NCBI GenBank assembly: GCA_028709705.1
Contig: JAQVWL010000002.1
Span: forward strand, 68,184-132,183
Source of the DNA: Clostridia bacterium
GTDB lineage: Bacteria; Bacillota; Clostridia; Christensenellales; UBA1242
DNA length: 64,000 nt
Direction: 5' to 3'
Shown: positions 1 through 64,000 of the stretch, one piece after another
Layout of the letters: the number at the start of each line of letters is the position of its first letter
How positions within the stretch are numbered: position 1 is the stretch's first letter
Made by a program: the position numbers and the translations under genes
Notes under the pieces: generated by a model
Told to the model about the DNA's origin: nothing
Databases searched by the model: none
The model's input: only the letters and a program-made list of their open reading frames with translations

Positions 1-623
1 CCTCTGGCACTGTCAACGATGTTGCAAAAACTCTTAAAATTTCACCTAATATAAAAAAAACTTTGCAAAATATCAACCTTGACAAAACCACACCTTATGA
101 TTTGATGAAAATAAACGACAATTATGGAATCTATGTCTGTTGCTTTGGGATTTTTACTGACACAAGTTATCAAACTTCTCAAAAACTAAAAAATATTTTT
201 GGTAAAATTGCTTATGTTTTTCACATATTAAAAATTTGGTTTAAACAAAAAGCAATTTGGGTGGATATAAAAACAAAAGATTTTAATTATTGCGGATACT
301 GTTCTTGCCTTTTTGCATTAAACACAAAATATTTATCAGGTTTTAAAATCAACAAAAATGCTGATTTAAACGATGGAAATATTGACTTGTTTTTTATAAA
401 AACAAAATCAAAAAAAATAAGATTTTTTGACAAAATCAAACTTTTTAAAGTTTATATAAAAGGTTTCAAAAATGTTGAAAAAGATAAAAATATTGTAAAG
501 TTATACACTGACAATATTAAAATAAAATTTGAAAATGAAGTTCCCATCAATATTGATGGCGAAAAAAAATTGATGAAAAACTTTGAAATTACTGTTGTAA
601 AAAACAAAATAAAATTTTTGTAA
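1..623 (+). CDS. Diacylglycerol/lipid kinase family protein (YegS/DagK-like), 5' end cut by the window edge
   Basis: The frame is open from nt 3 (SGTVNDVAK..., the tail of the GGDGT-type motif region) and has NIDGE near the C-terminus. ORF-track entry 63..623 is only the part after an internal start. Confidence 0.6.
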   Translation, partial: SGTVNDVAKTLKISPNIKKTLQNINLDKTTPYDLMKINDNYGIYVCCFGIFTDTSYQTSQKLKNIFGKIAYVFHILKIWFKQKAIWVDIKTKDFNYCGYCSCLFALNTKYLSGFKINKNADLNDGNIDLFFIKTKSKKIRFFDKIKLFKVYIKGFKNVEKDKNIVKLYTDNIKIKFENEVPINIDGEKKLMKNFEITVVKNKIKFL

Positions 624-626
624 AAG

Positions 627-2678
627 GTGTTTAGGAAAATGGAAATCACAAAAGAAAAAAGAACAAAAAGAAGAATATGTTATGCAGATATATTTTATCC
701 TTTAATATTTATTGGATTTACATTTGTTTTAAATGTCTTAAACGCCCTATGGCTTGGAATGAATATTGTACCTAAATATTTTTTGCTTGAACTTTCTATT
801 GTTTTTGGATTAAGTTTGATAATATTTTTAATGCCAAACCAAATTGCAAAAAAAGTAACTTCTTATTTATTTCTTACTTTTATTATAGTAGTTAATTGCA
901 TAAATGCTTGCGTTTATATGGTATTCGGCGATGTGTTTCATTTGCAAATGCTTTTTTTGCTTACTGAAACATTTAGCGTTTTAGATATTTCGTACTTTAA
1001 TATTCCGGCAATAACTATTTATGTTTTGGTTTTTATTTTGTTTATTGCCATAAACATATTTTTTACAAAATATGCAAAAAAAGAAAAAATATATTTTTCA
1101 ATTCCAAAATTTAAAGATACATTTTGCGTTTTTATTGCAATAATAATAGCAACTTCTTCATTTTTTTGTATTTCTCAACAACAAATAAAAAGTACTGTTA
1201 GTGCTGATTCTATTGCTTCGGTTGATGTAACCAACGATAACTCTCTTTATGAAAATTTGCTTTTTAAATATAACAGTTTGGAAAAGTTTGGATTTTTTGG
1301 TTTTTATACAAAGGAACTTATCAATCTTGTTTTTGGTTCAAACTTGCAAATAACAAGTTCAACCAAGTCTAATATATATCAAACATTGCTAGATAATCAC
1401 AACCAAAATGGTTCAACAGTAAATCAAGGCATTTTGGAAGGTGACAATTTGATTTGCATTTTAACAGAAAGTCTTGAATGGTTTGCTATTGACCCAATTT
1501 ACACGCCAACACTATATTCAATGTATGAAAATTCAGTTTGTTTAACAAATTATTATAGCAAAAACAAAACAAATATCAGTGAAGGTATTATAAATTTCGC
1601 GGGAATGCCAAGCAGTTGCATAATGCCAGACTCGGTTAATGGTATACCAATTTCCACACCATATTCTCTTGCTTCAATGTTTTCAAACAGAGAATACAGT
1701 TCAAATTATTTTCATTCATTTTTAGATTATTTTTACAACAGAAATAAAATTATGCCAGCAACGGGTTTTGAAAATTTATATTTTGCAAACAAAACCGAAA
1801 TGGACTATGTAACTTCTTCTTTTACTACTATATGTTCTGATTTGATGTTTTTTGACGCAGTTAAAGATCAGTTAATCCCCAACAACGGCGAAAAGTTTTT
1901 TTCTGCCTATGCAACAATGAGTACGCATGCTGATTATGGTTATAAAAAAGAAAGTTTGTTAAACTATTACGATTTGTTTGAAAACACAGAAGATTTTGAT
2001 TTGTTTAGTTTATATATGATTGAAAACTATAACGTTGATTTAAGTTTAATGTCAAAAAACGATGTTGATTTGTTTTTGAATTATAAAGTTGGCGCAATGG
2101 ATTTGGATAAAACTCTTGAAGCAATACTTGCAAATCTGCAAGAAAAAAATTTGCAAGGTAACACAACTATTGTTCTTTATGCAGACCATAATTGTTATGG
2201 AAACGACGTTGGTTATATAATGAAAAATATAAACAAAAGAAATATTTATGACAATGAAACTTATAGAGTTCCCGCTTGCATTTACAGTTCAAAACTACCA
2301 GCACAAAATATTGAGGAATTTACAAACCCTTATGACTTAAACAAAACCATTAGTATTTTGTTTAATTTAGATTATAATGATGCAATTTCAAATGGTTATA
2401 ATATTTTTGATGAAGAAGATATAGCAAATTCATTTTTTGTTTCGTTCACAAGCGGTATTTTTTCCGATGGTTATTTCACAAGAGATTATGAAAAAATTTA
2501 TAATCAATCAGGTGAAATTATTGCCGACGAAAATGAAATCGAAAATTTTGTTGCAAAAATAAACAAATTTTATACAAAACAAATTTTGGTTGACAAAATT
2601 TATAAATATAATATATTGAATCATTTTACCATAACAATAAACACAGACAACACATCAGTTTTAATTGAAAACACATAA
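627..2678 (+). CDS. LTA synthase/sulfatase-family membrane protein (N-terminal multi-TM domain plus extracellular sulfatase-like domain)
   Basis: 683-aa ORF with about 5 hydrophobic N-terminal segments, then a domain with ATMSTHADYGY and LYADHN motifs typical of LtaS/phosphoglycerol-transferase-like enzymes. The start could instead be the ATG at 639. Confidence 0.55.
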   Translation: MFRKMEITKEKRTKRRICYADIFYPLIFIGFTFVLNVLNALWLGMNIVPKYFLLELSIVFGLSLIIFLMPNQIAKKVTSYLFLTFIIVVNCINACVYMVFGDVFHLQMLFLLTETFSVLDISYFNIPAITIYVLVFILFIAINIFFTKYAKKEKIYFSIPKFKDTFCVFIAIIIATSSFFCISQQQIKSTVSADSIASVDVTNDNSLYENLLFKYNSLEKFGFFGFYTKELINLVFGSNLQITSSTKSNIYQTLLDNHNQNGSTVNQGILEGDNLICILTESLEWFAIDPIYTPTLYSMYENSVCLTNYYSKNKTNISEGIINFAGMPSSCIMPDSVNGIPISTPYSLASMFSNREYSSNYFHSFLDYFYNRNKIMPATGFENLYFANKTEMDYVTSSFTTICSDLMFFDAVKDQLIPNNGEKFFSAYATMSTHADYGYKKESLLNYYDLFENTEDFDLFSLYMIENYNVDLSLMSKNDVDLFLNYKVGAMDLDKTLEAILANLQEKNLQGNTTIVLYADHNCYGNDVGYIMKNINKRNIYDNETYRVPACIYSSKLPAQNIEEFTNPYDLNKTISILFNLDYNDAISNGYNIFDEEDIANSFFVSFTSGIFSDGYFTRDYEKIYNQSGEIIADENEIENFVAKINKFYTKQILVDKIYKYNILNHFTITINTDNTSVLIENT

Positions 2679-2724
2679 TATATTTTTATGTTTTAACCAC
2701 AAAAAAATAATAGCAAAATTCCCC

Positions 2725-2753
2725 TTGACAACGGGGAGTTTTTTTGTTATATT
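2725..2753 (+). promoter_or_regulatory. Sigma-A-type promoter for the str operon: TTGACA-N17-TATATT
   Basis: TTGACA at 2725-2730, a 17-nt spacer, TATATT at 2748-2753. It overlaps a weak CCCC/GGGG hairpin plus T-run (2721-2745) that may terminate the upstream gene. A ~210-nt leader follows. Confidence 0.5.
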
Positions 2754-2963
2754 AGCAAAGCAAAAGGTTTTTATCTTTGCCAAAAAGTTCTACTTTTTGA
2801 AAACTTCAACGGCAGGTGTCTACAGCACACTGAAAATGTTCGTGGGGTTTTTATAAATTTAAGTATGCTTTTTGATGAATTGAATTTACCCAATCAATTC
2901 ATTTTATTTTATGTTTTTTTAAAAAAAACAAATATCGCCTTTTATGGCGGAAAGGAGAAAAAT

Positions 2964-3335
2964 ATGCCAACAGTTAATCAATTGGTTAGAAAAGGTAGAA
3001 AAACTTTTAAAAGAAAAAGCAAATCACCGCTTCTTGAAAGTAATCCGCAAATGCGTGGAGTTTGTCTTTCTGTTAAAACAACTTCTCCCAAAAAACCTAA
3101 CTCTGCTCTTCGTAAAATTGCCCGTGTGAAATTGTCAAACGGTGCAGAAGCAACTTGCTACATTCCAGGTATTGGGCACAATTTGCAAGAACATAGCGTT
3201 GTGCTTGTTCGTGGCGGAAGAGTAAAAGATTTGCCAGGTGTGAGATATCACATTGTTCGTGGTTCGCTTGATGCGTCAGGTGTTGCAAAACGAAACCAAA
3301 GCAGGTCAAAATATGGTGCCAAAAAACCAAAATAA
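2964..3335 (+). CDS. rpsL: 30S ribosomal protein S12
   Basis: [13 protein letters not shown]... is a canonical S12 N-terminus, with GGAG 7 nt upstream of the ATG at 2964. The start at 2865 in the ORF track is a spurious N-terminal extension. Confidence 0.97.
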
Positions 3336-3405
3336 ACAATAAGTAAATTAAAAAATTGCAATTTAGATTATATTGTAACTAATTGCTAAAAAGGAGAAAA
3401 ATATT

Positions 3406-3879
3406 ATGCCAAGAAGAAATAGAGCGGTCAAAAAAGATGTTTTGGCTGACCCAATTCACAATAGCAAACTTTTGACCAAACTTGTTAATCAAGTTATGTT
3501 AGATGGAAAAAAAGGTATTGCACAAGGAATTGTTTATGGCGCTTTTGATTTGATAAAAGAAAAAACAGGAAATGAACCACTTGCTGTGTTTACACAAGCA
3601 CTTGAAAATGTTAAACCCGTTTTGGAAACAAAAGGTCGTAGAGTGGGCGGAGCAACATATCAAGTTCCTATGGAAATAAGACCTGAAAGAAGACAAACAT
3701 TAGGTATTCGTTGGATAGTCAATTTTGCCCGAAAAAGAAATGGCGAAAGAACTATGCAAGAAAAACTTGCTGGCGAGTTGCTTGATGCTTTTAACAACAC
3801 CGGTGCATCAGTAAAGAAAAAAGAAGAAATGCACAGAATGGCGGAAGCGAATAAAGCATTCGCGCACTTCCGCTGGTAA
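3406..3879 (+). CDS. rpsG: 30S ribosomal protein S7
   Basis: [20 protein letters not shown]...KAFAHFRW* is full-length S7, preceded by AAGGAG. Confidence 0.97.
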
Positions 3880-4050
3880 AATTTTCAATTTTTGTGGCGG
3901 TTTTTTGCGTTTCTGCCCACCTTACCTTGACAGGTATGTACCAAAAAGTACACTACCTTAGCCAAGTCAAAGCGGGGCGAGCCTTGAAACCCGCTCACAA
4001 AAATTGAAAATTTAAAGTACGAGAAATAAGTTTTTTATTTAAGCATGTGT
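3871..4050 (+). repeat. Copy 1 of a two-copy structured repeat: an 18-bp perfect terminal inverted repeat closes a ~136-nt imperfect hairpin (3878-4013), followed by a conserved AGTACG tail
   Basis: AAATTTTCAATTTTTGTG (3879-3896) and its exact reverse complement CACAAAAATTGAAAATTT (3996-4013). Apical stem GGTA.GTAC/GTAC..TACC (3933-3957). The same arms and layout recur at 44589-44719. Confidence 0.75.
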
Positions 4051-4057
4051 TTAATTT

Positions 4058-4340
4058 TTACGAAAGTTGGAAATTGCGAAGCCAGCCCACCCAATGCAGA
4101 AGCGGGCTTGATTTTCCAAGACAAAGTCGAAGGAAAATGGGGGATTTGAGTGCCGATAAGCAATGATATTTTGGAGGCGGTGCAGTTTGATTTATTAGCA
4201 AGGGGCAAACGGGGACGCTAGCAACTGACACGGGAGCGACTAGCGTAGGGTCACGTTGGCTCTCAGCCCCTTGACATGAAAGCAAAAGGCGAAAAACTTG
4301 TATTATAAAACCCAACAAAAAACAAATAAAAATCATAATA
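4058..4340. ncRNA. Candidate structured RNA or unclassified G+C-rich island in the rpsG-fusA spacer
   Basis: Hand count gives ~52% G+C over 4081-4260 (63% over 4201-4260), against ~30% in the flanks. Local stems include ACGCTAG(4216-4222)/CTAGCGT(4241-4247) and CAAGGGGC(4199-4206)/GCCCCTTG(4265-4272). There is no credible ORF, and I could not match it to any known RNA family by eye. Confidence 0.3.
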
Positions 4341-4375
4341 AAATACCGCTTATAAAGGCGGGAAAGGAGAAATAA

Positions 4376-6451
4376 ATGGCGATGGAACCATTAAAATTAA
4401 CACGAAATGTCGGTATTATGGCACATATTGATGCCGGAAAAACGACAACAACCGAAAGAATTCTGTTTTACACAGGAAAAAACCACAAAATCGGCGAAGT
4501 GCATGATGGTGCTGCAACTATGGACTGGATGGAACAAGAACAAGAAAGGGGTATAACAATCACTTCCGCTTGCACAACTTGTAATTGGAAAGGTCATAAA
4601 ATTAATATTATAGACACACCGGGGCACGTTGATTTCACAATTGAAGTTGAAAGAAGTTTAAAAGTGCTTGATGGTGCTGTGCTTGTTTTAAGTGCAAGAG
4701 ATAAAGTTCAACCTCAAACTGAAACAGTTTGGCGACAAGCAACAAGATATAAAGTTCCTGCAATTGTTTATATTAACAAAATGGATAGAGATGCGGCAGA
4801 TTTTATGGGTTGCGTTGAGTCAATAAGACTTAGACTTCACACAAAACCTCTTCCTATTCAACTTCCACTTGGTTCTTCAGAAACTTTTTCAGGCATTATT
4901 GACCTTTTGACAATGAAAGCCGAAATATATAAAGATGACCAAGGTGTTAATATTGAAATTATTGACATTCCCGAAGAGTATAAAGCACAAGCAGAAAAAC
5001 TACGCAACGAAATGATTGAATCAGTTGTTGAAACTGATGACGTTTTGCTTGAAAAATACTTTGCTGGTGAAGAAATAGATTTAGAAACAATAAAGAAAGC
5101 AATAAGAAAAGCAACTATTTCAAAACAACTAACTCCTGTTTTGTGCGGTTCTTCTTACAAAAACAAAGGTGTGCAAATGCTTTTGGACGCTATTGTTGAC
5201 TTTTTGCCTTCACCATTAGACATTGACAGCATAAAAGGAACAAACCCCGACACAAACAAAGAAGAAGAAAGAGAAGCAAAAGAAGATGCATATTTTGCAG
5301 GTTTAGCTTTTAAAATTACAACAGACCCGTTTGTTGGAGGCTTGACATTTTTTAGAGTGTACAGCGGACTTTTAAAAGCAGGTTCTTACGTTTACAATTC
5401 TGTAACCGGAAAAACCGAAAGAGTTGGCAGACTTATAAGAATGCACGCAAACACAAGACAAGAAATTTCTGAAGTTGGTGCGGGCGACATTGCTGCAATT
5501 GTTGGGCTTAAAGACACAATCACAGGGCACACACTTTGCGATGCAAAACACCCAATAGTTTTGGAAAGTATGGAATTCCCTGACCCCGTTATTCAACTTG
5601 CTATTGAACCAAAAACAAAAGATATGCAAGAAAAAATGTCATTAGCGCTTGCAAAACTTATGCGTGAAGACCCATCATTTAGAGTTCAAACAGACCAAGA
5701 AACAGGACAAACACTTATATCCGGTATGGGCGAACTTCACCTAGAAATTATTGTTGACAGAATGTTTAGAGAGTTTAAAGTTGAAGCAAATGTTGGAAAA
5801 CCACAAGTTGCTTACAAAGAAGCAATCAAAAACAAAGTCAAAGCAGAAGGAAAATTTATTAGACAAAGTGGCGGAAAAGGTCAATATGGACATTGTCAAA
5901 TTGAAATGGAACCACTTCCACAAGGTCAAGGCTATGAATTTGTTGACAAAACTGTTGGCGGTTCAATTCCAAAAGAATATATTCAACCAATAAACAACGG
6001 AATACAAGAAGCAAGAATGAATGGAATTTTGGCAGGGTATGAAACTGTTGATTTCAAAGTTACAGTTTATGATGGTTCGTTCCACGAAGTTGACTCTTCT
6101 GAAATGGCTTTCAAAATTGCAGGTTCGCTTGCATTTAAAGATGGCTGTGCAAAAGGTGGAGCAGTTTTGTTAGAACCAATTATGGCAGTTCAAGTTGAAC
6201 TTCCAGACGAATATTTGGGAACGGTTATGGGCAATCTTACTTCAAGAAGAGGAATGCTTCAAGGCAACGAAACAAAACCTGGTGTTCAAGTTATCAATGC
6301 AGAAGTTCCTTTGGCGGAAATGTTTGGATATGCAACAGACCTTCGTTCTCAAACACAAGGTCGCGGACAATTTACTATGGAATTTAAAAAATATGCCGAA
6401 GTGCCAAAAAGCATTCAAGAAAAAATTATTGGCGAACGATCAAAGAAATAA
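4376..6451 (+). CDS. fusA: Elongation factor G
   Basis: [23 protein letters not shown] and 691 aa. AAGGAG lies upstream, preceded by the small hairpin CCGC(4346-4349)/GCGG(4358-4361). Confidence 0.97.
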
Positions 6452-6497
6452 TTACAAAAAACCACAAAATTACAACTTATTTAATGTAAAAAAATGC

Positions 6498-6526
6498 TTG
6501 CATTTTACTACTTGATTGTGTATAAT
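6498..6526 (+). promoter_or_regulatory. Internal promoter upstream of tuf: TTGCAT-N17-TATAAT
   Basis: TTGCAT at 6498-6503, a 17-nt spacer, TATAAT at 6521-6526. Confidence 0.55.
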
Positions 6527-6579
6527 TCAAGTGTTAAAGAAAAAAATAACAATAAAATTTTTAAAGGAGATAAATAAAA

Positions 6580-7770
6580 ATGGCAAAGGAAAAATTTGAC
6601 AGATCCAAGGCACATGTTAACATTGGAACAATCGGACATGTTGACCATGGTAAAACCACACTTACTGCCGCAATTACTTTCAGATTTGGAAAAGATAAAA
6701 GAAGATATGATGAAATTGATAGCGCACCAGAAGAAAAATCAAGAGGAATAACAATTAACACATCCCATGTTGAATACGAAACAGAAAAAAGGCATTATGC
6801 CCATGTTGACTGTCCAGGACATGCTGACTATGTTAAAAATATGATAACAGGAGCCGCTCAAATGGACGGTGCTATCCTAGTTGTTTCGGCCGCTGATGGC
6901 CCAATGCCTCAAACAAGAGAACACATTTTGCTTGCTCGTCAGGTTGGAGTTCCATACATTGTTGTATTTATGAACAAATGTGACCAAGTTGATGATGAAG
7001 AATTGCTTGAACTTGTTGAAATGGAAATTCGTGACCTATTAACAGAATACAATTTCCCAGGGGATAAAACTCCAATAATTAGAGGTTCAGCTTTGAAAGC
7101 TCTTGAAGCACTTCAAAACGGAAAAAATGACGATTCATCAATTAAAGCAATCGACGAATTGATGGCAGCTGTTGACTCTTACATTCCAGAACCAGAAAGA
7201 CAAACCGACAAACCTTTCTTAATGCCAGTTGAAGACGTTTTCACAATCACAGGTCGTGGAACAGTTGCAACAGGAAGAGTAGAAAGAGGTATTGTTAAAA
7301 TTAACGAAACCGTTGAAATCGTTGGAATGGGTTCAAACAAACAAACAGTAGTTACTGGCGTTGAAATGTTTAGAAAACTTCTTGACGAAGCAAGAGCAGG
7401 AGACAATGTTGGCCTATTACTCCGTGGAATTCAAAGAACAGATATCGAAAGAGGTCAAGTTATTTGCAAACCAGGAACAATTAAACCTCACACAAAATAC
7501 ACTGCACAAGTTTACGTTCTAACAAAAGAAGAAGGCGGACGTCACACACCATTCTTTAATGGTTACAGACCACAATTCTATTTTAGAACAACAGACGTAA
7601 CAGGAACAATTGATTTGCCAGCAGGCGTTGAAATGGTTATGCCAGGAGATAACATCACAATGACAATCAACCTTATCACTCCAATCGCTATTGAACAAGG
7701 TCTTCGCTTTGCTATTCGTGAAGGCGGAAGAACTGTTGGTTCTGGCGTTGTTGCAACAATCATTGAATAA
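6580..7770 (+). CDS. tuf: Elongation factor Tu
   Basis: [33 protein letters not shown]..., 396 aa. Confidence 0.98.
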
Positions 7771-7879
7771 CAAAAAATTATTAATTCTTAAAAATAAAAT
7801 TGAAAGACTTAATAATAAGCAAATATCAAAAAATTAATCAAAAAAATAAATTTTAACCCAAATTTATTTTTAAAACAAA

Positions 7880-7912
7880 AACCGCAAGCAAACCCACTTG
7901 CGGTTTTTTTGT
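7880..7912 (+). terminator. Intrinsic terminator after tuf
   Basis: Stem CCGCAAG(7882-7888)/CTTGCGG(7897-7903) followed by T7. Confidence 0.8.
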
Positions 7913-7942
7913 TGTAATTCAACTTTTTGAAAAAATTGGAGG

Positions 7943-7971
7943 TTGACAAGTTCGAGATAATATTATAATAT
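7943..7971 (+). promoter_or_regulatory. Sigma-A-type promoter: TTGACA then TATAAT (N15) or TAATAT (N17)
   Basis: TTGACA at 7943-7948. TATAAT at 7964-7969 overlaps TAATAT at 7966-7971. Confidence 0.45.
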
Positions 7972-7978
7972 ACAAACA

Positions 7979-8575
7979 ATGGAGAAAAAAATGGAAAAAA
8001 TATGGAACAAAGAAAGAATTAGGAACTGCAAAATTAACCTTACAAGGCTTTATAGATAATGAAGATTATAGAAAAGCAATTGAATTGATTGCCAATGATG
8101 AAGATTTTGATGCAACAGTTCAAATTGCGCCTAAAAACAACAAAAACGAAAGAACAATATTCGCAGTATCCCAAAAATCAAAAAAAGGAAATAGGGTTTT
8201 TAAAAGCGAGCACACAATTAGCACTTTTTGGCTAAATGATTTGCCAGAATTTTATATTGATTCAATTTCTTGTATTAGCGTTTTAGATTTGCAAGTAAAA
8301 GAAAATACGAATTAGAAGGTGGCATAGGTTATAGTTCGTATGAATCAACTGATGCTGTTTTTAAAATATACCTTTGTGAAGTTTTAAAAGAAAAATTTAA
8401 AGGCAGACCAACTTTTCTTAAAGAAGTTTCAAAAATGGAAGATTCTGCAAAAAAATATGTAAGAGATGTTATTGCCAGAAAAGAAAAATCTTTAAACTCA
8501 ACAAAACAATTACTCAATATTGATTTTAAAAAGCAAACCAAAACAACAGAACAAGAAAAAGCACAAGAAAAATAA
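7979..8575 (+). pseudogene. Unknown-function gene split over three reading frames (either a frameshifted pseudogene or homopolymer sequencing errors)
   Basis: ATG at 7979 (frame 2) stops at 8055-8057. Frame 0 is open across the same region to the TAG at 8313-8315. Frame 2 is open again from 8279 to the TAA at 8573-8575. Both frame switches fall in A-rich runs. The antisense ORF 8329..8541 looks spurious. Confidence 0.45.
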
Positions 8576-8612
8576 TATTATAAAAACAGAAAAAAACATA
8601 CATATAAAACAA

Positions 8613-8642
8613 AAAAAGTTTACCGCGCGGTAAACTTTTTTT
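8613..8642. terminator. Bidirectional intrinsic terminator
   Basis: AAAAAGTTTACCGC/GCGGTAAACTTTTT is a perfect palindrome with A/T runs on both sides, lying between convergent genes. Confidence 0.7.
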
Positions 8643-8654
8643 AAATTTTTATTT

Positions 8655-9029
8655 TTACAAATCTTGCCTTAGATTGTCAACATATTCGTTTTTGGTGCCA
8701 CTTGTTGAGCCCAAAATTGCAACTTTATATTTTCTTAAATTACCCAATACTTTTGCTTGTTGACCTATCATAAATTCACGGTCATAAACAATTATATTGT
8801 CATCAGTTATAATCTTTCTTATCAGAATTTCTTTGCTAACAAAGGGCAAAAATCCCCCACTATATTCAATTCCTTTAAAAGGCAAAACTTTGGTCAAAGT
8901 ACCTGTTGTGTTCATAGAAACACCATTCCTTACATAATTAATAATGATTTTTTCTTTAACACGTTGTGACAATTCTTCAAACTCTTTTTTGCTTTGATTA
9001 AACATAAATTCACTTCGTATATTGTTCAT
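8655..9029 (-). CDS. Hypothetical protein (124 aa)
   Basis: ORF with GGAGAA 4 nt upstream of the ATG at 9029 (MNNIRSEF...). I recognise no family. Confidence 0.55.
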   Translation of the reverse strand: MNNIRSEFMFNQSKKEFEELSQRVKEKIIINYVRNGVSMNTTGTLTKVLPFKGIEYSGGFLPFVSKEILIRKIITDDNIIVYDREFMIGQQAKVLGNLRKYKVAILGSTSGTKNEYVDNLRQDL

Positions 9030-9164
9030 TTTGTTCTCCGTATATTTAACATATACCAAATTTGGCGGAATTTGTCAAATAATTTTGTTTTATGTTAAAC
9101 TATTTTACATTTCAATCCTTGCCTTTTATTTTAAATTATGCTAAAATCTTTGCAAGTAGGTTTT

Positions 9165-9425
9165 ATGGATAAATATAAGAAAAGATATGCAAAAAAGAAA
9201 CTAAATCAATTTTTTTTGTTTTTAGCAATTGCATTTCCACTGTTGGTTGTAGTAACATTTTTGCTTTATTATTTTGTTCCATCGCTTGTTAACAATCAGT
9301 TTGTTGTGATAACTTTGGTTGTGGTTTTAAGTGCATTTATATATTTTGGCTTGGACATATATTTGAAAAAGAAAGAAATAAAAAAGGAAAATCAACCAAA
9401 AAAAAAAGATCCTTTTGCAGATTAG
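9165..9425 (+). CDS. Small membrane protein (2 predicted TM helices), hypothetical
   Basis: MDKYKKRYAKKK followed by two hydrophobic stretches and a lysine-rich tail. It lies immediately upstream of dnaB. Confidence 0.5.
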   Translation: MDKYKKRYAKKKLNQFFLFLAIAFPLLVVVTFLLYYFVPSLVNNQFVVITLVVVLSAFIYFGLDIYLKKKEIKKENQPKKKDPFAD

Positions 9426-9449
9426 TATAAATTTTTTAAGGAGAGAAAA

Positions 9450-10874
9450 ATGAAACAGTCACCCAAAATTTTACCCAACAGTTTAGAAGCAGAACAAGCA
9501 GTTTTGGCTTGTGTTTTGATTGATGAAGAAGCGCCTCTAAATATTTTGGCAAAATTGAAAGCAGATGATTTTTATTCGCAAGCACACAAAACAATTTATC
9601 AAAAAATGCTTGATATTTATGCCGAAAACAAACCTGTCGACTTTGTAACTTTGGTAGACAAACTTGAAAGAGCAAATGAACTTGAAACAGTTGGAGGGTT
9701 GGATTACATAACTTCTTTGACAAACAATTTGCCAAGTGCAAGCAATTTTAAACATTATTTAAACATTGTTAAGAACCATTCAAAATTAAGAAATTTGATT
9801 GATGCGGGGCAAAAAATAACAGAAGTTGCATTTGAAAAAGAAAACAGTCAAGAGGCAATGGCTTTTGCAGAAAAACAAATTTTTGACCTTGCGCAAAGCG
9901 AAGATAGTTCTTCTTTGCAACACATTGAAAAAGGATTGAAAAAGGTTATTGACAAGTTTGATTTAATAGCAAAAGACAGCAGTGTCTTGCGTGGTATTCC
10001 AACAGGATTTAAAGAATTTGACCATATAACAAATGGTTTGCAAAATTCAGATTTGATTTTACTTGCCGCTCGTCCCGGAGTTGGTAAAACAAGTTTGGCA
10101 ATGAATATTATAAACAACTCTGCAATCACTTATGGAAAAAAGTGTGCTGTTTTCTCACTTGAAATGCCTTTGGAACAACTCGCCCAAAGGTCGCTTTGCA
10201 GTGTTGCTTGCGTAAGTATGGAAAAAGCGCTTAATGGAACGCTTTCCGAAAAAGATTGGCAAGCATTATGGACAGCAAACAAAACACTAAATGGTGCAAG
10301 CATATTTGTTGATGACAATGGTCTCAACACCCCTATGGATATTTTGTCAAAATGCCGTCGTTTGAAAAGAGAAAAAGGGCTTGATCTTGTTATGATTGAC
10401 TATTTGCAACTTATGAAAAGTGGATTAAACACAGAAAATCGTGTACTTGAAATCAGCGAAATAACAAGAAATTTAAAAATAACAGCAAAAGAACTAAACA
10501 TTCCAATAATTTTACTTTCACAATTGTCAAGAGCAGTGGAAACAAGAAACGACCACAGACCAATGCTTTCAGACCTAAGAGATTCAGGAGCAATAGAACA
10601 AGATGCTGACATTGTTTTGTTTATATACAATCCAGCAAAATATAACGATGTTGTTAGCGAAGATGGCGAGGGCATAATTGAACTTGAAATTGCAAAACAT
10701 AGAAATGGTTCAACCGGTAGAATAAAATTAAGATGGATTGGGGAATGGCTTTCTTTTGTAAACAAAGACAAATATTACACCAACAAGCAAACAAACAATG
10801 AGAACGCAGAAGACATAACAGAAATGCAAGATACTTCTGAAATAAAAGAAATTTTTGACCAACCACAAAATTAA
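9450..10874 (+). CDS. dnaB: Replicative DNA helicase (DnaB family)
   Basis: LPNSLEAEQAVLACVL, Walker A GARPGVGKT, and SQLSRAVETR...LSDLRDSGAIEQDAD. Confidence 0.95.
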   Translation: MKQSPKILPNSLEAEQAVLACVLIDEEAPLNILAKLKADDFYSQAHKTIYQKMLDIYAENKPVDFVTLVDKLERANELETVGGLDYITSLTNNLPSASNFKHYLNIVKNHSKLRNLIDAGQKITEVAFEKENSQEAMAFAEKQIFDLAQSEDSSSLQHIEKGLKKVIDKFDLIAKDSSVLRGIPTGFKEFDHITNGLQNSDLILLAARPGVGKTSLAMNIINNSAITYGKKCAVFSLEMPLEQLAQRSLCSVACVSMEKALNGTLSEKDWQALWTANKTLNGASIFVDDNGLNTPMDILSKCRRLKREKGLDLVMIDYLQLMKSGLNTENRVLEISEITRNLKITAKELNIPIILLSQLSRAVETRNDHRPMLSDLRDSGAIEQDADIVLFIYNPAKYNDVVSEDGEGIIELEIAKHRNGSTGRIKLRWIGEWLSFVNKDKYYTNKQTNNENAEDITEMQDTSEIKEIFDQPQN

Positions 10875-10891
10875 AAAATATTGAGGGAAAA

Positions 10892-11266
10892 ATGGAAAAC
10901 GAATTGATAACAAAAGCATATAAAGCTTTAAAGGGTAGTTATTCGCCATATTCTAATTTTAAAGTTGGAGCTTGTCTGCTGACCAAAAATGGCAAAAGTT
11001 ATTGCGGTGCAAATGTTGAAAATGCAAGTTATGGACTGACAGTTTGCGCTGAAAGAACTGCGGTTTTTAAAGCAGTCAACTCGGGCGAAAAAGATTTTTT
11101 GGCAATAGCAATCATTTCAAATTCCAAAAAAGATTTTTGCTATCCTTGCGGTGCGTGCTTGCAGGTTTTGGCAGAATTTTCAAGTGATATGAAAATAATT
11201 GTTTGCAAATCGACAAAAGAATACAAAATATTTACAATAAAAGAACTTTTACCACATAATTTTTGA
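10892..11266 (+). CDS. cdd: Cytidine deaminase
   Basis: CAERTAVFKAV and CYPCGACLQVLAEF zinc-binding motifs, 124 aa. It ends with a TGA stop. Confidence 0.9.
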   Translation: MENELITKAYKALKGSYSPYSNFKVGACLLTKNGKSYCGANVENASYGLTVCAERTAVFKAVNSGEKDFLAIAIISNSKKDFCYPCGACLQVLAEFSSDMKIIVCKSTKEYKIFTIKELLPHNF

Positions 11267-11283
11267 TTTATAATAAAAGGGTG

Positions 11284-11754
11284 ATGAGAATTATGAAAAG
11301 GATTTTAGAAAGAGGCAAATTATTGTCTAACAAAAAAAATCCAGTATCAAAAAGGTTTATGGATAGTTGGGAAAAACAGGTAAAAAACATTATTTATCCG
11401 GAAAGGTTAAATGAATGGCGTGAACTTGGTGTTGGTGTTTGGTCAGGTGTTGTTGACAAAAACACTATTGAAGTTGCTGTTGATGTTATGCAAGAATTGC
11501 AAGATAATCAAACTTTTGAAAAAGTCAAAGCGGATATGGATGAAATAAAAAAAGAAAAATTATATGATATTCAAAAAATAATGAAAACTGTTTTAAATTT
11601 TTCAAAAAAGGGCCCGGAGTTTTATTTAGATTACTATAAAATAAAAGACACTTTTTGTTATCAGAAAATAGAAGCAATTCAAAATGAGAATTTTGAATTT
11701 GAACAAAACTTTCAAAAACAACTTAAAAACAACCAAAAAGAAAGAGAACAATAG
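11284..11754 (+). CDS. Hypothetical protein
   Basis: ORF with a probable ATG start at 11284 after AAAGGGTG. I recognise no family. Confidence 0.5.
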   Translation: MRIMKRILERGKLLSNKKNPVSKRFMDSWEKQVKNIIYPERLNEWRELGVGVWSGVVDKNTIEVAVDVMQELQDNQTFEKVKADMDEIKKEKLYDIQKIMKTVLNFSKKGPEFYLDYYKIKDTFCYQKIEAIQNENFEFEQNFQKQLKNNQKEREQ

Positions 11755-11813
11755 TATTTGTTTGATTTTTTTTTGTTTTTTTGATAAACTGATTTTTATA
11801 AGGGAATTAGTTT

Positions 11814-14171
11814 ATGGATAAAAGTTATTTACAAAAAGATAGACCGAGTAAAGCCGTTTTAGAAAAAATGAACGCGTATTGGCGAGCAACAAACTATTTG
11901 TCTGCCATTCAATTATATTTATTGGATAATCCTTTGTTAAAAAAACCTTTAACAAAAAAAGACATAAAACAAAGAATTGTTGGACCTTGGGGAACAGCAC
12001 CGGGGCAAAATTTTGTTTATGTTCATCTTAACAGAGCAATAAAAAAATTTGATTTGAATATGATACTTCTTTCTGGACCAGGGCATGGGGGACATTTTTG
12101 GACTGCAAATACTTATTTGGAAGGCACTTATTCAGAATTTTATCCACAAGTTAGTCAAGATGAAAAAGGACTAAAAAAGTTTTGCAAACAATTTTGTTTT
12201 CCTTTTGGGGTTTCCAGCCATGTAGCGCCGGAAATGCCGGGCTCAATCCACGAAGGTGGCGAACTTGGTTATGTTTTGGGGCACGCTTTTGGAGCAGTTT
12301 TTGACAATCCTGACCTTATTGCAACCGCTATTGTTGGCGATGGAGAGGCCGAAACAGGTCCTCTTGCAACTTCTTGGCACTCAAACAAGTTTTTAAATCC
12401 TATTACCGATGGCGCAGTTTTACCGATTTTGCATCTTAATGGTTACAAAGTTTTTAACCCAACCGTTTTGGCAAGAATTTCACATGAAGAACTTGAAGAT
12501 TTTTTTAAAGGTTGCGGTTGGAAACCTTATTTTGTCGAAGGTTCACAACCAATAGAAATGCACGCAAAAATGGCCGACACTGTTAATAAAGTTATTAAAG
12601 AAATTAAAAACCTTCAAAAAATAGCAAGAACGACAAACAACGCAGCAAGGCCAATTTGGCCAATGATTGTTTTGTGTTCGCCCAAAGGTTGGACTTGCCC
12701 AAAAGAAGTTGATGGTTTGAAAATTGAAGATTCGCACAATGCTTATCATGTTCCATATTCAATGAAAGAACAATCTCATATTTTGGAGTTGGAAACTTGG
12801 TTAAAAAGTTATAAACCCGAAGAATTGTTTGACGAAAACGGAAAATTTTTAGAAGAACTTGAAGAACTTGCCCCAACAGGTGCAATGCGGTTGGGTAGCA
12901 ACCCAAATGCAAATGGGGGTTTGTTTTTAAAAGAACTTGACTTGCCAGACTTTAAAGAATATGCAGTTGATGTAAAAACAGCAGGGGATAGACACAATCA
13001 AGACACAACTGTTTTAAGCAAGTTTATTCGTGATATTATAAAAAGAAACCCAAACAATTTTAGGATATTTAGCCCAGATGAAATGGTTTCAAACCGAATG
13101 GGTGCAGTGTATGAAACAACAAACAACGTATTAAACGCAGAAATTTATCCAAGTGATGAAAGCATTGCAAGACAAGGCAGAGTTATGGACGCTTACCTTA
13201 GCGAGCATATGTGTGAAGGGTGGCTTGAAGGGTACTTACTAACAGGCAGGCACGGAACTTTTATTACTTATGCTGCTTTTGTAAGAGTTGTAGATTCAAT
13301 GATATCCCAACATGCAAAATGGTTAAAAATGGCAAAAGAATTGCCTTGGCGAAAAGACATTGCTTCTTTAAATATTGTTTTAACATCACACGCTTGGCAA
13401 CAAGATCATAATGGTTATTCACATCAAGATCCCGGACTTTTAGACCATTTAGCAAACAAACGGGGCGAAATTATAAGAATGTATTTGCCACCTGATGCAA
13501 ATTGTTTGTTGGCTTGTTATGATCATTGTATAAGATCAAAAAACTATATAAATGCAATAGTTACTTCAAAAATACCTTCTTATCAGTGGCTTAATATAGA
13601 AGAAGCAATAAAACATTGCAAAAATGGTTTGGGTGTTTGGCAATGGGCAAGTAATGACAAAGGCAATCCTGATGTTGTTATTGCTTGTGCCGGTGATGTT
13701 ATAACGCTTGAAACTTTGGCGGCTGTTTCAATTTTAAAAGAAAACTTGCCAAGTTTGAAAATAAAGTTTATTAATGTTGTAAATCTTATGAAACTTGCAA
13801 CACCAGAAACTCACCCGCACGGATTAATTGATGAAGAATATAACGAATTATTTACAACCGACAAGCCAATAATTTTTAATTATCATGGTTATCCTAGTTT
13901 GATTCATGAACTTACTTGGTCAAGACAAAACAGGAACATAAATGTGTGTGGGTACAGGGAAGAGGGTAGGATATCAACACCTTTTGATATAAGAGTTCAA
14001 AACAAAGTTGATAGATTTAATTTTGTAAAATTGATTTTAAGCAAAATACCACAAACAAAAAAAGTTAAAGACTTGGACAAAAAAATGGATGAAATTTTGA
14101 AAAAACACAATAAATATATTGCAAAATATGGAATAGACTTACCAGAAGTAAGAGAATGGAGTTGGAAATAA
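11814..14171 (+). CDS. xfp: Xylulose-5-phosphate/fructose-6-phosphate phosphoketolase
   Basis: 785 aa with WRATNYLSAIQLYL..DNPLL, GHGGHFWTANTYLEGTYSEFYP and EGGELGY motifs. Confidence 0.93.
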   Translation: MDKSYLQKDRPSKAVLEKMNAYWRATNYLSAIQLYLLDNPLLKKPLTKKDIKQRIVGPWGTAPGQNFVYVHLNRAIKKFDLNMILLSGPGHGGHFWTANTYLEGTYSEFYPQVSQDEKGLKKFCKQFCFPFGVSSHVAPEMPGSIHEGGELGYVLGHAFGAVFDNPDLIATAIVGDGEAETGPLATSWHSNKFLNPITDGAVLPILHLNGYKVFNPTVLARISHEELEDFFKGCGWKPYFVEGSQPIEMHAKMADTVNKVIKEIKNLQKIARTTNNAARPIWPMIVLCSPKGWTCPKEVDGLKIEDSHNAYHVPYSMKEQSHILELETWLKSYKPEELFDENGKFLEELEELAPTGAMRLGSNPNANGGLFLKELDLPDFKEYAVDVKTAGDRHNQDTTVLSKFIRDIIKRNPNNFRIFSPDEMVSNRMGAVYETTNNVLNAEIYPSDESIARQGRVMDAYLSEHMCEGWLEGYLLTGRHGTFITYAAFVRVVDSMISQHAKWLKMAKELPWRKDIASLNIVLTSHAWQQDHNGYSHQDPGLLDHLANKRGEIIRMYLPPDANCLLACYDHCIRSKNYINAIVTSKIPSYQWLNIEEAIKHCKNGLGVWQWASNDKGNPDVVIACAGDVITLETLAAVSILKENLPSLKIKFINVVNLMKLATPETHPHGLIDEEYNELFTTDKPIIFNYHGYPSLIHELTWSRQNRNINVCGYREEGRISTPFDIRVQNKVDRFNFVKLILSKIPQTKKVKDLDKKMDEILKKHNKYIAKYGIDLPEVREWSWK

Positions 14172-14201
14172 AAAAACCCGAGCATATACTCGGGTTTTTT
14201 T
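14170..14201 (+). terminator. Intrinsic terminator after xfp
   Basis: CCCGAG(14177-14182)/CTCGGG(14189-14194) followed by T7. Confidence 0.85.
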
Positions 14202-14503
14202 ATAAAATATGATCTTTACTTATTTTGTTTTTTAATTCTACCAATTTTTTTGGTTTTTAATAGAAAGATATTCAAATATATGTGACATTTTAATAGCACC
14301 TATTTTACCTAATAACAAACCGACAGCAATAGTGTTTAATCCTTTGTAGTATCCAACTATAACTCCGCTAGTATTGTTTTTTGTCAATAGTGTTTTGTCG
14401 TAAGCAAAAAACACAAAATTTTACCATATTGATAATTATTTTGGTTATAATAATATAACTAAAATAATTATTAATAAAAAGCATTGCTCTATTGTGTAAA
14501 AAC

Positions 14504-14520
14504 TTATCCACATTTCCACA
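14504..14520 (+). promoter_or_regulatory. DnaA-box dyad TTATCCACA+TTTCCACA
   Basis: A perfect consensus TTATCCACA (14504-14512) directly abuts TTTCCACA. The same TCCACATTTCCAC core recurs at 31137-31149 and, reversed, at 31001-31013. Confidence 0.6.
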
Positions 14521-14814
14521 AAAATAACTATATTTTTGTGTATAACTAAAATTTTAAGATTTGAAAAAATAAATAAGAAAATTCTAACTTCATTAAAGCA
14601 ATCAAACGCATTTAATTTTAATTGTGGTTTTTTTTATTTTTATAATTTCAATTTGGGAAGTATAACGCATAAACCAAAATTTAATTTTTGTTTATTTATT
14701 TTTTTTAATTATTATAATTATTAGAAAATTAAATTTAATAAAAAATTTTTATTTTTATTTTTTATATTAACTAATTAATTTTTTATAATTTAAAAAAATG
14801 TTTGTTTACAAAAT

Positions 14815-14830
14815 TGTTTCACGTGAAACA
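14815..14830. promoter_or_regulatory. parS site 1 (TGTTTCACGTGAAACA)
   Basis: A perfect 16-bp palindrome matching the Firmicutes parS consensus TGTTNCACGTGAAACA. Confidence 0.9.
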
Positions 14831-14870
14831 CATAATGCAATACATTGCTTTATAAATAAAGAAGCTAAAT

Positions 14871-14886
14871 TGTTTCACGTGGAACA
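14871..14886. promoter_or_regulatory. parS site 2 (TGTTTCACGTGGAACA)
   Basis: One mismatch from the palindrome, and the same family as sites 1 and 3. Confidence 0.85.
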
Positions 14887-14908
14887 ATTTAAAGAGTTTG
14901 TGTAAAAA

Positions 14909-14924
14909 TGTTTCACGTGAAACA
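14909..14924. promoter_or_regulatory. parS site 3 (TGTTTCACGTGAAACA)
   Basis: A perfect 16-bp parS palindrome, 45 nt downstream of the parB stop. Confidence 0.9.
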
Positions 14925-14948
14925 AAAAATACAAGCCACCGCTTGTAT
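14924..14948 (-). terminator. Intrinsic terminator after parB
   Basis: ATACAAGC(14929-14936)/GCTTGTAT(14941-14948). On the minus strand the hairpin is followed by a T-run (complement of 14924-14928). Confidence 0.65.
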
Positions 14949-14968
14949 TTTATAGAAATTTATGTATT

Positions 14969-15928
14969 TTAACTGCGTTTTGCTTTGTTGTTAAAGTTTT
15001 TTAAGTCTTCAAGGGTTAGTTTTTTGCTTTTTAATATTTCTATTAATTCAAAAATCCTATCTAAATCATCTCTTGAAAAATATTCAATATTAATCTTTCC
15101 TTTATTATCATTACCAGTAATCGACACTTTGGTTGCAAAAACTCTTTGTAATTCTTCTGTAAAATCAATTAACTCATTGCTTTGTATAATATCATCTTTT
15201 AATTTGTTTTCTTGCTTATTTGTTGCATTTTTAACTAATTTTTCCAAATCTCTTACACTTAATTTGTTTTCTACTGCAATTTTTGCAATTTTTATTTGCA
15301 ATTTTTCATCATTTATAGTTATTAAAGCCCTTGCATGCCCTGCACTTAAATAATTATTTTCAACCATTAATAATATTTCTGATGGCAAATTTAATAATCT
15401 AATTAGATTTGCAATATTTGGTCTACTTTTTCCAATTCTGTCAGCAACAACTTCTTGGGTAAAGTTATATTCTTCCATCAATTGCTTTATCGCCCTTGCT
15501 GCTTCAATTGGGTTTAAATCTTCTCTTTGCAAGTTTTCAATCAAGGCAACTTCTTTAATTTGCCTTTCTGTGTAATCTTTAATTATGCAAGGGATTTGAT
15601 TTAAACCTGCAAGTTTAGACGCTCTAAAACGCCTTTCCCCCGCTATTATTAAAAACTTTCCGTTTTCAATTTTGTTAACAATAATTGGTTGTATAACCCC
15701 ATGTTGTTTTATACTTTCTGACAAATCCGCAAGCGCACTTTCATCAAATATTTTTCTTGGTTGATTAGGGTTCACCATCAACAAATCAAGACTTATTTGA
15801 CTTATTCCTTCATCATTTTTTCGGTTTTGTTGTAATTCATTATTGCTGTCTATATCGTTTTCATCGTCATAAATAGACATTAGTGCAGACAAACCTTTAC
15901 CTAAACCTTTTTTATTTATCATCGCCAT
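14969..15928 (-). CDS. parB: Chromosome partitioning protein ParB/Spo0J
   Basis: KGLGKGLSALM, GERRFRASKLAG and HTH-region motifs. The start is probably the ATG at 15928 or 15922. The start at 15943 in the ORF track is a TTG extension. Confidence 0.93.
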   Translation of the reverse strand: MAMINKKGLGKGLSALMSIYDDENDIDSNNELQQNRKNDEGISQISLDLLMVNPNQPRKIFDESALADLSESIKQHGVIQPIIVNKIENGKFLIIAGERRFRASKLAGLNQIPCIIKDYTERQIKEVALIENLQREDLNPIEAARAIKQLMEEYNFTQEVVADRIGKSRPNIANLIRLLNLPSEILLMVENNYLSAGHARALITINDEKLQIKIAKIAVENKLSVRDLEKLVKNATNKQENKLKDDIIQSNELIDFTEELQRVFATKVSITGNDNKGKINIEYFSRDDLDRIFELIEILKSKKLTLEDLKNFNNKAKRS

Positions 15929-16739
15929 TTCCCCTAAGTTCAACTTTGGTATGTTTGGTTATTTTATTATAACTATCTTTGTTTCTTTCAAGCAGTTCTT
16001 CTGCCAATTTAAGATAAGCGTCTGCCCCTTTTGAGTTTGAATCATATGTAATAATTGGTTCACCATGGCTTGGCGCTTCAGCTAACCTAATATTTCTAGG
16101 TATATAAGTGTCAAAAACTTTTTTACCAAAAAATTTAACTATTTCACCACTTACTTCCGCAATCAAGTTTGAACGATTGTCTTTCATGGTTAAAACCACA
16201 CCCTCAACGTTAAGGGAAGGATTTAGATGTTGCTTTATTAATCTAACAGTATTCATAAGTTGACTTAATCCTTCAAGTGCAAAAAATTCACACTGTATTG
16301 GAATGACAATTGAATGCGATGCGGTTAAAGCATTAACCGTTAACAAACCCAAAGATGGAGGGCAATCAATCATAATATAATCATAATCATCTAAAATTCG
16401 ACCTAAAATGTTTTTAATTATTTTTTCCCTTGAACTCATTTGGACCAAATCAATTTCCGCACCAGCCAAATCAACTGTTGCAGGAATAATATCCAAATTT
16501 TTTATGTGAGTTTTTAAAATTGACTCTTTTACCGAACACTCGCCATCTATTACATTATATATTGTTTTAACTTTGGAACTTTTTTCTATCCCAACCCCAC
16601 TTGTAGCGTTCCCTTGCGGATCCATATCCAAAATCAAAACTCTTTTGCCCATTATGGCAACATACGCTGAAAGGTTTATGCAGGTGGTAGTCTTCCCAAC
16701 TCCGCCTTTTTGATTTGCAAATGCTATAATTTTTCCCAT
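15912..16739 (-). CDS. parA: Chromosome partitioning ATPase ParA/Soj
   Basis: MGKIIAFANQKGGVGKTTT is a deviant Walker A motif. GGAG lies upstream of the ATG at 16739. Confidence 0.93.
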   Translation of the reverse strand: MGKIIAFANQKGGVGKTTTCINLSAYVAIMGKRVLILDMDPQGNATSGVGIEKSSKVKTIYNVIDGECSVKESILKTHIKNLDIIPATVDLAGAEIDLVQMSSREKIIKNILGRILDDYDYIMIDCPPSLGLLTVNALTASHSIVIPIQCEFFALEGLSQLMNTVRLIKQHLNPSLNVEGVVLTMKDNRSNLIAEVSGEIVKFFGKKVFDTYIPRNIRLAEAPSHGEPIITYDSNSKGADAYLKLAEELLERNKDSYNKITKHTKVELRGNGDDK

Positions 16740-16816
16740 AATAACTCCAATCTTGTAAATATTATAGCATAATAAATAAAAAATCACAATAATTTTAAAA
16801 AAATAACAATAAATTA

Positions 16817-17500
16817 CTATAAAGGTTTAAGTTTGGGGAGATTTTTTCCCCTTGGAAACATATTGTTACATGCTTTAATTTTTTTTATTACAATAATAGT
16901 TCTTTTGTTTCCTTCAATATCATAATTTAGCACTTTCTCAATTTTTCCACCCAAAATTTTTAATGCGTTTTCTATATTTATTTCTTGTTCTACATTTGAA
17001 GATTTATAAGCAAGAAAAAATCCTCCAACCATTAAAAAAGGCAAAGCGTATTCAATTAATGTTGACAAACTTGCTACAGCCCTTACTACCACATAATCAA
17101 ATTTTTCTTTTTGCTTATACTCTTCTATTCTACTATGAACTGCATTTGTATTTTTCAAATTTAACAATTTGATGATATGGTCTAAAAAAATAACTCTTTT
17201 ATTTAAACTATCTAGCATTGTAATTTTCAAATCATCTCTAACAAATTTTAATGGCAAGGAAGGAAAACCCGCCCCAGCACCAATATCCAAAACTTTTGCA
17301 TTTTGTTCAATCAAAAAATGTGGGAAAGCACTATCTAAAAAATGCTTAACAATTACTTCATTTTCTTCAACTATACTGGTGAGATTAATATGTTTATTAT
17401 ATTCAATTAATTCATTAAAAAAAATAATAAAATAATTAATATTTGTATTATTAATATTTATATTATATTTTTTTAATATTATTTTTATTTTTTCTTCCAT
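16817..17500 (-). CDS. rsmG: 16S rRNA (guanine527-N7)-methyltransferase
   Basis: NLTSI...HFLDS...DIGAGAGFPSLPLK and the conserved position between parA and mnmG. Confidence 0.88.
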   Translation of the reverse strand: MEEKIKIILKKYNININNTNINYFIIFFNELIEYNKHINLTSIVEENEVIVKHFLDSAFPHFLIEQNAKVLDIGAGAGFPSLPLKFVRDDLKITMLDSLNKRVIFLDHIIKLLNLKNTNAVHSRIEEYKQKEKFDYVVVRAVASLSTLIEYALPFLMVGGFFLAYKSSNVEQEINIENALKILGGKIEKVLNYDIEGNKRTIIVIKKIKACNNMFPRGKNLPKLKPL

Positions 17501-17555
17501 TATTTTTACTTTTTTACTTTTTATTATTAAAATTAATTAGGAAATTAATTAATAA

Positions 17556-19424
17556 TTATTTATTTAATTTATTTATTTTTAAATAGATAATTAATATTGA
17601 AATATCTGCTGGCGAAACTCCTGAAATCCTTGATGCTTGAGCAATTGTTAAAGGCCTAATTTTATTTAGCTTTTGCCTTGCTTCCAATCTCAACCCCTTT
17701 AACTCCGCGTAATCAATGTCTTCTGGTAGTTTTGCTTGTTCTTGTTTCATCATTTTTTCTATGTCTTCTTTTTGCTGTTTTAAATACCCCTCATATTTAA
17801 TTTCTGTATTTATTGCTTCTAAAATATTTGGTGCGAAATTATTAAAAATATTAAATTCATTATTAATATCAAAAATATTAATATTACTTCTTTTAATTAA
17901 ATCAATTATTTTTATTGGTTGCCTTGGAATGCTTTCATTTTTGTTTTTTAATAAATTAATTAATTTTTCATCAATTTTTAAATTATTTTTTAATATTTTT
18001 TTACAATTTTCTAAATTAATTAGTTTTTCTTTAAAAATTTTATATCTTTCACTATCAACCAAACCAACTTCTTTTCCAATTTCTGTCAGCCTAATGTCTG
18101 CATTATCTTGTCTTAACCACAACCTATACTCCGCCCTTGATGTCATCATTCGATATGGTTCGTTTGTTCCTTTTGTTACCAAGTCGTCAATCAAAACTCC
18201 AATGTAAGAACTGTTTCTACTTAATACAAGTTGCTCTTTTTGTTTTAAAAACAAATTGGCATTTATACCTGCAATTAATCCTTGCGCGGCCGCTTCTTCA
18301 TATCCACTCGTTCCATTTATTTGCCCAGCAGTAAATATTCCTAAAATGTTTTTATATTCCAAGGTTGGTTTAAGTTGCAAGGAATCAATGCAATCATACT
18401 CAATAGCATAAGCATTTCGCATTATTTTTACATTTTCAAGTCCTTTTATCGAAGGATATATTTGGTTTTGAATTTCAACAGGCATTGATGTGCTAATGCC
18501 TTGAACATAAATTTCATCAGTTGACATTGACTCCGGCTCCAAAAAAACTTGATGCGTTTCTTTGTCTGCAAAACGCATTATTTTATCTTCTATTGATGGG
18601 CAATATCTAGGACCAATTCCCTTAATAAGTCCACAATATAGTGGGGCTTTGTCTATATTTTTGAGTATTATTTTTTTGGTTTTCGGCGTTGTATGTGTAA
18701 GATAACAAACTGCTATATTTTTTGGCGTTTCTTTACTTAAAAAACTAAAACTTTGAATATTGTTGTCGCCTTCTTGTTTTTCTAGTATGTTAAAATTTAT
18801 TGATTTACCGCTTACTCGAGCAGGCGTTCCTGTTTTAAACCTGAAAATATTAAAGCCTAATTTAATTAAACTTTCGGTCAGTTTGTTTGCTGGCGCAAAA
18901 CCGTTTGGTCCACTTTCTCTTGTATATTTTCCAATTATTATTTTACTTTTTAGATAAACTCCGGTAGCAATTACTATAACATTGCACAAAAAGGTTTCGC
19001 CTTGGGCGGTTTTTACTCCACATACTTTGCCGTTTTCCACCAATATTTCTTCTACTTCCGCTTGTTTTAGTGTTAAATTTTCTTGGTCTTCAATAACTCT
19101 TTTCATACGGTTATGATATTCCAATTTGTCGGCTTGGGCACGTAAACTGTAAACTGCTGGGCCTTTGCTTCTGTTTAGCATTCTTATTTGAATAAGTGTT
19201 TTGTCGGTGTTGACACCCATTTCCCCGCCAAGTGCGTCAATTTCGCAAACCAAATGACCTTTTGCAGTTCCACCAATAGATGGATTGCAAGCCAAGAAAG
19301 CGACTGCGTCAAGATTAAGTGTTAAAAGGAGCGTGTTGTTCCCAGTTCTTGCTAGCGCTAAACCAGCCTCGCAACCTGCGTGACCTGCACCTATTACAAT
19401 TGCATCAAATTTTTTGTTTTCCAT
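17556..19424 (-). CDS. mnmG: tRNA uridine 5-carboxymethylaminomethyl modification enzyme MnmG (GidA)
   Basis: [21 protein letters not shown], 622 aa. Confidence 0.96.
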
Positions 19425-19441
19425 TTTTACCTTTTAAGAAC

Positions 19442-19525
19442 GCGACAGCGGTGTTCGCCCTGTGGGCGAACAGTTGTTTGCGAAGCAAACAACCGAAGTT
19501 GCCTTTGGCAACTTCCCGCTGTCGC
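19442..19525 (-). other. 84-nt G+C-rich cloverleaf/four-way-junction palindrome that fills the mnmE-mnmG spacer
   Basis: Outer stem GCGACAGCGG(19442-19451)/CCGCTGTCGC(19516-19525). It encloses three perfect 9-bp hairpins with 3-nt loops: TGTTCGCCC-TGT-GGGCGAACA (19452-19472), GTTGTTTGC-GAA-GCAAACAAC (19473-19493) and GAAGTTGCC-TTT-GGCAACTTC (19495-19515). Only one junction nucleotide (C19494) is unpaired. Confidence 0.85.
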
Positions 19526-19531
19526 TCCCCG

Positions 19532-20866
19532 CTACTTCCCCAAACAGAATTTTGAAAATATTTCATCAATAACACTTTCAACTTCTGTTTCGCCAGTTAT
19601 TTTTCCAAGTTCGTCCCAAACTTTTTTAACCAAAAAAGCAACAATATCTGCACTTTCAAAGTCGCTTTTTTGCAGTGTGTCTTCTAGTGCATATTTTGCA
19701 TTTTTAAGATTTGTTATTTGTCTTATATTGGTTAAAATCAAGCCCGACATATCCATTTTTTTGTCAACAACATTATCAAAAATTGCTTGTTTTATTTTGT
19801 CAATATTTTGTTTTTTTAATGCACTTATTTCAATGCTTTTTTCTTTTTCAAACTTTAAAGTTTTGTCAATATCAGACTTATTAAAAATCAATATTCGTTT
19901 TTCATTTTTTGTTAACTCCAAAAGTTTTTTATCTTCTTCGGTTAAAGTGTTGGAATTATCCAAAACAACCAAAACCAAGTCCGCTTCTTTGATTGACTGC
20001 AAACTTCGTTCAATGCCAATTTTTTCCACAATATCTTGACTTTCTCTTATACCGGCAGTGTCTATAAAATTAAATTTCATTCCATTAAAAGAAATTGTTT
20101 CAACAATTGTGTCTCGGGTTGTGCCGGCAATGCTAGTCACAATCGCTCTATCTTCGCCAATCAAAGCGTTTAACAAACTTGATTTGCCAACATTTGGTTT
20201 GCCAACAATTGCAATGTTTGTTCCGTTTTTTATAATTTTTCCCGCACTTGCAGTTGCAAGCAATTTGTTGATTTCAAACAAAATTTCTTTTAAAACTTTT
20301 TTGATTGATAAAATTGCACTGCTTTCGTCATCATATTCTGGATAATCAAGCGTAACCTCAATTTCTGCTAACCCTGTTGTAAGTTTGTTTTGTAATTCAA
20401 TAACCTTATTTTTTAGTTCGCCTTTAAGCATTTTATAGCCCGCTTTAAGTTCGGCTTCGCTTGTTGCGTTTATAACATCAATAATGCCTTCCGCTTTATC
20501 AAGTGTTAATTTTCCGTTCAAAAAAGCCCGTTTGGAAAACTCGCCATTTTCCGCAAGAACCGCACCATTTTCAAGCAGTGATTTCAAAATATTTTCCGCC
20601 AAGAACTCGCCACCATGGCATTGAAATTCTACCATATCCTCGCCCGTGTAAGACAACGGCGACTTAAAAAAAGCCATTAAGCATTTGTCTTTTATGTCTT
20701 TATAAACAAAATCGCCCAAATATAGTTTTCGCACTTCAATATTCTCTTTGTCTTTGCAAAAAAACACCTGTTTTGCAATTTTTAAACAGTTTTCGCCACT
20801 TATTCTTATAATGCTAATCGCCCCTGTGCCAAGCGGGGTTGATATGCACGCAATTGTTTTATTCAT
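19532..20866 (-). CDS. mnmE: tRNA modification GTPase MnmE (TrmE)
   Basis: MNKTIACISTPLGTGAISIIRISG..., G-domain GKPNVGKSSLLN, and the canonical C-terminal FCLGK*. The start at 20902 in the ORF track is a TTG extension. Confidence 0.95.
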   Translation of the reverse strand: MNKTIACISTPLGTGAISIIRISGENCLKIAKQVFFCKDKENIEVRKLYLGDFVYKDIKDKCLMAFFKSPLSYTGEDMVEFQCHGGEFLAENILKSLLENGAVLAENGEFSKRAFLNGKLTLDKAEGIIDVINATSEAELKAGYKMLKGELKNKVIELQNKLTTGLAEIEVTLDYPEYDDESSAILSIKKVLKEILFEINKLLATASAGKIIKNGTNIAIVGKPNVGKSSLLNALIGEDRAIVTSIAGTTRDTIVETISFNGMKFNFIDTAGIRESQDIVEKIGIERSLQSIKEADLVLVVLDNSNTLTEEDKKLLELTKNEKRILIFNKSDIDKTLKFEKEKSIEISALKKQNIDKIKQAIFDNVVDKKMDMSGLILTNIRQITNLKNAKYALEDTLQKSDFESADIVAFLVKKVWDELGKITGETEVESVIDEIFSKFCLGK

Positions 20867-20873
20867 ACCAAAA

Positions 20874-20902
20874 ATTATAGCACAACACAAAAACAAAAGC
20901 AA
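20874..20902 (-). promoter_or_regulatory. Promoter with leaderless spacing for mnmE: TTGCTT-N17-TGC-TATAAT-N7-ATG
   Basis: On the minus strand: -35 at 20902-20897, extended -10 TGCTATAAT at 20882-20874, then 7 nt (ttttggt) to the ATG at 20866. No Shine-Dalgarno sequence. Confidence 0.5.
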
Positions 20903-20908
20903 GAAGGT

Positions 20909-22243
20909 TTAGTTTTCTTTTCTCTCCAAGCACACCAAAGTTTCGATGTGTTTTGTTTGGGGGAACATATCGTAGGGCTGGACGCTTTCAATTTTGTATT
21001 TGTGGGCGAGTTCTTTTAAATCTCTTGCCAAGGTCGCAGGATTGCAACTCAAATATAGAATTTTGCTTGGCTGGCATTTTAAAATCGCTTTCAAAACTTC
21101 CTTGCTAACACCTTTTCTTGGCGGGTCTAAAATTATGTTGATATTTTGTGTGTTTTGTGCTTTCAATTTTTCAACAAGTTTTGGAAGTTCAACACCACAA
21201 TCGGCGTTTATATTTATAGCGTTTTTTATGTTATTTTGCTTTAAAAGTTCATCGGCATTACCGCTCGCATCTTTAACTATTTCAATTCCAAAAACTTTTT
21301 TGCATTTTTTTGAAACAATAGCAGTTAAAAGCCCCGCACCGCTAAAAGCATCAATAACAACTGAATTTTTTTCAATTTTGTCAAGTATGTTTTGATATAT
21401 TATGTTTTGCATATCTCTATTAACTTGCAAAAAAGAGTACGGTGATATTTCATACATAATACCAAAATCAGTCGCGGTTTGAACGGGTTTTCCGCATAAA
21501 AATTTAAAATTGGAAGACATAACCGCCCCGCTTGGTTTTGCATTTATGTTTTGGAAAACATTTAAGTTCGGAAAATCTTTTTTTAATAAATCAATCAATT
21601 CCTTTGCGTGAGGAAAAGTTTTTTCGGTTATCACAACAACTATGCTTAAGCAATCGTCAATATACCTTGCCACAAGGTGCCTTAAATTCCCTTTGCGGGT
21701 TTGTTTGTTATATGTTGATATATTGTAATTTTTTATAAAAAAATCAAACGCGTTTAGCAGTTTTTTAAACCAACTTTCACAAAGCGGGCAATTTTTTATT
21801 GGCACAATTGTGTTGGTGTTCCACTTGTAAAAACCTATTTTATTATCGCCAATTGGCACTTCAATTTTGTTTCTATAACCAAATTGTTTGGGGCTGGGAA
21901 CGCAAGGTTTAACATTAATTACTCCCAAACTTTTTTGAAGCGTTGTTTTAACCACATTTGTTTTTAATTTTAATTGATTTTCATAATTGGTATGTTGAAA
22001 ATCACACCCCCCGCACTCGCCAAAAACAGGGCAAAGCGGTTTTCTTCTTTCATTGCTTTCTTTAATTATTTTTACTAGGTTGGCAAAAGCAAGGTTGTTT
22101 TTTGTTTTATAAATTTCAACTTCAACAACTTCGCCTTGCAATGTGTTTGGCACAAAAATTGTGGTGTTTTCAAGTTTCGCAATGCCCTCGCCGTTCATTC
22201 CGTTATCAACAATTTCAACCGTTAGTTTCCTATTAATTTCCAT
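20909..22243 (-). CDS. 23S rRNA (uracil-C5)-methyltransferase, RlmD/RumA family (TRAM domain plus 4Fe-4S cluster plus SAM methyltransferase)
   Basis: CPVFGECGGCDFQH cluster motif, DAFSGAGLL SAM motif and C-terminal DMFPQTKHIETL. The start is probably the ATG at 22243 (MEINRK...). Confidence 0.85.
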   Translation of the reverse strand: MEINRKLTVEIVDNGMNGEGIAKLENTTIFVPNTLQGEVVEVEIYKTKNNLAFANLVKIIKESNERRKPLCPVFGECGGCDFQHTNYENQLKLKTNVVKTTLQKSLGVINVKPCVPSPKQFGYRNKIEVPIGDNKIGFYKWNTNTIVPIKNCPLCESWFKKLLNAFDFFIKNYNISTYNKQTRKGNLRHLVARYIDDCLSIVVVITEKTFPHAKELIDLLKKDFPNLNVFQNINAKPSGAVMSSNFKFLCGKPVQTATDFGIMYEISPYSFLQVNRDMQNIIYQNILDKIEKNSVVIDAFSGAGLLTAIVSKKCKKVFGIEIVKDASGNADELLKQNNIKNAININADCGVELPKLVEKLKAQNTQNINIILDPPRKGVSKEVLKAILKCQPSKILYLSCNPATLARDLKELAHKYKIESVQPYDMFPQTKHIETLVCLERKEN

Positions 22244-22285
22244 AACATACTTATACCACATTTTTGCGATTTATTAAACAAAAAT

Positions 22286-22314
22286 TTTACTTTTTATATT
22301 TTTTAATATATAAT
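22286..22314 (+). promoter_or_regulatory. Promoter for the P-type ATPase: TTTACT-N17-TATAAT
   Basis: TTTACT at 22286-22291, a 17-nt spacer, TATAAT at 22309-22314. Confidence 0.45.
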
Positions 22315-22337
22315 ATACTCTATATTAGGAATTTTAT

Positions 22338-25052
22338 ATGAAGTTAAAATCAAACAAAAAAAATATTAAGATTGAAAAAGAAAAAATTTTCTATCATTCT
22401 TTAAACATTGAAGAAGTTTTTACAGCAACAAATAGCGGTTTAGAAGGTTTAACAACAGTTGAAGCAGAAAATAGATTGGCAAAAAACGGCAAAAACGAAC
22501 TCCCCCAAAAAGCAAAAAAATCAATTTTGACTATTTTGCTTAGAGAATTATCTAACCCCATTATTATACTTTTGCTTTTTGCAAGTGTTTTTTCTTTTAT
22601 AACAAACGCACTTATTGATGCTTTTGTAATTATTGGAATAATATCCATTGATGCAATAATCGGAACAGTACAAGAAAAACGGGCAGAAAATATTGCAGAC
22701 TCCCTTATGGACTTGATAAAAATTCAAGTCAAAGTATTGCGAGATAGCGAAAAGGGATTGTTAGGTTCAAAAAATTTGGTTGTTGGAGATATTGTTTTTT
22801 TAGAGTCGGGCGACAAAATTTCTGCCGATATGCGTATTATAGATTGCAAAAATTTGAAAGTTGATGAATCTTTGTTGACAGGAGAAAGTGCAAACGCAGA
22901 AAAAAATATAAATTTTTGCGAAAAATCTGCACATTTAAGTGAAAGAAAAAATATGTTGTATGCTGGAAGTTCTGTTATAACAGGCAGGGCAATGGCAGTT
23001 GTGGTTGAAACGGGATTTAACACAGAAATTGGAAATATTGCGGAAAAAATAGCATCTGTAAAAGATGAAAAATCTCCTTTGGCAATTCGAATAAAAAAAT
23101 TTTCCAAACAAATAACTGTTGCTGTCGCAATAGTGGCGCTCGTTATTTTTGCAGTTTTGTATTTTCAGGGAAATAATTTTAATTTAATATTTCTTGCGGT
23201 AATTGCATTGGCAGTTTCGGCAATACCCGAAGGACTGCCTCTTGCGGTAACAATGGCATTGTCTGTCGCATCAAACAAAATGAGTAAAGTTAATGTTGTT
23301 GTAAAAAATTTAAACGCAGTTGAAAGTTTGGGCAGTTGTACAGTTATTGCATCAGACAAAACAGGAACTTTGACTTTAAACGAACAAACCGCAAAACTAA
23401 TTGTTTTGCCAGATGGAGAAGAATTTGAAATAACTGGAAGCGGTTACAATAATGAAGGAAAAGTTTTGCCAAACGCAAAAAGCAATTTAGCACACGCTGA
23501 AGAAATTGGTCTTATGGGAGTTTTAAACAACGAAGCAAAACTATATAAAAAAAATAATGAATTTAAAAATTTTGGCGATTCCATAGATGTTGCATTTTTG
23601 TCTTTGGGAATGAAACTTGGTTTAGACAAAAAAGACTACACATTAACAGAACGCATATCTTACGAATCAGAAAAAAAATATTCAGCAGTTTTTTATCAAA
23701 AAGATAATCAAAATTATTGCACAGCGAAAGGCAGTATAGAAAAAATAATTTCGCTTTGTGGCAAAATGAAAATGAACGACAAAATTGTTGAGTTAGATAA
23801 AAACAATTTGATTAAAATGCACGAAAAACTAGCACGAAAAGGTTTTAGAGTAATTGCTCTTGCACAAGGCGAACACATCAGTGAATTGTTGGAGGAGAAT
23901 ATAAGCGACTTGACATTTTTGGGTATGGTTGGATTTATAGACCCGATAAGAAATGAAAGCAAAAACGCTGTTGAAAACTGTTATAAAGCAGGTATAAAGG
24001 TTGTTATGATAACCGGCGACCACCCATTAACCGCTTACGCAATAGCAAAAGAAATTGGTGTTGCAAAAAACAAAAACCAAATAACAAATGGTACGGAAGT
24101 TGAAAAATATTTTAACTTGGGCGAAATTGCTTTTGATAAATTTATAAAAACAAAAACAGTATTTTCAAGAGTAACCCCAATAGAGAAATTAAACATAGTA
24201 AATTCTTTGAAAAGAATGGGTGAATTTGTTGCTGTTACAGGAGATGGGGTAAATGACGCACCTGCCATTAAAACAGCCCATATTGGCATTGCAATGGGCA
24301 GTGGAACAGATGTTGCAAAAGAAACCGCAGATATGATAATAACAGACGACAATTTTAATTCTATTGTCCAGGGTGTAAAAGAAGGTAGAAACGCTTATAG
24401 CAACATACGAAAAGTAACTTATTTTCTACTGTCAGGAGCATTCGCAGAAATTTTGTTTTTTTTGTTTTCAATAGCAATAAATTTGCCAATTCCACTTTTG
24501 GCAATTCAACTTTTGTGGATAAACATTATAACTAATGGACTGCAAGATATTGCATTATCTTTTGAAAAAGCAGAAAAAAATATTATGCAAGAAAAACCCC
24601 GTTCCACAAAGGAGTCATTGTTTAGCAAATCTTTGTTTATAGAGGTTGGTGTTTCTGGGCTTTTTATGGGTTTGTTGGTTTTTGGTGTGTGGTTTTATCT
24701 TATAGACATATTACAAATGGAAGAAATTTATGCAAGAAGTTTGACAATGGCACTTATGATATTCTTGGAAAATTTTCAAGGCTTTAATTGTCGAAGTGAA
24801 ACCGAGTCAGTTTTCAGTATTCCAATATTTTCTAACAAAATTTTCTTTGTGTCGGTAATAAGTGCAATAGTTTTACAAATTATAATTATGGAAATTGACT
24901 CGCTTAGCACTTTACTTGGTTTAACAAGTGTTTCATACTTTGATATGCTGTTATTGTTGGCACTTTCAACTGTTATTGTTGTTGTAATGGAACTATACAA
25001 ACTTGTTATAAGAAAACATAGAAAACAAAGCAAAACTAAATATGCTTACTAA
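22338..25052 (+). CDS. Cation-transporting P-type ATPase (P2/Ca2+-ATPase-like)
   Basis: 904 aa with DKTGTLT phosphorylation motif, TGES, MITGDHPLTA and VTGDGVNDAPAIK. Confidence 0.9.
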   Translation: MKLKSNKKNIKIEKEKIFYHSLNIEEVFTATNSGLEGLTTVEAENRLAKNGKNELPQKAKKSILTILLRELSNPIIILLLFASVFSFITNALIDAFVIIGIISIDAIIGTVQEKRAENIADSLMDLIKIQVKVLRDSEKGLLGSKNLVVGDIVFLESGDKISADMRIIDCKNLKVDESLLTGESANAEKNINFCEKSAHLSERKNMLYAGSSVITGRAMAVVVETGFNTEIGNIAEKIASVKDEKSPLAIRIKKFSKQITVAVAIVALVIFAVLYFQGNNFNLIFLAVIALAVSAIPEGLPLAVTMALSVASNKMSKVNVVVKNLNAVESLGSCTVIASDKTGTLTLNEQTAKLIVLPDGEEFEITGSGYNNEGKVLPNAKSNLAHAEEIGLMGVLNNEAKLYKKNNEFKNFGDSIDVAFLSLGMKLGLDKKDYTLTERISYESEKKYSAVFYQKDNQNYCTAKGSIEKIISLCGKMKMNDKIVELDKNNLIKMHEKLARKGFRVIALAQGEHISELLEENISDLTFLGMVGFIDPIRNESKNAVENCYKAGIKVVMITGDHPLTAYAIAKEIGVAKNKNQITNGTEVEKYFNLGEIAFDKFIKTKTVFSRVTPIEKLNIVNSLKRMGEFVAVTGDGVNDAPAIKTAHIGIAMGSGTDVAKETADMIITDDNFNSIVQGVKEGRNAYSNIRKVTYFLLSGAFAEILFFLFSIAINLPIPLLAIQLLWINIITNGLQDIALSFEKAEKNIMQEKPRSTKESLFSKSLFIEVGVSGLFMGLLVFGVWFYLIDILQMEEIYARSLTMALMIFLENFQGFNCRSETESVFSIPIFSNKIFFVSVISAIVLQIIIMEIDSLSTLLGLTSVSYFDMLLLLALSTVIVVVMELYKLVIRKHRKQSKTKYAY

Positions 25053-25078
25053 AAAAACGGTTTAAATAACCGTTTTTT
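25053..25078. terminator. Bidirectional terminator between the ATPase and the PIN-like gene
   Basis: ACGGTT(25057-25062)/AACCGT(25068-25073), flanked by an A-run and a T-run. Confidence 0.7.
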
Positions 25079-25769
25079 ATTGTTCTATTACTGTTTCTTT
25101 TATTAAATTTTCCCATTCCATATTCACAGTTTGAAAAACTTTTTGCCTTTTTAAAAGCGATTCCGTTTCAGTTGGCATATATGGCTTTGCACTTGGTCTT
25201 AAATGCATTGAACTATTTATATAACTTATTATATCTTGCCTTCCCCTTTTGGTAAAATCTTTTGTGTTGTTGGTTATTATTGGCACTCCCAAAATTGCAG
25301 TTTCCGCCATAATTATTGCATCGTTGATTGGTCTTTTTTCAGTTTTCCAACCGAAAACAGAATCTGCGTACCAAAAATTAGGTTTAGAGTTTATTTTTTT
25401 AATTTCTTGTTTTTGTTTATTGGTTAGTTTTCCACAATAAATTTTAGCTAGTTTATTAACTCTGTAATTAAATATTTCAATTTTTTGCTCTGGCACTTCA
25501 ATTAAATAAAAATTATTATTTCTTATAAAATTAATTGTGTTTGTTCCAAAGCGACTTACACCTTGCATTATTTCTTTATAAACAGTTGGGGTAATTATTG
25601 CTCTTATTTCACCGTTTTTTATTTTTTCTAAAATATATATATAGCTTGAATAAATATCTTGTTGTTTTAATTGGTTAATTGCTGATTGATTACCATTATC
25701 AATTCCTGCCAAACTTATTATAATATTTGTGTCTAAACACATGTCTGCTATTTTGCTAAATTTTGCCAT
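25077..25769 (-). CDS. PIN-like domain protein, paralog B (230 aa)
   Basis: MCLDTNIII (PIN strand-1 Asp), TPTVYKEI, INDAIIMAETAILGVPIITNNTKDF (PIN C-terminal signature). It aligns colinearly with the gene at 25787-26488. Confidence 0.6.
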   Translation of the reverse strand: MAKFSKIADMCLDTNIIISLAGIDNGNQSAINQLKQQDIYSSYIYILEKIKNGEIRAIITPTVYKEIMQGVSRFGTNTINFIRNNNFYLIEVPEQKIEIFNYRVNKLAKIYCGKLTNKQKQEIKKINSKPNFWYADSVFGWKTEKRPINDAIIMAETAILGVPIITNNTKDFTKRGRQDIISYINSSMHLRPSAKPYMPTETESLLKRQKVFQTVNMEWENLIKETVIEQ

Positions 25770-25786
25770 ATAATTTTTCCTTTTAA

Positions 25787-26488
25787 TTATTGTGTTAGTT
25801 CAGTAATCGGTTTTATTTTTTCAAAAACATTTGGGTTTGTTATTATTTGCCCGTTGCTTTTTTTTAAATAATTAAAATACTGCTCGCAACTATACGGAAT
25901 ACAACTTCCACTAAATCCGTTTTCAATGTTTATTTTTGCAATTGTTTGTGGTAAATTATTAACAATAAAATGGTTCGTGTTGTTAGTTATAAAAGGAAAA
26001 CCAGCAACAACTGAATGTGCAAGTATTTTTGCATCAGTTGAAATTTCTTTTTCTTTTGTTTTTATGTTCTTGTGTAAAGAAAAAGGTCTTTTGGTTACAT
26101 ATTTTTTATTTTGCCCTAATTTATTAACACTTTCAACTTGCCTTGGCGTGCTATATTCCACAGCCAACTTTTCAACTTGTTTGGCAAAGTTTGAAGAGTT
26201 TAAATTTTTAAAATCTATTGCATAGTAGTTTTGGTTTTCAATGTAATCTATAACATCATAGCCTTTTATATCAGAATATTTTTGTAATTCCTTATACACC
26301 GGTGGTAAAACAATTGGGTTTAAAACTTTTTTTTGGCTTAACATATTAAAGTGTGTTAAGCATTTATATAAATTTGTGTTTTGTTTTAAATATCGCATAA
26401 TTTCTTCATTTTTGTGCTCAATTGCACTTTGATAAATAAAAAGATTACTATCGAAACACCCAAACGGTGTGCAAGAAATTTTAGTCAT
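25787..26488 (-). CDS. PIN-like domain protein, paralog A (233 aa)
   Basis: GCFDSNLFIY, LPPVYKEL and STDAKILAHSVVAGFPFITNNTNHF. Its ATG overlaps the stop of the upstream 65-aa ORF by 8 nt. Confidence 0.6.
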   Translation of the reverse strand: MTKISCTPFGCFDSNLFIYQSAIEHKNEEIMRYLKQNTNLYKCLTHFNMLSQKKVLNPIVLPPVYKELQKYSDIKGYDVIDYIENQNYYAIDFKNLNSSNFAKQVEKLAVEYSTPRQVESVNKLGQNKKYVTKRPFSLHKNIKTKEKEISTDAKILAHSVVAGFPFITNNTNHFIVNNLPQTIAKINIENGFSGSCIPYSCEQYFNYLKKSNGQIITNPNVFEKIKPITELTQ

Positions 26489-26678
26489 TTTCCCCCCTTA
26501 AAATTTTCAAGGTTTTAATGCCTTTTTCTTTTGCATCTTTAACTGCTTTTTTGTGTTGTTTGCATAAGTAATCTATTCTCTCTTTATCTGTCATTTCCGC
26601 CAGTTCTTTGTCGGATTTTTCGCGTTGTTTTTCCAAGAATTTAATCATTTCTAAATAATCGGTTTTGTCATTTTCCAC
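26481..26678 (-). CDS. Small charged helical protein (65 aa), candidate antitoxin or partner of the PIN-like pair
   Basis: GTG start at 26678 with AGGTG 5 nt upstream. The sequence is rich in K/E/D and the ORF is translationally coupled to paralog A. Confidence 0.5.
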   Translation of the reverse strand: MENDKTDYLEMIKFLEKQREKSDKELAEMTDKERIDYLCKQHKKAVKDAKEKGIKTLKILRGEND

Positions 26679-26698
26679 AAATACACCTACTTTAGTTT

Positions 26699-26727
26699 AT
26701 TTTAACACAATCAAACAAAAAAATCAA
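26699..26727 (-). promoter_or_regulatory. Promoter of the 65-aa/PIN-like operon: TTGATT-N17-TAAAAT
   Basis: On the minus strand: -35 at 26727-26722, a 17-nt spacer, -10 at 26704-26699. Confidence 0.45.
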
Positions 26728-26749
26728 TGTCGTTGTGTAAAATTTTTTA

Positions 26750-26781
26750 TAAAAAAACCCTGTATTTTAGGGTCAAAAAAA
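26750..26781 (-). terminator. Intrinsic terminator after jag
   Basis: ACCCT(26757-26761)/AGGGT(26769-26773), with a T-run following on the minus strand. Confidence 0.55.
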
Positions 26782-27522
26782 TTATTCTTTTTTTATATCA
26801 ATAACCAAAAACCTATTAGGTTCATCACCTTTACTATAACTTTGCAAGTTTGAGTAATTTTGCACAACATTGTGTATAACCCTTCTTTCAAAAGCATTCA
26901 TAGGTTCAAGTTCAGTCTTTTTTCCTGTTTCAGAAACTTTTATTGCAATTCTGTTTGCAAGTTGTTCCAAAGTGTCTTTTCGTTTTTCTTTAAAACCATC
27001 AATATCTAATATTATTTTTTTTGTATGTCTTGAAAACTTTGAACAATAAACAGACAAAACGTATTGCAAAGAATTAAGACTTTCGCCGTGATATCCTATC
27101 AATTTTGAAGTGTTTTCGCCGTTTATATTTACAAATATTTCATTTTCAGTTTCTTTTGTTTCAACAGTCGCTTCTAATTTTATTTCTTCAAAAAAGTCAC
27201 ACAAAAATTGTTTACAATTTTCCGCTTGCTTTATTTCTTTTGGTTCAATACTTTCAGTTTCTTGTTTTGTTGATAAAATTTCAGTTCTGGATTCTTGTTT
27301 TTCAACTTTTTGTTCCAATTCTTTCAATTTTCTTAATTTTAAAATTTCTTCATTAGTGTTCGCAATTTCTTCTGGAATAATCAACAATACTTTTGCTTTT
27401 TTAAAAAATCCGCCCGTTTCAATAATTTTAATATCTACATCTTCTTCTTTAAGGTTTAAAATCAACAAACCTTCTTCAATTGCCTTGTCGACTGATTTTG
27501 CTACACTTTCAAATTCAAACAT
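26782..27522 (-). CDS. jag: Jag/KhpB-type RNA-binding protein (Jag_N, KH and R3H domains)
   Basis: The N-terminus has VDKAIEEGLLILNL and the C-terminus has the R3H motif EPMNAFERRVIHNVV. It sits downstream of yidC as in other Bacillota. Confidence 0.88.
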   Translation of the reverse strand: MFEFESVAKSVDKAIEEGLLILNLKEEDVDIKIIETGGFFKKAKVLLIIPEEIANTNEEILKLRKLKELEQKVEKQESRTEILSTKQETESIEPKEIKQAENCKQFLCDFFEEIKLEATVETKETENEIFVNINGENTSKLIGYHGESLNSLQYVLSVYCSKFSRHTKKIILDIDGFKEKRKDTLEQLANRIAIKVSETGKKTELEPMNAFERRVIHNVVQNYSNLQSYSKGDEPNRFLVIDIKKE

Positions 27523-27524
27523 TA

Positions 27525-28577
27525 TTATCTCCTTCGGCTATAATCTAGTTTTGTTTTTTCATCTTTCTCTCTGTCTTTCTTAGCATAATACTTATCAAGC
27601 AATTTGTCAATTATTGGGAAAGTAATTAAAGAAACTAGTTGTCCGGCAACAATATAAAGTCCAAAAACTGCGTTGTAAAATAATGTAAAAACACCCATTA
27701 CTATTGGCAAAATAACAAGCAAAACTTTGTTTGTGCTTGCTTGTGTGTTGGCTGTTGAATCGTTTTGGTTTTTGTTTTTTGAACCTAATCTTTTTTGCAT
27801 TAAATATTGTGCAAAAAAAGACGAAACAACTGCAAAAACTGCTGTTATAAGGTATCCATTCGGTTGGTTTCTTTGTTCAAACAATATTTCCATTACATTA
27901 TTATAAGTTGCTTCAAACTCTTCTTTGTCTGTTTGTAACATTGATTTATAACTTGTGTTTTCTGCATTTATATCAGTCTTTACATTATCGCCAATTGCTG
28001 TTATATAATTGTCAAATGATAAAATCGCATGTGTCCAAAAATTGTCTGCAACCCAAACATTTTGTACCCAAATAAAATCATTTTTTATTTCATCATATTT
28101 TAACAACACCGCTTGTTGTTTTTCTTCTGTTGTTCCTGTGGTTATTTCATAAGTTTGTTTTAGTTCCAAATATTGTTCTTCAATCTTGTATGCAGACATA
28201 GCGTTTAAAGCGGTGAAAAGGCTTATAAATATAATTAAAGTTACCACAAGATAGCCTAACATAGAAAGACAAGAACCCATGATATTAAAGTTGTTAGATT
28301 TATAAAGTTCTGTTGTTTTTTGATTTAGTTTTGCCCTGTCATTAGCATATTGTTTTTGAAGTTTTTGCATTTGTGGTGCAATAACTGCTTGCATTTTTGC
28401 ATTATCTCTTGAAACTTTTTTATTCAAAAAATCAAAAGGTGATAAAATTAATTTTATTATCACCGTAAGTAAAATTATTGCCCAAGCATAGTCAAAAATA
28501 AAAGATTCAAAACTTGTTATAATATTAGCCCAAAAACCAGTTTGAGTTGCAACCAATAATGAATTTATAATATCCAT
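27525..28577 (-). CDS. yidC: Membrane protein insertase YidC
   Basis: Multi-TM protein in the rnpA-yidD-yidC-jag context, with a basic C-terminal tail. At 350 aa it is longer than typical Bacillota YidC, with a ~120-aa soluble insert. Confidence 0.85.
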   Translation of the reverse strand: MDIINSLLVATQTGFWANIITSFESFIFDYAWAIILLTVIIKLILSPFDFLNKKVSRDNAKMQAVIAPQMQKLQKQYANDRAKLNQKTTELYKSNNFNIMGSCLSMLGYLVVTLIIFISLFTALNAMSAYKIEEQYLELKQTYEITTGTTEEKQQAVLLKYDEIKNDFIWVQNVWVADNFWTHAILSFDNYITAIGDNVKTDINAENTSYKSMLQTDKEEFEATYNNVMEILFEQRNQPNGYLITAVFAVVSSFFAQYLMQKRLGSKNKNQNDSTANTQASTNKVLLVILPIVMGVFTLFYNAVFGLYIVAGQLVSLITFPIIDKLLDKYYAKKDREKDEKTKLDYSRRR

Positions 28578-28840
28578 TTCGCTTCTCCTTTTATATTTGT
28601 TGGAATAGGGTCAAAACCACCTTTGCTTTTTTGATTGCATTTTATAAGTCTTTTAAAACCAATAAGTATTCCTTTAAAAAAATGAAATTCTTTGATTGAA
28701 TTTATCATATAACTTGAACAAGAAGGTGTAAAACGGCATACTTTTGGTTTTAGTGGGGAAATAAAAATTTTGTATAACCAAACAAGCCCTATAAAAAACC
28801 AATCAAATGGCAAGTAAATCAAATTTAAAATTTTATTCAT
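28565..28840 (-). CDS. yidD: Membrane protein insertion efficiency factor YidD
   Basis: ISPLKPKVCRFTPSCSSYMINSIKEF is the hallmark YidD motif. Confidence 0.9.
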   Translation of the reverse strand: MNKILNLIYLPFDWFFIGLVWLYKIFISPLKPKVCRFTPSCSSYMINSIKEFHFFKGILIGFKRLIKCNQKSKGGFDPIPTNIKGEAKWIL

Positions 28841-29174
28841 TTATAAGGTTCGCCTTTTTAAAACAATATTCCATTTCTTTTTTTATTTCAAAAAAACCCA
28901 AGTTATCTATTCCTTTTTTTGCAACAATTACATAGTTAAAATTAGGATTAATATTTTTTTGTATCAAATTAAAACTTTCCCTTAATCGTCTTTTTACTTT
29001 ACTTCTAACTACACTTTTTCCAATTTTATTTGAAACTGAAAAACCAACTTTATAAGGTTTGAATTTTGTTTTGACAAAAATCAAAGTAATAAATTTTGAT
29101 TGTTTTGACTGACCTTTTCTATAAATAAATTGAAAATGTCTATTTTTTGTTAAGCGGTGTTCTTTTTTTATCAC
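28833..29174 (-). CDS. rnpA: Ribonuclease P protein component
   Basis: KKEHRLTKNRHFQFIYRKG..., 113 aa, GTG start, 13 nt downstream of rpmH. Confidence 0.9.
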   Translation of the reverse strand: MIKKEHRLTKNRHFQFIYRKGQSKQSKFITLIFVKTKFKPYKVGFSVSNKIGKSVVRSKVKRRLRESFNLIQKNINPNFNYVIVAKKGIDNLGFFEIKKEMEYCFKKANLINE

Positions 29175-29187
29175 ATTCCACCCCTAT

Positions 29188-29322
29188 TTATGCAGATAAA
29201 ACTTTTCTTCCCCTATTTCTTCGGTTTTTTATAACATTTCTTCCACCTTGGGTTTTCATTCTTTCTCTAAAACCGTGAACTTTACTTCTTTGGCGTTTTT
29301 TTGGTTGATATGTTCTTTTCAT
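29188..29322 (-). CDS. rpmH: 50S ribosomal protein L34 (not in the ORF track, 44 aa)
   Basis: The reverse-strand translation is [50 protein letters not shown] lies upstream. Confidence 0.95.
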
Positions 29323-29404
29323 AGTATCCTCCTGTTTGTGTGTTTAACTTTTCTATTATAAGTTAACAATCAAAATAAGTCAAGAAAAATTTTGATAGAA
29401 ATTT

Positions 29405-29438
29405 ATCAAAAAAACACACTTAAATTAAGTGTGTTTTA
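29405..29438 (-). terminator. Intrinsic terminator after the HAD-like gene
   Basis: ACACACTTAA/TTAAGTGTGT palindrome (29414-29434), followed by T7 on the minus strand. Confidence 0.65.
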
Positions 29439-29443
29439 AAATT

Positions 29444-29776
29444 TTATATAATGATTTTGTCAAAGTTTTTTAAAAAGTTTGGATTTACACTTCTATCGTC
29501 TATATAAATATCTGCTCCAATTTTTCTTGAATCGTTATTGTATTCCATATTTCTTTCCGGAACATTTTGATTTACATAATCAAAATCCAAACCAACTGTT
29601 TTACACATATCAACAGCTTCTTGAAGATATTTTCCTACTCTGCAAGTCCATAAAATTAAAGTATTACCTTCTTTTTTTAGGTTTTTTACAAAATTTATTA
29701 TATCCCATTTTGGTTGTCCTATATCTGGAAAAACATTTTCAAATAATGTTCCATCAAAATCTACTGCAACTACCAT
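29444..29776 (-). CDS. Small HAD-superfamily phosphatase-like protein (110 aa)
   Basis: VAVDFDGTL (HAD motif I) and IYIDD near the C-terminus. AGGTGA lies upstream. Confidence 0.6.
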   Translation of the reverse strand: MVVAVDFDGTLFENVFPDIGQPKWDIINFVKNLKKEGNTLILWTCRVGKYLQEAVDMCKTVGLDFDYVNQNVPERNMEYNNDSRKIGADIYIDDRSVNPNFLKNFDKIII

Positions 29777-29790
29777 ATCTCACCTATTTT

Positions 29791-30903
29791 TTAACCTTTC
29801 ATTAACCTAACAGGCAAAATCAAATATAGATATCTGTCTTGATCCCCATCAAATGGTGTAATAACACAAGGGTTTTGAGCAGAATTGAATTTTATGTTTA
29901 TAAATTCTTCTTGATTTACTTTCAATGCTTCCATAAAATATCTTGCATTAAAAGCAATCACAAACTCTTTTCCTTTAAACACAATGCTTAAATTTTCTTT
30001 TATATTTCCAATTTCAGAGCGTGAAGTAATACACAAGTTTTGGTCTCTTATATCAAATTGCACCAAGTTATTTTGTCCAATTTTGGAAAGCAAAGAAGCC
30101 CTTTCAAGTGCATCTTCTAATTGTTTTTTATTAATTGTTATCTTTGTTTCAAATTCACTGCTTATTATTTGTTTATAATTTATAAATTCGCCTTCAAGTA
30201 AACGAGTTGTGATAATACAATCTTCTAAATCAACCATCAAAAAATTTCTTTGAAAGTATATGTTTATAATTTTGTCGCTATCGTCTAATAGTTTTGCAAT
30301 TTCGTTCAAACTTCTTGCAGGAACAACAACAGAAGCAGATAAATTACTTTCTTTTATTTTTTGTGAATTAAGAGCAAGTCTAAACCCATCAAGAGCAACA
30401 GTTTTGATTTTTCCGTTTTCAATTTCAAACAAACAACCTTTAAGAATTGGTCTTGTGTCATCAATAGCAACGGAAAAAGCAGTTTTATTTATAAGGTTTT
30501 TAAAGTTTTTTTGTTCAATACCAAAAAAATCATTGCTTTCAAGTTTTTTAAAACAAGGGAATTCATAAACAGGGAAGCATTGAATAATAGTTTCACTATC
30601 AGTATATTTGATTTTTAAAGAATTGTTATCATTTAATTTTAACTCAATTCTTTCATTGGTAAGTTTTTTAATTAATTCTCCAAAAAATCTTCCTGGAACA
30701 ACTGTTTCTCCTTCAATTTTAACTTCTGCTTTTATCTTTTTTTCAATAGATAATTCCAAATCTGTGGCACTTAAAGTCACAATACCATCTTCCGCAACAA
30801 TTTTTATTCCTTCTAGAATAGGGTTTGTTGTTTTTGTACTTATAGCCCTTGAAACTGTTATAACAGCATCACATAAATCTAACCCATCACATATTAATTG
30901 CAT
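29791..30903 (-). CDS. dnaN: DNA polymerase III beta subunit (sliding clamp)
   Basis: 370 aa, MQLICDGLDLCDAVITVSRAIS..., three-domain length, AAGGAG upstream. Confidence 0.93.
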   Translation of the reverse strand: MQLICDGLDLCDAVITVSRAISTKTTNPILEGIKIVAEDGIVTLSATDLELSIEKKIKAEVKIEGETVVPGRFFGELIKKLTNERIELKLNDNNSLKIKYTDSETIIQCFPVYEFPCFKKLESNDFFGIEQKNFKNLINKTAFSVAIDDTRPILKGCLFEIENGKIKTVALDGFRLALNSQKIKESNLSASVVVPARSLNEIAKLLDDSDKIINIYFQRNFLMVDLEDCIITTRLLEGEFINYKQIISSEFETKITINKKQLEDALERASLLSKIGQNNLVQFDIRDQNLCITSRSEIGNIKENLSIVFKGKEFVIAFNARYFMEALKVNQEEFINIKFNSAQNPCVITPFDGDQDRYLYLILPVRLMKG

Positions 30904-31151
30904 TTTTTCTCCTTAAATTTTTTTAAATTTTTTGTTATACACGCGCGCTTATTATATAATATATTAAATATTATTTTAGTATTAGTATTAGTAGTGTTTG
31001 TGGAAATGTGGACAAGTTTTTACCCAAACACAATATATTGACTTGTTTTTAACAAATAACTACCATATACCGAAAAAAACTATCATTTTATTAAGTTTGT
31101 TTTTGGTGGATAAGTTTGTTAACAAAATTGCCAAATATCCACATTTCCACT
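30904..31151. other. Candidate oriC unwinding module in the dnaA-dnaN spacer
   Basis: DnaA boxes at 30999-31015 (TGTGGAAA+TGTGGACAA), 31105-31113 (GGTGGATAA) and 31135-31150 (ATATCCACA+TTTCCAC). A TAG-TAT-TAG-TAT-TAG-TAG trinucleotide array at 30977-30994 adjoins a box pair. A pure A/T tract runs 30951-30976. Confidence 0.6.
30977..30994. repeat. DnaA-trio-like trinucleotide array (TAGTAT TAGTAT TAGTAG)
   Basis: Six tandem TAG/TAT triplets lie 4 nt from the box pair at 30999-31015. Confidence 0.5.
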
Positions 31152-32504
31152 CTAACTAACATTTATAAGCATTTTTAACTGGGAAATTATATTTTTAATT
31201 TCAGGATCATTTTTAACTGATTCAGTTATTTTATCCCTTGCGTGAATAATTGTTGTGTGGTCTCTCCCTCCAAAGTATTTTCCAATACTTATCAAAGGAA
31301 CATCTAAAATTTCATTTATCAAATATATTGCTATCATTCTTGGTTCAACAATGTCTTTACTTTTCTTTTTTCCAACAATGTCTGTTTTTGATATGTTAAA
31401 ATGTGTGCAAACTACATCTGTTATTGAATCAAGAGTCAAATTTTCTTTCACAGTATTCAAATTTTCTTTAAACGCTTCTTTTGCTTCATCAATACCTGCA
31501 GATTTTTTTCCAAGCAAAGAAGCAAAGAAATGCACTTTTGAAAGTAAACCTTCCATCTCTCTAATATTTGTGTTGATTTTGTCTGCAATAAATTCAATTA
31601 CTTCATCATCAATAAAATATCTTTCCTGTTGTGCTTTTTTTCTTAAAATAGCAATTCTTGTTTCAAAGTCTGGCGGTTGAATATCTTGAATTAACCCACA
31701 AGCAAATCTTGATTCCAACCTTTGAGCAAGTGTCGCAATTTCTTTTGGAGGGCGATCGGAAGATAAAATAATTTGTTTGTTGTTTTGATATAAGTCGTTA
31801 AATGTGTGGAAGAACTCTTCTTGTGTGGAATCTTTTTTTGAAAGGAATTGAATATCATCAACCATAAGTATATCAAGATTTCTATATTTTTCTCTAAACT
31901 CAATTTTACTTTCTTCTTTTTTTGAAAGCATAGACTCAATATAATCGTTTGTAAATTTTTCACAAGTAACATATTTGATTTTTAGGTTTGGATAAAACTG
32001 AATTATATAATTTCCAATAGCGTGCAATAAGTGAGTTTTTCCTAAACCAACACCACCATAAATAAACAATGGATTAAATTTTTTTCCGGGATTTTCAGCA
32101 ACAGCTCTTGCACCCGCATAAACGAATTGATTGCTTTTTCCAACCACAAAATTTTCAAAAGTGTATTTCAAATTAAACATATTTTTATCTTCTTCTGTTT
32201 TTGTAAAAATTTGTTCATTTGCTGGATTATGTATTTTTATATATTGTTCTTTTTCAACAAGGTCAATAATTTCAACTTCTGTGTTTTCGTCAAAAACTTG
32301 AAACACAGTTTCTTTTATTTGTTTTAAGTGATTTTTTATTAGTTGATTTTTTGCAGTTGTTGTTGAAGCAACCAAAACCAAAACTTTATTTTCTCTATAT
32401 TCCAAAACTTCAATTGTTTTTATCCAAAGTTCAAAAGACACAGAACTAACTTGAACTTCTAACTTTGATAAAACTTTATTCCAAAGTGATTTTATTTCTT
32501 CCAT
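31152..32504 (-). CDS. dnaA: Chromosomal replication initiator DnaA
   Basis: 450 aa with AAA+ Walker A GGVGLGKTHLLHAIGN and C-terminal DNA-binding helix GGRDHTTIIHARDKI. Confidence 0.97.
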   Translation of the reverse strand: MEEIKSLWNKVLSKLEVQVSSVSFELWIKTIEVLEYRENKVLVLVASTTTAKNQLIKNHLKQIKETVFQVFDENTEVEIIDLVEKEQYIKIHNPANEQIFTKTEEDKNMFNLKYTFENFVVGKSNQFVYAGARAVAENPGKKFNPLFIYGGVGLGKTHLLHAIGNYIIQFYPNLKIKYVTCEKFTNDYIESMLSKKEESKIEFREKYRNLDILMVDDIQFLSKKDSTQEEFFHTFNDLYQNNKQIILSSDRPPKEIATLAQRLESRFACGLIQDIQPPDFETRIAILRKKAQQERYFIDDEVIEFIADKINTNIREMEGLLSKVHFFASLLGKKSAGIDEAKEAFKENLNTVKENLTLDSITDVVCTHFNISKTDIVGKKKSKDIVEPRMIAIYLINEILDVPLISIGKYFGGRDHTTIIHARDKITESVKNDPEIKNIISQLKMLINVS

Positions 32505-32608
32505 ATCGTGAGAACTCCTAATTTCATATTATTATATATTACTATACCAACAAAAGTCAATAAATTATCCAAAATCAAAAACCAATATAATTTTTGTAAA
32601 ACATTCAA

Positions 32609-32637
32609 TTTACAAATTTTTAAAAGTTTGGTATAAT
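32609..32637 (+). promoter_or_regulatory. Promoter abutting the recF start: TTTACA-N17-TATAAT-N6-GTG
   Basis: TTTACA at 32609-32614, TATAAT at 32632-32637, six A residues, then the GTG at 32644. No Shine-Dalgarno sequence. Confidence 0.4.
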
Positions 32638-32643
32638 AAAAAA

Positions 32644-33726
32644 GTGAAAATAAAAAACTTAAACTTAGAAAATTTTAGAAACTATTCACAAGTCAATGTG
32701 GATTTTTTTGATGGAGTAAATATTATTCAAGGAAAAAACGCACAAGGCAAAACCAATTTACTTGAAGCAATATTTTTTTGTTCAATAGGAAAAAGTTTAA
32801 GAGTTGGAAGAGAAAAAGAAATAATAAAATTTAACGAAAACAATGCAAAAATAAATATAAAAATAGAAAAAAAATATAAAAAATCACAAATTTTAATTTA
32901 TTTTTCTAAAAATAATAAAAAAAGCATTAAAATTGACAACATTTCAATAAAAAAAATTGGAGAACTTTTGGGTGAGTTTAATGCAATTTATTTTTCTCCT
33001 GATGAACTTAAATTAATAAAAGAGAGTCCGGAAGATAGAAGACGATTTATTGATATTCATATTTCACAAATTTCAAAACAATATTTTTACTTGTTAAATA
33101 GATATGAAAAAATATTAGCAAACAGAAATAAATTATTAAAAAATAATACTGATACAAAAATTTTAAAAGAAACAATTGAAATTTGGAATACACAATTAAT
33201 AGACATTGGAAGTAAAATAATTTTATATAGAATTGATTTTATAAACAAACTTTTACCTTATGCAAAAAAATCACATAGTTATCTAACAAGCAATGATGAG
33301 ATTTTAGATTTGGAATATAGTGGGATAAAAGGAAAAGATTTATTAGATATAAAAACAAAATTGCAAAAAGAATTGTCCAACAGTTTAAACAAAGATATAA
33401 AATTGGGTTTCACAAATATTGGCCCGCATAGAGATGATATAAAAATCTTTGTTAACAAGATAGATATAAAAACTTTTGGTTCGCAAGGTCAACAAAGAAC
33501 AGTAGCACTTTCTTTGAAACTTGCCGAACTTGAAATAATGAAAGAAGAAACAGGAGAAATGCCAATACTTTTACTTGATGATGTTTTAAGTGAGTTAGAT
33601 AAAAGCCGAAAAGAAAAGTTGTTAAAATTTTGTAGCAAAACTCAAACTTTTATAACAGGCACAGAGTTTGAATTTAATCCAAATTATCATTATTTTACAA
33701 TAAATAATGGAAATATAAAAAAATAA
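32644..33726 (+). CDS. recF: DNA replication and repair protein RecF
   Basis: KIKNLNLENFRNY, Walker A GKNAQGKTNLLEAI, and signature FGSQGQQRTVALSLKLAE...LLLDDVLSELD. Confidence 0.93.
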   Translation: MKIKNLNLENFRNYSQVNVDFFDGVNIIQGKNAQGKTNLLEAIFFCSIGKSLRVGREKEIIKFNENNAKINIKIEKKYKKSQILIYFSKNNKKSIKIDNISIKKIGELLGEFNAIYFSPDELKLIKESPEDRRRFIDIHISQISKQYFYLLNRYEKILANRNKLLKNNTDTKILKETIEIWNTQLIDIGSKIILYRIDFINKLLPYAKKSHSYLTSNDEILDLEYSGIKGKDLLDIKTKLQKELSNSLNKDIKLGFTNIGPHRDDIKIFVNKIDIKTFGSQGQQRTVALSLKLAELEIMKEETGEMPILLLDDVLSELDKSRKEKLLKFCSKTQTFITGTEFEFNPNYHYFTINNGNIKK

Positions 33727-33759
33727 AAACAAAAATATATTGTTTTTATTTTTTTATTA

Positions 33760-36132
33760 CTAAATTTTCTTTTTTGGAGTAAACATTTTGTTTATCAAAT
33801 TTTGCATTTTGGGAAAAAATATTAAAACAGGTATTGATATTAACACAATAATTCCTAAAATAGCAAACACTCTTTCGCTAAAATAAATATCAAAAAATTC
33901 TGGTATTATTAAAACTGATAACAATATTAAAACACTTGAAAGTAAAATGGTTGCCAATCTTAATAAAGTTATAGGGAAGCAAAGTCGAATTAAATTTAAC
34001 AATCCTGTTATTGTAAGAACCATAACGGTCAACGTAATAGTTTCATAAGGAGAGATAATTGCAAATTTGTCAAGTATCATTATAATTCCAACATTTACAA
34101 AAAGCAGTAATGCGCTAGGCATTGCTTTTTTTAATACAACAGCAATAAATTCGCCTTTTATTTTTTCACTATTAGGTTCTAATGCTAAAATAAACGAAGG
34201 AATACCAATTACAAAAACTTCTATCAAAATTAGATGGACTGATTCAAAAGGATAAGTTGTATGCAAACCAATAACAAACAAAGAAAAGAAAAATGCAAAA
34301 AAGGTTTTCATAAGGAACAATGTTGATGAGTTTTGAATATTGTTTATAACTTGCCTGCCTTCTTTTACAACAGAAGGCAAGGAAGAAAATTTTGAGTCCA
34401 TAAGCACTATATTGGAAATATTTCTTGCCACATCACTGCCATCTGCCATAGCAACACTACAATCTGCTTCTTTTAGTGCAAGAGTGTCGTTTACTCCATC
34501 GCCAGTCATAGCCACAACATAACCTTTGTTTTTTAATGTTTTGATAAGTTTATGTTTTTGCTCGGGGGACACTCTGCCAAAAATTGTAAAATTGTCTGCT
34601 AGTTTTGAAACATCAATTAAACTTACTCCATCAAGACTAACGCAACGGTCGGCATCTTCAACACCAACTCGTTTTGCAATATTGCTAACAGTTGTGGGAT
34701 TGTCACCAGAAATTATTTTTATCTTAACGCCATTTTCTTTAAACCAATTTATTGTTTCAATAGCATCTTCTCGTATATGGTCTTCTATTACTATTATTGC
34801 ATAAGGTTTTGTTGATTTGTTTAGTTCGGTGTCTTCGTCAATTATTGATTTGTCTGTATGTGCTAGAAGCAAAACTCTTTTGCCTTGTTCATAATAACTT
34901 CCAATCTTTTCCAAAAGTTTTTTATTTATGTTTTTGCAAACAAATTCTGGTGCACCCATAACATAAGTTCCAAATTCTTTAAAATAAGTGGCATTATATT
35001 TTCTATCAGAAGAAAAAGATATAATTTTATCCGCAAAGTAATACAAGTCATTTCCAAAATATTTTACAAGTGCTTGTGAAGTTGAATTATTTGTTTTGTG
35101 TGCGTTAAGGCAACTTTGTATTATTTTGTCAAAACTTTCATTTTGTTCCAAAAACTCAACATTTGTCACAGTCATAGTTCCATCAGTTATTGTTCCTGTT
35201 TTGTCAAGGCAAAGCATATCGATTCTTGCTAGCATTTCTATGCTATAAAGGTTTTGTATTAGAGTATGTTTTTTTGACAGTTTTACCACACCAACCGCAA
35301 GTGCTATTGTAACAAGCAAAAACATTCCCGCGGGGACCAAACCGGTTAAAGCCCCACAAGTTTTTATTATTGCAATGTTAAAATCGTTTGAAACATAAAA
35401 ATTGTTTATAAACATTATGATTGCTATGGGAATAATTGCTATGCCTATATATTTTATTATAACATTTAAATCTTTAAACAAATTTGAATTAGGGCTTTTA
35501 AATTTTTTTGCTTCTTTTGCTATTGTTTGTATGTAACTTTCGTTACCAATTTTGTTAACTCTTGCATAACAAGTGCCCGAAACAATAAAACTCCCCGCCA
35601 AAAGTTGATCATATTCTTTTTTTCTTATCGCAATTGATTCGCCTGTAAGCAAACTTTCGTTTACTTCGACAAACCCCGAAACCAAAATACTATCTGCTGG
35701 GATTTGGTTTCCTACTTCCAAAATAATTATATCATCAAGAACCAAATTGGTTGAAAAAATTTTTTTTGTTTCGCTATTTCTAACAACTTGAATTTTTGGT
35801 GCAGTAATTAGCGAAAGTTTTTCAACAGTATGTTTGGCTTTACATTCTTGCAATATGGCAATAAAAGTGTTTAAAAAAATAACAATTACAAACAACAAGT
35901 TGTTGTAAGACCCAACATATATATATGCAAAAATAATAATTGCCCAAATCAAGTTGAAATAAGTAAATGTGTTTTGCAAAATAATACCAAGATAGGATTT
36001 TGAAGTTTTGTTTTTGCTTTTGTTGATTAACTTCTGATTTTTGCGTTCTTGATATTGGATATTTGAAAGACCGTTTTCAATGTTTGGATTGTATCTAACA
36101 ATATCTATCTTTTTTTTATTTTCTTTTTTCAA
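33760..36132 (-). CDS. Cation-translocating P-type ATPase (790 aa)
   Basis: DKTGTITDG, TGES and MTGDGVNDTLALKEAD. TTG start with AGGAG 7 nt upstream. Confidence 0.88.
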   Translation of the reverse strand: MKKENKKKIDIVRYNPNIENGLSNIQYQERKNQKLINKSKNKTSKSYLGIILQNTFTYFNLIWAIIIFAYIYVGSYNNLLFVIVIFLNTFIAILQECKAKHTVEKLSLITAPKIQVVRNSETKKIFSTNLVLDDIIILEVGNQIPADSILVSGFVEVNESLLTGESIAIRKKEYDQLLAGSFIVSGTCYARVNKIGNESYIQTIAKEAKKFKSPNSNLFKDLNVIIKYIGIAIIPIAIIMFINNFYVSNDFNIAIIKTCGALTGLVPAGMFLLVTIALAVGVVKLSKKHTLIQNLYSIEMLARIDMLCLDKTGTITDGTMTVTNVEFLEQNESFDKIIQSCLNAHKTNNSTSQALVKYFGNDLYYFADKIISFSSDRKYNATYFKEFGTYVMGAPEFVCKNINKKLLEKIGSYYEQGKRVLLLAHTDKSIIDEDTELNKSTKPYAIIVIEDHIREDAIETINWFKENGVKIKIISGDNPTTVSNIAKRVGVEDADRCVSLDGVSLIDVSKLADNFTIFGRVSPEQKHKLIKTLKNKGYVVAMTGDGVNDTLALKEADCSVAMADGSDVARNISNIVLMDSKFSSLPSVVKEGRQVINNIQNSSTLFLMKTFFAFFFSLFVIGLHTTYPFESVHLILIEVFVIGIPSFILALEPNSEKIKGEFIAVVLKKAMPSALLLFVNVGIIMILDKFAIISPYETITLTVMVLTITGLLNLIRLCFPITLLRLATILLSSVLILLSVLIIPEFFDIYFSERVFAILGIIVLISIPVLIFFPKMQNLINKMFTPKKKI

Positions 36133-36200
36133 GTAAAACTCCTAAAAAGATAATAACATAAGTTAAAAAAAAAGACAAATAAAATTGTTGACAAAGATTT

Positions 36201-36250
36201 ATATATATAATAGTATATATTATAGTAATATAGTATATATATATAATATA
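36201..36250. repeat. Iterated TA-rich motif (ATAGTATATAT x2 with a 20-bp period, TATAGTA x3) in a divergent promoter region
   Basis: ATAGTATATAT occurs at 36210-36220 and 36230-36240. TTGACA lies at 36188-36193 upstream. Confidence 0.5.
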
Positions 36251-36311
36251 GAAAATTTCATCACAAAAAGTAAAATCTTATTATTAGTTAGTAAAATAAA
36301 AGGAAAAAAGT

Positions 36312-37410
36312 ATGATTTTAGATAACCAAAAACAAAAAATGCAAGAAGTTGTAAAAAATTTTGAATTTATAAAGGATTGTCTTTGACCCGCAAAAACTTA
36401 AACAAATTGTTCAAGAATGTCAAAAAAAACAAGAAGAACCTGACTTTTTTTTAGATAAAAAAACAGTAAAAAAAGTCGGCGTAGACTTAAAAATAGCCGA
36501 GGATAAAATCGCAATCATAAAAAAAATACAGTTATTGATTGAAGATAGTCAAACAATTTTAGAAATACTTGAAAATAGCGAAGATTTGGCACTTTTTGAA
36601 GAATTAAATTTTAATATAAACGAATTGGAAAACAGGTTACAAAATTTAAAAATTGAAACTTTGCTTAATGGAAAATACGACCAAAACAATGCAATTTTGA
36701 CTTTGCACGCAGGTGCCGGTGGTACCGAAGCACAAGATTGGGTTGAAATGCTTTTTAGAATGTACAAAATGTATGCTGAAAAACAAAATTACAAAATTGA
36801 CATTTTTGACATAGTTGATGGAGATGAGGCAGGAATAAAAAGTATAACATTTTTGGTTGAAGGCAAATACGCTTATGGTTATTTAAAAGCAGAAAAAGGT
36901 GTTCATCGTTTGGTAAGAATATCTCCTTTTGATGCAAATTTAAGAAGACACACAAGTTTCGCTTCTCTTGAAGTTATGCCAGAAATAGACGAACTTCCAG
37001 AAATTGAAATTGATGCAGAAGACTTGAAAATTGATACTTATCGAGCAAGCGGTGCAGGCGGACAACATATCAACAAAACTGATAGTGCAATTAGGATAAC
37101 GCATTTGCCAAGCGGAATTGTTGTTGCTTGCCAAAATCAACGCTCGCAAATCCAAAACAAAGAAACAGCAATGAAAATGCTTTATAGCAAACTAGCCGAA
37201 TTGAAAGAGCAAGAAGAAAAGCAAAATCTTGACAAAATAAGAGGCGAAATAAAAAAAATTGAATGGGGAAATCAAATAAGGTCTTATGTTTTTCACCCTT
37301 ACACAATGGTAAAAGACCATCGTACAAACTTTGAAACAAGTGATGTGCAAAGTGTAATGAATGGCAATATTCAACCTTTTATAATTGATTTTTGCTCAAA
37401 AAATGTGTAA
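36312..37410 (+). CDS. prfB: Peptide chain release factor 2, requiring a programmed +1 frameshift at 36384
   Basis: Frame 0 runs ATG36312...AAG GAT TGT CTT TGA(36384). The +1 frame is open from GAC36385 into ORF-track entry 36535..37410 (SGAGGQHINKTDSAIR, GGQ motif). Confidence 0.93.
36372..36387 (+). promoter_or_regulatory. RF2 autoregulatory +1 frameshift site (CTT TGA C) with a weak upstream SD-like AAGGA
   Basis: The sequence AAGGATTGTCTTTGAC is read directly, with the in-frame TGA at 36384-36386. Confidence 0.9.
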
Positions 37411-37437
37411 AAAAACCGCATATTTGCGGTTTTTTTA
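37409..37437. terminator. Bidirectional terminator between prfB and the RNase J gene
   Basis: ACCGCA/TGCGGT stem flanked by A6 and T7. Confidence 0.8.
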
Positions 37438-39270
37438 TTAACTCATTATTACCATTGCCAAAATTATTGGTCTTCTTTTTGTTTTTCTAAAAATAAAGTT
37501 TGAAATAAATTTTCTAATTTCGTTTTTAAGGAACAAATGGTCAACCTCTTTAAAATCATAGTTTTTTATAAAAACACTTAAATTTGATTTTAGTTCGTTT
37601 ACAATGCTGTCAGACTCATCGTTGTAAACCACCCCACGAGTTATAATTAACGGGTCGGTTATAAGTTCTGCGGTAGTGCCTGAAATGTTAAGAATTGCAA
37701 CACAAAAACCATCTTCGCTTAATTGTTTTCTATCCTTCAAAACTGAACTTGCGGTATCTCCAAGCCCCATTCCATCAACAAGTCGCATACCTGCTTTTGT
37801 TGTTCCAACAACCTTTAAGTTGTTTGGGCTAAGTTCGACCTGCATACCAATCTCGGGTATAATTATATGACTTTCTAACAACCCCATTGTCATTGCAAGA
37901 TCCTTGTGAACCTTTAAATGTCGCCACTCTCCGTGTACAGGAATAAGAAATTTTGGTTTTGTTAAAGCGTGCATTGTTTTTATTTCTTCTTGACAAGCGT
38001 GTCCAGAAACATGCACATCTGCAAGTTCGTCAAAAATTACTTCAACACCCTTTTTGTAAAGTCTGTTAATAATATTATAAACATTTTTTTCATTTCCAGG
38101 AATAGGCGATGCGGAAATAACAACACAATCATTTGTTGTCAACTTAAATTTTGTAAACTCATCAGATGCCATTCTTGTCAAAGCACTCATAGGTTCACCT
38201 TGACTTCCTGTTGATATAAGCAAAATTTCATTGTCGGCATATTTTCCAATTTTGTCAATATCAATTACATTGTCTTTATTATAATGCAATTCTCCAACTT
38301 TCATAGCAACTTCGCTAACATTTATCATACTTCTGCCTGTAAATGCAACTTTTCTTTTATATTTTTCTGCCAAATCCATAATTTGTTGAAGTCTGTGGAT
38401 ATTGCTTGCAAAAGTTGCAATAATAAGTCTTTTTTGTGTAAAAGGTTTGAAAGCAACTTCTTCCAAAACTTTTCCAACATTCGACTCGCTCATTGAGTAA
38501 CCCTTTCGGCAAACATTGGTGCTTTCACACATCAAAAGGTTTATGCCCTTTTTCCCTAATTCGCCAAAGCGAGTAATATCAATAACATCTTTGTCTATGG
38601 GGGTATAATCTATTTTAAAATCACCTGTATGCACAATGTTTCCAGCAGGGGTTGTCATACAAACTGCCAATGCGCCAGAAATTGAATGGTTTACTTTAAT
38701 AAATTCAATAACAAAATCCCCTATTTTTAGTACATTTTTTGCTTTTACTTCAATAGTTTTATATTTTATTCTTTGATACTCTTTCATTTTGTTTTCAATC
38801 AAACCAAGTGTAAGTTTGGAACCGTAAACAGGCACTCTTATGGCATCTAAAACAAAAGGTAAAGCACCAATATGGTCCTCGTGACCGTGTGTTATAATAA
38901 TTGCTTTTATTTTGTGTCTGTTTGCAAGTAAGTATGAAATATCAGGCACAACAACATCAATGCCCGGCAAATCTGAGTCTGGAAACGTTAGTCCGCAATC
39001 CAAAATAATAATCTCGTTTTGTGTTTCAAAAACAGTCATATTTTTCCCAATTTCGCCCACTCCGCCCAAGAATGTAATTTTTACCTTATTATTGTTTTTG
39101 TTGTTTTGTGTTTGCAAATCATTTGCTGTGCTTGCAACTTGTTTGTTTAAATTGTTTGGCCTTCTAATAAAAGACCTTTGTTGATTTGAAACAAATTTTT
39201 GTTCATTGTTTGAAAAACTTTTTGCATTTTCTGCCAAATTTATTTGTTTTTCGTTGTTTTGTTTGTTCAT
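37438..39270 (-). CDS. rnj: Ribonuclease J (metallo-beta-lactamase/beta-CASP) with an N/Q-rich N-terminal extension of about 60 aa
   Basis: ITHGHEDHIGALPF (HxHxDH), beta-CASP layout, 610 aa, AAGGAG upstream. Confidence 0.9.
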   Translation of the reverse strand: MNKQNNEKQINLAENAKSFSNNEQKFVSNQQRSFIRRPNNLNKQVASTANDLQTQNNKNNNKVKITFLGGVGEIGKNMTVFETQNEIIILDCGLTFPDSDLPGIDVVVPDISYLLANRHKIKAIIITHGHEDHIGALPFVLDAIRVPVYGSKLTLGLIENKMKEYQRIKYKTIEVKAKNVLKIGDFVIEFIKVNHSISGALAVCMTTPAGNIVHTGDFKIDYTPIDKDVIDITRFGELGKKGINLLMCESTNVCRKGYSMSESNVGKVLEEVAFKPFTQKRLIIATFASNIHRLQQIMDLAEKYKRKVAFTGRSMINVSEVAMKVGELHYNKDNVIDIDKIGKYADNEILLISTGSQGEPMSALTRMASDEFTKFKLTTNDCVVISASPIPGNEKNVYNIINRLYKKGVEVIFDELADVHVSGHACQEEIKTMHALTKPKFLIPVHGEWRHLKVHKDLAMTMGLLESHIIIPEIGMQVELSPNNLKVVGTTKAGMRLVDGMGLGDTASSVLKDRKQLSEDGFCVAILNISGTTAELITDPLIITRGVVYNDESDSIVNELKSNLSVFIKNYDFKEVDHLFLKNEIRKFISNFIFRKTKRRPIILAMVIMS

Positions 39271-39458
39271 TTTTTCTCCTTAATTTTTTCTAATTAAAAA
39301 TACAAATAAAATTGTATAATTAATAGTAATAAAATACTAATTTATTTATTTAATAAATAATATTAATATTTAATTTTATATTTATAATATAATTATTAAT
39401 AAATTAATAACTATTAAATATCGTGATTGTAGTGCGTTTTTTACATTTTTAAAATTAA

Positions 39459-40397
39459 TTAAACAATATTTTTTAATTTATTTATTTTGTCAGTTTCTTC
39501 CAATTTTTTTGGAGTCAATATTGTGTCCATATCAACATAATATCTCATACCTTGGCTTTCAAAAAACATTACCATACCAAAAATGCTTATCAAAAGGCAA
39601 GTCACAGGCAACGCCAAAACAACGCCAAAACTTCCAAAGAACGAAATGAAACCCATAAAGGCAAGAATTATTACTATACTTGTTGACCAAACTCTGAAAA
39701 ACCTTCTCAAAAGTGCTTTCAAGCCTTTTTTAAACCCTTTTGCAGGATTGCAGTTGTAAACTATTATTGCAGGTATCCAACCGCTTAAAAAAGTTGTTCG
39801 AAGAGAAAAATATAATATTGAAAACATTATTAACAAAAACGGCAAAAAATATAACAATATTCCACCAACACTTGAAAGATATAAAATATTTATAAAACCA
39901 AACAAAAACAAAGCATTGAAAGGCAATATCAAAAAAGTAAACAACAAAGAATAAAGTGAAGCGGTGTTTACTTTTCTGACCATTGCACCTGAAAAGCCAT
40001 ATTTTGTTTGACTTGACATATAACCATAAAGTGTTTCAGATATTCCTACATCTGACAAATGCCATAAAAACGGTAAGATTACAAATAACAAAATCAACAA
40101 ATAAGCAAAAATAAGAGGCATTGTTGATATCATTTCCAAAGAAACAAAATAGATAGTTTGAAAAACGTTAAAAAGATTTGACAAAATTTCTATTGGAGTT
40201 GTTGAAAAATTGCAACTAGTTAAAAAAGTTAAAATATTATTGGTTAATTGCGTTATGTTGGTTAGGGAGTTAAGATAACTTAAAGTCGCACAAAACAAAC
40301 CCGTTACAATGGCAATTACAATAGTTTTATATAATAATAATTTCCAAACCGATGAAAAATTGCTCATCAACAGTTTTATGGAATTTTTGAACATCAT
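39459..40397 (-). CDS. Polytopic membrane protein, hypothetical (312 aa)
   Basis: About 7-8 hydrophobic segments. AAGGAA lies upstream. I recognise no family. Confidence 0.55.
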   Translation of the reverse strand: MMFKNSIKLLMSNFSSVWKLLLYKTIVIAIVTGLFCATLSYLNSLTNITQLTNNILTFLTSCNFSTTPIEILSNLFNVFQTIYFVSLEMISTMPLIFAYLLILLFVILPFLWHLSDVGISETLYGYMSSQTKYGFSGAMVRKVNTASLYSLLFTFLILPFNALFLFGFINILYLSSVGGILLYFLPFLLIMFSILYFSLRTTFLSGWIPAIIVYNCNPAKGFKKGLKALLRRFFRVWSTSIVIILAFMGFISFFGSFGVVLALPVTCLLISIFGMVMFFESQGMRYYVDMDTILTPKKLEETDKINKLKNIV

Positions 40398-40548
40398 AAA
40401 ATATAAATTCCTTTTTGTTTTATAAAAGTAAATAAATGCTATTGGTAAGTAATCAGTTCTAACAATTATTTGAAAAAATTTATAAAAATTAATTTTTTTG
40501 TAATCTAACTTAAAGCATTATAGCAAACAAAACAAAAAAAATCAACAA

Positions 40549-40698
40549 TTATTTATAAATGTAAGTTGTAAGCGTGTTATAAATTTGCCCAACAAGAGCG
40601 CGAATGTCTTTTATTTGGTCTTTTGTTTTGCATCTAGCAAGTTCCAAAGCAATTGAAGTTCCAAGAATAACAAGTTCTTGCGGGGTAAATTTTTCCAT
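40549..40698 (-). CDS. Possible small protein (49 aa), hypothetical
   Basis: The reverse-strand ORF is MEKFTPQELVILGTSIALELARCKTKDQIKDIRALVGQIYNTLTTYIYK*. It has locally higher G+C than the flanks but no obvious Shine-Dalgarno sequence. Confidence 0.3.
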   Translation of the reverse strand: MEKFTPQELVILGTSIALELARCKTKDQIKDIRALVGQIYNTLTTYIYK

Positions 40699-40771
40699 AT
40701 AAATTAATATGAAAAATACAATATTAATGATTTTATCATTATAACATTGTTAATATAATATACATAATTAT

Positions 40772-41452
40772 ATGTATGTTCAAATAAGTAAAAAATTTCT
40801 TTTGATTATTTTGGCTTTGGTTTTGTTTATTAGTTGCGTTTTTGCAATACCGGTTGCCTTTGTAAGTACTCCTTTAAATTTATATACTATTGTAATAGAT
40901 GCGGGGCATGGCGGAATAGATGGCGGTTCAGTTGGTGTTAATACAGGCAAAGATGAAAATTATATTAACTTGCAATATGCTTTAACCTTGCAAGGTATAT
41001 TTGAAAAATATAATATCAAAATTGTGATGACTCGCACCAACCTTAATGGACTTTACAACAATTTTAGCGACAACAAAAAACTTGACGATATGGAAAAGCG
41101 AAAAAAAATAATTGACCAAAGCAACGCAGATTTGGTTATTAGCATACATATGAATAGTTTTCCTTTAAGTTCTTGCAAAGGTGCCCAAGTGTTTTTTTCA
41201 AACAATAATGAACCTTCACAAAAACTTGCAACTTGCATTCAAGAAATTTTTATTTATACATTGCCAAACGCAAGACAAGAAGCATTGGTTGGAGATTATT
41301 ATCTGTTAAACAATTTTAAAATACCCAGTGTAATTGTGGAATGTGGATATCTTTCCAACCCAGAAGAAGAGTTGCAATTGTTAAAAAGTGAATATAAGGA
41401 ACTCGTTTGTTATAGTATATTTATAGGCGTGCTAAAATTTTTGGCAGTTTAA
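40772..41452 (+). CDS. N-acetylmuramoyl-L-alanine amidase (Amidase_3, CwlD-like)
   Basis: N-terminal TM helix, VIDAGHGGIDGGSVG, ISIHMNSF and ECGYLSNPEE. Confidence 0.85.
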   Translation: MYVQISKKFLLIILALVLFISCVFAIPVAFVSTPLNLYTIVIDAGHGGIDGGSVGVNTGKDENYINLQYALTLQGIFEKYNIKIVMTRTNLNGLYNNFSDNKKLDDMEKRKKIIDQSNADLVISIHMNSFPLSSCKGAQVFFSNNNEPSQKLATCIQEIFIYTLPNARQEALVGDYYLLNNFKIPSVIVECGYLSNPEEELQLLKSEYKELVCYSIFIGVLKFLAV

Positions 41453-41510
41453 ACAATAAATTATTTGACTTATTTTACTTGTTCTCGTATAATTATCCCG
41501 AGGAGAAAAG

Positions 41511-42086
41511 ATGCTAATACTTATTTCGGGTTGTTCGGGTGCAGGTAAAAATACAATTATTCAAGAACTTTTGAAAAGAAATCAAAACATAAAGTTTTTG
41601 AAAAGTTGCACAACAAGAAAGAAAAGACCATATGAAAGTAAAGATTCTTACATATATCTTTCAAAAGACGAATTTGACCAAAAACTAAAAAATGACGAAA
41701 TATTTGAACACGAAGAAATACATCAAAATTTTTATGGACTTTTGAAATCTTCCCTTAATGATGTCGTCAGGTTTGACAAAGATGATAAGCATTTTGTCAA
41801 AGATGTTGGCGTGTTAGGTCAAATCAATTTGGTTAGGGCTTTAAAAAACAAAGTAAATGTGTTATCCATATTTTTGACTGTTCCAAGAAAAGAACTTATT
41901 AGAAGACTTACATTGCGTGGGGAAAGGGATATAGATTTAAGACTTTCAAGAATGGAGTTCGAAATGGGTTACATAAACAATTTTGATGTCATTGTTAAAA
42001 ACATTGATATTGAAAAAACTACAAAAAGAGTAGAAAAATTGATAAATAAATTTAAAACAAAAACCATAGGAGGTATAAAATGTTAG
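41511..42086 (+). CDS. Guanylate kinase family protein (divergent)
   Basis: P-loop GCSGAGKNT, TTRKKRPYE..D..Y.Y.S..EF and FYGL motifs. GGAG lies upstream. Confidence 0.6.
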   Translation: MLILISGCSGAGKNTIIQELLKRNQNIKFLKSCTTRKKRPYESKDSYIYLSKDEFDQKLKNDEIFEHEEIHQNFYGLLKSSLNDVVRFDKDDKHFVKDVGVLGQINLVRALKNKVNVLSIFLTVPRKELIRRLTLRGERDIDLRLSRMEFEMGYINNFDVIVKNIDIEKTTKRVEKLINKFKTKTIGGIKC

Positions 42087-42661
42087 GTTTTGTAAGTATA
42101 TTAGGATTTGTGGGATTAGGCTTTGCTTTTATTTTGCTAGTCATTGTTCCGATTTGGCTTGTAAGTTCATACAATGGGTTTGTAAAACTTCGCAACAACG
42201 TTGATGAAGGTTTTTCAACAATGGATATCTATATGAAAAAAAGATATGACCTTATTCCCAATTTGGTAGAAACAGTAAAGGGTTATGCCAAACACGAAAA
42301 ATCAACCCTTGAAAACGTTATGAAGGCAAGGTATTCAGCAATGAATGCTAGCACAACAGAACAAAAAATTGAAAATGAAAATATTTTGCAAGGTGCTTTA
42401 AAAAGTTTGTTTGCAGTTACCGAAAACTATCCAGACTTAAAAGCCAATGAAAATTTTTCTGAACTTCAAAAATCTTTGAAAGAATTGGAAACTGAAATAG
42501 CAAATTCAAGAAAATATTACAACGGTGTTGTTAAAATTTATAACACAAAAAGAGAAGTTTTTCCTAGCAATTTGGTTGCAGGTATTTTTAGATTTTACAA
42601 AAGACCAATGTTTGAAATTGAAGACAAAGAAGAAAGAAAAAATGTTAAGGTTAGTTTTTAG
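42080..42661 (+). CDS. lemA: LemA family protein
   Basis: N-terminal TM helix plus YNGFVKLRNNVDEGFSTMDIYMKKRYDLIPNLVETVKGYAKHE. Confidence 0.88.
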   Translation: MLGFVSILGFVGLGFAFILLVIVPIWLVSSYNGFVKLRNNVDEGFSTMDIYMKKRYDLIPNLVETVKGYAKHEKSTLENVMKARYSAMNASTTEQKIENENILQGALKSLFAVTENYPDLKANENFSELQKSLKELETEIANSRKYYNGVVKIYNTKREVFPSNLVAGIFRFYKRPMFEIEDKEERKNVKVSF

Positions 42662-44590
42662 ATGTCAAACAAAATTAGCAATTTTTTTGGTTTAATCTTT
42701 ATGTCAATAATAGCGGGAATAATTATTTTTGCTATTATTTTTTCTTATGTGTTTCCGACAGCACCCGTACCGATTGAAGATAATAGTGCAGAATACAATA
42801 TTGGTGAATACACAACCAGCATAACAGTCAACCAAAACAATACTCTATCAGTGAATGAAACAATAAAAGTAAATTTTTTAGTTGCTAGTCATGGCATTTT
42901 TAGGGCATTGCCAACCATAAACGAAGTAAAAAATGTTGATGGCGAAGGAAATGTTATAAGTTCAAAAAAATTTAGAGTTAACTACACAAACATAACGGTC
43001 GACAAAACATTTGATACATACACCGAAAATGACTTCTTATTTATTCAAATAGGTAGTCAATATTCATACGCCCAAGCAGAAGAAACATATGTTTTGTCAT
43101 ACATTGTGGAACTAGACAGCAGATACGCCGACTATAACCAATTTTATTACAATATTTTAGGCAATTTATGGGATACGACAATATCAGATTTTACAGCAAT
43201 AATAACCTTTCCAACACCAGTTGATGCAAGCGCTCCCCTAACCGAAATTTATGTAGGCGAATATGGAAGTACAACACAAATTGATGGAGACTGGACTGAA
43301 AACAACACAGTTTTAACAATTACCCATTCAATTTTGGCGGTTGGCGAAGGAATAACGGTTCTTGTAAACTTGCAAGAGGGCTTTTTTACCGCACCTTATC
43401 CACATCTACTTGACATTTTTATGTTAGTTTTAATTGTTATTTTTGCAATAATTGCGATTGTTTTATACAAAAAAACAAGCAACAAAAAAATGCTTGTTCC
43501 TGTGGTGCAATTTAGTGTAAACAAAAAATTTACATCAGCAGATGTTGGATATATTATTGACAAAACTGTTGATAACAAAGACATTGCGTCGCTCATAATT
43601 TTATGGGCTCAAAAAGGCTATTTGGAAATTATTGAAGAAAAGAAAAAAACATTTTTAAGAAAATTGAAAAATGCTGACAACGATATGAAGCAATATGAAA
43701 AAACCTTGTTTGAAGCGATTTTCGGCAACCAAGACAAAAAAATTGATATATCAAAAATAGGTGAAAAGATTTTATCAACAATCCAAACAACAAAAACCTC
43801 AATAAAAATTGAAAATGAAAAAGCATTTAGTACAAAAGCGGAACTAGCACGAAGTGCGATAATAATAATTATGGGGATTTTGTTTGGTGTGGTCTTATTT
43901 GCAATAAATTATCAAAATGTAAACACTTTTTTCACATACTTATCTGTATTTGTAGCGATTGCTATTGTGGTTTCATTATTTGTTTGGTCCAAAAAGCAAG
44001 ATATGAAAGATATTATAAACGCCAAAAACAAATTTTATAGCAAAGTTTCCACCCTTATTCTACTTGCTGGCATATTTGTTTTTGTATTTTTCTCTTACGA
44101 CAAAATTTGCGACATTTTTTTCACAAGTTTTATTGTTTTTGCGGAACTAATATTTACTATTTATTTATTATCAAAATTTAACATAAGAACAAATGATGGA
44201 ATTGCTGATATGGGCGATATTGTTGGTTTAAAAAATTTTATAGAAGTAACCGAAAAAGATCGCCTAGAACTTTTGGCAAAAGAAAACCCAACAATGTTTT
44301 TTGACATTATGCCTTATGCCTATGTGCTTGGCGTATATGAAGAATGGTGCAAAAAATTTGAAAATATAGTAATAGAAACACCAACTTGGTATGTGGGAAA
44401 CAATCTAACATTCAACTATTTGCTTATGCTAAATATTATGCACAGTACAACAAACTCATTTTTGCAAGCAGTAAACACAGCACAATTTGCAAAAATGGCA
44501 AGCACAGTAACTTCAAACAAAACTTTTGGCGGTTCTGGCGGAGGTTTTAGTGGCGGGGGTTTTGGTGGTGGCGGTGGCGGTCGCTGGTAA
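42662..44590 (+). CDS. DUF2207-like membrane protein with a glycine-rich C-terminal tail
   Basis: 642 aa with an N-terminal TM helix, an extracellular domain, multiple TM helices and the tail GGSGGGFSGGGFGGGGGGRW*. It is adjacent to lemA, which is the usual pairing. Confidence 0.7.
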   Translation: MSNKISNFFGLIFMSIIAGIIIFAIIFSYVFPTAPVPIEDNSAEYNIGEYTTSITVNQNNTLSVNETIKVNFLVASHGIFRALPTINEVKNVDGEGNVISSKKFRVNYTNITVDKTFDTYTENDFLFIQIGSQYSYAQAEETYVLSYIVELDSRYADYNQFYYNILGNLWDTTISDFTAIITFPTPVDASAPLTEIYVGEYGSTTQIDGDWTENNTVLTITHSILAVGEGITVLVNLQEGFFTAPYPHLLDIFMLVLIVIFAIIAIVLYKKTSNKKMLVPVVQFSVNKKFTSADVGYIIDKTVDNKDIASLIILWAQKGYLEIIEEKKKTFLRKLKNADNDMKQYEKTLFEAIFGNQDKKIDISKIGEKILSTIQTTKTSIKIENEKAFSTKAELARSAIIIIMGILFGVVLFAINYQNVNTFFTYLSVFVAIAIVVSLFVWSKKQDMKDIINAKNKFYSKVSTLILLAGIFVFVFFSYDKICDIFFTSFIVFAELIFTIYLLSKFNIRTNDGIADMGDIVGLKNFIEVTEKDRLELLAKENPTMFFDIMPYAYVLGVYEEWCKKFENIVIETPTWYVGNNLTFNYLLMLNIMHSTTNSFLQAVNTAQFAKMASTVTSNKTFGGSGGGFSGGGFGGGGGGRW

Positions 44591-44750
44591 ATTTTCAATT
44601 TTTGTGGAAATCTTTGAACTTTCTGGCAAAATTTTAAGACAGGGCAGTACCGGAAGTACAGCCCGTGCCTAAAAATTTGTGCCGAGCGTCCAAACCTTTC
44701 TCACAAAAATTGAAAATTTGCAGTACGCAAGATAAATTTTCTACTTAATT
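44582..44750 (+). repeat. Copy 2 of the structured repeat (hairpin 44589-44719 plus AGTACG tail)
   Basis: It has the identical 18-nt arms (44589-44606 and 44702-44719). The apical stem is GGGC.GTAC-CGGAA-GTAC.GCCC (44642-44664). As in copy 1, it is preceded by CGCTGGTAA. Confidence 0.75.
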
Positions 44751-44845
44751 AAATTATTATTCTGCGTTAACTGCCCGCTTTGCTTTGCCCAACAAATTTA
44801 ATAAAACCATAATTATTCATTCTTTATTCTTCATTAACCATTAAT

Positions 44846-44869
44846 AAAACGGCAGTTTAGCCGTTTTTT
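44846..44869. terminator. Bidirectional terminator
   Basis: AAACGGC(44847-44853)/GCCGTTT(44860-44866) with a T-run, between convergent genes. Confidence 0.7.
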
Positions 44870-44896
44870 ATATTTGTTTTGCTTTTATTTTCCTTT

Positions 44897-45478
44897 TCAC
44901 TCCCTTGTTTCGTCAAGATAGGTGGCTTGAAGGTCGGCGATGTGGAAAAGTAGGGAAATGGGATATTTGTAAAATACTTCGGAAAGCGAATATGACCCGC
45001 CTTTAACACGCAAATCAAACTCGCCCATATGCCAATTTATTATCATTGCCTCTTCCCGTGTTAATTTCATAAATCCATTTATTATATAAACTGATTTTTC
45101 TCCGTGACCGTATGGCAATTTATCATCAATGGCATAATAAGGTTTTTTTGTCCAAACGTCATCTATTTTTACATTGCGGTAATCTAGTTTATAAAAATCA
45201 ATTTTGCATAAATCATGGAGCAAAGCACAAATTGCAATACTTTCGTGAGAAAACTTTTCTTCCCAATCATTGCCAAATTCAGTTTCAATTATTTTCAAAA
45301 ATCTGTGATAAACTTTTATAGAGTGGTCGCACAATCCGCCATTGTAGGCTGAATGAAAGTTTGAACTAGCGGGAGCATCAAAAAAATCTGTGTTTACAAG
45401 CCAATCCAAAAGTTTTTTGCTACCTTCCCTTTTAATATTTTTGTTAAAAATATCCAAATATACTTCTTTGTTCGCCAT
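44897..45478 (-). CDS. HD-domain phosphohydrolase family protein
   Basis: CALLHDLCK (HD motif) and GHGEKS. GAGGAA lies upstream of the ATG at 45478. Confidence 0.65.
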   Translation of the reverse strand: MANKEVYLDIFNKNIKREGSKKLLDWLVNTDFFDAPASSNFHSAYNGGLCDHSIKVYHRFLKIIETEFGNDWEEKFSHESIAICALLHDLCKIDFYKLDYRNVKIDDVWTKKPYYAIDDKLPYGHGEKSVYIINGFMKLTREEAMIINWHMGEFDLRVKGGSYSLSEVFYKYPISLLFHIADLQATYLDETRE

Positions 45479-45572
45479 AATTTCCTCTTTTATGCAATTA
45501 TAAGGCAAACATACATAACAAGTCAATATTTTTGCTGATATAAAATTGAAAAAATTTGACTTTGAAAAAGTA

Positions 45573-45601
45573 TTGACAAGATATTTTACAGGTGTTATAC
45601 T
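45573..45601 (+). promoter_or_regulatory. rpmE promoter: TTGACA-N17-(TGT)TATACT
   Basis: TTGACA at 45573-45578, a 17-nt spacer, extended -10 TGTTATACT ending at 45601. Confidence 0.6.
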
Positions 45602-45630
45602 AGGCGAGTAAATAGATTAAGGAGAATAAA

Positions 45631-45834
45631 ATGAAGGAAGGAATACACCCAAAATATCACGAAGTTACCGTTACTTGTGCTTGTGGCAACACATTCAAAA
45701 CAGGTTCTTGCGTGAATGGCGAAGTAATAAAAATTGATATTTGTAATAAATGCCACCCATTCTTTACTGGTAAACAAAAACTTGTTGATACAAGCGGAAG
45801 AGTAGAAAGATTTCAGAAAAGAATCAAAAAGTAA
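45631..45834 (+). CDS. rpmE: 50S ribosomal protein L31 (Zn-ribbon type A)
   Basis: [22 protein letters not shown]...[13 protein letters not shown]. Confidence 0.95.
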
Positions 45835-45837
45835 TAA

Positions 45838-45863
45838 AAGCGACTTAAAAAGTCGTTTTTTTT
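45838..45863 (+). terminator. Intrinsic terminator after rpmE
   Basis: CGACTT/AAGTCG stem followed by T8. Confidence 0.7.
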
Positions 45864-45899
45864 CACTTAATTTTTTATTTTTCATATATAAATTGTATT

Positions 45900-46742
45900 A
45901 TGAATATTATTTCAAATTATCCAATGGCAAAAGAAACAACTTTTAAATGCGGGGGCATAGCAAAGTGGTTTGTGGAAGTGCAAGATTTGACATCTTTTGC
46001 CAATATTTTAAAATTGCATACCAACAAACTTTACTACATTTTGGGAAATGGTAGCAAAACTTTGTGCAATGATAAGGGTTACAATGGTTTGGTTATAAGC
46101 ACAAAAAAACTTAACAATATATGTTTGGAAAACGGACTTGTTGTGTGCGAGTGCGGTGTAAATCTGTTCGCACTTAATCACTTTTTGGCGGAAAATTGCT
46201 TGAAAGGATTAGAGTGGAGCCAAGGAATACCTGCAAGCGTTGGCGGTGCTGTTAATATGAATGCGGGTTCGTTTGAATATAGTGTTGGACAATTTGTGGA
46301 AAAAGTGGAAGTTTTTGAAAACGGAGAATGTAAAATCTTAAACAAAAATCAAATAAACTTTGGTTATAGATTTTCATCACTTAAAAATTTTCCAATTTTT
46401 AGGGTGTGGTTTAAGTTTGAAAAAGGCGAAAAAAGTGAAATTTTGGATTTGCAAAACTACTATTTTAACAAAAAAACAACAAGTCAACCAATGGAGTTTG
46501 GAAGCGCAGGAAGTATATTTAAAAGAAAAGGAGACATAATTCCTGCAAAAATCATTGACAAGTTGGGGTTAAAAGGTGTTAAAATAGGTGGAGCAGAAAT
46601 CTCTTATAAACATTGTGGCTTTATTGTTAACAAAAACAATGCAACCGCAAGCGATGTTATAAATCTAATAAATTTAATAAAAACAACAATAAAAAACAAA
46701 ACAGGGATTGAACTTGAAGAAGAAATAATAATAATGGAGTAA
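45900..46742 (+). CDS. murB: UDP-N-acetylenolpyruvoylglucosamine reductase
   Basis: TTFKCGGIAKWF, GNGSK, GIPASVGGAVNMNAG and GSIFKRK motifs, 280 aa. Confidence 0.88.
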   Translation: MNIISNYPMAKETTFKCGGIAKWFVEVQDLTSFANILKLHTNKLYYILGNGSKTLCNDKGYNGLVISTKKLNNICLENGLVVCECGVNLFALNHFLAENCLKGLEWSQGIPASVGGAVNMNAGSFEYSVGQFVEKVEVFENGECKILNKNQINFGYRFSSLKNFPIFRVWFKFEKGEKSEILDLQNYYFNKKTTSQPMEFGSAGSIFKRKGDIIPAKIIDKLGLKGVKIGGAEISYKHCGFIVNKNNATASDVINLINLIKTTIKNKTGIELEEEIIIME

Positions 46743-46745
46743 AAG

Positions 46746-47492
46746 ATGGAAATACAAGGCGATTATCACACACACACCGTTTATAGTCACGGAAAAGGAA
46801 CAATTTTAGAAAATGCAAAATCAGCAAAAGAAAAAGGTTTAAAAGAAATTGCAATAACAGACCACGGATTTGGGCATTTGTTATTTGCGGTTAAAAGAAA
46901 CAAAATAAATGAAATAAAAGAAAATATTAAAATTGCCGAAAAGGGAACAGGCATAAAGATATATTTTGGAGTTGAAGCAAATTTTACTTCTATTAATGGC
47001 GACATTGATGTGTCAGAAAAAGAATTGGAGCAATTAGATATTTTGCTTGTTGGGCATCATAGATTTGTAAAGAGCAAATTTGTGGACAAGTTCAAACTGT
47101 TTTTGCCAAATATGTTTTGTAGAAACAGAGCCAGCAAAAAAATAAAAGAAAGAAATACAAACACTATTTTGAAAGCAATGGACAAGTATCCAATAGATAT
47201 TTTAACTCACTTAAATTTTCAAATGCCAACAAATATAAGGCAAATTGCAAAAAAAGCAAAACAAACAAGCACTTATATTGAATTAAACGAACAAAAAATG
47301 TGCTTCTCTGCCGAAGAAATAAAAATATTGATTGAAGAAAAAGTTATGTTTGTTATAAATTCTGATGCACATTGCCCACAAAAAGTTGGAGTTGTTAACA
47401 AAAGTTATGAAACAATAAAAAAATTTGATATTCCGCTTGAACAAGTGGCGAATTTGAATAAATTGCCAATTTTTAAAAAAATTAAAAGGTAG
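46746..47492 (+). CDS. PHP-domain (histidinol-phosphatase-like) metal-dependent phosphoesterase
   Basis: GDYHTHTVYSHGKGT, ITDHG and INSDAH motifs. Confidence 0.75.
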   Translation: MEIQGDYHTHTVYSHGKGTILENAKSAKEKGLKEIAITDHGFGHLLFAVKRNKINEIKENIKIAEKGTGIKIYFGVEANFTSINGDIDVSEKELEQLDILLVGHHRFVKSKFVDKFKLFLPNMFCRNRASKKIKERNTNTILKAMDKYPIDILTHLNFQMPTNIRQIAKKAKQTSTYIELNEQKMCFSAEEIKILIEEKVMFVINSDAHCPQKVGVVNKSYETIKKFDIPLEQVANLNKLPIFKKIKR

Positions 47493-47498
47493 ATAACA

Positions 47499-48449
47499 AT
47501 GAGTTTTTCAAGAGATGCAAAATTGCAAATTTTAAAACAACCAATAACAGACGATTGTTGTGGGCTTGCGTTTTTTGGTGGACTTTTACACGTTTCTGGC
47601 GAATGGGACCCGCAAACCAAAACAATGTCAATTCTTACTGATATTTCTCAAATTTATGACTTTTGCAACAAAATTTTAAATCAATTGTATGGCGAATTTG
47701 CTGAACTTGAAATTGAAGATGATTTGAAAATAAACAAAACAAGGTATTATAGAATTACTTTACCAAAAGAAAATATTTTCAATATGTTGAAAGACTTTGG
47801 ATTGATGAATAGTTTGGGCGAATATTCTTATTCAAAAATTGATGAATACATAACCAAAGACGGCTGTTGTAAAAAAAGTTTTATTAAAGGTGTGTTTCTT
47901 GGTTGTGCAACAAGTGGAATAAAAATAAGCGAAAAAACAAATGAAAGGACTTCAAGCGGTTATGATATTGAATTTGTTTCATATTCGCACGATTTTTTGA
48001 TAGAGTTTGCCAGTCTTTTAACTGAATTTAATATATTGCCCAAAATAATAAAACGAAAAAAACATTATGTTTTGTATATCAAAGAATCTTCACAAGTCAG
48101 TGATTTGCTTGCTATTGTTGGTGCTTTTGATTCTGTTTTGCAACTGCAAAACGAACTTGCTTTAAGGGAATTGAGAAACAAAGTAAATCGCCAAACAAAT
48201 TGCCTTAATGCAAATATAACCAAAACTGTTGAAGCAAGCATAAAACAAAATGAAGCGATAGAAATAATCAGCGAAACTCTTGGACTTGAACTTTTACCAA
48301 TGGACTTGCAAGAAGTTGCATTGCTAAGACTTGCCAACCCCGAAGAAAGTTTGGGTGAACTTTTAAAACTTTCAAACCTAAAATTAACAAAAAGCGGATT
48401 AAATCACCGCTTGAATAAAATAATCAAAATTGCCAAAGAGTTGGGGTAG
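47499..48449 (+). CDS. whiA: DNA-binding protein WhiA
   Basis: MSFSRDAKLQILK..DCC, LAGLIDADG-like middle domain and C-terminal HTH (LSNLKLTKSGLNHRLNKI). Confidence 0.88.
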   Translation: MSFSRDAKLQILKQPITDDCCGLAFFGGLLHVSGEWDPQTKTMSILTDISQIYDFCNKILNQLYGEFAELEIEDDLKINKTRYYRITLPKENIFNMLKDFGLMNSLGEYSYSKIDEYITKDGCCKKSFIKGVFLGCATSGIKISEKTNERTSSGYDIEFVSYSHDFLIEFASLLTEFNILPKIIKRKKHYVLYIKESSQVSDLLAIVGAFDSVLQLQNELALRELRNKVNRQTNCLNANITKTVEASIKQNEAIEIISETLGLELLPMDLQEVALLRLANPEESLGELLKLSNLKLTKSGLNHRLNKIIKIAKELG

Positions 48450-48469
48450 ATGTTGATATTTTCAACATT

Positions 48470-49141
48470 TTATTTTGCTTTTTTGCCTTTAAAAAAACTA
48501 TACAAAATCAAAAAAATAGTTACAGTTGTTACAATCAACATCAAGGCAATAATAGTTCTTGTACTTATACCATCAGGGTCTATATTTTCGGTTAGAATAT
48601 AATAATAAAAAGTTTCGCCATTTATGGAAACTGATGCTTTTGTGTATTCACTTATTTCATTAAAACCATTAACAAGTTTTATTCTTGTTTCAGCAGGTAA
48701 ATACAAATTGTTTACCAAAAGCAACTGACTTCCGTTTAGTATATATAATTCACTTTCTGCAATAAGTACAGCATTTGTATCTAAAAAAACTTCAAGTGGC
48801 ATTTTGCTACTATCCATACTAAAAGCGGTCAAAACAAACCCTTCTTGCTCTTCACCGAATTGAATTTTGTAAAAGTTTTCTTCAATATCTAAAACAGCAA
48901 ACTTGTCGTTGTAGCGTGCTGTTGCCAAAACAGTGCTATGTATGTCTGCTGTTTCAAAAATTTTTGTTGTGTTTGAAGTAATCTTTACTTCTGTTGGAAG
49001 TATGGTATACAAACTGTTGGTTTGCATTGCAAAAGTTTCTGCGTGGCAAAAATTTTGGCAACCAAAAAACAATTTTGGGGACAAAATCATTGCAAAAAGC
49101 AACGGGCAAATTATCAAACACACAAAAAACTTTATTTTCAT
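48470..49141 (-). CDS. Signal-peptide/SH3b-like protein with a C-terminal TM anchor, hypothetical
   Basis: MKIKFFVCLIICPLLFAM..., SH3-like segment ADIHSTVLATARYNDKFAVLDIEENFYKIQF, and C-terminal TM helix plus KGKKAK. Confidence 0.5.
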   Translation of the reverse strand: MKIKFFVCLIICPLLFAMILSPKLFFGCQNFCHAETFAMQTNSLYTILPTEVKITSNTTKIFETADIHSTVLATARYNDKFAVLDIEENFYKIQFGEEQEGFVLTAFSMDSSKMPLEVFLDTNAVLIAESELYILNGSQLLLVNNLYLPAETRIKLVNGFNEISEYTKASVSINGETFYYYILTENIDPDGISTRTIIALMLIVTTVTIFLILYSFFKGKKAK

Positions 49142-49148
49142 ATTAAAC

Positions 49149-49177
49149 ATAATAACAAACTTTGATTTTGTTGTCAA
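49149..49177 (-). promoter_or_regulatory. Promoter with leaderless spacing: TTGACA-N17-TATTAT-N7-ATG
   Basis: On the minus strand: -35 at 49177-49172, -10 at 49154-49149, then 7 nt (gtttaat) to the ATG at 49141. No Shine-Dalgarno sequence. Confidence 0.55.
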
Positions 49178-49192
49178 ATAACCGCAAAAATT

Positions 49193-49729
49193 TTAGGTGT
49201 TTTCGGTTATATTAATTGAAAAAGAATTGTCAAAAACAAAAGAACTTGCAGATTTTAAAAAAGTGACTTTTAGGGTAACAAAAGCACTTTGAACAACGGT
49301 ATCAGTTTTTGCTTCTATGTTAACAGGTGCCGAACTTTCCTTTGTTATTTTTCCTATAAATTGTGCGGGAACGGGCGGAATGTTCAAGGCAACATTGATA
49401 GAATAATCAGAATAATTTTGTATTACTATTCTAAAAATTATTACATTTTTGGTTGAAGTAATTTTAAAACTGTCAGGTATATTTATTTCATTTATTAAAT
49501 CTTCACCTTGATTTCCAGACTTGTCAAGAGTGGGGGCAGATAAAATTTCGTTTTCATAACCCTCATAAAAAATTTGACAGCCCGCGAAAAAGTTTGTGCT
49601 AGTTGTGTTAAAAGTTATTCTGTTTGAAAGGGAAACGCTTGCCGTCAAAACGGCATACACAGTGTAAGTAAAAGTGCTTGCAAGCAATATTATAAAAATT
49701 AACAAAACAACAATTTTTACTTTTTTCAT
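49193..49729 (-). CDS. Secreted hypothetical protein (signal peptide, about 178 aa)
   Basis: MKKVKIVVLLIFIILLASTFTYTVYA followed by a beta-rich sequence. AAAGGT lies 7 nt upstream. Confidence 0.5.
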   Translation of the reverse strand: MKKVKIVVLLIFIILLASTFTYTVYAVLTASVSLSNRITFNTTSTNFFAGCQIFYEGYENEILSAPTLDKSGNQGEDLINEINIPDSFKITSTKNVIIFRIVIQNYSDYSINVALNIPPVPAQFIGKITKESSAPVNIEAKTDTVVQSAFVTLKVTFLKSASSFVFDNSFSINITENT

Positions 49730-49854
49730 CAAATTTACCTTTTATGTTTTTATTATAACTAGAAAAAACCAAAAAATCAAACAAATAAAATTTTTTGTTG
49801 TATTAAATTTAACAATATAATTCAATTTTCATAAAATAATATTAGGAGTGGAAT

Positions 49855-51630
49855 ATGTGTGGAATTTTTGGATACATAGGTCAGTCTGGCGGCATAAACA
49901 CTCTAATCCAAGGACTAAAAAGTTTAGAATACCGAGGATATGATTCAGCTGGATTGGCGTATTTAGACAAAAGAAAAGAATTTGTAGTTATTAAACGAAG
50001 CGGAAAAGTAAAAGAATTAGAAAGTTGCGTAAGCGTTGAAGAAAAATTTGAAGTTGGTATTGCTCATACCAGATGGGCAACGCATGGTGTGGCAAGCGAA
50101 ACCAACGCTCACCCGCATATCAGTTATGGCAAAAAATTTTGCTTGGTACATAATGGAATAGTAGAAAATTATTTAGAATTAAAGGAAAAATATTTAAAAA
50201 ATATTTCAATAAAATCCGAAACAGACACAGAAATTGTGGTGCATTTGTTAGAAAAATTTTATAACAATAATATTTTTGAAACAATAAAAACAGTTTGCAA
50301 AAAAATCCAAGGCTCTTATGCTCTTGCAATAATAACAAAAGAACACCCCGACAAATTATTTTTGGCAAAAAAATCTAGCCCTTTGATGTTTGGGCAAAGC
50401 AAAAATGGAATATTCTTTTCAAGCGATGTCAACACATTAAGTCAATTTTGCCAAAATTTTTATATTATGGAAGATGAAGAATTTGCTTGCTTGCAAAAAA
50501 ACAATTTTTTTGTGTTTAATCAAAATAATACCAGCATAACAAAAAAATCAAATAGTTTTTTGACAAACAACCAAAACAAAAAAAATGTTGAATGTTATAT
50601 GGAGCAAGAAATTTTGGAATCTCCGATTGCAATAAAAAAAACCATAAAAAGTTTTGAAAATCAATACAAAAAAATACCAAAAAATTTTTTTAAAAAAACA
50701 AAAAACATTTATTTGGTCGGTTGTGGAACAGCATATCATTCTTGTCTTGTTGGAAAAAAATATTTACAAAATTGTTATAAAGTTCCAATTTTGACAGAAA
50801 TTGCCAGCGAGTTTATTTATTCTAACCTTTTAATTAACGAAAACACACTTTGTATATTCACTTCACAAAGTGGCGAAACCGCAGACACATTATTGGCATT
50901 AAAACTTGCAAAACAAAAAGGTGCAAAAATTTTGGCAATTACAAACAACGCTTCAAGTACAATTACATTTGAAAGCAAATATTCAATAGTTATGGATGCG
51001 GGTTGGGAAAAGGCAGTTGCTTCCACAAAAGCGTATGTTTGCCAAATTGCTGTTTTTTATTTGTTATCTTACTATTTGCTTGAAAAAAAAGAATTTGCAA
51101 AACAAAACTTGGATATTTTAATAAAAAAAATGTTGATGTTGACCAATAACAAATGGGCAAAATGCACATCAAAAATTATTCCCAAATACAAAAAAATAAT
51201 TTTTATTGGCAGGCAGTTAAGTTTTATTTCAGCAATGGAAGCCTCTTTAAAATTAAAAGAGGTTACATATATAAACAGCATTGCTTGTGCAAGCGGAGAA
51301 TTAAAGCACGGAACACTAGCCCTTGTGGATAAAGACACACTTATAATTGCAATTTTATGTGAAAAGGAATTGATTGACAAAAATTTAAGTACAATGAAAG
51401 AAATATCTGCAAGAGATGGAAATTTGCTTATACTTTCGCCTTTTAAGTCAAATATAAATTATCACTGCAATGGAAAAATAACAAACTTACTTTTGCCCGA
51501 AGTGCAAGATGAGTTGTACCCAGTTTTAAGTATAATACCTTTGCAAAAACTTGCTTGCGAACTTAGCAAAAAATTGGGATTTGACCCCGATATGCCCAAA
51601 AATCTTTCAAAAAGTGTAACAGTTGAATAG
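49855..51630 (+). CDS. glmS: Glutamine--fructose-6-phosphate aminotransferase
   Basis: MCGIFGYIG N-terminal nucleophile, SIS domains and C-terminal KSVTVE*. Confidence 0.95.
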   Translation: MCGIFGYIGQSGGINTLIQGLKSLEYRGYDSAGLAYLDKRKEFVVIKRSGKVKELESCVSVEEKFEVGIAHTRWATHGVASETNAHPHISYGKKFCLVHNGIVENYLELKEKYLKNISIKSETDTEIVVHLLEKFYNNNIFETIKTVCKKIQGSYALAIITKEHPDKLFLAKKSSPLMFGQSKNGIFFSSDVNTLSQFCQNFYIMEDEEFACLQKNNFFVFNQNNTSITKKSNSFLTNNQNKKNVECYMEQEILESPIAIKKTIKSFENQYKKIPKNFFKKTKNIYLVGCGTAYHSCLVGKKYLQNCYKVPILTEIASEFIYSNLLINENTLCIFTSQSGETADTLLALKLAKQKGAKILAITNNASSTITFESKYSIVMDAGWEKAVASTKAYVCQIAVFYLLSYYLLEKKEFAKQNLDILIKKMLMLTNNKWAKCTSKIIPKYKKIIFIGRQLSFISAMEASLKLKEVTYINSIACASGELKHGTLALVDKDTLIIAILCEKELIDKNLSTMKEISARDGNLLILSPFKSNINYHCNGKITNLLLPEVQDELYPVLSIIPLQKLACELSKKLGFDPDMPKNLSKSVTVE

Positions 51631-51670
51631 AAAAATAAAATGATTGTCAAAATCAACTTTGGACTTTTTC

Positions 51671-51699
51671 TTGCAATTTTTGTGTTGTTGTAATACAAT
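51671..51699 (+). promoter_or_regulatory. Promoter with leaderless spacing for dnaE: TTGCAA-N17-TACAAT-N6-ATG
   Basis: TTGCAA at 51671-51676, TACAAT at 51694-51699, then 6 nt (aagttt) to the ATG at 51706. No Shine-Dalgarno sequence. Confidence 0.55.
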
Positions 51700-51705
51700 A
51701 AGTTT

Positions 51706-54700
51706 ATGAAAAAATTTGTTCACTTACACGTGCATACCGAATACAGTTTGTTAGATGGTGCTGCAAAAATCAAAAATATTGTTGCAAAAATAAAAGAGCG
51801 GGGTGACGGCGCTATTGCAATTACTGACCATGGAAATATGTATGGCGTTTTAAGTTTTTATGGCGAATGCTTAAAAAATAATGTAAAGCCTATTATTGGT
51901 TGCGAGTTTTATATTTGTCACGACTTGACTCGCAGAGATAACAAGGCGGATATGGGGCACATTGTGCTTATTGCCAAAAATAATGAAGGTTATCACAATT
52001 TATTGAAATTAAATTCTGTTGCTTTTGTTGATGGGTTTTATTATAAGCCAAGAATTGATTACAAAATTTTGGAAAAATATAGCGGTGGAATTATTTGTCT
52101 TTCTGCTTGTCTTGCTGGGCATATCCCCAATTATATTTTGGAAAAACAATTTGACAAAGCCGAAAAACTAGTCTTACAACTAAAAAATATGTTTGGCGAA
52201 GATTTTTATTTGGAAATTCAAGACCACGGAATACCAGAACAACGAGAAGCGATTATTAAACTTGTGGAATATTCCCAAAAACACAATATAAAACTTGTTG
52301 CAACAAACGATGTGCATTATGTTGACAAGCAAGATGCCGAAATGCAAGATATTTTGATGTGTGTGCAAATGGGAAAAACTGTTGATGACCCCGACAGAAT
52401 GAAGTTTCCGACCAACGAATTTTATCTAAAAACTCGCGAAGAAATGGAGCAGGCGTTGCAAGGTTTTGAAGAAGCCCTTGACAACACGCTTGAAATTGCA
52501 AACAAGTGCGATGTTGTTATTCGCAGTAAATCTTTTGATGAAATACCAAAAATTGATAGAAAAAAATATGTTTTGCCAGCAAGCGAAAACTATATTCCCG
52601 CTTATAAACCTGACAACGGAAAAACAGCGTTTGAATTTTTAAAAGACCTTGCTTATGATGGACTAAAATTATATAAAAAAGTAACACCAGAAATATTGCA
52701 ACGTTTGGAATCTGAACTTGAAATAATCAACGAACTTGGTTTTGTTGAATATTTTCTTGTTGTTTGGGATTACATAAATTGGGCCCGCTCCCAAGACATT
52801 CCAGTTGGACCGGGGCGTGGTAGCGGAGTTGGAAGTATTGTCGCTTACACAACAGGTATAACGCAAATTGACCCACTTAAACACGATTTAATTTTTGAAA
52901 GATTTATACACCGTGAGCGTGTAAGTATGCCCGATTTTGATACAGATTTTTGTATGGACCGCAGACTTGAAGTTGTTGAATACACTCGCCAAAAATATGG
53001 CAAAGACAATGTTGCAATGATTGTTACATTTGGAACAATGGCGGCAAAAAACGCAATAAGAGATGTTGCAAGAACCCTTCGTATTCCTTATAGTGAAGCA
53101 GATAAAATTTCCAAAGAAGTACCCAACAAATTGGCAGAAGGTTTAAAACACCCGCCTGTTCTAAAATATTATTTTGGTTGCACGGGAAACCCTGATGATG
53201 CAAAATTTATTATTCCAAATCTTCGCAAAATGTACGAAGAAGATGACCTTGTAAAAAAAGTTGCTGATATGGCAATGAAACTTGAAGGTTTTCCACGAAA
53301 CACTTCTACACACGCATCAGGTGTTTTGATTGCACCTGACCGCGTGGATAATTTTATACCCCTTGCAAGAAATGGCGATGACATAACAACCCAATGCAAT
53401 ATGACAGAACTTGAAAGTTTGGGACTTCTTAAAATGGACTTTTTGGGTTTGCGTACTTTAACAGATATTGACAAATGCATAAAATATGTCAAAGCAATCC
53501 ACGGAATTGATATAAACTTTAATGATATGGAATACAACGACCCCAAAGTTTATGAACTTATAAGCAGTGGAAACACAGAAGCAGTATTCCAAGTTGAAAG
53601 TGGTGGAATGAAAAAGTTTATGAAAGAACTTAAACCCGACACCCTAGAAGATGTTATTGCGGGTATTGCCCTTTATAGACCCGGACCAATGGACTCTATT
53701 CCTAGATTTATTGAAAACAAAAGAAACCCAACAAAAATAGAATATGCACATCCGCTTCTTGAACCAATTTTAAATGTCACTTATGGTTGCATTGTTTATC
53801 AAGAACAAGTTATGAAAGTCTTTCAAATTTTGGGCGGTTATAATATGGGACAAGCCGATAACGTTAGAAGAATTATGGGAAAAAAGAAAGTTGATAAAAT
53901 GGTTATTGAAAAAGAAAAATTTATCAACGGTTGGAAAGACCAGTCTGGCGGAAAAGACATTCCTGGTGCCCTTGCGTTAGGTGTAAAAAAAGAAGTTGCC
54001 GAAAGCGTTTTTGCAGAAATGGAAAGTTTTGCAAGTTATGCTTTTAACAAATCTCATGCAACAGCCTATGCTTATTTGGTTTATCAAACAGCCTATCTAA
54101 AAAATTATTATGAAGTTGAATTTTTGACAGCATTTTTAAATAACCGTATTGGCAATATTGACGACATAAAAAAATATGTTACTCACGCAAGACAAGAAAA
54201 AATAGAAATATTGCCACCGGATATAAACAAAAGCCGTACATACTTTGGTGTTGAAAATGGAAAAATCAGATTTGGTATTGGTGCTCTTAAAAATGTTGGT
54301 GTTGGAGTTGTAGACACAATTATTGAAGAAAGAAAAGCCAATGGCGAATTTAAAAGTTTTGAAGATTTTTTAAAAAGAGTAAATTCACAAGCACTAAACA
54401 AAAAATGTTTAGAAAGTTTGATTTTAAGTGGTGCTTTTGATAGTTTCGGCAAAACTCGTTCTGTTTTGATGTCGGTTTATGAGTTCTTGGTTGAAAAAGT
54501 ACTTAAAGATAAAAAAAGCAAAGAAACTGGGCAATTTTCATTGTTTGATAATGAAGTTTTTGCAAAAGAAGATGTTTTTAAATATCCCGACATTAAAGAG
54601 TTTAACAAAGAAACCAAATTGAAATATGAAAAAGAAATAATTGGAGTTTATATTTCTGGGCATCCACTAAATGACTATATTGACAAATACAAAGACTTGA

Positions 54701-55275
54701 CCCTTACTTCTCAAATGCTACAAACGGAAATTGCCGAAGATGATGAAGAAGAAAAAGCAGAATATCAAGTTGAAGATGGTCAAGTAATAACTTGCGGAGG
54801 TATTTTGACAGAAGTTAAAAAACACATAACCAAAGCGGGCAAACAAGAAATGGCAATGGTAACGCTTGAAGATATTTATGGAACAATAAATGTTATGGTG
54901 TTTCCAAAAGCATATACAAAAATCAAACACAAACTTGTTGATGATGCCTTGGTAACAATTGTTGGCAAAATATCAATACGAGATGGCGAATTGCCAATTG
55001 TTGTGTGTGATAATGTTGTGCCTTGGTTTGCCGAAAATATTAACACCGAAACTCAAAGCGACAAAAAACTTTATCTTAAATTTGACTTGCAAGACCAAAA
55101 TTTGTATAGAAAAGTAAATCTTATAATAGACCAATATATTGGAGATAGTGCTATAATTGCCAAATGCACTTCCCAAAACAAACCTTTCAAACTTGGCAAA
55201 ACTGTTTCAATAAACAACTATCTTATCAACCAACTAAATGGACTTATAGGTGCCGAAAATGTTATTGTAAAATAG
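51706..55275 (+). CDS. dnaE: DNA polymerase III alpha subunit (DnaE type)
   Basis: FVHLHVHTEYSLLDG PHP N-terminus, GPGRGSGVGS, PDFDTDF, 1189 aa. Confidence 0.96.
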   Translation: MKKFVHLHVHTEYSLLDGAAKIKNIVAKIKERGDGAIAITDHGNMYGVLSFYGECLKNNVKPIIGCEFYICHDLTRRDNKADMGHIVLIAKNNEGYHNLLKLNSVAFVDGFYYKPRIDYKILEKYSGGIICLSACLAGHIPNYILEKQFDKAEKLVLQLKNMFGEDFYLEIQDHGIPEQREAIIKLVEYSQKHNIKLVATNDVHYVDKQDAEMQDILMCVQMGKTVDDPDRMKFPTNEFYLKTREEMEQALQGFEEALDNTLEIANKCDVVIRSKSFDEIPKIDRKKYVLPASENYIPAYKPDNGKTAFEFLKDLAYDGLKLYKKVTPEILQRLESELEIINELGFVEYFLVVWDYINWARSQDIPVGPGRGSGVGSIVAYTTGITQIDPLKHDLIFERFIHRERVSMPDFDTDFCMDRRLEVVEYTRQKYGKDNVAMIVTFGTMAAKNAIRDVARTLRIPYSEADKISKEVPNKLAEGLKHPPVLKYYFGCTGNPDDAKFIIPNLRKMYEEDDLVKKVADMAMKLEGFPRNTSTHASGVLIAPDRVDNFIPLARNGDDITTQCNMTELESLGLLKMDFLGLRTLTDIDKCIKYVKAIHGIDINFNDMEYNDPKVYELISSGNTEAVFQVESGGMKKFMKELKPDTLEDVIAGIALYRPGPMDSIPRFIENKRNPTKIEYAHPLLEPILNVTYGCIVYQEQVMKVFQILGGYNMGQADNVRRIMGKKKVDKMVIEKEKFINGWKDQSGGKDIPGALALGVKKEVAESVFAEMESFASYAFNKSHATAYAYLVYQTAYLKNYYEVEFLTAFLNNRIGNIDDIKKYVTHARQEKIEILPPDINKSRTYFGVENGKIRFGIGALKNVGVGVVDTIIEERKANGEFKSFEDFLKRVNSQALNKKCLESLILSGAFDSFGKTRSVLMSVYEFLVEKVLKDKKSKETGQFSLFDNEVFAKEDVFKYPDIKEFNKETKLKYEKEIIGVYISGHPLNDYIDKYKDLTLTSQMLQTEIAEDDEEEKAEYQVEDGQVITCGGILTEVKKHITKAGKQEMAMVTLEDIYGTINVMVFPKAYTKIKHKLVDDALVTIVGKISIRDGELPIVVCDNVVPWFAENINTETQSDKKLYLKFDLQDQNLYRKVNLIIDQYIGDSAIIAKCTSQNKPFKLGKTVSINNYLINQLNGLIGAENVIVK

Positions 55276-55277
55276 TT

Positions 55278-57191
55278 TTAATTTGTAATAATTACAACTG
55301 TATCGTTTTCAAAAACTGTTGATGAGGCAGATGGTATTTGCCCAACAATTTTAGACCCACTTCCATCAATTTCATAACTTAAATTCAATTTTGATAATTG
55401 TTGAACTGCTTCTGTGATTGACAAATCTACAAAGTCTGGCATTGAAAAACTTTTAAAAATTTTTGATGCCATTTTTTCATCATCTGGCGGAATATTGTAA
55501 TAATCAAAAATGTCTTTAAAAATCAATTTTGCATAAGGTGAAGCAACAATACTGCCAAAATATGCACCTGCACCGGGTTCATCTACCATAAGGAGAATTG
55601 TATATTCTGGATCGTCAACTGGGTATGTTCCAACAAAACTGCTTATATATTTTCCTTGTGCTATTGCATTGTTTTCATATTTTTGAGTTGTTCCTGTTTT
55701 TCCGCCTACTGCATAACCTTGAACAAAAGTATATTTTCCTATTTGTTTGCTAACTGTCAAATCCAACATATCATTTATTATTTTTGAAGTTTCATCGCTT
55801 ATTACTTTTCTTACTAGCGTTGGCGAAAAATTTTGTATGGTGTTGCCATTGTTATCTGTTATGCTTTTTACCAAATAAGGTTTGTAAAGATATCCGCCGT
55901 TAACCGCTGCGGAAACAGCAGTTATTTGTTGAAGTGGCGTGACTGCAACCGCTTGCCCAAACCCCATTCTTGCAAGGTCCACATTTTTTACAATAGACTT
56001 ATCCATCAAAATACCAGAACTTTCGCCACTTATTTCAATTCCACTTTTTGTTCCATATCCATATTGATATAAATATTTATAAAAAGTATCAAGCCCAATT
56101 CTTTGTGCAAGTTCCACAAAAACACAATTGCAAGAATTTGCCAATCCTTCCGCTAATGTTTGCGAACCGTGACCAGTTGACTTCCAACATTTTATTATTT
56201 CGCCATCAACAAAGCAATATCCGGGGCAGTAAAAAGTATCACTTAATTTTGCTTTGCCCGTTTCCAAAGCAATAGACATAGTCAAAATTTTAAAAGTTGA
56301 ACCCGGTTCATAAACATCAACAACTGTTTGATTTTTTACTGTTGACATCAAATAAGAAACATCTTCTCTTGGAATGTTATTAAGGTCAAAACTTGGTTTT
56401 GTTGACATTGCCAAAATTTCCCCTGTTTTTGTTTTCATAACAATGCAAGAAGCACTTTTTGCCTTTTGTTCTTCCATTACCTTGTTCAAAACTTGTTCGG
56501 CAGTGCTTTGAATATGAGTGTCAATAGTAAGATTTATGTTGTAACCAGCAGAAGCAGAAATAAAATACTCTAATTTGTTATCCAAGCTTACTCCCGTTAA
56601 ATCGCTTTGCACCAAACTAAAACCGTTTGTTCCGCACAAAATATCATTAAAATATGCTTCAATACCTGATTGACCATTGCTGTCAACGCTGGTAAAACCC
56701 AACACCTGCGTTAACAAATCTCCAAATGGATAATATCTTGCTGGATTTTCGGTTATATAAACACCATCTAGTTGATTTTTGTAAATTTTTAAGGCAATAT
56801 CAGATTCAACCTTGTTAGAGATTAAAACTTCAGAAACAGTGCGATTGCTAACTTTATCAAAAACACTTGAAAAACTCAAATTCAAACTTTTTGCCAAAAT
56901 TTCTGCCACTTCAACGGGGTTTTTTATCTCTTTTGCTCGTGTGTATATGTTATAACAAGTATAAGAAACTGCAAGTGTTGCGCCATTGGTATCACTTATT
57001 TTCCCCCTTTCAGCAACAATGGGTAAACTTCTAGTCCATTGGTCTTCTGCCTTACTTTGCAAAAATTTTGCATTGATAATTTGCACAATAAAAAGGCGTA
57101 TAAAAAGTGCAATAAAAACAAAGGATATTAGCACCAATAAAACTAATATCCTCTTTTGTAATGAATGAAGATTAAAACTTTTGCTGGTCAA
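55278..57191 (-). CDS. Penicillin-binding protein (class B transpeptidase, FtsI/PBP2B-like) with a C-terminal PASTA domain
   Basis: STFK, SCN and KTGT motifs, N-terminal TM helix. TTG start after GGGAGG. Confidence 0.88.
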   Translation of the reverse strand: MTSKSFNLHSLQKRILVLLVLISFVFIALFIRLFIVQIINAKFLQSKAEDQWTRSLPIVAERGKISDTNGATLAVSYTCYNIYTRAKEIKNPVEVAEILAKSLNLSFSSVFDKVSNRTVSEVLISNKVESDIALKIYKNQLDGVYITENPARYYPFGDLLTQVLGFTSVDSNGQSGIEAYFNDILCGTNGFSLVQSDLTGVSLDNKLEYFISASAGYNINLTIDTHIQSTAEQVLNKVMEEQKAKSASCIVMKTKTGEILAMSTKPSFDLNNIPREDVSYLMSTVKNQTVVDVYEPGSTFKILTMSIALETGKAKLSDTFYCPGYCFVDGEIIKCWKSTGHGSQTLAEGLANSCNCVFVELAQRIGLDTFYKYLYQYGYGTKSGIEISGESSGILMDKSIVKNVDLARMGFGQAVAVTPLQQITAVSAAVNGGYLYKPYLVKSITDNNGNTIQNFSPTLVRKVISDETSKIINDMLDLTVSKQIGKYTFVQGYAVGGKTGTTQKYENNAIAQGKYISSFVGTYPVDDPEYTILLMVDEPGAGAYFGSIVASPYAKLIFKDIFDYYNIPPDDEKMASKIFKSFSMPDFVDLSITEAVQQLSKLNLSYEIDGSGSKIVGQIPSASSTVFENDTVVIITN

Positions 57192-57785
57192 TTAACCTCC
57201 CAAAATGTTTTTTAACCAAGTGCAAAATTTGTCAAACCAATTTGTTTGTGGTTGAATAGTGCTTGGTTCGGCAAATGGTTGTGGTTCAATATCAACTACT
57301 GATGTGATAATGTTGTCGCCGTTTTCTACTTCCTGAAAACCATCAAGTTGCTCAATTTTTATTAAATATTGCAGTTCGCTTATTGCATAATTTGTTTTTG
57401 AAAGTTCAATAGCATTGCCAATAACCCAACCACCACACATTGCAAAAATCAAACAATAAACAATGCTAACAAGTTTTAGTCTAAATTTTCTTTTTTCTTT
57501 GACTTTTTGGTCAACCTTTAAGCCCGTATCTTTTACTTCAATAAAATCATAATTTGGCGTTTCCAAAACTGCTTTTGGCATTTTTTTTATTACTTTTTCT
57601 TGTTTTATTTCAGTTTTTTTAGGTTCTTCCAAGTTTTGTGTTTGAAGTGGTCTGTGATAAACTTCACTTTGTTTTTTTATTTCTTTTTGACTATCAAAAT
57701 TTTTTGTAAAATCACTGCTAAAAGGGCTTTTTACAAAGTCTTTTGGTTTTTCGACAACAACAACTTGTTCTTTTTCGTTTTCCAT
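57192..57785 (-). CDS. Bitopic membrane protein, possibly an FtsL/DivIC-like division protein
   Basis: A charged N-terminal region, a single TM helix (LVSIVYCLIFAMCGGWVIGNAI) and a short coiled segment. It lies immediately upstream of, and abuts, the PBP gene. Confidence 0.4.
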   Translation of the reverse strand: MENEKEQVVVVEKPKDFVKSPFSSDFTKNFDSQKEIKKQSEVYHRPLQTQNLEEPKKTEIKQEKVIKKMPKAVLETPNYDFIEVKDTGLKVDQKVKEKRKFRLKLVSIVYCLIFAMCGGWVIGNAIELSKTNYAISELQYLIKIEQLDGFQEVENGDNIITSVVDIEPQPFAEPSTIQPQTNWFDKFCTWLKNILGG

Positions 57786-57913
57786 TATACTTTATTACTC
57801 CTTTTGCTTAATTATTACAAAATTTGCTATAATAATTATAACAAATTGTATGCCTTTGTAAAGCGAAATAAAGTTTTTAAAATCAAATTTTTTGGTTTTA
57901 ATGTGGTTATTGC

Positions 57914-57942
57914 TTGCACTTTTTTTGCTTTTTTGCTAAAAT
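57914..57942 (+). promoter_or_regulatory. Promoter with near-leaderless spacing for cca: TTGCAC-N17-TGC-TAAAAT-N8-ATG
   Basis: TTGCAC at 57914-57919, extended -10 TGCTAAAAT at 57934-57942, then 8 nt to the ATG at 57951. No Shine-Dalgarno sequence. Confidence 0.5.
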
Positions 57943-57950
57943 TAATAGTA

Positions 57951-59207
57951 ATGAAAATAAAAATATCTCAAAATTTGATGGAATTTGCCCAAACTTTAAA
58001 CAAGTTTGGAATTTTATATATTGTTGGCGGTTATGTAAGGAATTCACTTTTGGGTTTTACCGATACTGACATTGATTTAACTTCCCGAATATCCCCAGAA
58101 AAAATGACAAAAGTTTTAAAAAACACCAAATTCGAAGTGTTAGAAAAATCCACAAAACTTGGAACAATAAAAATAAAATGTCAAGATGAAATTTGGGAAC
58201 ACACAACATTTAGAAGAGATAATTATTATAGCAGTGGAACTCACAAAGTCAAAAGTGTGGACTATGTGGAGGATTTAAGGCAAGATGCCCAGCGCAGAGA
58301 TTTTACAATAAACACAATTTATTATGATATATTACAAGAAAAAATTTTTGATATTTATTCTGGTTTGCTTGATTTAAAAAATGGAGTGGTTAGATGTGTT
58401 GAAGTTCCTTCTTTTGTTTTTGCACACGATGGGTTAAGGATTTTGCGTATGATAAGACTTGCTTGTGAACTTAATTTCAAAATTGATACCACCACTTTTG
58501 CAACAGCAAAAAAACTTGGTCATCAATTAAATGATATTTCAGGTTACCGAAAATTTTTGGAACTTAACACAATTTTAAACTCTTCAAAAAGATATGCTGT
58601 TTCCAAAAAAAATGCACACATAAAAGGTTTAATGTATTTCAATGACTTGAAAATTTGGAATAGTTTTTTTGTTTCCACCACTAGGGTTCGTTTTAAAATG
58701 ATAAAAAAAGTAAGTTTGCAAAATGCTTTTTTTGGACTTTTGATTGACATTATTGACACAATCAACCCAGATTGTATTGAATATTACATAAAATATTTGC
58801 TTGGCAAAGATGCTTTTGGTCAGTCAACAAACATAATAAATTACACCAATATGATAATTTGCGGTTATTATGACGCACTTAACAAAATGAACAACAAAAA
58901 ATATTTTTTTAAATATTTTAACTATTTTGACAAAATTAGCGAAATTTTATCTCAAAAATCAAACACTTTATATTCAAAATACAAGTTTTTTTACAGTTAC
59001 ATAAAAAAACATAAACTCCCAGTTTCGTTAAAAGAATTGAAAATTGACGGAAATGACTTGAAAGAATGTTTGCCTGCACTTTCGCCAAAAAAATATAATT
59101 CTGTTCTTACAGGCTTGTTAAGCAAAGTGTTTGATGCCGAAGTTGCAAATGAAAAAGATGACTTGATAAAGGAAGTAAAAAATGATTTTAGAAACGATAA
59201 TTATTAG
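57951..59207 (+). CDS. cca: tRNA nucleotidyltransferase (CCA-adding)/poly(A) polymerase family protein
   Basis: YIVGGYVRNSLLGFTDTDIDL and RRDFTINTIYY. The start at 57600 in the ORF track is a spurious extension antisense to the upstream gene. Confidence 0.8.
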   Translation: MKIKISQNLMEFAQTLNKFGILYIVGGYVRNSLLGFTDTDIDLTSRISPEKMTKVLKNTKFEVLEKSTKLGTIKIKCQDEIWEHTTFRRDNYYSSGTHKVKSVDYVEDLRQDAQRRDFTINTIYYDILQEKIFDIYSGLLDLKNGVVRCVEVPSFVFAHDGLRILRMIRLACELNFKIDTTTFATAKKLGHQLNDISGYRKFLELNTILNSSKRYAVSKKNAHIKGLMYFNDLKIWNSFFVSTTRVRFKMIKKVSLQNAFFGLLIDIIDTINPDCIEYYIKYLLGKDAFGQSTNIINYTNMIICGYYDALNKMNNKKYFFKYFNYFDKISEILSQKSNTLYSKYKFFYSYIKKHKLPVSLKELKIDGNDLKECLPALSPKKYNSVLTGLLSKVFDAEVANEKDDLIKEVKNDFRNDNY

Positions 59208-60450
59208 TCTTTTGGGGCTTTTAGTAATTTCGAATTTGGTATTGATTTTTAGAAAAATAAAAAATGTTGACAATTATAGCGAAAGTTTAATCAAAAACAA
59301 TTTTACCGCACAAGCGGAATTATATCAACAAATCAACAAAATGCTGATGGACAATATAAAAGCATACAACGATAGCGTTTTGAACACAATCACACAACAA
59401 TCTTATTTACAAAAACAAGAATTTAATATCATACAAAGCAGACTGGAAAACATTTTGAAAAGTAATGAAGACAAATTGAATAGAGCGACTGATGTTTTGG
59501 GTAGTGGTTTGGCAAAATTGCAAGCGGATAACGAAAAGAAACTTGACCAAATGCGACAAACGGTTGATGAAAAATTGAATATAAGTTTGGAGAGGCGACT
59601 TACCGATAGTTTTAACACTATTAACCAAAGACTTCAATCAGTTTATGAAGGGTTGGGCGAAATGAAAACCCTTGCAACCGGTGTGGGTGACCTCAAAAAG
59701 GTTTTGTCAAATGTAAAAACAAGAGGCACCTGGGGCGAAATTCAACTAGGAAACCTGCTAGAACAAATGCTTTCCAAAGAACAATATCTTACCCAAGCGG
59801 ATATTTGCGGAAATGGTGAAAGAGTTGATTTTGCGGTTGTGTTGCCCGGCAAAGATAACGAAAACATTTTTTTGCCTATTGATTCAAAATTCCCTATGGA
59901 AGATTATCAAAGGCTTGTCGATGCAAGCGAAGGTTGTAACCCTGTTGAAATTGAAAACGCACTAAAAAATATTGAGAAAAAAATCAAACAAGATGCAAAA
60001 AGTATAAAAGAAAAATATATCAAACTTCCGCAAACAACGGACTTTGCGGTAATGTACTTGGCGATAGAGGGTTTGTATGCAGAAGTTGTTCGCAGAAACG
60101 GTTTGGCAGAAAGTTTGCAAAGAGATTACAAAATCATTGTTTGCGGACCAACAACTTTTTCAGCACTTCTTAATAGTTTACAACTGGGTTTTAAAACCTT
60201 GTCAATAGAAAAGCGTTCAAGTGAAATTTATCAACTTTTGGGAATGTTTAAGCAAGAATTTGGCAAGTTTGTAGAACTTTTGGCAAAAACGCAAAAAAAA
60301 TTGGCAGAAGCATCAAACACTATTGATTTTGCAACAAAAAAATCAAAAACAATAGAAAAAAAATTGAAAAGTGTTTCAACAATGGTAGAGGATAGCGATA
60401 TTGGTTTGATAGAAGAAAATATAGAAGTTACATCAGAAGAAAATGAATAA
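59182..60450 (+). CDS. rmuC: DNA recombination protein RmuC
   Basis: N-terminal TM helix, coiled coil, WGEIQLGNLLE, VDFAVVLPG and IDSKFP motifs. Confidence 0.85.
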   Translation: MILETIIISLLGLLVISNLVLIFRKIKNVDNYSESLIKNNFTAQAELYQQINKMLMDNIKAYNDSVLNTITQQSYLQKQEFNIIQSRLENILKSNEDKLNRATDVLGSGLAKLQADNEKKLDQMRQTVDEKLNISLERRLTDSFNTINQRLQSVYEGLGEMKTLATGVGDLKKVLSNVKTRGTWGEIQLGNLLEQMLSKEQYLTQADICGNGERVDFAVVLPGKDNENIFLPIDSKFPMEDYQRLVDASEGCNPVEIENALKNIEKKIKQDAKSIKEKYIKLPQTTDFAVMYLAIEGLYAEVVRRNGLAESLQRDYKIIVCGPTTFSALLNSLQLGFKTLSIEKRSSEIYQLLGMFKQEFGKFVELLAKTQKKLAEASNTIDFATKKSKTIEKKLKSVSTMVEDSDIGLIEENIEVTSEENE

Positions 60451-60524
60451 CAAAAAAAATACACAAAAAATCAAAAAAGTGTATTTTTTTTATTGTTTTA
60501 AGCAAAATAATTTATGGAGCAATT

Positions 60525-61790
60525 ATGAAGATAAATAAAAATTTTTTTAAAATGCTGATAAGTGTTTCTACTGTTGTGATTATTGGAATTGCAATCTTTT
60601 TGTTTACATTGTTAAGTGGAACGGCAAATGATTTTGATTTGCAAAACAAAAATTATGAAAACACACCAATAGATGAAATTGTTGACCAAAAATTGCTAAA
60701 AAACAATTTAAATAAAAGTGTTGAATTGATTTTTGGTGACAACACTTACACTTTAAAGGAAAATATAATTGACAATTTGACAAGCATATCCAACGACCTT
60801 TATATGCCTGCTCAAAATGCAAAGGTAATTTTCAATCCAGACAACGATGAAGTGTTTGTTTTTGAAGATGAAGTTGTTGGAAGGCAAGTTGATGTAACCA
60901 ATTTGGCATATTATATAAAAGACAATTTGGAAAACAACCGCCAAAATCAAATAGTTATTCCAACCACATCAATAGAACCTGAAATAACAAAAAAGGAACT
61001 TGAAGGTTTGATAAGGTTAAGAAGTCAATTTTCCACATCAGTGGCAACTTCTCCCGCCAACAGAAAACACAATGTTGGTTATGCTTTAAAAGCGTTTAAT
61101 GGTTTAGTTGTAATGCCAGATGAAATAGTTTCTTTTAACAAAACAACGGGCGACCGAAATTTTAATTCTAACTACAAAGAAGCAACAATAATTATGCAAG
61201 GCGAGTTTGTTCAAGGATTGGGCGGTGGAGTTTGTCAAGCGTCAACAACGCTTTACAACGCACTTTTGCGTGCGGATATTGAGGTTTTGAGAGTAAACAA
61301 CCACTCATTACCTGTTGGCTATGTTTCTTTGGGGTTTGATGCAATGGTAAATGACACTTCATCAGATTTAATTTTTAAAAACAACACCGGCAGTCCGCTA
61401 TATTTTATGACAAATGTTGATGAAGAAACTGCAACCGTAAAAATTTTTGGCACACCGCTGGAAGAGGGTTTGACCATAGAAACAAAATCTGAATTTATAA
61501 AAGAAATACCGCACAAAGGCGACAAAATAATTCCTGACACCAATGGCAAATACGCAAACAAAATACTATACAAAGGCGAATATTTGCGTTTGAAACAACC
61601 GCAAAACGGAAAGGAATGCAAAGGATATTTGCAATACTTTAAAAACGGAGAATTGATAAAAACAAAAGAAGTAAGACATGTGTATTATCAAGGTGCTGAA
61701 GGAATAATAATGGAAGGAACGGAAGAGTTGTACGAGGGAATGTCTTTGCCTAAAAACACAGTAAAATTTTTTACTCCAACAGCAGAATAA
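60525..61790 (+). CDS. VanW-family protein
   Basis: N-terminal TM helix and VanW core GGGVCQASTTLYNALLRADIEVLRVNNHS. Confidence 0.8.
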   Translation: MKINKNFFKMLISVSTVVIIGIAIFLFTLLSGTANDFDLQNKNYENTPIDEIVDQKLLKNNLNKSVELIFGDNTYTLKENIIDNLTSISNDLYMPAQNAKVIFNPDNDEVFVFEDEVVGRQVDVTNLAYYIKDNLENNRQNQIVIPTTSIEPEITKKELEGLIRLRSQFSTSVATSPANRKHNVGYALKAFNGLVVMPDEIVSFNKTTGDRNFNSNYKEATIIMQGEFVQGLGGGVCQASTTLYNALLRADIEVLRVNNHSLPVGYVSLGFDAMVNDTSSDLIFKNNTGSPLYFMTNVDEETATVKIFGTPLEEGLTIETKSEFIKEIPHKGDKIIPDTNGKYANKILYKGEYLRLKQPQNGKECKGYLQYFKNGELIKTKEVRHVYYQGAEGIIMEGTEELYEGMSLPKNTVKFFTPTAE

Positions 61791-61820
61791 TTACAAAAAA
61801 CAAAAAAAATCCTTATAAAA

Positions 61821-61858
61821 AACCTTTATTCTACTTCGACAAAATAAAGGGTTTTTTA
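61821..61858 (+). terminator. Intrinsic terminator after the VanW gene
   Basis: CCTTTATT(61823-61830)/AATAAAGG(61843-61850) followed by GTTTTTT. Confidence 0.7.
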
Positions 61859-61937
61859 TTTTTCAAAAAGGTTGCAATTAAACGCTTTTTATTGTAAAAT
61901 ATTTAGATAATAATTTTTTTACAACAAGGAGTTTAAA

Positions 61938-64000
61938 GTGGGATTATTCACATCACAAAACACAAAAAATGTTAATGTGCTTAAAAAAATTGCTGACCAA
62001 GTAATGGCAAAAGAAGAAATCTATTCAAAAATGACAGATGCCGAATTAAGAGAAATGACAACCAAACTTAAAGAAAGGTTGACAAAAGGCGAAACTCTTA
62101 ATGATATTTTGCCTGATGCTTTTGCAGTTGTGCGAGAGGCGAGTTGGCGTGTTTTGCAAATGAAGCATTTTTATGTGCAAATATTGGGTGGAATTGCACT
62201 TCATCAAGGCAGAATTGCAGAAATGGCAACAGGGGAAGGAAAGACTTTGGTTTCAACCTTGCCAGCATATCTTAATGCGCTTAATGGCAATGGTGTTCAC
62301 ATTGTTACAGTCAACGAATATTTGGCAAAAAGAGATAGCGAGTGGATGGGCAAAATCCACAAATTTTTGGGTTTGACAGTTGGTGTTGTTTTTGGCGGAA
62401 TGGACCAAAAGTCAAGGCAACTTGCATACAATTCGGACATAACATATGCAACAAACAACGAGTTGGGTTTTGATTATTTGCGTGACAATATGAAAACAAA
62501 CGCAAAAGACAGAGTTCAAAGAACGCACACTTTTGCCATTGTTGATGAAGTAGACAGTATTTTGATAGATGAAGCCCGAACACCGCTTATTGTAAGTGGC
62601 GAAGGTATGAAATCAAGCGAAACATACTACACTGCCCAAAAATTTATTACAACTCTTGTTGAAAAAGAAGACTATGAAATAGACTTGAAATACAAAACAA
62701 TTCATTTAACAGAAAATGGAACAACAAAAGCCGAAAAATACTTTAAGGTAGAAAACTTGGCAGATTTGACTTGCATTGAATTAAATCATCACATAATGAA
62801 TGCTTTAAAAGCAAATTATATTATGTTTAGAGATGAAAACTATATTGTCAAAGATGACGAAATTGTAATTGTTGATGAGTTTACTGGTCGTTTGATGGTT
62901 GGCAGAAGATTTAGCGAAGGTTTGCACCAAGCAATAGAAGCAAAAGAAAATGTAAAAATAATGAACGAAAACAAAACTCTTGCGACAATCACTTTCCAAA
63001 ATTATTTTAGACTATACAAAAAATTGAGCGGTATGACAGGAACAGCAAAAACCGAAGAAGCGGAGTTTAACGGAATTTACAAACTTGATGTTGTAACAAT
63101 TCCCCCAAATATGCCAAACATAAGAGTTGATGATGCGGACATTGTTTACACCACCCAAAAAGGCAAAATGAATGCGGTGGCCGATGAAGTGGAAGAAGTT
63201 CACAAAACGGGCAGACCGATTTTGATTGGAACAATAACAATTGAAAAAAGTGAAGAGTTGTCAGCAGTTTTGCGAAAAAGAAAAATTCAACACGTTATTT
63301 TAAATGCCAAAAACCACGAACAAGAAAGTGAAATTGTTGCCCAAGCGGGAAGAAAGAACGCAGTTACTATTGCAACCAATATGGCGGGTCGTGGAACAGA
63401 TATTTTGCTAGGCGGAAACCCAGAATTTTTGGCAAAAAAACAAATGAAGGAAGAAAACTTTACCGAAACACAAATTTTGCTTGCAACAGGTTTTGTAAGT
63501 GACACAAGTGAAGAAATTAAAGTTGCAAGGCAAGCATATAACAAATATTATGAAAAATACAAAAAAATCACAGATGCAGAAAGGCTTGAAGTTGCAGAAC
63601 TTGGCGGTCTTCACATTGTGGGAACTGAAAGGCACGAGTCAAGGCGTATAGACAATCAGTTAAGAGGTCGCTCGGCAAGACAAGGCGACCCGGGTTCAAC
63701 CATATTTTTTATCAGTTTGGAAGATGATTTGATGCGAAGATTTGGTGGCGAGTGGCTTCAAAAAGTTGCGGCGTTTTTAAGGGTTAATGATGACACACCA
63801 CTTCAAATGAGAATGCTTTCTAAACAGATAGAAAAAGCACAAAAAAGAATAGAAAACCAAAACTATGCTTCAAGAAAAAATGTTATTCAGTTTGATGATG
63901 TTATGAACAAGCAAAGAGAATTGATTTATGCCGAAAGAAACAAAGTGCTTGATGGAGTTGATGTTCACAATCAAATTTTGGAAATGTTCCCAGATTATGT
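61938..64000 (+). CDS. secA: Preprotein translocase ATPase SecA (3' end beyond the window; not in the ORF track)
   Basis: GTG start at 61938, 6 nt after AAGGAG. Read from the sequence: ...[17 protein letters not shown]..., [40 protein letters not shown] and [11 protein letters not shown]. The frame stays open to nt 64000. Confidence 0.95.

Follow-up and report, generated by a model that had tools for sequence, protein, structure and literature searches.

Two long hairpins that begin at stop codons, one behind rpsG and the other behind a gene encoding a DUF2207 membrane protein, are present in the window, by which we mean the whole 64-kb stretch of DNA analyzed here. On balance, each hairpin is probably a copy of a modular palindromic DNA repeat that is non-coding, lineage-specific, and carried by an uncultured Clostridia clade, of the kind represented by BOX, ERIC/IRU, and Correia-type elements. 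The best reading is that they belong to a new BOX/ERIC/MITE-like repeat family rather than to a new structured RNA gene. If true, the known small-repeat families gain an undescribed one, from a Clostridia lineage that is uncultured, A/T-rich, and encountered in metagenomes.

Anatomy of the hairpin unit and its position behind stop codons

Inspection of the window revealed exactly four exact matches to the 18-mer AAATTTTCAATTTTTGTG, at positions 3879-3896 (+), 3996-4013 (-), 44589-44606 (+), and 44702-44719 (-), while all other matches to this 18-mer in the window carry three mismatches, which is chance level. These four sites bear out the initial annotation, which had described identical 18-nt arms forming perfect inverted repeats in both copies. 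Copy 2 spans 44589-44719 (131 nt) as previously given, and copy 1 ends at 4013 as proposed, but its start moves from 3878 to 3879, giving 135 nt rather than ~136. Both hairpins start at a stop codon, as had been claimed: in copy 1 the 5' arm begins on the last A of the rpsG TAA (3877-3879, + strand; 1 nt overlap), a stop codon that follows the CGC TGG of a native RW C-terminus, and the last two A's of the DUF2207 TAA (44588-44590, + strand) lie inside the copy 2 5' arm (2 nt overlap). The 9 nt upstream of both hairpins, CGCTGGTAA, are identical as well, because both proteins natively end in RW, the DUF2207 protein with GGGGGRW.

Both copies are predicted to fold strongly, with an MFE of -53.3 kcal/mol (z -7.9) for copy 1 and -55.5 kcal/mol (z -7.0) for copy 2, and in each case 0 of 200 shuffles were as good. 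The elements of the layout listed originally (TTTCTG, GACAGG, GTAC-loop-GTAC, and CTCAC) are found in both copies, as are the paired differences between them, GGTA:TACC versus GGGC:GCCC and TTGAC:GTCAA versus TTTTA(A)G:C(T)AAAA. The common tail of AGTACG and an A/T stretch is likewise present, with 84% identity over a 49-nt stretch that takes in the 3' arm, and the interiors are barely alignable (62 matches versus 56.3 +/- 2.8 in shuffles). Neither nhmmer with --max nor a covariance model run without filters found a third copy in the 64-kb window. The description of the hairpin as a two-copy repeat thus holds within the window but not beyond it, since further units occur in related genomes.

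The repeated unit measures ~170 nt and is composed of four parts: outer 18-bp inverted arms, a sub-basal stem, an apical hairpin, and a 3' tail. Two types of outer arm exist, type A (AAATTTTCAATTTTTGTG) and type B (AAATTTTTCCGTTTTAAC), the latter seen in relatives. A conserved non-palindromic motif in the sub-basal stem, TGCGTTTCTG on the 5' side and CGAGCCTTG on the 3' side, sets the polarity of the unit. The apical hairpin is exchangeable, 55-62 nt long and of at least three types (X, Y, and Z), and the tail reads NN-AGTACR, then an A-rich stretch, then TTTATTTAAG. On the + strand, copy 1 begins with a type A 5' arm (3879-3896) that is identical in the related contigs L004, L005, and L006. 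This arm leads into the 5' side of the sub-basal stem, GCGGTTTTTTGCGTTTCTG (3897-3915), which contains the asymmetric motif, and then into a 62-nt type Y apical module with the GTAC-loop-GTAC apex (3916-3977), homologous to the apex of L004 (z 6.2) and unrelated to that of L005 (z 0). The 3' side of the stem, CGAGCCTTGAAACCCGCT (3978-3995), holds the second half of the motif and is followed by the 3' arm CACAAAAATTGAAAATTT (3996-4013), an exact 18-mer match, and by a tail of NN-AGTACG, an A-rich stretch, and TTTTTTATTTAAG (4014-4049), which is part of the repeated unit and is kept after every unit in relatives.

Copy 2, also on the + strand, opens with a type A 5' arm (44589-44606) that its ortholog in contig L016 matches at 17 of 18 positions. 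The 5' side of its sub-basal stem, GAAATCTTTGAACTTTCTG (44607-44625), shows paired changes relative to copy 1 (GCGG:CCGC to GAAA:TTTC), and its 57-nt apical module of type Z (44626-44682) resembles, in its 3' half, the third, truncated unit of L004. The 3' side of the stem reads CGAGCGTCCAAACCTTTCT (44683-44701). The 3' arm (44702-44719), again an exact 18-mer match, precedes a tail, GC-AGTACG-CAAGATAAATTTTCTACTTAA... (44720-44755).

Throughout, units abut the TAA of genes ending in ...TGG TAA, are always in sense orientation, and occur singly or in tandem arrays. Both window copies lie in transcribed DNA, copy 1 in the rpsG-fusA intercistronic spacer and copy 2 in the DUF2207 3' UTR upstream of the real terminator. 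Since the canonical intrinsic terminator of the LemA-DUF2207 operon is at 44846-44875 (+ strand), 127 nt past copy 2, this copy is a part of the 3' UTR distinct from the terminator. Neither hairpin is followed by a U-tract or coincides with a terminator-like call, in agreement with the earlier view that this is not a classical intrinsic terminator, and no + strand terminator-like site was found in the interval 3300-4500, which spans the rpsG-fusA spacer. The element is thus probably co-transcribed as a 3'-UTR hairpin. The left arm, and only the left arm, of a second inverted-repeat element, TTTAATTTTTACGAAAGTTGG...GCGAAGCCAGCCCACCC...AAAATGGGGGATTTG (4050-4148, + strand), belongs to the same mosaic spacer as copy 1. 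It is unrelated to the hairpin unit, and both of its arms are present in L007 (802-1169).

Among the 50 scanned ORFs of at least 90 aa in the window, we found no transposase or recombinase and likewise no integrase, RAYT, or Y1/HUH gene, and the gene calls that accompany four contigs (L005, L006, L007, and L016) leave every hairpin uncovered. Several other assignments were considered and rejected. Short ORFs within the element (37-48 aa) are not conserved between copies, and a readthrough or recoding peptide is not indicated, as the frame after the stop codon differs between copies and closes after 8-16 codons. An outward promoter in the 3' arm (TTGAAA, 17 nt, TAAGTT/TAAATT) was dismissed since the -10 hexamer is not kept in L004, L005, or L007, while an S7 autoregulatory site does not fit with copy 2 following an unrelated gene. 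On inspection, no K-turn, attC core, or REP GTAG tag was present.

Related units, exchangeable apices, and arrays

In other metagenomes, the orthologous rpsG site carries a unit in four contigs (L004, L005, L006, and L007) and the DUF2207 site in one (L016). Two related contigs derive from a single JGI metagenome (3300014203), and JGI and Logan datasets, assembled independently of each other, place the same units at identical loci. The number of units behind rpsG varies from one in the window to two in L007 and three in L004. A contig with 92% rpsG identity (L041) has only a ~30-nt hairpin at the site, and in relatives with 85-89% rpsG identity the unit is absent, the spacer being 80-100 nt or the next gene starting 13 nt past the stop codon. 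No clean pair of empty and filled sites was found among the relatives; L042, proposed as an empty site by virtue of shared ATTTAAGCAT, was discarded as its alignment is unconvincing.

Wider scans added little. Of three matches in a metagenome scan, L004 is a true homologue while L002 and L003 are chance matches. The single match in a pattern scan of 185,579 species-representative genomes (L001) is also attributed to chance: this Rhabdochlamydiaceae palindrome between convergent genes has only a 12-mer in common with the unit, scores ~49 bits on both strands, and is without the asymmetric motif. Viral contigs yielded 0 matches to the hairpin pattern and 15 single-arm matches judged to be chance, and a blastn search of plasmid and phage records gave no match.

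Comparison of the units reveals that apices are exchanged between arm types. Type A arms carry apex Y (copy 1 and L004), X (L005), or Z (copy 2), and type B arms carry apex X (L007 and a remnant in L004). Apices resemble each other within a type (z of 6.2 and 7.1) and not between types (z about 0). Thus, the apex of copy 1 is no more similar to that of its own L005 ortholog than are shuffled sequences (z = 0), and the L005 apex matches apices that sit in type B arms elsewhere. In the combinations A+Y, A+X, A+Z, and B+X we find the arrangement typical of BOX repeats, in which the outer modules are conserved and mutually paired while the inner ones can be exchanged.

The arrays are equally mosaic. 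L004 has three units in the same orientation, two of them truncated (model scores of 130.7, 55.6, and 28.4 bits), and in L007 a full type B unit is succeeded by the 3' half of a type A one and, after that, by the second inverted-repeat element in complete form. L016 and L005 come from the same sample and share the sub-basal variant GGCGGTTTTCTGCGTTT, in place of the GGAAATCTTTGAACTTT of window copy 2, which suggests homogenization between two loci within a genome, with L005 and L016 assigned to one genome from the shared sample only. Tandem arrays with truncated units, arm and apex mosaics, the neighboring second element, and this apparent two-locus homogenization are the behavior of repeat DNA.

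Paired changes, frozen arms, and competing explanations

A major question raised by the initial annotation was whether the covariation between copies reflects selection on structure. The fold is real and is kept with a different sequence in each copy, but the step from there to selection on an RNA fold did not hold up. In an alignment of five hairpins, 92% of cells are paired and both partners have changed in 20 of 42 pairs, a result reached by 0 of 500 shuffles, with 32-57% paired in slid controls. Much of the interior difference is nevertheless module replacement rather than compensatory point change, and two unrelated palindromes aligned center to center "covary" by construction. Non-Watson-Crick positions fall into 12 G·U (+ strand), 11 G·U (- strand), and 39 of other types, which is the random 2:2:8 ratio without G·U enrichment, and among changed cells 24 of 25 go from Watson-Crick to Watson-Crick and one to a wobble. 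The lack of G·U enrichment together with the almost exclusively Watson-Crick changes argues for a palindrome at the DNA level and not for selection at the RNA level. The antisense strand also folds better than the sense strand, by 3.5-11 kcal/mol. An Rfam scan (Rfam 15), which had been suggested at the outset, returned 0 matches in the whole window at the gathering threshold, the best score around copy 1 being 19 bits (E = 0.43). These results expose a trap in motif discovery, in that palindromic DNA repeats give strong apparent covariation and good fold z-scores without RNA-level selection; a test of wobble pairs and strand asymmetry, along with orthologous loci, can tell the two apart.

The units are not recent arrivals. 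Between genomes sharing the orthologous unit, four-fold sites of rpsG differ by 31-43%, and all 36 arm bases are unchanged despite this neutral divergence (P about 1e-6 to 1e-9). This divergence at orthologous sites, and the lack of a consistent target-site duplication, agree with the earlier argument against a freshly copied MITE. As in a MITE, perfect 18-bp terminal inverted repeats are present in both copies, L004, and L005, but the flanks of copy 2, L004, and L005 do not match, and a TAA/TAA duplication is possible at window copy 1 only. A TAA closing the tail is indistinguishable from chance in A/T-rich DNA. An old orthologous insertion with frozen arms requires a function or continuing conversion from constrained copies, as passive selfish decay would not give this result.

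For a modular DNA repeat, the palindrome would be kept as a property of the DNA, its halves being held complementary by exchange and gene conversion between units and by hairpin-templated repair, so that RNA-level selection would not be needed for its upkeep. Among candidates for a trans factor behind the constancy of the arms would be a transposase or recombinase whose gene lies in another part of the genome. Because both window copies lie in transcribed DNA, each is expected to appear in mRNA as a ~50-bp hairpin whose base would be opened by the terminating ribosome. Judging from what has been reported for ERIC, Correia, and REP elements, its likeliest side effect would be a barrier to 3'-exonucleases or a processing site for a double-strand RNase, either of which would uncouple the stability of upstream and downstream mRNA segments. 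Counting against the repeat interpretation are the two known loci and the two copies in 64 kb, the fact that both independent loci abut the same ...CGCTGGTAA, two invariant, + strand-specific U·G pairs in the conserved motif, the lack of a consistent target-site duplication and of a window-encoded transposase or recombinase, and the frozen arms themselves.

A host-selected cis-acting RNA element is an explanation that we regard as rather unlikely. The stop-codon hairpin would then act as a conserved signal for the processing or stability of mRNA, possibly as an RNase III-type site or 3'-exonuclease barrier with its base melted by the terminating ribosome. It would set the stoichiometry of rpsL-rpsG versus fusA-tuf and the half-life of the DUF2207 mRNA, and the conservation of its arms would be due to a sequence-specific protein reading the duplex. 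Arms that are invariant across 31-43% neutral divergence would be expected of such a signal, and the same is true of a length that stays at 130-135 nt despite differing apices, of units that are always sense-oriented and at a stop codon in transcribed DNA, and of the + strand-specific U·G pairs; between the window and L004 orthologs there are, moreover, true paired sub-basal changes (GCGG:CCGC to GCGAG:CTCGC). Yet there is no excess of G·U pairs, folding is more favorable for the antisense strand, units have traded apices rather than letting them drift in place, and no regulatory need common to rpsG and a DUF2207 membrane protein is obvious. That individual units are dispensable is shown by L004 and L007, where one locus holds truncated and tandem units, and the ~30-nt hairpin of L041 at 92% rpsG identity, with none in relatives at 85-89%, points the same way.

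Recognition of the hairpin as single-stranded DNA, as a substrate for recombination or transposition akin to integron attC sites or REPIN/IS200-IS605-type elements, is less probable still. A tyrosine or HUH enzyme would recognize the folded strand, with TGGTAA as target or cleavage context and AGTAC as distal cleavage motif. Such a substrate would explain why the interior is conserved in structure and not in sequence, as well as the missing target-site duplication, the fixed polarity, and the head-to-tail arrays of units in the same orientation, and the Watson-Crick-only paired changes are those expected of DNA hairpins. The attC-like placement directly after an ORF, the identical left flank at two unrelated genes, and the recurrence of AGTAC 2 nt past every unit and at the Y and Z apices are also in its favor. 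However, the shared left flank is native RW-stop coding sequence that is found too in relatives without the element, the arms are strongly conserved in sequence beyond structure, the loci are housekeeping operons and not cassette arrays, and the window lacks an integrase, RAYT, or Y1/HUH gene. The attC core RYYYAAC/GTTRRRY and the REP GTAG/CGTC tag, as defined in PMC3733652, are absent.

The frozen arms (at 31-43% four-fold divergence), the cassette-like apex exchange, and the identical ...TGGTAA junction at two unrelated genes hint at a trans-acting factor. They also suggest that expression is affected in the str operon, where a spacer of about 90 nt has expanded to 496 nt. Arms frozen across species with a freely exchanged apex would be explained if the unit were a hairpin cassette anchored at stop codons and served by a trans-acting partner of its own, in either of two versions that we jointly hold to be quite improbable: a sequence-guided single-stranded DNA recombinase that targets ...TGGTAA and cuts at AGTAC, constituting a new attC/REPIN-like mobility system in Clostridia, or a factor that binds or processes double-stranded RNA in a sequence-specific manner and recognizes the invariant 18-bp arms. 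Almost no credence is due to the idea that the similarity is a coincidence or that the assembly is at fault. The arms are A/T-rich in an A/T-rich genome, and long palindromes with the same 12-mer arise by chance in huge collections (L001 and L002), but four exact 18-mer matches stand against chance matches at three mismatches only, the fold z-scores are -7 to -8, and independent JGI and Logan assemblies show the same loci.

Comparison with known repeat systems

Integron attC sites are 57-141 nt hairpins located directly after an ORF, with conserved ends, a variable self-complementary center, and fixed polarity. The present unit is similar in hairpin size, post-ORF placement, conserved ends, self-complementary variable center, and polarity. 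By contrast, its arms, AAATTTTCAA... and ...TTGAAAATTT, do not contain the R''/R' core RYYYAAC ... GTTRRRY, and its context is the str operon and the LemA-DUF2207 operon near oriC, without an integrase or cassette array. With REP/BIME and REPIN-RAYT systems, the unit shares the character of palindromic extragenic repeats found mostly downstream of genes, whose dimers fold as one long hairpin with variable spacers and which form arrays and mosaics and persist vertically over long times (PMC3733652). It differs in having AGTAC(G/A) in its tail and no GTAG/CGTC tag, in arms that are not themselves 20-40 bp palindromes, and in the lack of a RAYT gene in the window. The same REP survey names no Firmicutes among the phyla with GTAG or CGTC repeats ("Firmicutes" and "Clostridi" occur 0 times in the text; PMC3733652).

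ERIC/IRU and Correia/NEMIS elements of Enterobacteria and Neisseria are, like the present unit, imperfect palindromes of ~105-170 bp in transcribed intergenic DNA that fold from 5' to 3' end in mRNA. Hairpins of the ERIC and NEMIS types are transcribed along with their neighbors and are reported to affect the decay of the mRNA, NEMIS through RNase III and ERIC through ribosome-dependent exposure of an RNase E site when near a stop codon (PMC2229807). These elements belong to other phyla and have no sequence homology to the present unit, whose arms are invariant across species and whose apex is swapped. Correia elements have 26-bp terminal repeats and a TA target-site duplication, whereas no duplication is seen here, and ERIC elements occur in both orientations.

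No sequence similarity to BOX (Streptococcus; boxA-boxB(n)-boxC, and boxE/boxF in S. suis) is evident, and the present unit differs in its single 55-62 nt inner hairpin instead of a tandem boxB array, its conserved 3' tail, its placement against stop codons, and its one orientation. In organization, the two nevertheless correspond. BOX is a Firmicutes intergenic repeat of about 100-200 nt that clusters with other repeat families and has a predicted effect on co-transcribed genes (PMC3049150). Its conserved flanking modules pair around a variable boxB, and one and the same boxB is enclosed by either of two flank pairs in S. suis (PMC3049150), as different outer modules surround the same exchangeable inner module in the unit described here.

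Two hairpins at stop codons

In the window the 18-mer AAATTTTCAATTTTTGTG is matched perfectly at four places only, which form two inverted pairs (3879-3896 with 3996-4013, and 44589-44606 with 44702-44719), while all further matches in the window carry three mismatches and are at chance level. The first pair closes a hairpin of 135 nt (copy 1) that begins on the final base of the rpsG stop (3877-3879), and the second closes one of 131 nt (copy 2) whose first two bases are the final two of the stop codon (44588-44590) of a gene encoding a 642-aa DUF2207 protein. RNA fold energies are -53.3 kcal/mol (z -7.9) for copy 1 and -55.5 kcal/mol (z -7.0) for copy 2. The 9 nt preceding both copies, CGCTGGTAA, are likewise identical; a native C-terminal RW is found in 106 of 120 S7 homologues and also in many DUF2207 homologues. 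The two interiors barely align (62 matches versus 56.3 +/- 2.8 in shuffles). No third copy was found within the 64-kb window by nhmmer --max, and a covariance model run without filters scored the two copies at 135 and 108 bits. The initial annotation had described just two hairpins with shared 18-nt arms, and this description was borne out; its motifs (TTTCTG, GACAGG, GTAC-loop-GTAC, CTCAC, the paired differences and the AGTACG tail) were all recovered. The best non-self match of the model (20 bits) was to three parS-like palindromes (TGTTTCACGTGAAACA and variants, 14811-14944) directly upstream of parB (14969-15943, - strand).

The window covers core chromosomal DNA around the origin of replication in an uncultured, A/T-rich member of the Clostridia, with genes including rpsL-rpsG-fusA-tuf, dnaB, parAB, rsmG, mnmGE, jag-yidC-rnpA, dnaN, dnaA, recF, prfB, RNase J, LemA-DUF2207, murB, whiA, glmS and dnaE. 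Two mutually 87%-complementary sequences containing DnaA boxes, TTATCCACA (14492-14530, in the 797-nt gap between a phosphoketolase gene and parB) and TGTGGACAAG (30989-31027, between dnaN, ending at 30903, and dnaA, starting at 31152), suggest a bipartite oriC. A 402-nt gap (36133-36534) precedes a 291-aa RF2 (prfB) ORF whose PCRF domain is missing its N-terminal part, likely owing to a putative +1 programmed frameshift site of the usual kind.

The rpsG-fusA spacer measures 496 nt in the window; among relatives whose rpsG is 85-89% identical it spans 80-100 nt, or the next gene begins 13 nt past the stop. No terminator-like site was detected on the + strand in 3300-4500, the stretch holding this spacer, and copy 2, which follows the DUF2207 stop, precedes a canonical terminator (44846-44875). 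It is therefore very likely that both copies are co-transcribed with their upstream gene. The hairpins are not terminators, in keeping with the initial annotation. Nor do they belong to an Rfam family: across the 64 kb no family reached its gathering score, tRNAs, riboswitches and ribosomal-protein leaders included, even though several ribosomal and translation operons are present.

Related loci and modular units

Searches covered species-representative genomes (one match, judged chance), metagenomes (one true homologue, L004) and the contigs bearing the closest rpsG and DUF2207 homologues, which yielded L005, L006, L007, L016 and L041. L004 has a tandem array 3' of rpsG, with three units all in one orientation: a full unit with arms A and apex Y, a type-B unit missing the 5' arm, and a truncated one like copy 2. 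L007 has a full unit with type-B arms (AAATTTTTCCGTTTTAAC / GTTAAAACGAAAAAATTT), followed by the 3' half of a type-A unit and a complete second inverted-arm element. L005 and L006 (96% S7 identity) carry the arms and sub-basal stem of copy 1, differing at 2 of 73 nt, around a 58-nt apex unlike that of copy 1. L016, which bears a DUF2207 ortholog (71% identity) and comes from the same sample as L005, stops 33 nt into a unit; its arm matches at 17 of 18 positions, and in the sub-basal stem it carries the variant of L005 and not that of copy 2. L041 (92% S7 identity) has only a ~30-nt hairpin that begins AAATTTT, with AGCAC coming after the hairpin.

All units have the same layout of arms, sub-basal stem, apex, sub-basal stem, arms and tail. 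The apex is 55-62 nt long in every unit and is always flanked by a conserved pair of non-palindromic motifs (5' (C)TGCGTTTCTG, 3' CGAGCCTTG), and every unit closes with NN-AGTAC(R), then an A-rich stretch, then TTTATTTAAG. Apex type Y is shared by copy 1 and L004 (similarity z 6.2) and type X by the L007 type-B unit and the remnant in L004 (z 7.1), to both of which the L005 apex is related (z 2.7-3.4); copy 2 has type Z. Between types z is ~0. The arm and apex combinations observed (A+Y, A+X, A+Z and B+X) show that units exchange modules among themselves.

The rpsG-fusA spacer also holds, always 3' of the hairpin unit, another, unrelated repeat, whose long inverted arms (TTTAATTTTTRCGAAAGTTGG...GCGAAGCCAGCCCACCC...AAAATGGGGGATTTG) are imperfect. 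It is complete, with both arms, in L007 (802-1169, ~370 nt) and reduced to its left arm in the window (4050-4148), and the L005 contig ends within it. The comparatively G+C-rich part of the spacer at 4186-4286, which has no counterpart in L004 or L007, holds a hairpin closed by CAAGGGGC/GCCCCTTG (-38.5 kcal/mol, z -2.75) without an Rfam match. A small hairpin, CCGC-TTATAAAG-GCGG (4346-4369), directly 5' of the fusA Shine-Dalgarno, is kept in L004 and L007, unlike the remaining spacer, and may be a 5' stabiliser or translational element for fusA. In L017 (P0009 lineage), the 316-nt rpsL-rpsG spacer is full of short G+C-rich hairpins (2040-2250; GCGCCGGCTGGAAGCCGGCGC, TTCCGCGCGTTTTAAAACGCGCGGAA, GCGCAGTTAAAACTGCGC); this str operon of a related Clostridia lineage is colonised by a different small-repeat family.

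L001, a Rhabdochlamydiaceae MAG contig (DATAHB010000121.1), was rejected as a homologue, sharing just the 12-mer TCAATTTTTGTG with the units. Its nearly perfect ~175-nt palindrome (3470-3645) covers the gap that separates two genes in convergent orientation and reaches into the stop codon of each, and L002 has a comparable imperfect palindrome of ~270 nt in G+C-rich DNA.

Frozen arms and the nature of the symmetry

At four-fold sites of rpsG the window differs from L004 by 31% and from L005 by 43%, yet all 36 arm bases are unchanged in both comparisons (P ~1.6e-6 and ~1.5e-9), which would not be the behaviour of a passively decaying insertion. One explanation is a sequence-specific factor that reads the arms; the other is that constrained copies continually overwrite other copies. 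The match between L005 and L016, two loci in one sample and presumably in one genome, supports overwriting.

Across five hairpins, 92% of cells are paired and 20 of 42 pairs changed on both sides. Both pairing and two-sided change far exceed shuffled and slid controls, and the symmetry is real. The initial annotation had taken the paired changes as selection on structure; the structure stands, but three tests argue against selection at the RNA level. Non-Watson-Crick positions (12 G·U on the + strand, 11 on the - strand, 39 other) follow the random 2:2:8 expectation. Changed cells go from Watson-Crick to Watson-Crick in 24 of 25 cases, with G·U wobble in a single cell, and no pair among the five hairpins varies on just one side. 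In each of the five, the antisense RNA has a more stable fold than the sense RNA, by 3.5-11 kcal/mol. Much of the apparent covariation also arises from setting non-homologous palindromic modules against each other. As counter-points, the ortholog pair of the window and L004, with interiors 80% identical, has genuine paired substitutions, and the motif includes two U·G pairs that are invariant and + strand-specific. We regard a host-selected RNA processing or stability signal as unlikely.

A probable palindromic repeat family and its analogues

We lean towards the hairpins belonging to a new family of modular palindromic repeats, restricted to this lineage and comparable to BOX, ERIC and Correia elements. 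The repeat would be carried in transcribed 3' regions, where its hairpin would probably serve, as a side effect, as an mRNA stability or processing element. That it is instead the single-strand-DNA hairpin substrate of a putative TGGTAA-targeting recombinase seems quite improbable. No transposase or recombinase is among the genes of the window. As to known classes, a MITE is not demonstrated (there is no consistent target-site duplication, and no partner transposase was found in the window), a REP is ruled out by the absence of the GTAG tag, and an attC site by the absence of core sites in the units.

The frozen arms, constant apex length, fixed polarity and same ...CGCTGGTAA junction at two unrelated genes merit interest. 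ERIC and NEMIS hairpins alter mRNA decay, and the mechanism proposed for ERIC relies on ribosomes near the stop codon (PMC2229807). BOX elements are also modular, and in them the same inner module is flanked by two different flank pairs (PMC3049150), just as different outer modules surround the same inner module here.

Follow-up and report, generated by a model that had tools for sequence, protein, structure and literature searches.

The reading we favour for the G+C-rich island that lies between rpsG and fusA in this clostridial str operon, and in which we place somewhat more than even confidence, is that of a mosaic of lineage-specific repeat modules lodged in an insertion-prone spacer and co-transcribed with the operon, any function of which would be of the REP, BIME or BOX kind. 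In the proposed sequence of events, two modules, A (4073-4197) and B (4186-4286), would have been inserted beside a third, palindromic repeat (3879-4042), the rpsG-fusA spacer of this uncultured Clostridia clade being one that appears to tolerate and to accumulate insertions (all positions refer to the window, that is, to the whole stretch of 64,000 nucleotides that was analysed). The modules are probably carried along passively when the highly expressed str operon is transcribed into mRNA, the rpsG-fusA spacer being free of terminator-like sites. Their stable hairpins would protect or process the adjoining mRNA segments, thereby loosening the coupling between the synthesis of S7 and that of EF-G; such an effect inside operons, of the REP, BIME or BOX type, is suggested by analogy with these elements. 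The absence of the island from relatives, the variability of module A, the recurrence of its parts, an uncompensated SNP and the lack of RNA from the abundant relatives of its core are more in keeping with repeated DNA modules than with a dedicated gene for a structured RNA, as the initial annotation had put forward.

The genes of the operon are read from their ORFs: rpsL (2964-3335), rpsG (3406-3879, plus strand, the 5' neighbour of the spacer, identified as ribosomal protein S7 from its translation), fusA (4376-6451, plus strand, elongation factor G, the 3' neighbour) and tuf (6580-7770). A check of the gene coordinates bears out the abnormally long gap that had been noticed between rpsG and fusA (496 nt, 3880-4375), and a recount of the G+C content agrees with the earlier hand count, giving 52.2% for 4081-4260 and 63.3% for 4201-4260, where the window as a whole has 31.0%. 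A content of at least 47% over 180 nt is reached at only five places in the 64 kb, among which the rpsG-fusA island ties for the top. The 3' end of the spacer (4287-4375, plus strand) is AT-rich and is taken as ancestral, since here alone does the spacer weakly match that of a relative; it holds a small hairpin (CCGC 4346-4349 / GCGG 4358-4361) and the fusA ribosome-binding site GGAG (4366-4369). This 4-bp G+C hairpin directly adjoins the GAAAGGAGAAA ribosome-binding block 5' of fusA (4346-4372), and the spacers of three relatives (L009, L010 and L013) end with a comparable arrangement of hairpin and ribosome-binding site. All that Tandem Repeats Finder detected was a repeat of 11 nt, AT-rich, at 4317-4343; inside the island there was no family of direct repeats. 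As to transcription signals, a single strong promoter match was found upstream of the operon, at 2725-2753, before rpsL; a consensus scan found no sigma-70 promoter 5' of module A, no terminator-like site is present on the plus strand over 3880-4375, and neither strand has a terminator after the island.

The palindromic repeat that precedes the island starts at the rpsG stop codon and extends over 3879-4042, with the terminal inverted repeats AAATTTTCAATTTTTGTG / CACAAAAATTGAAAATTT. Comparison of the window with itself located a second copy at 44589-44748, so that the "repeat copy 1" of the initial annotation is genuine. This repeat lies outside the island, being nevertheless part of the same spacer mosaic, and local alignment between the two is no better than with shuffled sequences. 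Both copies share the sequence CGCTGGTAA, at 3871-3897 and 44581-44607, which comprises the final Arg and Trp codons together with the stop codon of rpsG in the first case and of a gene for a 642-aa membrane protein in the second; the palindromic repeat may thereby supply or overlap the C-terminal codons of the upstream gene.

The island itself is composite, and its two modules behave differently when their folding is compared with that of dinucleotide shuffles (z-scores). Module B, an extended imperfect hairpin at 4186-4286 that corresponds to the inverted repeat I1, is stabler than its shuffles, with a z-score of -3.03 and one equally good fold among 200 shuffles. The folding of module A is ordinary (4063-4197; z -0.34 on the plus strand and -1.63 on the minus strand), as is that of the island as a whole (4060-4290; z -0.22 and -0.64, respectively). 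The full spacer gives z-scores of -4.0 and -4.7, which are strong because of the palindromic repeat at 3879-4042. The nested complementary segments described in the initial annotation do exist and are non-random, three of their six coordinate pairs being off by one: the outer stem of module B is formed by CAAGGGGC at 4199-4206 with GCCCCTTG at 4266-4273, the inner stem by ACGCTAG at 4215-4221 with CTAGCGT at 4240-4246, and the small separate pair by AGCCC at 4084-4088 with GGGCT at 4104-4108. Since the nested stems all fall within module B, they describe one long hairpin and not a complex fold of 280 nt. Module A, which is not palindromic, can be divided into three parts: a 5' part (A1, 4073-4131), extra copies of which occur with other flanks and which holds GATTTTCC (4110-4117), the 5' arm of a small stem whose tip varies; a 40-nt core, GGAAAATGGGGGATTTGAGTGCCGATAAGCAATGATATTTTGGAGG (A2, 4132-4176), near-identical short copies of which are far commoner than the genome; and a tail (4177-4197) that is kept in more diverged, low-depth homologues. 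A and B are each present as a single copy in the 64-kb window.

The comparison of the spacer in relatives, which had been suggested as a means of recognising an insertion, covered 80 loci recovered with S7 from uncultured Clostridia of the Christensenellales type, the best of which was 86% identical. No homologue of the island was found by blastn and nhmmer in the rpsG-fusA spacer of any of the 80 loci; only the last ~75 nt 5' of fusA match weakly in one locus (L009, 72% over 83 nt, E 0.004). The FusA protein of the window is a singleton whose nearest proteins are 86-87% identical, and the five loci that belong to these nearest relatives have AT-rich spacers of ~235 nt, dissimilar to 4060-4290; exact protein look-up returned no record for the S7, S12 and EF-Tu of the window. 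Long spacers are common in the clade. The close set comprises 32 loci whose FusA N-terminus is 78% or more identical; its spacers range from 37 to 1039 nt around a median of 410 nt, 22 of the 32 reaching at least 200 nt, and one further locus has a spacer of 1146 nt; the median falls to 21 nt in the distant set of 41 relatives. These long spacers differ between sub-lineages, in which they are made of tandem or palindromic repeats or contain small ORFs, and they are mutually unrelated. The absence of the island from every relative, together with long and varied spacers across the clade, therefore indicates a lineage-specific insertion, confined to the lineage of the window, in a spacer that accumulates insertions. 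An S7 leader or attenuator would be expected to recur at this position of the str operon in related genomes, and the comparison found no such recurrence; nor was a terminator hairpin with a U-tract found before fusA. Small plus-strand ORFs of 85-202 aa occupy the spacers of nine loci (L009, L015, L019, L020, L021, L028, L032, L033 and L069); at the DNA level only those of L015 and L020 are alike, and some encode products that are rich in charged residues or predicted to form a coiled coil.

The island also turns over between strains. In runs X3, X6 and X7, strains that are ~99% identical to the window through rpsG and the palindromic repeat become divergent after 4020. The major strain of X3 illustrates this turnover: its rpsG is 0.8% different, its sequence is unalignable from 4021 to about 4133, no stretch of 80% likeness or more being present over about 4031-4125, and its core differs at 5 of 60 positions. 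The strain of X4 differs by ~1% in the island against ~0.25% over 20 kb, and its SNP at 4205 (G>T) converts a G-C pair of the outer stem of module B into a U-C mismatch that is left uncompensated. The strains of X2 and X3 share a 1-nt deletion at 4248. They also carry a 15-nt insertion, AAATAAAAATCATAA, after 4323, a tandem duplication within the AT-rich tail that precedes the fusA ribosome-binding site.

The recurrence of the modules was followed in the four DNA runs that contain the organism, namely X1 from landfill, X2 and X3 from compost and X4 from wastewater, by placing metagenome contigs at 80-85% likeness and expressing depth as the summed word depth of the contigs. X1 contains an exact contig of 431 nt and is probably the run from which the window derives. 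In all four runs A1, A2 and B each recur at separate multiples of the genome depth and with varied flanks. The excess is most pronounced for the core (4132-4176), which reaches, at 80% likeness over 4150-4160, a depth of 2286 in X4, 852 in X1 and 249 in X2, where the organism's own genome stands at 5.3, 7.1 and about 15, respectively, and, over 4145-4163, a depth of 65 in X3, where the genome stands at about 11. The ratio of core to genome thus ranges from ~6 to ~430 across the runs, with values of about 15 in X2 and about 6 in X3 within one study. Because this ratio varies between runs, the bulk of the core copies is not a fixed chromosomal repeat of the organism; most of them belong to co-occurring relatives, or to a replicon or array. 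The abundant copies consist solely of 31-41-nt unitigs, mostly with C at 4164, and none is 100% identical to the window. Copies of A1 (4084-4116) are found with different flanks in X1, X2 and X4 at 1.5-30 times the genome depth, and extra copies of B (4205-4237) at 4-11 times, with AT-rich, promoter-like DNA 5' of them. Both parts also occur head to tail: one contig carries A1 twice, 4115 being joined to 4075 via 16 nt with a period of 57 nt, and in the core of B 4238 is joined to 4208 via 12 nt, TTAGCAAAGGTC, with a period of 43 nt. Diverged homologues of low depth pass into unrelated AT-rich DNA after 4193/4197 (X1, X4 and X11), and other homologues carry a different sequence 5' of 4075, 4100, 4132 or 4199. 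No copy at all is present in X9, X10 and X14, which belong to the same studies and in which the organism is absent, and X11 contains one diverged copy. Rearrangement between strains and relatives on the one side and a modular and tandem arrangement on the other, two features of a repeat class, are thus both found here, and they suggest that the modules are mobile.

Some of the homologues keep their pairing despite sequence changes. A homologue of A retains GGCTTGATTTTCC and has its apical hairpin swapped, GTTGGCAGAGCCAAC replacing AAGACAAAGTCGAA, and a homologue of B has the pair GTCAAC/GTTGAC where the window has GCAAAC/GTTGGC, which amounts, by eye, to one double compensatory change. Such pairing would be preserved by an RNA and by a DNA palindrome alike. 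A universal, rRNA-like sequence was considered as the cause of the depth spike and discarded, since there is no match in E. coli or Rfam and no depth in the organism-free runs. Exact-pattern scans for members of the family found none in 185,579 species genomes, in the JGI metagenomes or in IMG/VR, and these negatives are weak because every abundant copy departs from the sequence of the window in at least one unread position; the matches returned by the genome collection are due to chance and lie inside coding genes, as do the three returned by IMG/VR, likewise chance matches in coding sequence.

The island is transcribed. In X5, a wastewater metatranscriptome from the same sample as X4, one contig of 180 nt spans 4073-4252 with a single mismatch (the data being unstranded), and this mismatch is the 4205 G>T strain SNP that is also present in the DNA of X4. 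At 97% likeness, X5 gives a depth of 0 for rpsG and no depth for fusA from 4670 onward; the other organism-specific pieces listed at this likeness within the window's first 20 kb fall only in rpsL and tuf. The abundant relatives of the core, present at ~430 times the genome depth in the DNA of X4, give no RNA contig in X5. The simplest reading is that RNA from 4073-4252 is detectable because the island lies inside the str operon and is transcribed with it, and that its G+C-rich hairpins outlast their AT-rich neighbours or assemble better than they do. Several observations weigh against the repeat mosaic that we favour: A and B each have a single copy in the 64 kb, the ratio of core to genome varies between runs, the exact-pattern scans and blastn found no member of the family, module A lacks the palindromic character of typical REP or BOX modules, and the depth of the RNA contig exceeds that of the coding sequences on either side, as it would for a stable functional RNA too.

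Could the island be an undescribed structured RNA, either processed as a stable fragment from the str transcript or expressed as a small RNA from a promoter of its own, and in which the hairpin of B and the core of A are functional, for example in the control of EF-G or in trans? We consider this unlikely, while giving it a real share of the probability. Parts of the original proposal did hold: neither strand of 4058-4340 has a match in Rfam, whether a sequence of 1401 nt is searched at E<=10 or the island alone (241 nt) with the laxest filters, the hairpin of B is significantly stable (z -3.03), and the RNA contig exists. Furthermore, the island is G+C-rich in an AT-rich genome, the homologue of A keeps a GAUUUUCC/GGAAAAU stem while swapping its tip and that of B keeps its stem through the double change, the 180-nt contig is the longest organism-specific RNA piece listed in the 20 kb where rpsG has a depth of 0, a perfect TATAAT is present on the minus strand near 4303-4308, and a precedent for regulatory RNAs between rpsG and fusA is provided by streptococci and Pelagibacter (PMC2965389, PMC2704228). 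The part that did not hold is structural conservation among homologues, of which none was found: the island is missing from this locus in every relative, module A is hypervariable among near-identical strains and folds no better than its shuffles, and the SNP at 4205 breaks the stem of B without compensation. Moreover, the abundant family members give no RNA where their DNA stands at ~430 times the genome depth, and the RNA evidence consists of a single unstranded contig of depth 5, to which some carry-over of DNA may have contributed. On the preferred reading, the island would have no dedicated function. A decayed or horizontally acquired protein gene, of which the island would be a remnant comparable to the small ORFs in the spacers of relatives, is very improbable in our judgement. 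In its favour are the foreign look of a G+C content of 52%, the plus-strand ORFs of 85-202 aa in the spacers of some nine relatives, the 92-aa minus-strand ORF that stays open at 4058-4336, as had been noted from the start, and a plus-strand ORF of 17 codons that is intact in the variant with C at 4164 and interrupted by TGA in the window. The 92-aa ORF, however, has no ribosome-binding site at the proper spacing, again in agreement with the initial annotation, and no homologue by a word-based search or by phmmer against 1.84 billion representatives; its match in Pfam is sub-threshold (16 bits against a cut-off of 26), and tblastx of the spacer against the spacers of all relatives gives nothing below E 0.26. 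As far as can be tested, the island is non-coding.

The abundance of the core leads to a further possibility, namely that a short, very high-copy repeat with variable flanks, such as that of a CRISPR array or the iterons of a co-occurring plasmid or phage, has its chromosomal look-alike in the 40-nt core. The island would then encode a tracr-like anti-repeat or a decoy RNA, carried on the strongly expressed str operon, or would be a recombination site for that element. The abundant copies occur only as unitigs of 31-41 nt and must therefore branch on both sides, as a short repeat set among unique flanks characteristically does; no copy is identical to the window, as would be predicted for an anti-repeat, they are confined to runs that contain the organism, their abundance of ~6 to ~430 times the genome is that of an extrachromosomal or array-borne sequence, and the copy in the window is transcribed. 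We nevertheless give this reading a slim chance. The 64-kb window contains neither a cas gene nor a CRISPR array (ORFs of at least 200 aa were listed and seven large ones scanned, including one of 1189 aa, all of them housekeeping), A1 and B also have extra and tandem copies, unlike a tracrRNA, the diverged homologues of low depth reach well past the core, both strands lack a terminator after the island, and the phage and plasmid collections and IMG/VR have no match. No origin from a known phage or plasmid was found either, blastn against phages, plasmids and E. coli having returned nothing. Should the core prove to be carried by an array or by a companion replicon, a housekeeping operon would be tied through the island to a system of mobility or defence.

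The mosaic of repeat modules, to which we return as the preferred reading, has its closest likeness in the BOX elements (boxA-boxB(n)-boxC) of Streptococcus pneumoniae and in ERIC, RUP and SPRITE, which are, like the island, short non-coding modules of variable order and number. As proposed for the island, BOX-type repeats form hairpins, sit in the intergenic gaps of operons with which they are co-transcribed, are restricted to lineages and differ between close strains. They have no sequence similarity to the island, whose modules are single-copy in the 64 kb and whose module A is not palindromic, and metagenomes contain the core in much greater and more fluctuating amounts than a chromosomal repeat would give. 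REP, BIME and REPIN elements of Proteobacteria share with the island G+C-rich hairpins between the genes of operons, where they can stabilise the upstream mRNA, and BIME-type clusters are mosaics of REP with other motifs, a likeness to which the significant hairpin of module B adds; these elements are mobilised by RAYT transposases. Module B is ~100 nt long against 35-40 nt for a REP, and the 40-nt core is REP-sized but not palindromic. The STAR elements of Staphylococcus aureus are G+C-rich direct repeats in an AT-rich genome, and their likeness to the island lies in short G+C-rich repeats with variable linkers, tandem and dispersed, in the intergenic regions of a low-G+C Firmicute; their sequence and unit length are other than those of the island. 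On the side of RNA, regulatory RNAs are known from the rpsG-fusA gap of streptococci and Pelagibacter (PMC2965389, PMC2704228), and they resemble the island in their place in the str operon, upstream of fusA, and in being structured. These RNAs show conservation inside their lineages, and that of streptococci has a terminator at its end (PMC2965389, PMC2704228), whereas the island shows neither feature and has no match in Rfam.

If the preferred reading of a repeat mosaic is true, the modules of the island would represent a further, undescribed family of small intergenic repeats in uncultured Clostridia, and the str operon, core and highly expressed as it is, would serve as a clade-wide landing pad for repeats and small accessory genes. 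The island might also be of use as a strain marker. For the annotation of these AT-rich genomes, it would follow as a caution that a G+C-rich intergenic island alone is no sign of a functional RNA.

With regard to the rest of the window, Rfam 15 detects no family at the gathering score in the 64 kb, and ARAGORN finds no tRNA or tmRNA gene. The absence of Rfam families was observed despite the presence of glmS (49855-51630), of the str operon and of the rpmH-rnpA region; neither a glmS ribozyme nor a ribosomal-protein leader was detectable at that score. In run X4, many contigs with unrelated flanks stop at 14813 and at 14924, the depth being raised between the two positions, and the palindromic sites at 14813-14924 appear to be common to other organisms of the X4 sample.

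Follow-up and report, generated by a model that had tools for sequence, protein, structure and literature searches.

What kind of element occupies the spacer between mnmE and mnmG in this Clostridia bacterium, is it maintained, and at what level would it act? In the 64-kb stretch of DNA analyzed here (the window), this spacer holds an 84-nt palindrome that can fold into a four-way junction, composed of a 10-bp outer stem around three 9-bp hairpins with 3-nt loops (Table 1). An earlier sequence-only reading had described its geometry, pair count, G+C content, distances to the neighboring genes and the identity of those genes, and each of these points held when the sequence was read again. The element contains 37 Watson-Crick pairs and zero G.U pairs, leaves a single junction base without a partner, and has a G+C content of 0.58, compared to 0.31 for the window. 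The mnmE stop codon (19532-19534) lies 6 nt from one end and the mnmG ATG (19422-19424) lies 17 nt from the other. Both flanking genes encode NCBIfam equivalogs.

Table 1. Coordinates of the element, its parts and other features of the window.
Feature	Position	Strand	mRNA-sense sequence	Plus-strand sequence	Basis or remark
Whole four-way-junction element, 84 nt	19442-19525	minus (mRNA sense)			MFE fold on both strands; strongest fold in window; sole covariance-model match there, also with filters off
Outer stem (10 bp), 5' arm in mRNA sense	19516-19525	minus	GCGACAGCGG	CCGCTGTCGC	foot 6 nt past mnmE UAG
Hairpin 1 (9 bp, 3-nt loop)	19495-19515	minus	GAAGUUGCC-AAA-GGCAACUUC	GAAGTTGCC-TTT-GGCAACTTC	sequence read, fold, alignment
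Lone unpaired junction nucleotide	19494	minus	G	C	sequence read
Hairpin 2 (9 bp, 3-nt loop)	19473-19493	minus	GUUGUUUGC-UUC-GCAAACAAC	GTTGTTTGC-GAA-GCAAACAAC	sequence read, alignment
Hairpin 3 (9 bp, 3-nt loop)	19452-19472	minus	UGUUCGCCC-ACA-GGGCGAACA	TGTTCGCCC-TGT-GGGCGAACA	sequence read, alignment
Outer stem (10 bp), 3' arm in mRNA sense	19442-19451	minus	CCGCUGUCGC	GCGACAGCGG	sequence read, alignment
SD-like sequence of mnmG	19429-19434	minus	AAAGGU		7 nt 3' of element; outside fold
mnmG, downstream cistron, 5' edge marked by element	17556-19424	minus			TIGR00136, 838 bits
mnmE, upstream cistron	19532-20902	minus			TIGR00450, 391 bits
RNase J gene	37438-39270				
Two-copy inverted-repeat element, MITE-like	3879-4013 and 44589-44719				same window

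Genomic context and predicted folding

The element lies within the gene string rlmD-mnmE-mnmG-rsmG-parA-parB, in which the other gaps measure 6-55 nt, and is therefore probably transcribed as part of the operon, as the earlier reading had proposed. No promoter-like site was found directly upstream of it on the sense strand of the window. The locus is ~13 kb from dnaA-dnaN, within the parAB-parS neighborhood.

The four-way junction is the minimum-free-energy (MFE) fold on both the plus and the minus strand, and the previously claimed equal perfection of the stems on the minus strand was evident. Folded as RNA, the sense strand reaches -63.2 kcal/mol (z = -8.3), a value matched by 0 of 200 shuffles, and the plus strand reaches -58.6 kcal/mol (z = -9.7); folded as DNA, the element reaches -40.5 kcal/mol (z = -10.3). 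In a sliding 110-nt scan, the element was the extreme outlier of the 64-kb window, at -58.6 versus -37.7 at the next unrelated site. The ribosome binding site (RBS) of mnmG has a predicted unpaired fraction of 0.75 in the window, and the region from -16 to +5 has one of 0.64-0.88 across the four genomes that carry the element; deletion or shuffling of the element makes no difference to these values. Since the predicted accessibility of the RBS is the same whether the element is intact, deleted or shuffled, folding offers no argument for an effect on translation. For the same reason, and because the RBS is outside the fold, we rejected a leader that sequesters the SD sequence in the manner of a riboswitch or thermometer.

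Comparison with known RNA, coding and operator sequences

The view that the element is neither a tRNA nor a terminator was supported by our searches. ARAGORN predicted no tRNA or tmRNA gene in the window, Rfam 15 gave no tRNA or tmRNA match at E<=10 and 0 gathering-level matches of any family, and the best sub-threshold match, which scores 17.3 bits where 47.4 are required (E = 0.67), is noise. A tRNA cloverleaf is also at odds with stems of 9-10 bp, loops of 3 nt and the lack of D, T and anticodon loops. The tRNA punctuation of mitochondrial transcripts resembles the present arrangement in that a four-way junction separates two genes, and a role as a processing landmark is conceivable. However, tRNAs have stems of 7/4/5/5 bp and a 7-nt anticodon loop, and the element shares no loop, stem length or conserved nucleotide with them. 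An intrinsic terminator was rejected because no U or T tract follows the structure on either strand; in the two terminator-like calls of a terminator scan, the stem is an inner hairpin and the supposed tail consists of the hairpin that follows.

Coding sequence was likewise rejected. The window sequence is open in all six frames, but 1- and 2-nt indels in three orthologues, located in loops and the junction, preserve none of them. Operator palindromes for a dimeric DNA-binding protein were rejected too, as the spacing at their centers ranges between 3 and 5 nt and the outer repeat is nested, with 64 nt between its arms, which makes sense only as an intramolecular fold.

Occurrence of the element in related genomes

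Two relatives, whose MnmG proteins are 88% and 77% identical to that of the window (MDD4815737.1), carry the same element in the same place. Besides the window copy, we located copies at L001:1394-1477 (from SRR34068998), L093:520-608 (ERR8135359) and L002:3003-3077 (SRR21150912 / SRR21150901), and the distance from the element to the mnmG ATG is 16-24 nt in all four genomes. The mnmE stop codon is 6, 4 and 0 nt from the foot of the stem in the window, L001 and L093, respectively.

The copy in L002 has almost no sequence identity to the others, and MAFFT gave no sensible alignment of it, but its architecture is the same: a covariance model matches it (E ~1e-4), and its four-way-junction fold has a free energy of -44 kcal/mol (z = -6.4). 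In this genome mnmG has no mnmE upstream and the neighborhood is rearranged, with the element still beside mnmG. A promoter-like sequence (TTAACA-17-TG-TATTAT, a 10/12 match with an extended -10) ends 13 nt before the outer stem and a second promoter-like set of hexamers ends 4 nt before it, so that the element would stand at the very beginning of the mnmG transcript. The orientation of this copy depends on the model: our first covariance model favors the inverted orientation (36.2 versus 31.0 bits), and a three-sequence model does not separate the strands (34.1 versus 33.3 bits).

The element is missing from the loci of ~90 other relatives. Relatives at <=77% MnmG identity have in its stead either a TAATG overlap of stop and start codons or an AT-rich spacer. 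By this comparison of spacers, which the earlier reading had suggested as a check, the element is a clade-specific insertion. In a neighbor-joining tree, L003 (P0004), in which the mnmE stop and mnmG start overlap (TAATG), stands beside the window and L001 yet lacks the element, and L093 and L002 fall in a different branch; a distribution this patchy needs repeated loss or lateral spread.

Conservation of the helices and variability of the loops

Among the window, L001 and L093, the four-fold degenerate sites of mnmG are 42-50% identical, with 33% expected at random, and identity rises to 93-95% in the paired columns of the element. Variation falls in 7 of 74 paired columns versus 13 of 15 unpaired columns (Fisher p = 4.8e-9), and 97.3% of cells are paired, a figure that drops to 30-53% when the partners are slid. 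Two pairs are altered on both sides among the relatives that bear the element. Pair 4 of the outer stem is A-U in the window, G-C in L001 and, as an intermediate, G.U in L093, where the two bases can pair on the mRNA-sense strand alone; the basal pair of hairpin 1 is G-C in the window and C-G in L093. In addition, a 2-nt insertion in hairpin 1 of L093 creates an extra A-U pair under the loop and restores the AAA triloop. The structure is thus kept in relatives, with compensatory changes, rather than mismatched there. Covariation by itself is non-significant with so few members, as 106 of 500 shuffles attain the observed score.

The remaining parts show the same division. All nine pairs of hairpin 2 are invariant in the three genomes around a loop that reads UUC, UCC or GAAA. 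In hairpin 3, eight pairs are invariant, L001 and L093 have both lost the basal pair, and the loop reads ACA, UCAC or AUGG. The unpaired junction nucleotide is missing from L001 and replaced by C in L093. The loops thus differ in both sequence and length (3-5 nt), which makes recognition through them unlikely, and the sequence of the helices is conserved beyond what maintaining structure alone would demand. Together, these alignments indicate that the element is real, previously undescribed and kept by selection in at least three related bacteria.

The variability of the loops bears on a regulatory platform for a protein or tRNA, for example a cloverleaf mimic that would let MnmE/MnmG or hypomodified tRNA feed back on mnmG expression. 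The cloverleaf-like junction stands ahead of a tRNA-modification gene, and the triloops AAA, GAA, UUC and UCC happen to match codons or anticodons of tRNAs that are substrates of MnmEG. A display of codons or anticodons for these tRNAs was rejected, however, because the loops are the most variable part of the element. The negative ARAGORN and Rfam results, the missing D, T and anticodon loops and an RBS that is free in every predicted state make such a platform highly improbable.

Does the constraint act on RNA or on DNA? Only one G.U pair occurs among ~100 helix pairs in the four genomes, and with pairing so nearly all Watson-Crick, the antisense and DNA folds are equally good, which leaves room for a DNA-level constraint. 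A junction or cruciform in DNA might, for example, load a junction- or hairpin-specific protein near the origin, given the proximity of dnaA-dnaN and parAB-parS and the presence on the plus strand of GCGAAGC; d(GCGAAGC) is an unusually stable DNA mini-hairpin. We consider this role quite improbable and found nothing specific in favor of a cruciform. GC-closed arms of 9 bp are short for cruciform extrusion out of duplex DNA, and the element is tied to the start of mnmG rather than to a replication or segregation site, even in the rearranged L002. Moreover, the single G.U pair and the fold of L093, which is 11 kcal/mol better on the sense than on the antisense strand, favor RNA. The structural element therefore most likely belongs to messenger RNA.

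Copy number and relationship to mobile elements

Could the element be a selfish or formerly mobile palindrome, akin to MITEs, REPs or the GC clusters of AT-rich mitochondrial genomes, that is now tolerated upstream of mnmG? In that case its helices would be kept because a misfolded GC-rich insert would harm the coupled genes or because a transposase depends on the hairpins. Several features fit: the outer stem resembles, and could act as, a terminal inverted repeat of 10 bp; the element stands out as a GC-rich island in a genome of 0.31 G+C; it is a clade-specific insertion with a patchy phylogeny; the L002 copy may be inverted; and the near absence of G.U pairs agrees with a constraint on DNA. 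That such elements exist in this genome is evident from the genuine two-copy inverted repeat listed in Table 1.

Searches for further copies were negative throughout. We found no second copy in the 64-kb window using covariance model R1 with filters off, only one copy in 14.3 kb of the relative L091, and no further copies in ~690 kb of related loci using a custom scanner for stem-(hairpin x3)-stem architectures and the covariance models (R1 and R2 were run on all loci, with filters off for the window and 14 close relatives). The outer arm was not found elsewhere in the window, either exactly or with one mismatch. Two DNA patterns had no match in JGI metagenome contigs or viral contigs, blastn had none against plasmids and phages, and a six-frame translation, used as a protein query for mis-called ORFs, recovered no further copies. 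Matches of L040 and L082 to CAGCGG-N55-75-CCGCTG fold poorly and are attributable to chance. No direct repeat flanks the element in the window (…AAGAAC, element, TCCCCG…), L001, L093 or L002, and Pfam and NCBIfam searches of ~46 window ORFs revealed no transposase, integrase, recombinase or Y1-transposase domain. Finally, the element occupies the same site despite synonymous saturation, with changes confined to loops, which is typical of an element maintained by its host. A mobile origin of this kind is thus unlikely.

Comparison with described families leads in the same direction. REP/BIME sequences of enterobacteria, such as that in malE-malF, resemble the element in being GC-rich intergenic palindromes that are transcribed in operons and are not terminators. 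REPs occur in hundreds of copies per genome, are associated with a Y1 (RAYT or TnpA-REP) transposase and can protect the mRNA upstream of them from 3' exonucleases (PMC3333891). In contrast to these dispersed, high-copy REPs, which are imperfect single palindromes of 20-40 nt with a GTAG foot, the element is a perfect 84-nt four-helix fold, single-copy in the sequence at hand and confined to one orthologous site. Among the four copies, those of the window and L001 alone have a GTAG on their 5' side, and in both it is made up of the Lys and stop codons of mnmE (AAG-TAG); L093 has ATAG and L002 lacks it. MITEs (Correia, RUP, BOX and the two-copy pair of this window) are also short, non-coding and strongly structured by prediction, often co-transcribed with their neighbors and bounded by terminal inverted repeats; however, they are multi-copy, make target-site duplications and occupy variable sites, unlike an element with one site, no duplication and conserved helices. 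Of the three roles put forward in the sequence-only reading, an RNA platform that uncouples mnmE and mnmG is thus the one the evidence favors, and a REP/BIME-like or mobile palindrome is disfavored by the single copy, the lack of a target-site duplication or transposase, and conservation at saturated divergence.

A putative mRNA module at the 5' boundary of mnmG

Our leading, though tentative, reading is that the element would be a lineage-restricted, single-copy, transcribed module at the 5' boundary of mnmG, where it would block nucleases or mark a processing point. This reading starts from the fold, the selection on its helices, the fixed site beside the mnmG RBS in four genomes, the single copy in the sequence at hand and the presence of RNase J; from these we infer transcription through the element and its action as a barrier or processing point. 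Its function would be carried by the four helices and not by the loops: as an autonomous, very stable closed junction with both ends paired, it could present a physical barrier or landmark in mRNA decay. Exonucleases arriving 3'-to-5' from downstream would be halted, protecting mnmE, and the mnmG-rsmG-parAB segment would gain a structured, RNase J-resistant 5' end or, alternatively, a cleavage site for a double-strand-specific nuclease. As a result, the amounts of mnmE and mnmG message could be set independently.

Both halves of this scheme have precedents. In Firmicutes, 5'-proximal stem-loops shield mRNAs from RNase J1. Stable hairpins between cistrons, such as the REP in malE-malF, shield upstream segments from 3' exonucleases. 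Roles of REPs in mRNA stabilization have been stated (PMC3333891), and RNase R acts on REP stem-loops (PMC2777011). The 5' stabilizer stem-loops of ompA in E. coli and of aprE, ermC and hbs in Bacillus subtilis resemble the element in lying near the 5' end of a cistron, before the RBS; a structured hbs 5' UTR is described in PMC5737220. The RNase J encoded in the window adds to the likeness to hosts with 5'-end-dependent decay, and the predicted transcription start in L002 is a few nt away from the element, an arrangement like that of 5' stabilizers. However, known 5' stabilizers are single hairpins of unrelated sequence, and three of the four copies of the element lie inside an operon, unlike stabilizers of primary 5' ends, so that a 5' end there would need processing.

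Such processing could be the main function. Under this alternative, which we regard as unlikely, an RNase III-type enzyme would cut the transcript between mnmE and mnmG, as in phage T7 early mRNA, where stable duplexes between cistrons are also found. RNase III needs about two helical turns (~20 bp) of duplex, and the 10-bp outer stem stacked coaxially on a 9-bp hairpin would supply approximately two turns of perfect duplex; the intercistronic position and the conservation of helix sequence in addition to pairing are in keeping with this idea. The T7 sites, once cut, leave protective hairpins on the new ends. They are, however, single hairpins with internal loops, and known RNase III sites are mostly single, long and imperfect, whereas the element is a predicted, mismatch-free junction in a bacterial chromosome. 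Furthermore, at the predicted 5' end of the L002 transcript there is nothing to separate by cutting.

The spacing of the element relative to its neighbors raises the idea of a translational-coupling bridge, in which the paired ends would bring together the stop codon of mnmE and the RBS of mnmG, located 0-6 nt and 5-16 nt, respectively, from the foot of the stem, so that a terminating ribosome could re-initiate. At stop-to-stem distances of 6, 4 and 0 nt, a ribosome that terminates on mnmE has to unwind the outer stem, the RBS is unpaired in the predicted fold, and overlapping stop and start codons are found in L003. Nevertheless, the argument is purely geometric, the distance from stem to ATG is not fixed (16-24 nt), and L002 has the element with no upstream cistron; we know of no bacterial precedent for coupling across a four-way junction and judge the bridge improbable. 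A broader proposal, which we regard as distinctly unlikely, is that the element represents the first member of a new class of operon "punctuation", a self-contained, orientation-tolerant four-way-junction RNA that would be excised or serve as a landmark or ribosome bridge, and that may persist as a very stable 84-nt RNA with its own function.

If the nuclease-barrier or processing reading is true, the element would be a natural, compact RNA insulator of approximately -60 kcal/mol that splits the fates of the two cistrons of the MnmE-MnmG enzyme, recently gained in a small clade of uncultured Clostridia, in contrast to the overlapping genes or long AT-rich spacers of its relatives. It would also mean that four-way junctions, beyond simple hairpins, serve as decay barriers in bacterial mRNA, and would provide a ready-made, orientation-tolerant intercistronic part for synthetic biology. 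A practical consequence concerns annotation: gene callers translate through the element, and as a result MnmG proteins in public databases are 28-47 residues too long.

Structure and context of the junction

Re-reading of window positions 19300-19660 confirmed the observation made in the sequence-only reading, whose layout of stems, loops and spacing proved exact: the 84-nt element holds 37 Watson-Crick pairs and no G.U pair, and lies 6 nt from the mnmE stop and 17 nt from the mnmG ATG. Folding of both strands, which that reading had proposed, returned the four-way junction as the minimum free energy (MFE) structure of the sense-strand (mRNA) RNA (-63.2 kcal/mol, z=-8.3), the + strand RNA (-58.6 kcal/mol, z=-9.7) and single-stranded DNA (-40.5 kcal/mol, z=-10.3). 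The element was also an extreme outlier in a sliding fold scan of the whole window (-58.6 vs -37.7 kcal/mol at the next unrelated site), and the G+C content of its region (0.595, vs 0.31 for the window overall) is among the top two 84-mers.

Features of the element and of the surrounding window
Feature	Position	Strand	Remark
Outer stem arm GCGACAGCGG	19442-19451	+ layout	
Hairpin TGTTCGCCC-TGT-GGGCGAACA	19452-19472	+ layout	
Hairpin GTTGTTTGC-GAA-GCAAACAAC	19473-19493	+ layout	
Single unpaired C	19494	+ layout	
Hairpin GAAGTTGCC-TTT-GGCAACTTC	19495-19515	+ layout	
Outer stem arm CCGCTGTCGC	19516-19525	+ layout	
mnmG	17556-19424	minus	NCBIfam equivalog
mnmE	19532-20902	minus	NCBIfam equivalog
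RNase J gene	37438-39270	minus	beta-CASP and C-terminal domains
dnaN	29791-30903	minus	
dnaA	31152-32504	minus	
recF-like gene	32644-33726	plus	
G+C minimum	32-34 kb		0.235
parB	14969-15943	minus	
parS palindromes (three)	14815-14924		TGTTTCACGTGAAACA
Two-copy repeat	3879-4013; 44589-44719		~131-135 nt
rpsG-fusA spacer	4020-4340		after repeat copy
GC-rich stretch of that spacer	4196-4279		G+C up to 0.595

The window represents the region near the origin in a MAG from an uncultured Clostridia bacterium, and the MnmG encoded there matches NCBI protein MDD4815737.1 exactly. Gaps within the tight gene string rlmD-mnmE-mnmG-rsmG-parA-parB are 6-55 nt, except between mnmE and mnmG, where the element fills a 107-nt spacer. 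Since no sense-strand promoter-like site was found just upstream of it in the window, the element would most simply belong to the operon transcript.

No described family matches the element. A gene search detected no tRNA or tmRNA and no U tract occurs on either strand, and tRNA, tmRNA and terminator identities were rejected; the sequence-only reading had stated as much for the tRNA and the U tract. Rfam membership was likewise rejected (zero gathering-level matches; best sub-threshold score 17 bits vs a 47-bit cut-off), as were a coding function, given 1-2 nt indels between orthologues of the element, and an RBS-sequestering switch, given a Shine-Dalgarno/AUG region predicted to be 64-88% unpaired with the element present or deleted.

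Distribution among relatives

A MnmG search of 5.8 billion proteins recovered just a few close relatives, three of which carry the junction. It lies 4 nt past the mnmE stop at 1394-1477 of L001 (a contig whose MnmG is 88% identical) and directly after that stop at 520-608 of L093 (77%). In a third relative (L002/L091/L092, 79%), mnmE is not upstream of mnmG, a divergent dnaE is found there instead, and a four-way junction directly precedes the mnmG RBS (3003-3077). The L002 copy has the same architecture (outer stem GGCGAAAGU/ACUUUCGCC, hairpins of 9, 7 and 7 bp, loops of 3 nt) with a sequence almost wholly different from the other copies. The four-way junction is the MFE structure in all four genomes (z -6.4 to -8.7), and a covariance model derived from the window and L001 copies detected those of L093 (67 bits) and L002 (31-36 bits; E ~1e-4 to 1e-6).

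The L002-type relative has a rearranged operon, with rsmG missing downstream, mnmG followed directly by parA-parB (L091:10001-13948) and the junction still attached to mnmG; the element sequences are identical in two samples of it. Public MnmG gene calls read through the stop-free, GC-rich element (L001:1355-3364, L002:3001-4953), giving proteins of 669 aa (L001) and 650 aa (L002) vs ~620 expected, an annotation artefact caused by the element.

The element is absent from seven other contigs (L003, L005, L088, L089, L090, L094 and L096) and from 80 of 80 GTDB species representatives at 56-70% MnmG identity. This comparison of orthologous spacers, also proposed in the sequence-only reading, indicates a gain limited to a small group. 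Relatives at ~76-77% MnmG identity differ widely in how mnmE and mnmG are joined: the genes overlap as TAATG in L003 (2990-3005) and are separated by AT-rich spacers in L005 (2815-3000, 186 nt), L088 (2071-2500, 430 nt) and L090 (2013-2500, 488 nt), and none of these four junctions has a comparable structure. In a neighbour-joining tree of MnmG, L003, which lacks the element, groups with the window and L001, and L002 and L093 fall in another branch; the carriers thus do not form a clean clade, which implies that the element was lost repeatedly, that the tree is poorly resolved or that some copies spread laterally.

Selection on the helices

Four-fold degenerate sites of mnmG are 42-50% identical among the window, L001 and L093 vs a composition-based random expectation of 33%, indicating that neutral sites are close to saturation. 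Identity of the element is 80-89% overall and 93-95% in paired columns, with variation in 7 of 74 paired vs 13 of 15 unpaired columns (Fisher p=4.8e-9). All three loops vary in both sequence and length among these genomes (AAA/GAA/AAAAU, UUC/UCC/GAAA and ACA/UCAC/AUGG), and a two-base insertion beside loop 1 of L093 creates an extra A-U pair and retains an AAA triloop. In a model-guided alignment 97.3% of cells are paired, vs 30-53% with the partners slid. Across the three genomes 33 of 37 pairs are invariant, and in two pairs both partners have changed: outer pair 4 is A-U in the window, G-C in L001 and G.U in L093, and hairpin-1 pair 1 is G-C or C-G (C-G in L093). The helices are thus kept, rather than mismatched as the sequence-only reading had allowed they might be. 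The covariation score alone is not significant for three sequences (reached by 106 of 500 shuffles), so function is argued from how differently stems, loops and synonymous sites have evolved, and from the L002 copy, which retains the architecture but not the sequence. Taken together, these alignments indicate that the helices matter and the loops do not. The element is real, selected and unusual but narrow in distribution, with four known instances.

Mobile and DNA-level readings

REP/BIME-like and mobile palindromic elements had both been put forward as candidates, and neither fared well. REPs are defined by copy number, size, imperfection and a GTAG foot (PMC3333891), and the element differs on all four, its copy number as judged from the 64-kb window and related loci. 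With filters off, the covariance model gave a single match in the 64-kb window; L091 (14.3 kb) holds one copy, and the architecture scanner and covariance models found nothing else in ~690 kb of related loci. The flanks hold no direct repeat, no transposase, integrase or Y1 transposase is encoded among ~46 window ORFs, and the element was not found in JGI metagenomes and viral contigs (pattern scans) or in plasmids and phages (blastn). That it is a tolerated or domesticated palindromic insertion is unlikely.

A genuine repeat family in the same genome does have the look of a MITE, which the mnmE-mnmG element lacks. The 18-bp terminal inverted repeats (AAATTTTCAATTTTTGTG / CACAAAAATTGAAAATTT) are identical in its two copies, each of which begins at the TAA stop codon of the gene before it (rpsG for one, a DUF2207 gene for the other) and is flanked by TA; their interiors are diverged yet hairpin-forming (MFE ~-37 kcal/mol, ranks 2-3 in the fold scan). 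Absent from 97 related loci examined, this family resembles a MITE or a structured repeat of 3' UTRs.

Only one G.U occurs among ~100 helix pairs in the four genomes, so both strands and the DNA fold equally well. This near absence of wobble pairs, together with a possibly inverted L002 copy (36.2 vs 31.0 bits favoring inversion with the first covariance model, 34.1 vs 33.3 bits with a second built from three sequences), would suit a DNA-level junction or orientation independence. We nevertheless consider a DNA-level role highly improbable, as the mRNA strand is hinted at by the lone G.U, which pairs solely in the sense orientation, by the L093 sense fold (11 kcal/mol more stable than antisense) and by the persistence of the element beside the mnmG RBS despite the rearranged upstream region in L002.

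A putative barrier to mRNA decay

Stem-loops near the 5' end block entry of RNase J1 and RNase E-type enzymes, hbs (PMC5737220) reportedly being one mRNA protected by structure. Exonucleases that attack from the 3' side are stopped by stable hairpins between cistrons, REPs among them, leading to unequal segment stability in operons. Stable intercistronic or 5'-UTR structures, the nearest kind to our element, are well known; what is new is a four-way junction with near-perfect pairing, under strong selection within a tiny uncultured clade, and the function of the element has no bearing on any long-standing open question. Both mRNA-stabilising roles of REPs (PMC3333891) and the action of RNase R on REP stem-loops (PMC2777011) have been described.

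Closed and very stable, with both of its ends paired, the junction lies 0-6 nt past the stop codon in the window, L001 and L093, a few nt past a predicted transcription start in L002, and 5-16 nt upstream of the mnmG Shine-Dalgarno sequence. The encoded RNase J implies that the organism has the Firmicute 5'-end-dependent (5'-to-3' exonuclease) decay pathway. Given this anatomy, the RNase J gene and the known effects of stem-loops and REPs, the best-supported reading, which we hold tentatively, is a putative structural decay barrier or processing landmark at the mnmE/mnmG message boundary, where the mnmE message would have its 3' edge and mnmG-rsmG-parAB its 5' edge. An RNase III processing site, a variant of the same idea, is unlikely; a bridge keeping the mnmE stop beside the mnmG start, to couple the two genes, is very unlikely, and a regulator that binds a protein or tRNA is extremely improbable.

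Other features of the window

The whole 64 kb lacks tRNA genes and Rfam families at threshold, even upstream of the genes for ribosomal proteins and translation factors. The rpsG-fusA spacer is unusually long and has a GC-rich stretch with strong predicted structure (~-37 kcal/mol), for which Rfam offers no match (lowest E=0.2, with an unrelated sRNA). This stretch may represent a leader or ncRNA, so far undescribed, ahead of fusA. The minus-strand genes jag/khpB, yidC, dnaN and dnaA lie within 26782-33726, with the G+C minimum likely marking oriC, and a P-type ATPase gene on the plus strand interrupts the usual jag-mnmE linkage, together with two ORFs that lack annotation. Finally, three parS palindromes (two exact, one with 1 mismatch; chance expectation 0.09) span 110 nt of an AT-rich spacer directly downstream of parB.

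Follow-up and report, generated by a model that had tools for sequence, protein, structure and literature searches.

The DNA analysed here is a stretch of 64,000 nucleotides from a contig of a Clostridia bacterium (JAQVWL010000002.1), which is called the window from here on. Three open reading frames of 65, 233 and 230 aa were found on the minus strand next to jag, at exactly the coordinates given by the first-pass annotation (Table 1); the two longer products are called A (233 aa) and B (230 aa). These genes form a self-contained operon adjoining jag and bounded by terminators, lying between the one that follows jag and another that is common with the convergent ATPase gene. A hairpin equivalent to the jag terminator is kept in the orthologous locus L001. 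The neighbours were identified with NCBIfam as Jag/EloR, a P-type ATPase, RlmD and MnmE. At ~27%, the module has the GC content of its surroundings, and its composition therefore gives no hint of a recent transfer. Rfam showed no RNA family anywhere in the window.

Table 1. Features of the jag-adjacent module and its boundaries (positions in the window)
Feature	Position	Strand	Basis
jag intrinsic terminator; upstream boundary of the module	26756..26774	-	terminator scan: 6-bp stem and T-run
Predicted sigma-70-type promoter of the module, TTGATT-17-TAAAAT, TG extended -10	26699..26727	-	promoter scan, 9/12 matches
65-aa small partner, putative antitoxin-like neutraliser	26481..26678	-	ORF, GTG start
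233-aa extended PIN-like protein, paralog A, His-type (D13-E-D + TNNTNHF)	25787..26488	-	ORF
230-aa extended PIN-like protein, paralog B, Asp-type (D13, E66, D150, N168, D171; TNNTKDF)	25077..25769	-	ORF
Bidirectional hairpin terminator serving both the module and the P-type ATPase gene that converges on it; downstream boundary	25052..25078	.	terminator scan: 11-bp stem, A/T runs on both sides

The promoter proposed previously, TTGATT-N17-TAAAAT, was recovered by the scan at 26727-26699, together with a TG extended -10. Promoter-like matches overall were not enriched with respect to shuffled sequences. In the intergenic region of L001, the -35, the extended -10, the AGGTG ribosome-binding site and the position of the start are all kept, and the start codon of the 65-aa ORF is ATG there and GTG in the window. 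The 26699..26727 element probably works as the promoter of the module. The 8-nt overlap between the stop of the 65-aa ORF and the start of the 233-aa ORF, ATGACTAA, is real, and the gap between the 233-aa and 230-aa ORFs is 17 nt and not 18 as first described. The small gene comes first and runs into the nuclease gene, and the operon has one predicted promoter and one terminator; this resembles the operon grammar of toxin-antitoxin systems. Genes encoding HTH or DUF955 proteins were found neither in the operon nor in its flanks.

The AF2 model of the 65-aa protein (pLDDT 87.8) presents two helices, at residues 2-28 and 31-52, and a C-terminal tail with a pLDDT of about 55. The protein is thus predicted to be a two-helix hairpin with a flexible C-terminal tail, and this tail carries a G(I/L)KT motif. 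Neither a beta-strand nor a third helix appears in the model; as predicted, the protein would have no DNA-binding fold, so a feature that defines VapB would be absent. In 20 of 21 diverged loci, the PIN-like gene is preceded by a homologous small ORF, and these ORFs align colinearly; at the related loci the two genes overlap by 4-14 nt or leave tiny gaps. No relative of the 65-aa protein was found in Pfam, among PDB sequences or among PDB folds (best fold E = 3.5), and no Pfam family recurs among the 18 small-protein members. Its weak single matches to DUF7167, BH0509 and FemAB are absent from all 17 homologs and were attributed to chance. A universally acidic tail was discarded as well, with the last ten residues being net acidic (-3 to -5) in 8 of the 18 members and net basic in 7. 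A partner without DNA-binding domain or detectable relatives, and the lack of a third regulator gene, are points against a toxin-antitoxin reading.

The assignment of the large proteins to the PIN nucleases, made at first from sequence motifs, was corroborated by a fold search with the AF2 model of B (pLDDT 94.7, pTM 0.92). When this model was compared with the PDB by Foldseek, the top ~45 matches were all PIN domains. VapC toxins came first (probability 1.0, target-normalised TM 0.59-0.67), and the PIN domains of FitB, HARP, Nmd4 and Utp24 were also among the matches. As modelled, B adopts a three-layer alpha/beta/alpha PIN fold which is VapC-like. Moreover, the family profile matched VapC 7by2 (E = 1.2e-6), with the DTN and the DA.I.A...T.N..DF motifs both included in the match. 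The Pfam PIN family (PF01850) matched B below the threshold (18.2 bits versus a gathering cut-off of 23.6, E = 0.0041) and did not match A, while 14 of 44 relatives matched it at E <= 0.01 (best 1.8e-7). PIN_12 was weakly matched by 8 of the 44 (best E = 1.8e-5); neither window protein matched PIN_12 or PIN_5 in Pfam.

Regarding the active site, D13 is present in 122/122 family members, E66 and D150 in 115/122 each, and T166 in 114/122. Position 168 is N or D, and the fourth ligand position, 171, is D in 75 members and H in 43. These columns (D13/E66/D150/168/171) match the VapC site listed for Haemophilus influenzae and Rickettsia felis, D6-E43-D99-E120/N117 (PMC5499597), which supports the PIN reading. 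B has the full acidic quartet (D13, E66, D150, D171), whereas A has three of the four acidic residues and a His at the fourth position. It had been suggested that the His of the TNNTNHF motif could leave A catalytically altered. This was not sustained: since 43 of the 122 relatives carry it, including single-copy ones, the His appears to be a normal variant of the family and not a defect. Metal-dependent nuclease activity may be expected for both A and B. It is very improbable that A is a catalytically altered pseudo-nuclease which regulates or neutralises B. This idea draws on the His/Asp difference between A and B at the fourth metal-ligand position and on the truly degenerate copies of other arrays (copy 2 of G166, P0017_N, P0019_N and the C-terminal half of the G038 protein), but two or three ligands are gone from those copies, whereas A keeps D13, E66 and D150, and the single-copy protein of L004 also has His in this column.

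A and B are true paralogs, with 28% identity over 214 residues by BLASTP (E = 7e-19, far above chance), and the motif blocks cited by the first-pass annotation do align between them. The tandem duplication proposed from this holds for the adjacency of the paralogs but not for a recent event: the tree places A and B in different, well-supported clades, which rules out A as a recent duplicate of B. In comparison with L001, dN/dS is 0.075 for the 65-aa gene, 0.150 for A and 0.165 for B, values that indicate purifying selection on each of the three genes. Both nucleases have a basic pI of about 9.2-9.4. They exceed VapC by ~100 aa in length and are not stand-alone PIN proteins of about 130-150 aa; most members of the family have 210-290 aa. 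Concerning the origin of this extra length with respect to a ~132-aa VapC, the C-terminal extension of ~55 aa described earlier is there (helical, conserved and with an IxxIN...P motif), but the single insertion of 60-70 aa is not. Instead, secondary structure in the model and residue spacing indicate two insertions, of ~18 aa between D13 and E66 and of ~28 aa between E66 and D150. The ~100 aa of excess length, the sub-threshold Pfam PIN match and the non-universal acidic tail of the partner are further points against a toxin-antitoxin reading.

An enlarged PIN domain is also seen in DUF4935/PIN_12 and other uncharacterised clusters of the VapC group (Matelska et al. 2017, PMC5499597). However, in DUF4935 proteins, which have ~350 aa, the C-terminal region is alpha/beta, and no small-hairpin partner has been described for them. 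The PIN_26 cluster of the same study was rejected as a match because it is accompanied by HTH and DUF955 partners. The HTH-DUF955-PIN three-component toxin-antitoxin systems differ too, as the third gene of the module encodes a PIN-like paralog and not a regulator or protease.

The PIN-like family was found in 44 of 201 genomes (about 22%) and 18 of 58 genera of a single family with ~1-Mb genomes (about 0.9-1.3 Mb); it was absent from some 390 genomes taken from the rest of the class. The widely conserved unit consists of two genes, one for the small protein and an overlapping or abutting one for a PIN-like protein of about 220-280 aa. From the linkage that could be anticipated for the three genes, the two-gene pairing stands (20/21 loci), but the three-gene arrangement is kept only in the close relatives L001 and L003. 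Nearly every locus has its own set of flanking genes, and within the genus the stretch that follows jag is variable. Together with the patchy distribution, this agrees with the accessory character ascribed to the locus. Pseudogene-like copies with stops or fragmentation are present in G166, G113, G117, G067 and G052. Patchiness, changing flanks and broken copies point to a selfish or accessory behaviour, in favour of the toxin-antitoxin reading.

Many of the flanking genes are related to translation (jag, mnmE, rplJ/L, rplQ, proS, gltX and the gene of the CCA-adding enzyme), and this brings up a lineage-specific nuclease complex for RNA processing, such as the maturation of tRNA or rRNA or the turnover of mRNA, with the small protein as a structural or regulatory subunit rather than an antitoxin. 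Such a complex would be in line with the strong purifying selection on the three genes and with the PIN domains of HARP (a protein-only RNase P), Nmd4 and Utp24 among the fold matches of B, and the helical insertions and the C-terminal extension could be elements that measure the substrate. Nevertheless, translation genes are the neighbours expected by chance in ~1-Mb genomes, and a family present in ~22% of the genomes, at differing positions and with pseudogenised copies, does not have a core function. HARP, a PIN_5-like minimal protein-only RNase P, shares with B a PIN core with inserted helices. However, it matches B less well than VapC does (target-normalised TM of 0.41-0.45 versus 0.59-0.67), the window proteins have no PIN_5 match, and their distribution is patchy rather than essential. 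Furthermore, the genome retains the context of a classical RNase P protein gene, with an rnpA-like gene, identified by its position, next to rpmH. RNA processing is thus considered quite unlikely as the role of the module.

The database searches agreed with the earlier expectation that no well-characterised family would be found: NCBIfam, PADLOC and PHROGs gave no assignment and the Pfam PIN match was sub-threshold. None of the three proteins matched a PADLOC model even at E <= 10, and PHROGs and NCBIfam gave no meaningful match for any of them. No homolog was found by tblastn in plasmid and phage collections, and the viral structure library BFVD gave only weak, generic PIN/FEN-like matches. 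Neither direct nor inverted repeats surround the module, and integrases or a consistent adjacency to tRNA genes were not observed. Without repeats, and with only 3 of 22 loci near tRNA genes, no insertion signature was found. The lack of plasmid and phage homologs and of mobility marks also goes against a toxin-antitoxin reading.

Many toxin-antitoxin-like PIN systems work as infection-triggered defence. The module could likewise be an anti-phage abortive-infection system, in which infection would release the otherwise inactive pair to degrade RNA, with a toxin-antitoxin-like mechanism selected for defence. Defence genes typically show what is seen in this family, a patchy, lineage-restricted and fast-diverging distribution with pseudogenes and arrays of paralogs, but the empty PADLOC, phage and plasmid searches and the position of the loci among housekeeping genes, with no recognisable defence islands, make this explanation unlikely. 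Of the initial description of the locus as toxin-antitoxin or defence-like, the first half is favoured by the PIN/VapC-like fold and the conserved pairing, and the second half is not favoured by these searches.

The module is most likely a lineage-restricted new variant of a toxin-antitoxin module. More specifically, we consider it slightly more probable than even that it is a divergent VapBC-like type II system, made of enlarged VapC-like nucleases and a 65-aa neutralising partner. A and B would act as metal-dependent PIN endoribonucleases whose activity on RNA could be toxic. They would probably be dimeric like other VapC proteins, and an A-B heterodimer is the most likely form here. Their cognate neutraliser would be the 65-aa protein, which is translationally coupled and whose conserved flexible tail could bind the nuclease and block the active-site groove. 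Since the 65-aa protein is predicted to have no DNA-binding domain, autoregulation of the operon, if any, would follow a route other than that of classical VapB.

With VapBC, in particular the VapC PIN.COG1487 group (e.g., the tRNA(fMet)-specific VapC of Shigella, Salmonella and Rickettsia), the module shares the PIN fold, a helical insert of the VapC type in which the catalytic Glu lies, and a D-E-D-(D/E) site that includes the T-N-N-T-x-(D/E)-F C-terminal motif. It also shares a small gene that comes first and overlaps the gene for the nuclease, the single predicted promoter and the patchy accessory distribution. On the other hand, the nucleases have ~230 aa instead of ~130 aa, with two insertions and the ~55-aa helical C-terminal extension, and the partner is predicted to form a two-helix hairpin that lacks a DNA-binding domain of the AbrB, RHH, Phd or HTH kind. 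Moreover, the fourth acidic ligand is often His in this family, and the window proteins fall under the VapC/PIN thresholds of Pfam and NCBIfam. There is also one small gene per two nuclease paralogs here, and per one or three elsewhere. It is unusual among toxin-antitoxin systems that two or three nuclease genes share a single small gene.

Antitoxins without a DNA-binding domain have precedents in PaaA2 and epsilon (PMC5086665). The PaaR-PaaA-ParE and omega-epsilon-zeta systems resemble the module in having a small helical antitoxin-like protein of this kind and a three-gene operon. However, their third gene encodes a transcriptional repressor and not a second nuclease paralog, and their toxins, ParE and zeta, have folds unrelated to PIN.

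As a toxin-antitoxin variant, the module would form a branch of its own, structurally distinct, within the largest toxin-antitoxin superfamily. What distinguishes it is the enlarged nuclease, the partner with neither detectable relatives nor a predicted DNA-binding domain, and the recurrent arrays of two or three paralogs, some of them fused and some catalytically dead. That accessory modules are kept under purifying selection in genomes of about 0.9-1.3 Mb raises the question of which benefit or addiction retains them. The module would also be a compact system for tracing the evolution of PIN dimers into heterodimers and pseudo-enzymes.

Finally, a different reading can be proposed tentatively, as a possibility rather than an expectation: an undescribed PIN system, restricted to a single family of uncultured Bacillota with ~1-Mb genomes, in which the hairpin protein controls hetero-oligomers of enlarged VapC-like paralogs with His- and Asp-type sites, some with pseudo-nuclease subunits. 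This would represent a new type of antitoxin with multi-subunit toxins, beyond the simple VapBC pair. Arrays or fusions of two or three PIN copies recur in the family. G166 has an array of three copies, the second of them degenerate, and an intact copy is fused to a degenerate one in P0017, P0019 and the 613-aa protein of G038, where the degenerate part is N-terminal in P0017_N and P0019_N and C-terminal in G038. These arrays and intact/degenerate fusions are consistent with a dimeric enzyme and thereby also favour the VapBC-like reading. In the long members of the family that were scanned (314-613 aa), the only additional domain was a second PIN-like copy, often degenerate.

The three open reading frames of 65, 233 and 230 aa reported in the first-pass annotation were found on the minus strand precisely where they had been placed, and they encode the small protein and the PIN-like paralogs A (upstream) and B (downstream). 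The small gene's stop and A's start do overlap, over 8 nt (ATGACTAA), with a G-rich Shine-Dalgarno sequence just 5' of this overlap, and the gap between A and B measures 17 nt instead of 18. The proposed promoter and the AGGTG ribosome-binding site are both kept in the orthologous locus L001, as is the position of the start codon, which is ATG in L001 and GTG in the window. Promoter-like matches in general showed no enrichment over shuffles (14 found versus 10.6 ± 2.6 expected). The GC content of the module is about 27%, the same as in the neighbouring genes, and these neighbours encode YidC, Jag/EloR, a P-type (Ca-type-like) ATPase, RlmD and MnmE.

Coordinates of the module, its signals and nearby genes in the window
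Feature	Position	Strand
Small protein ORF	26481-26678	minus
A ORF	25787-26488	minus
B ORF	25077-25769	minus
Terminator after jag	26774-26756	minus
Promoter TTGATT-17-TAAAAT with extended -10	26727-26699	minus
Bidirectional hairpin, common end of the module and the convergent ATPase gene	25052-25078	both
P-type ATPase gene	22338-25052	plus
110-aa ORF	29444-29776	minus
dnaN	29791-30903	
dnaA	31152-32504	

A and B are paralogous, as had been claimed (28% identity, E = 7e-19). Profile evidence taken from the two sequences themselves is weak: Pfam PIN matched B at E = 0.0041, under the gathering score, and did not match A, and searches of the window proteins against NCBIfam, PADLOC and PHROGs gave nothing usable. 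Among 5.8 billion proteins, a word-indexed search returned only four relatives for B and two for A; an HMM search run exhaustively over 1.84 billion cluster representatives returned 131 at E <= 1e-3, mostly of 210-290 aa. When 44 members of this PIN-like family were scanned, Pfam PIN was matched by 14 (best E = 1.8e-7), PIN_12 by eight and PIN_3 by five. Furthermore, the family profile matched VapC 7by2 (E = 1.2e-6) in two places, the DTN strand near the N-terminus and the DA.I.A...T.N..DF block towards the C-terminus. The AlphaFold2 model of B, built from the family alignment, is very confident (pLDDT 94.7, pTM 0.92) and its fold matches in the PDB are essentially all PIN domains, led by VapC of Shigella, Rickettsia, Salmonella and M. 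tuberculosis (probability 0.96-1.0, target-normalised TM 0.53-0.67) and followed by HARP, Nmd4, FitB and Utp24. The PIN identity anticipated for both proteins is thus settled by family context, that is, by the HMM relatives, the Pfam and 7by2 matches and the fold model. Regarding their extra length, the C-terminal extension of about 55 aa was confirmed, but the single insertion of 60-70 aa was not: the additional ~100 residues over VapC correspond to two insertions (~18 and ~28 aa) plus the C-terminal extension, which is helical and conserved, with near-invariant N185 (114/122) and P196 (100/122). Both proteins are basic, with pI values of 9.2 and 9.4.

The catalytic columns were counted in an alignment of 122 sequences, numbered as in B. 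Aspartate occupies position 13 in all 122; E66 and D150 are present in 115 each and T166 in 114, while position 168 is N (94) or D (26) and position 171 is D (75) or H (43). These columns correspond to the site D6-E43-D99-E120/N117 tabulated for VapC of H. influenzae and R. felis (PMC5499597). As fourth ligand, B carries Asp (TNNTKDF) and A carries His (TNNTNHF), which had raised the possibility that A is catalytically altered. However, His does not mark A as defective, since this variant is common in the column and is also present in single-copy members such as that of locus L004, and the same column statistics make it very improbable that A is a pseudo-enzyme regulating B. Degenerate copies, with two or three ligands lost, occur as the second copy of three-gene arrays (G166_c2/P0044) or make up half of a fused protein (P0017_N, P0019_N and the C-terminal half of a 613-aa protein of genome G038).

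An ORF of 34-97 aa lies directly 5' of the PIN-like gene in 20 of 21 related loci, overlapping it by 4-14 nt or separated by a few nt. The linkage proposed for the module therefore holds for the small-PIN pair, but the small-A-B arrangement next to jag does not extend beyond the close relatives L001 and L003. The small proteins are colinear in alignment and have in common a turn motif, L.xM(T/S)xE(E/Q)R(I/L)x(Y/F)(Y/L), and a tail motif, A(K/E)xxG(I/L)KT(L/I/V). Charge alone was rejected as the defining feature of the tail, which is acidic in 8/18 members and basic in 7/18. AlphaFold2 predicted two helices (2-28 and 31-52, pLDDT ~95) and a flexible tail (pLDDT ~55). Since the model has only these two helices, no Pfam family recurred among 18 small proteins and the PDB held no relative by sequence or fold, the small protein lacks the AbrB, RHH, Phd or HTH domain of classical VapB. 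As a partner it is conserved and of a new kind.

The window's genome (0.92 Mb, 99.5% complete) carries A and B as its only copies of the PIN-like family. Within the same taxonomic family, relatives were found in 44/201 genomes and 18/58 genera, mostly as one copy and in some cases as two to four, and about 390 genomes of other families of the class gave no match at E <= 1e-5. The flanking genes change at nearly every locus (PBP and CCA-adding enzyme, rplQ, rplJ/L, proS, dnaA, gltX, nrdR, queT-like, mnmE and jag, for example), and stop-interrupted or fragmented copies occur in five genomes (G166, G113, G117, G067 and G052). A lineage-specific RNA-processing complex is distinctly unlikely in view of a prevalence of only ~22% and of these pseudogenes. 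Neither flanking repeats nor consistent tRNA adjacency was found, and no homolog appeared among catalogued plasmids and phages. A role in abortive-infection defence is doubtful, with support neither from PADLOC nor from a defence island.

Other PIN-like arrays are independent events. In the same genus, locus L009 (G166:C166:594-4289, minus) has a 68-aa small gene and three tandem PIN-like genes: a TAA-interrupted copy, one with a degenerate active site and an intact His-type copy. This array is directly preceded by a gene for a QueT/VUT-like membrane protein. The divergent L002/P0019 array, which adjoins mnmE, has a small gene, one PIN-like copy and a fused degenerate and intact pair (L002 1516-1791). 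In P0019 (550 aa) and P0017 (493 aa), a degenerate copy at the N-terminus is naturally fused to an intact one at the C-terminus. The 613-aa protein of the same-genus G038 (L029 6353-8194 minus, G038:C7), encoded ~2 kb downstream of jag and without any Pfam match, joins an intact N-terminal PIN-like domain through a long low-complexity linker to the degenerate second copy. The region after jag varies within the genus (loci L028-L031), with a gene for a QueT/VUT-like membrane protein followed by accessory genes that differ from genome to genome, and the jag-mnmE interval looks like an accessory-gene hot-spot in this lineage. In a maximum-likelihood tree, copies 2 and 3 of other arrays group together; A and B belong to separate clades, both well supported, and thus diverged long ago, which rules out a recent duplication. 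Purifying selection acts on each of the three genes of the module, with dN/dS of 0.075 for the small protein (versus L001), 0.150 for A and 0.165 for B.

The original observation stands with minor corrections, and the atypical toxin-antitoxin interpretation is supported with refinements, a module of VapBC-like style being the best-supported reading and a somewhat probable one. It is based on the VapC-type PIN fold, on a catalytic site that is intact and under strong conservation, on an operon organised in the classic way, with the small gene first and overlapping the nuclease gene, on the co-conservation of both families, and on a patchy, context-free and pseudogene-prone distribution. A and B would be the RNase effectors and the hairpin small protein their neutraliser, probably via its conserved flexible tail. 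An A-B heterodimer is the likely form in the window, because recurrent tandem, fused and half-degenerate pairs fit a dimeric enzyme. Nevertheless, the module is described as working like VapBC and not as a member, since it departs from VapBC in two defining features: a DNA-binding domain is missing from the putative antitoxin, and the putative toxins are not stand-alone ~130-aa domains. Three-component systems offer a precedent for antitoxins without such a domain (PMC5086665), but their third gene encodes a repressor, whereas here it is a second paralog of the putative toxin. For those working on toxin-antitoxin systems or PIN nucleases the module is of moderate interest, chiefly because its partner protein is novel, its nuclease is enlarged and multi-PIN arrays recur in minimal genomes.

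Concerning the surroundings, the P-type ATPase (904 aa) scored best with Ca2+-type (PMR1/SERCA) models, under all equivalog cut-offs; within a long run of minus-strand genes, its gene alone is on the plus strand, convergent with the module at the common terminator. At 29323-32643, dnaA and dnaN are on the same strand as rpmH-rnpA-yidD-yidC-jag and not divergent, which is unusual for Bacillota. Between dnaN and rpmH lies the 110-aa ORF, whose N-terminal part has a HAD-like DxDGT motif; so small an insert is odd within this origin-proximal block.
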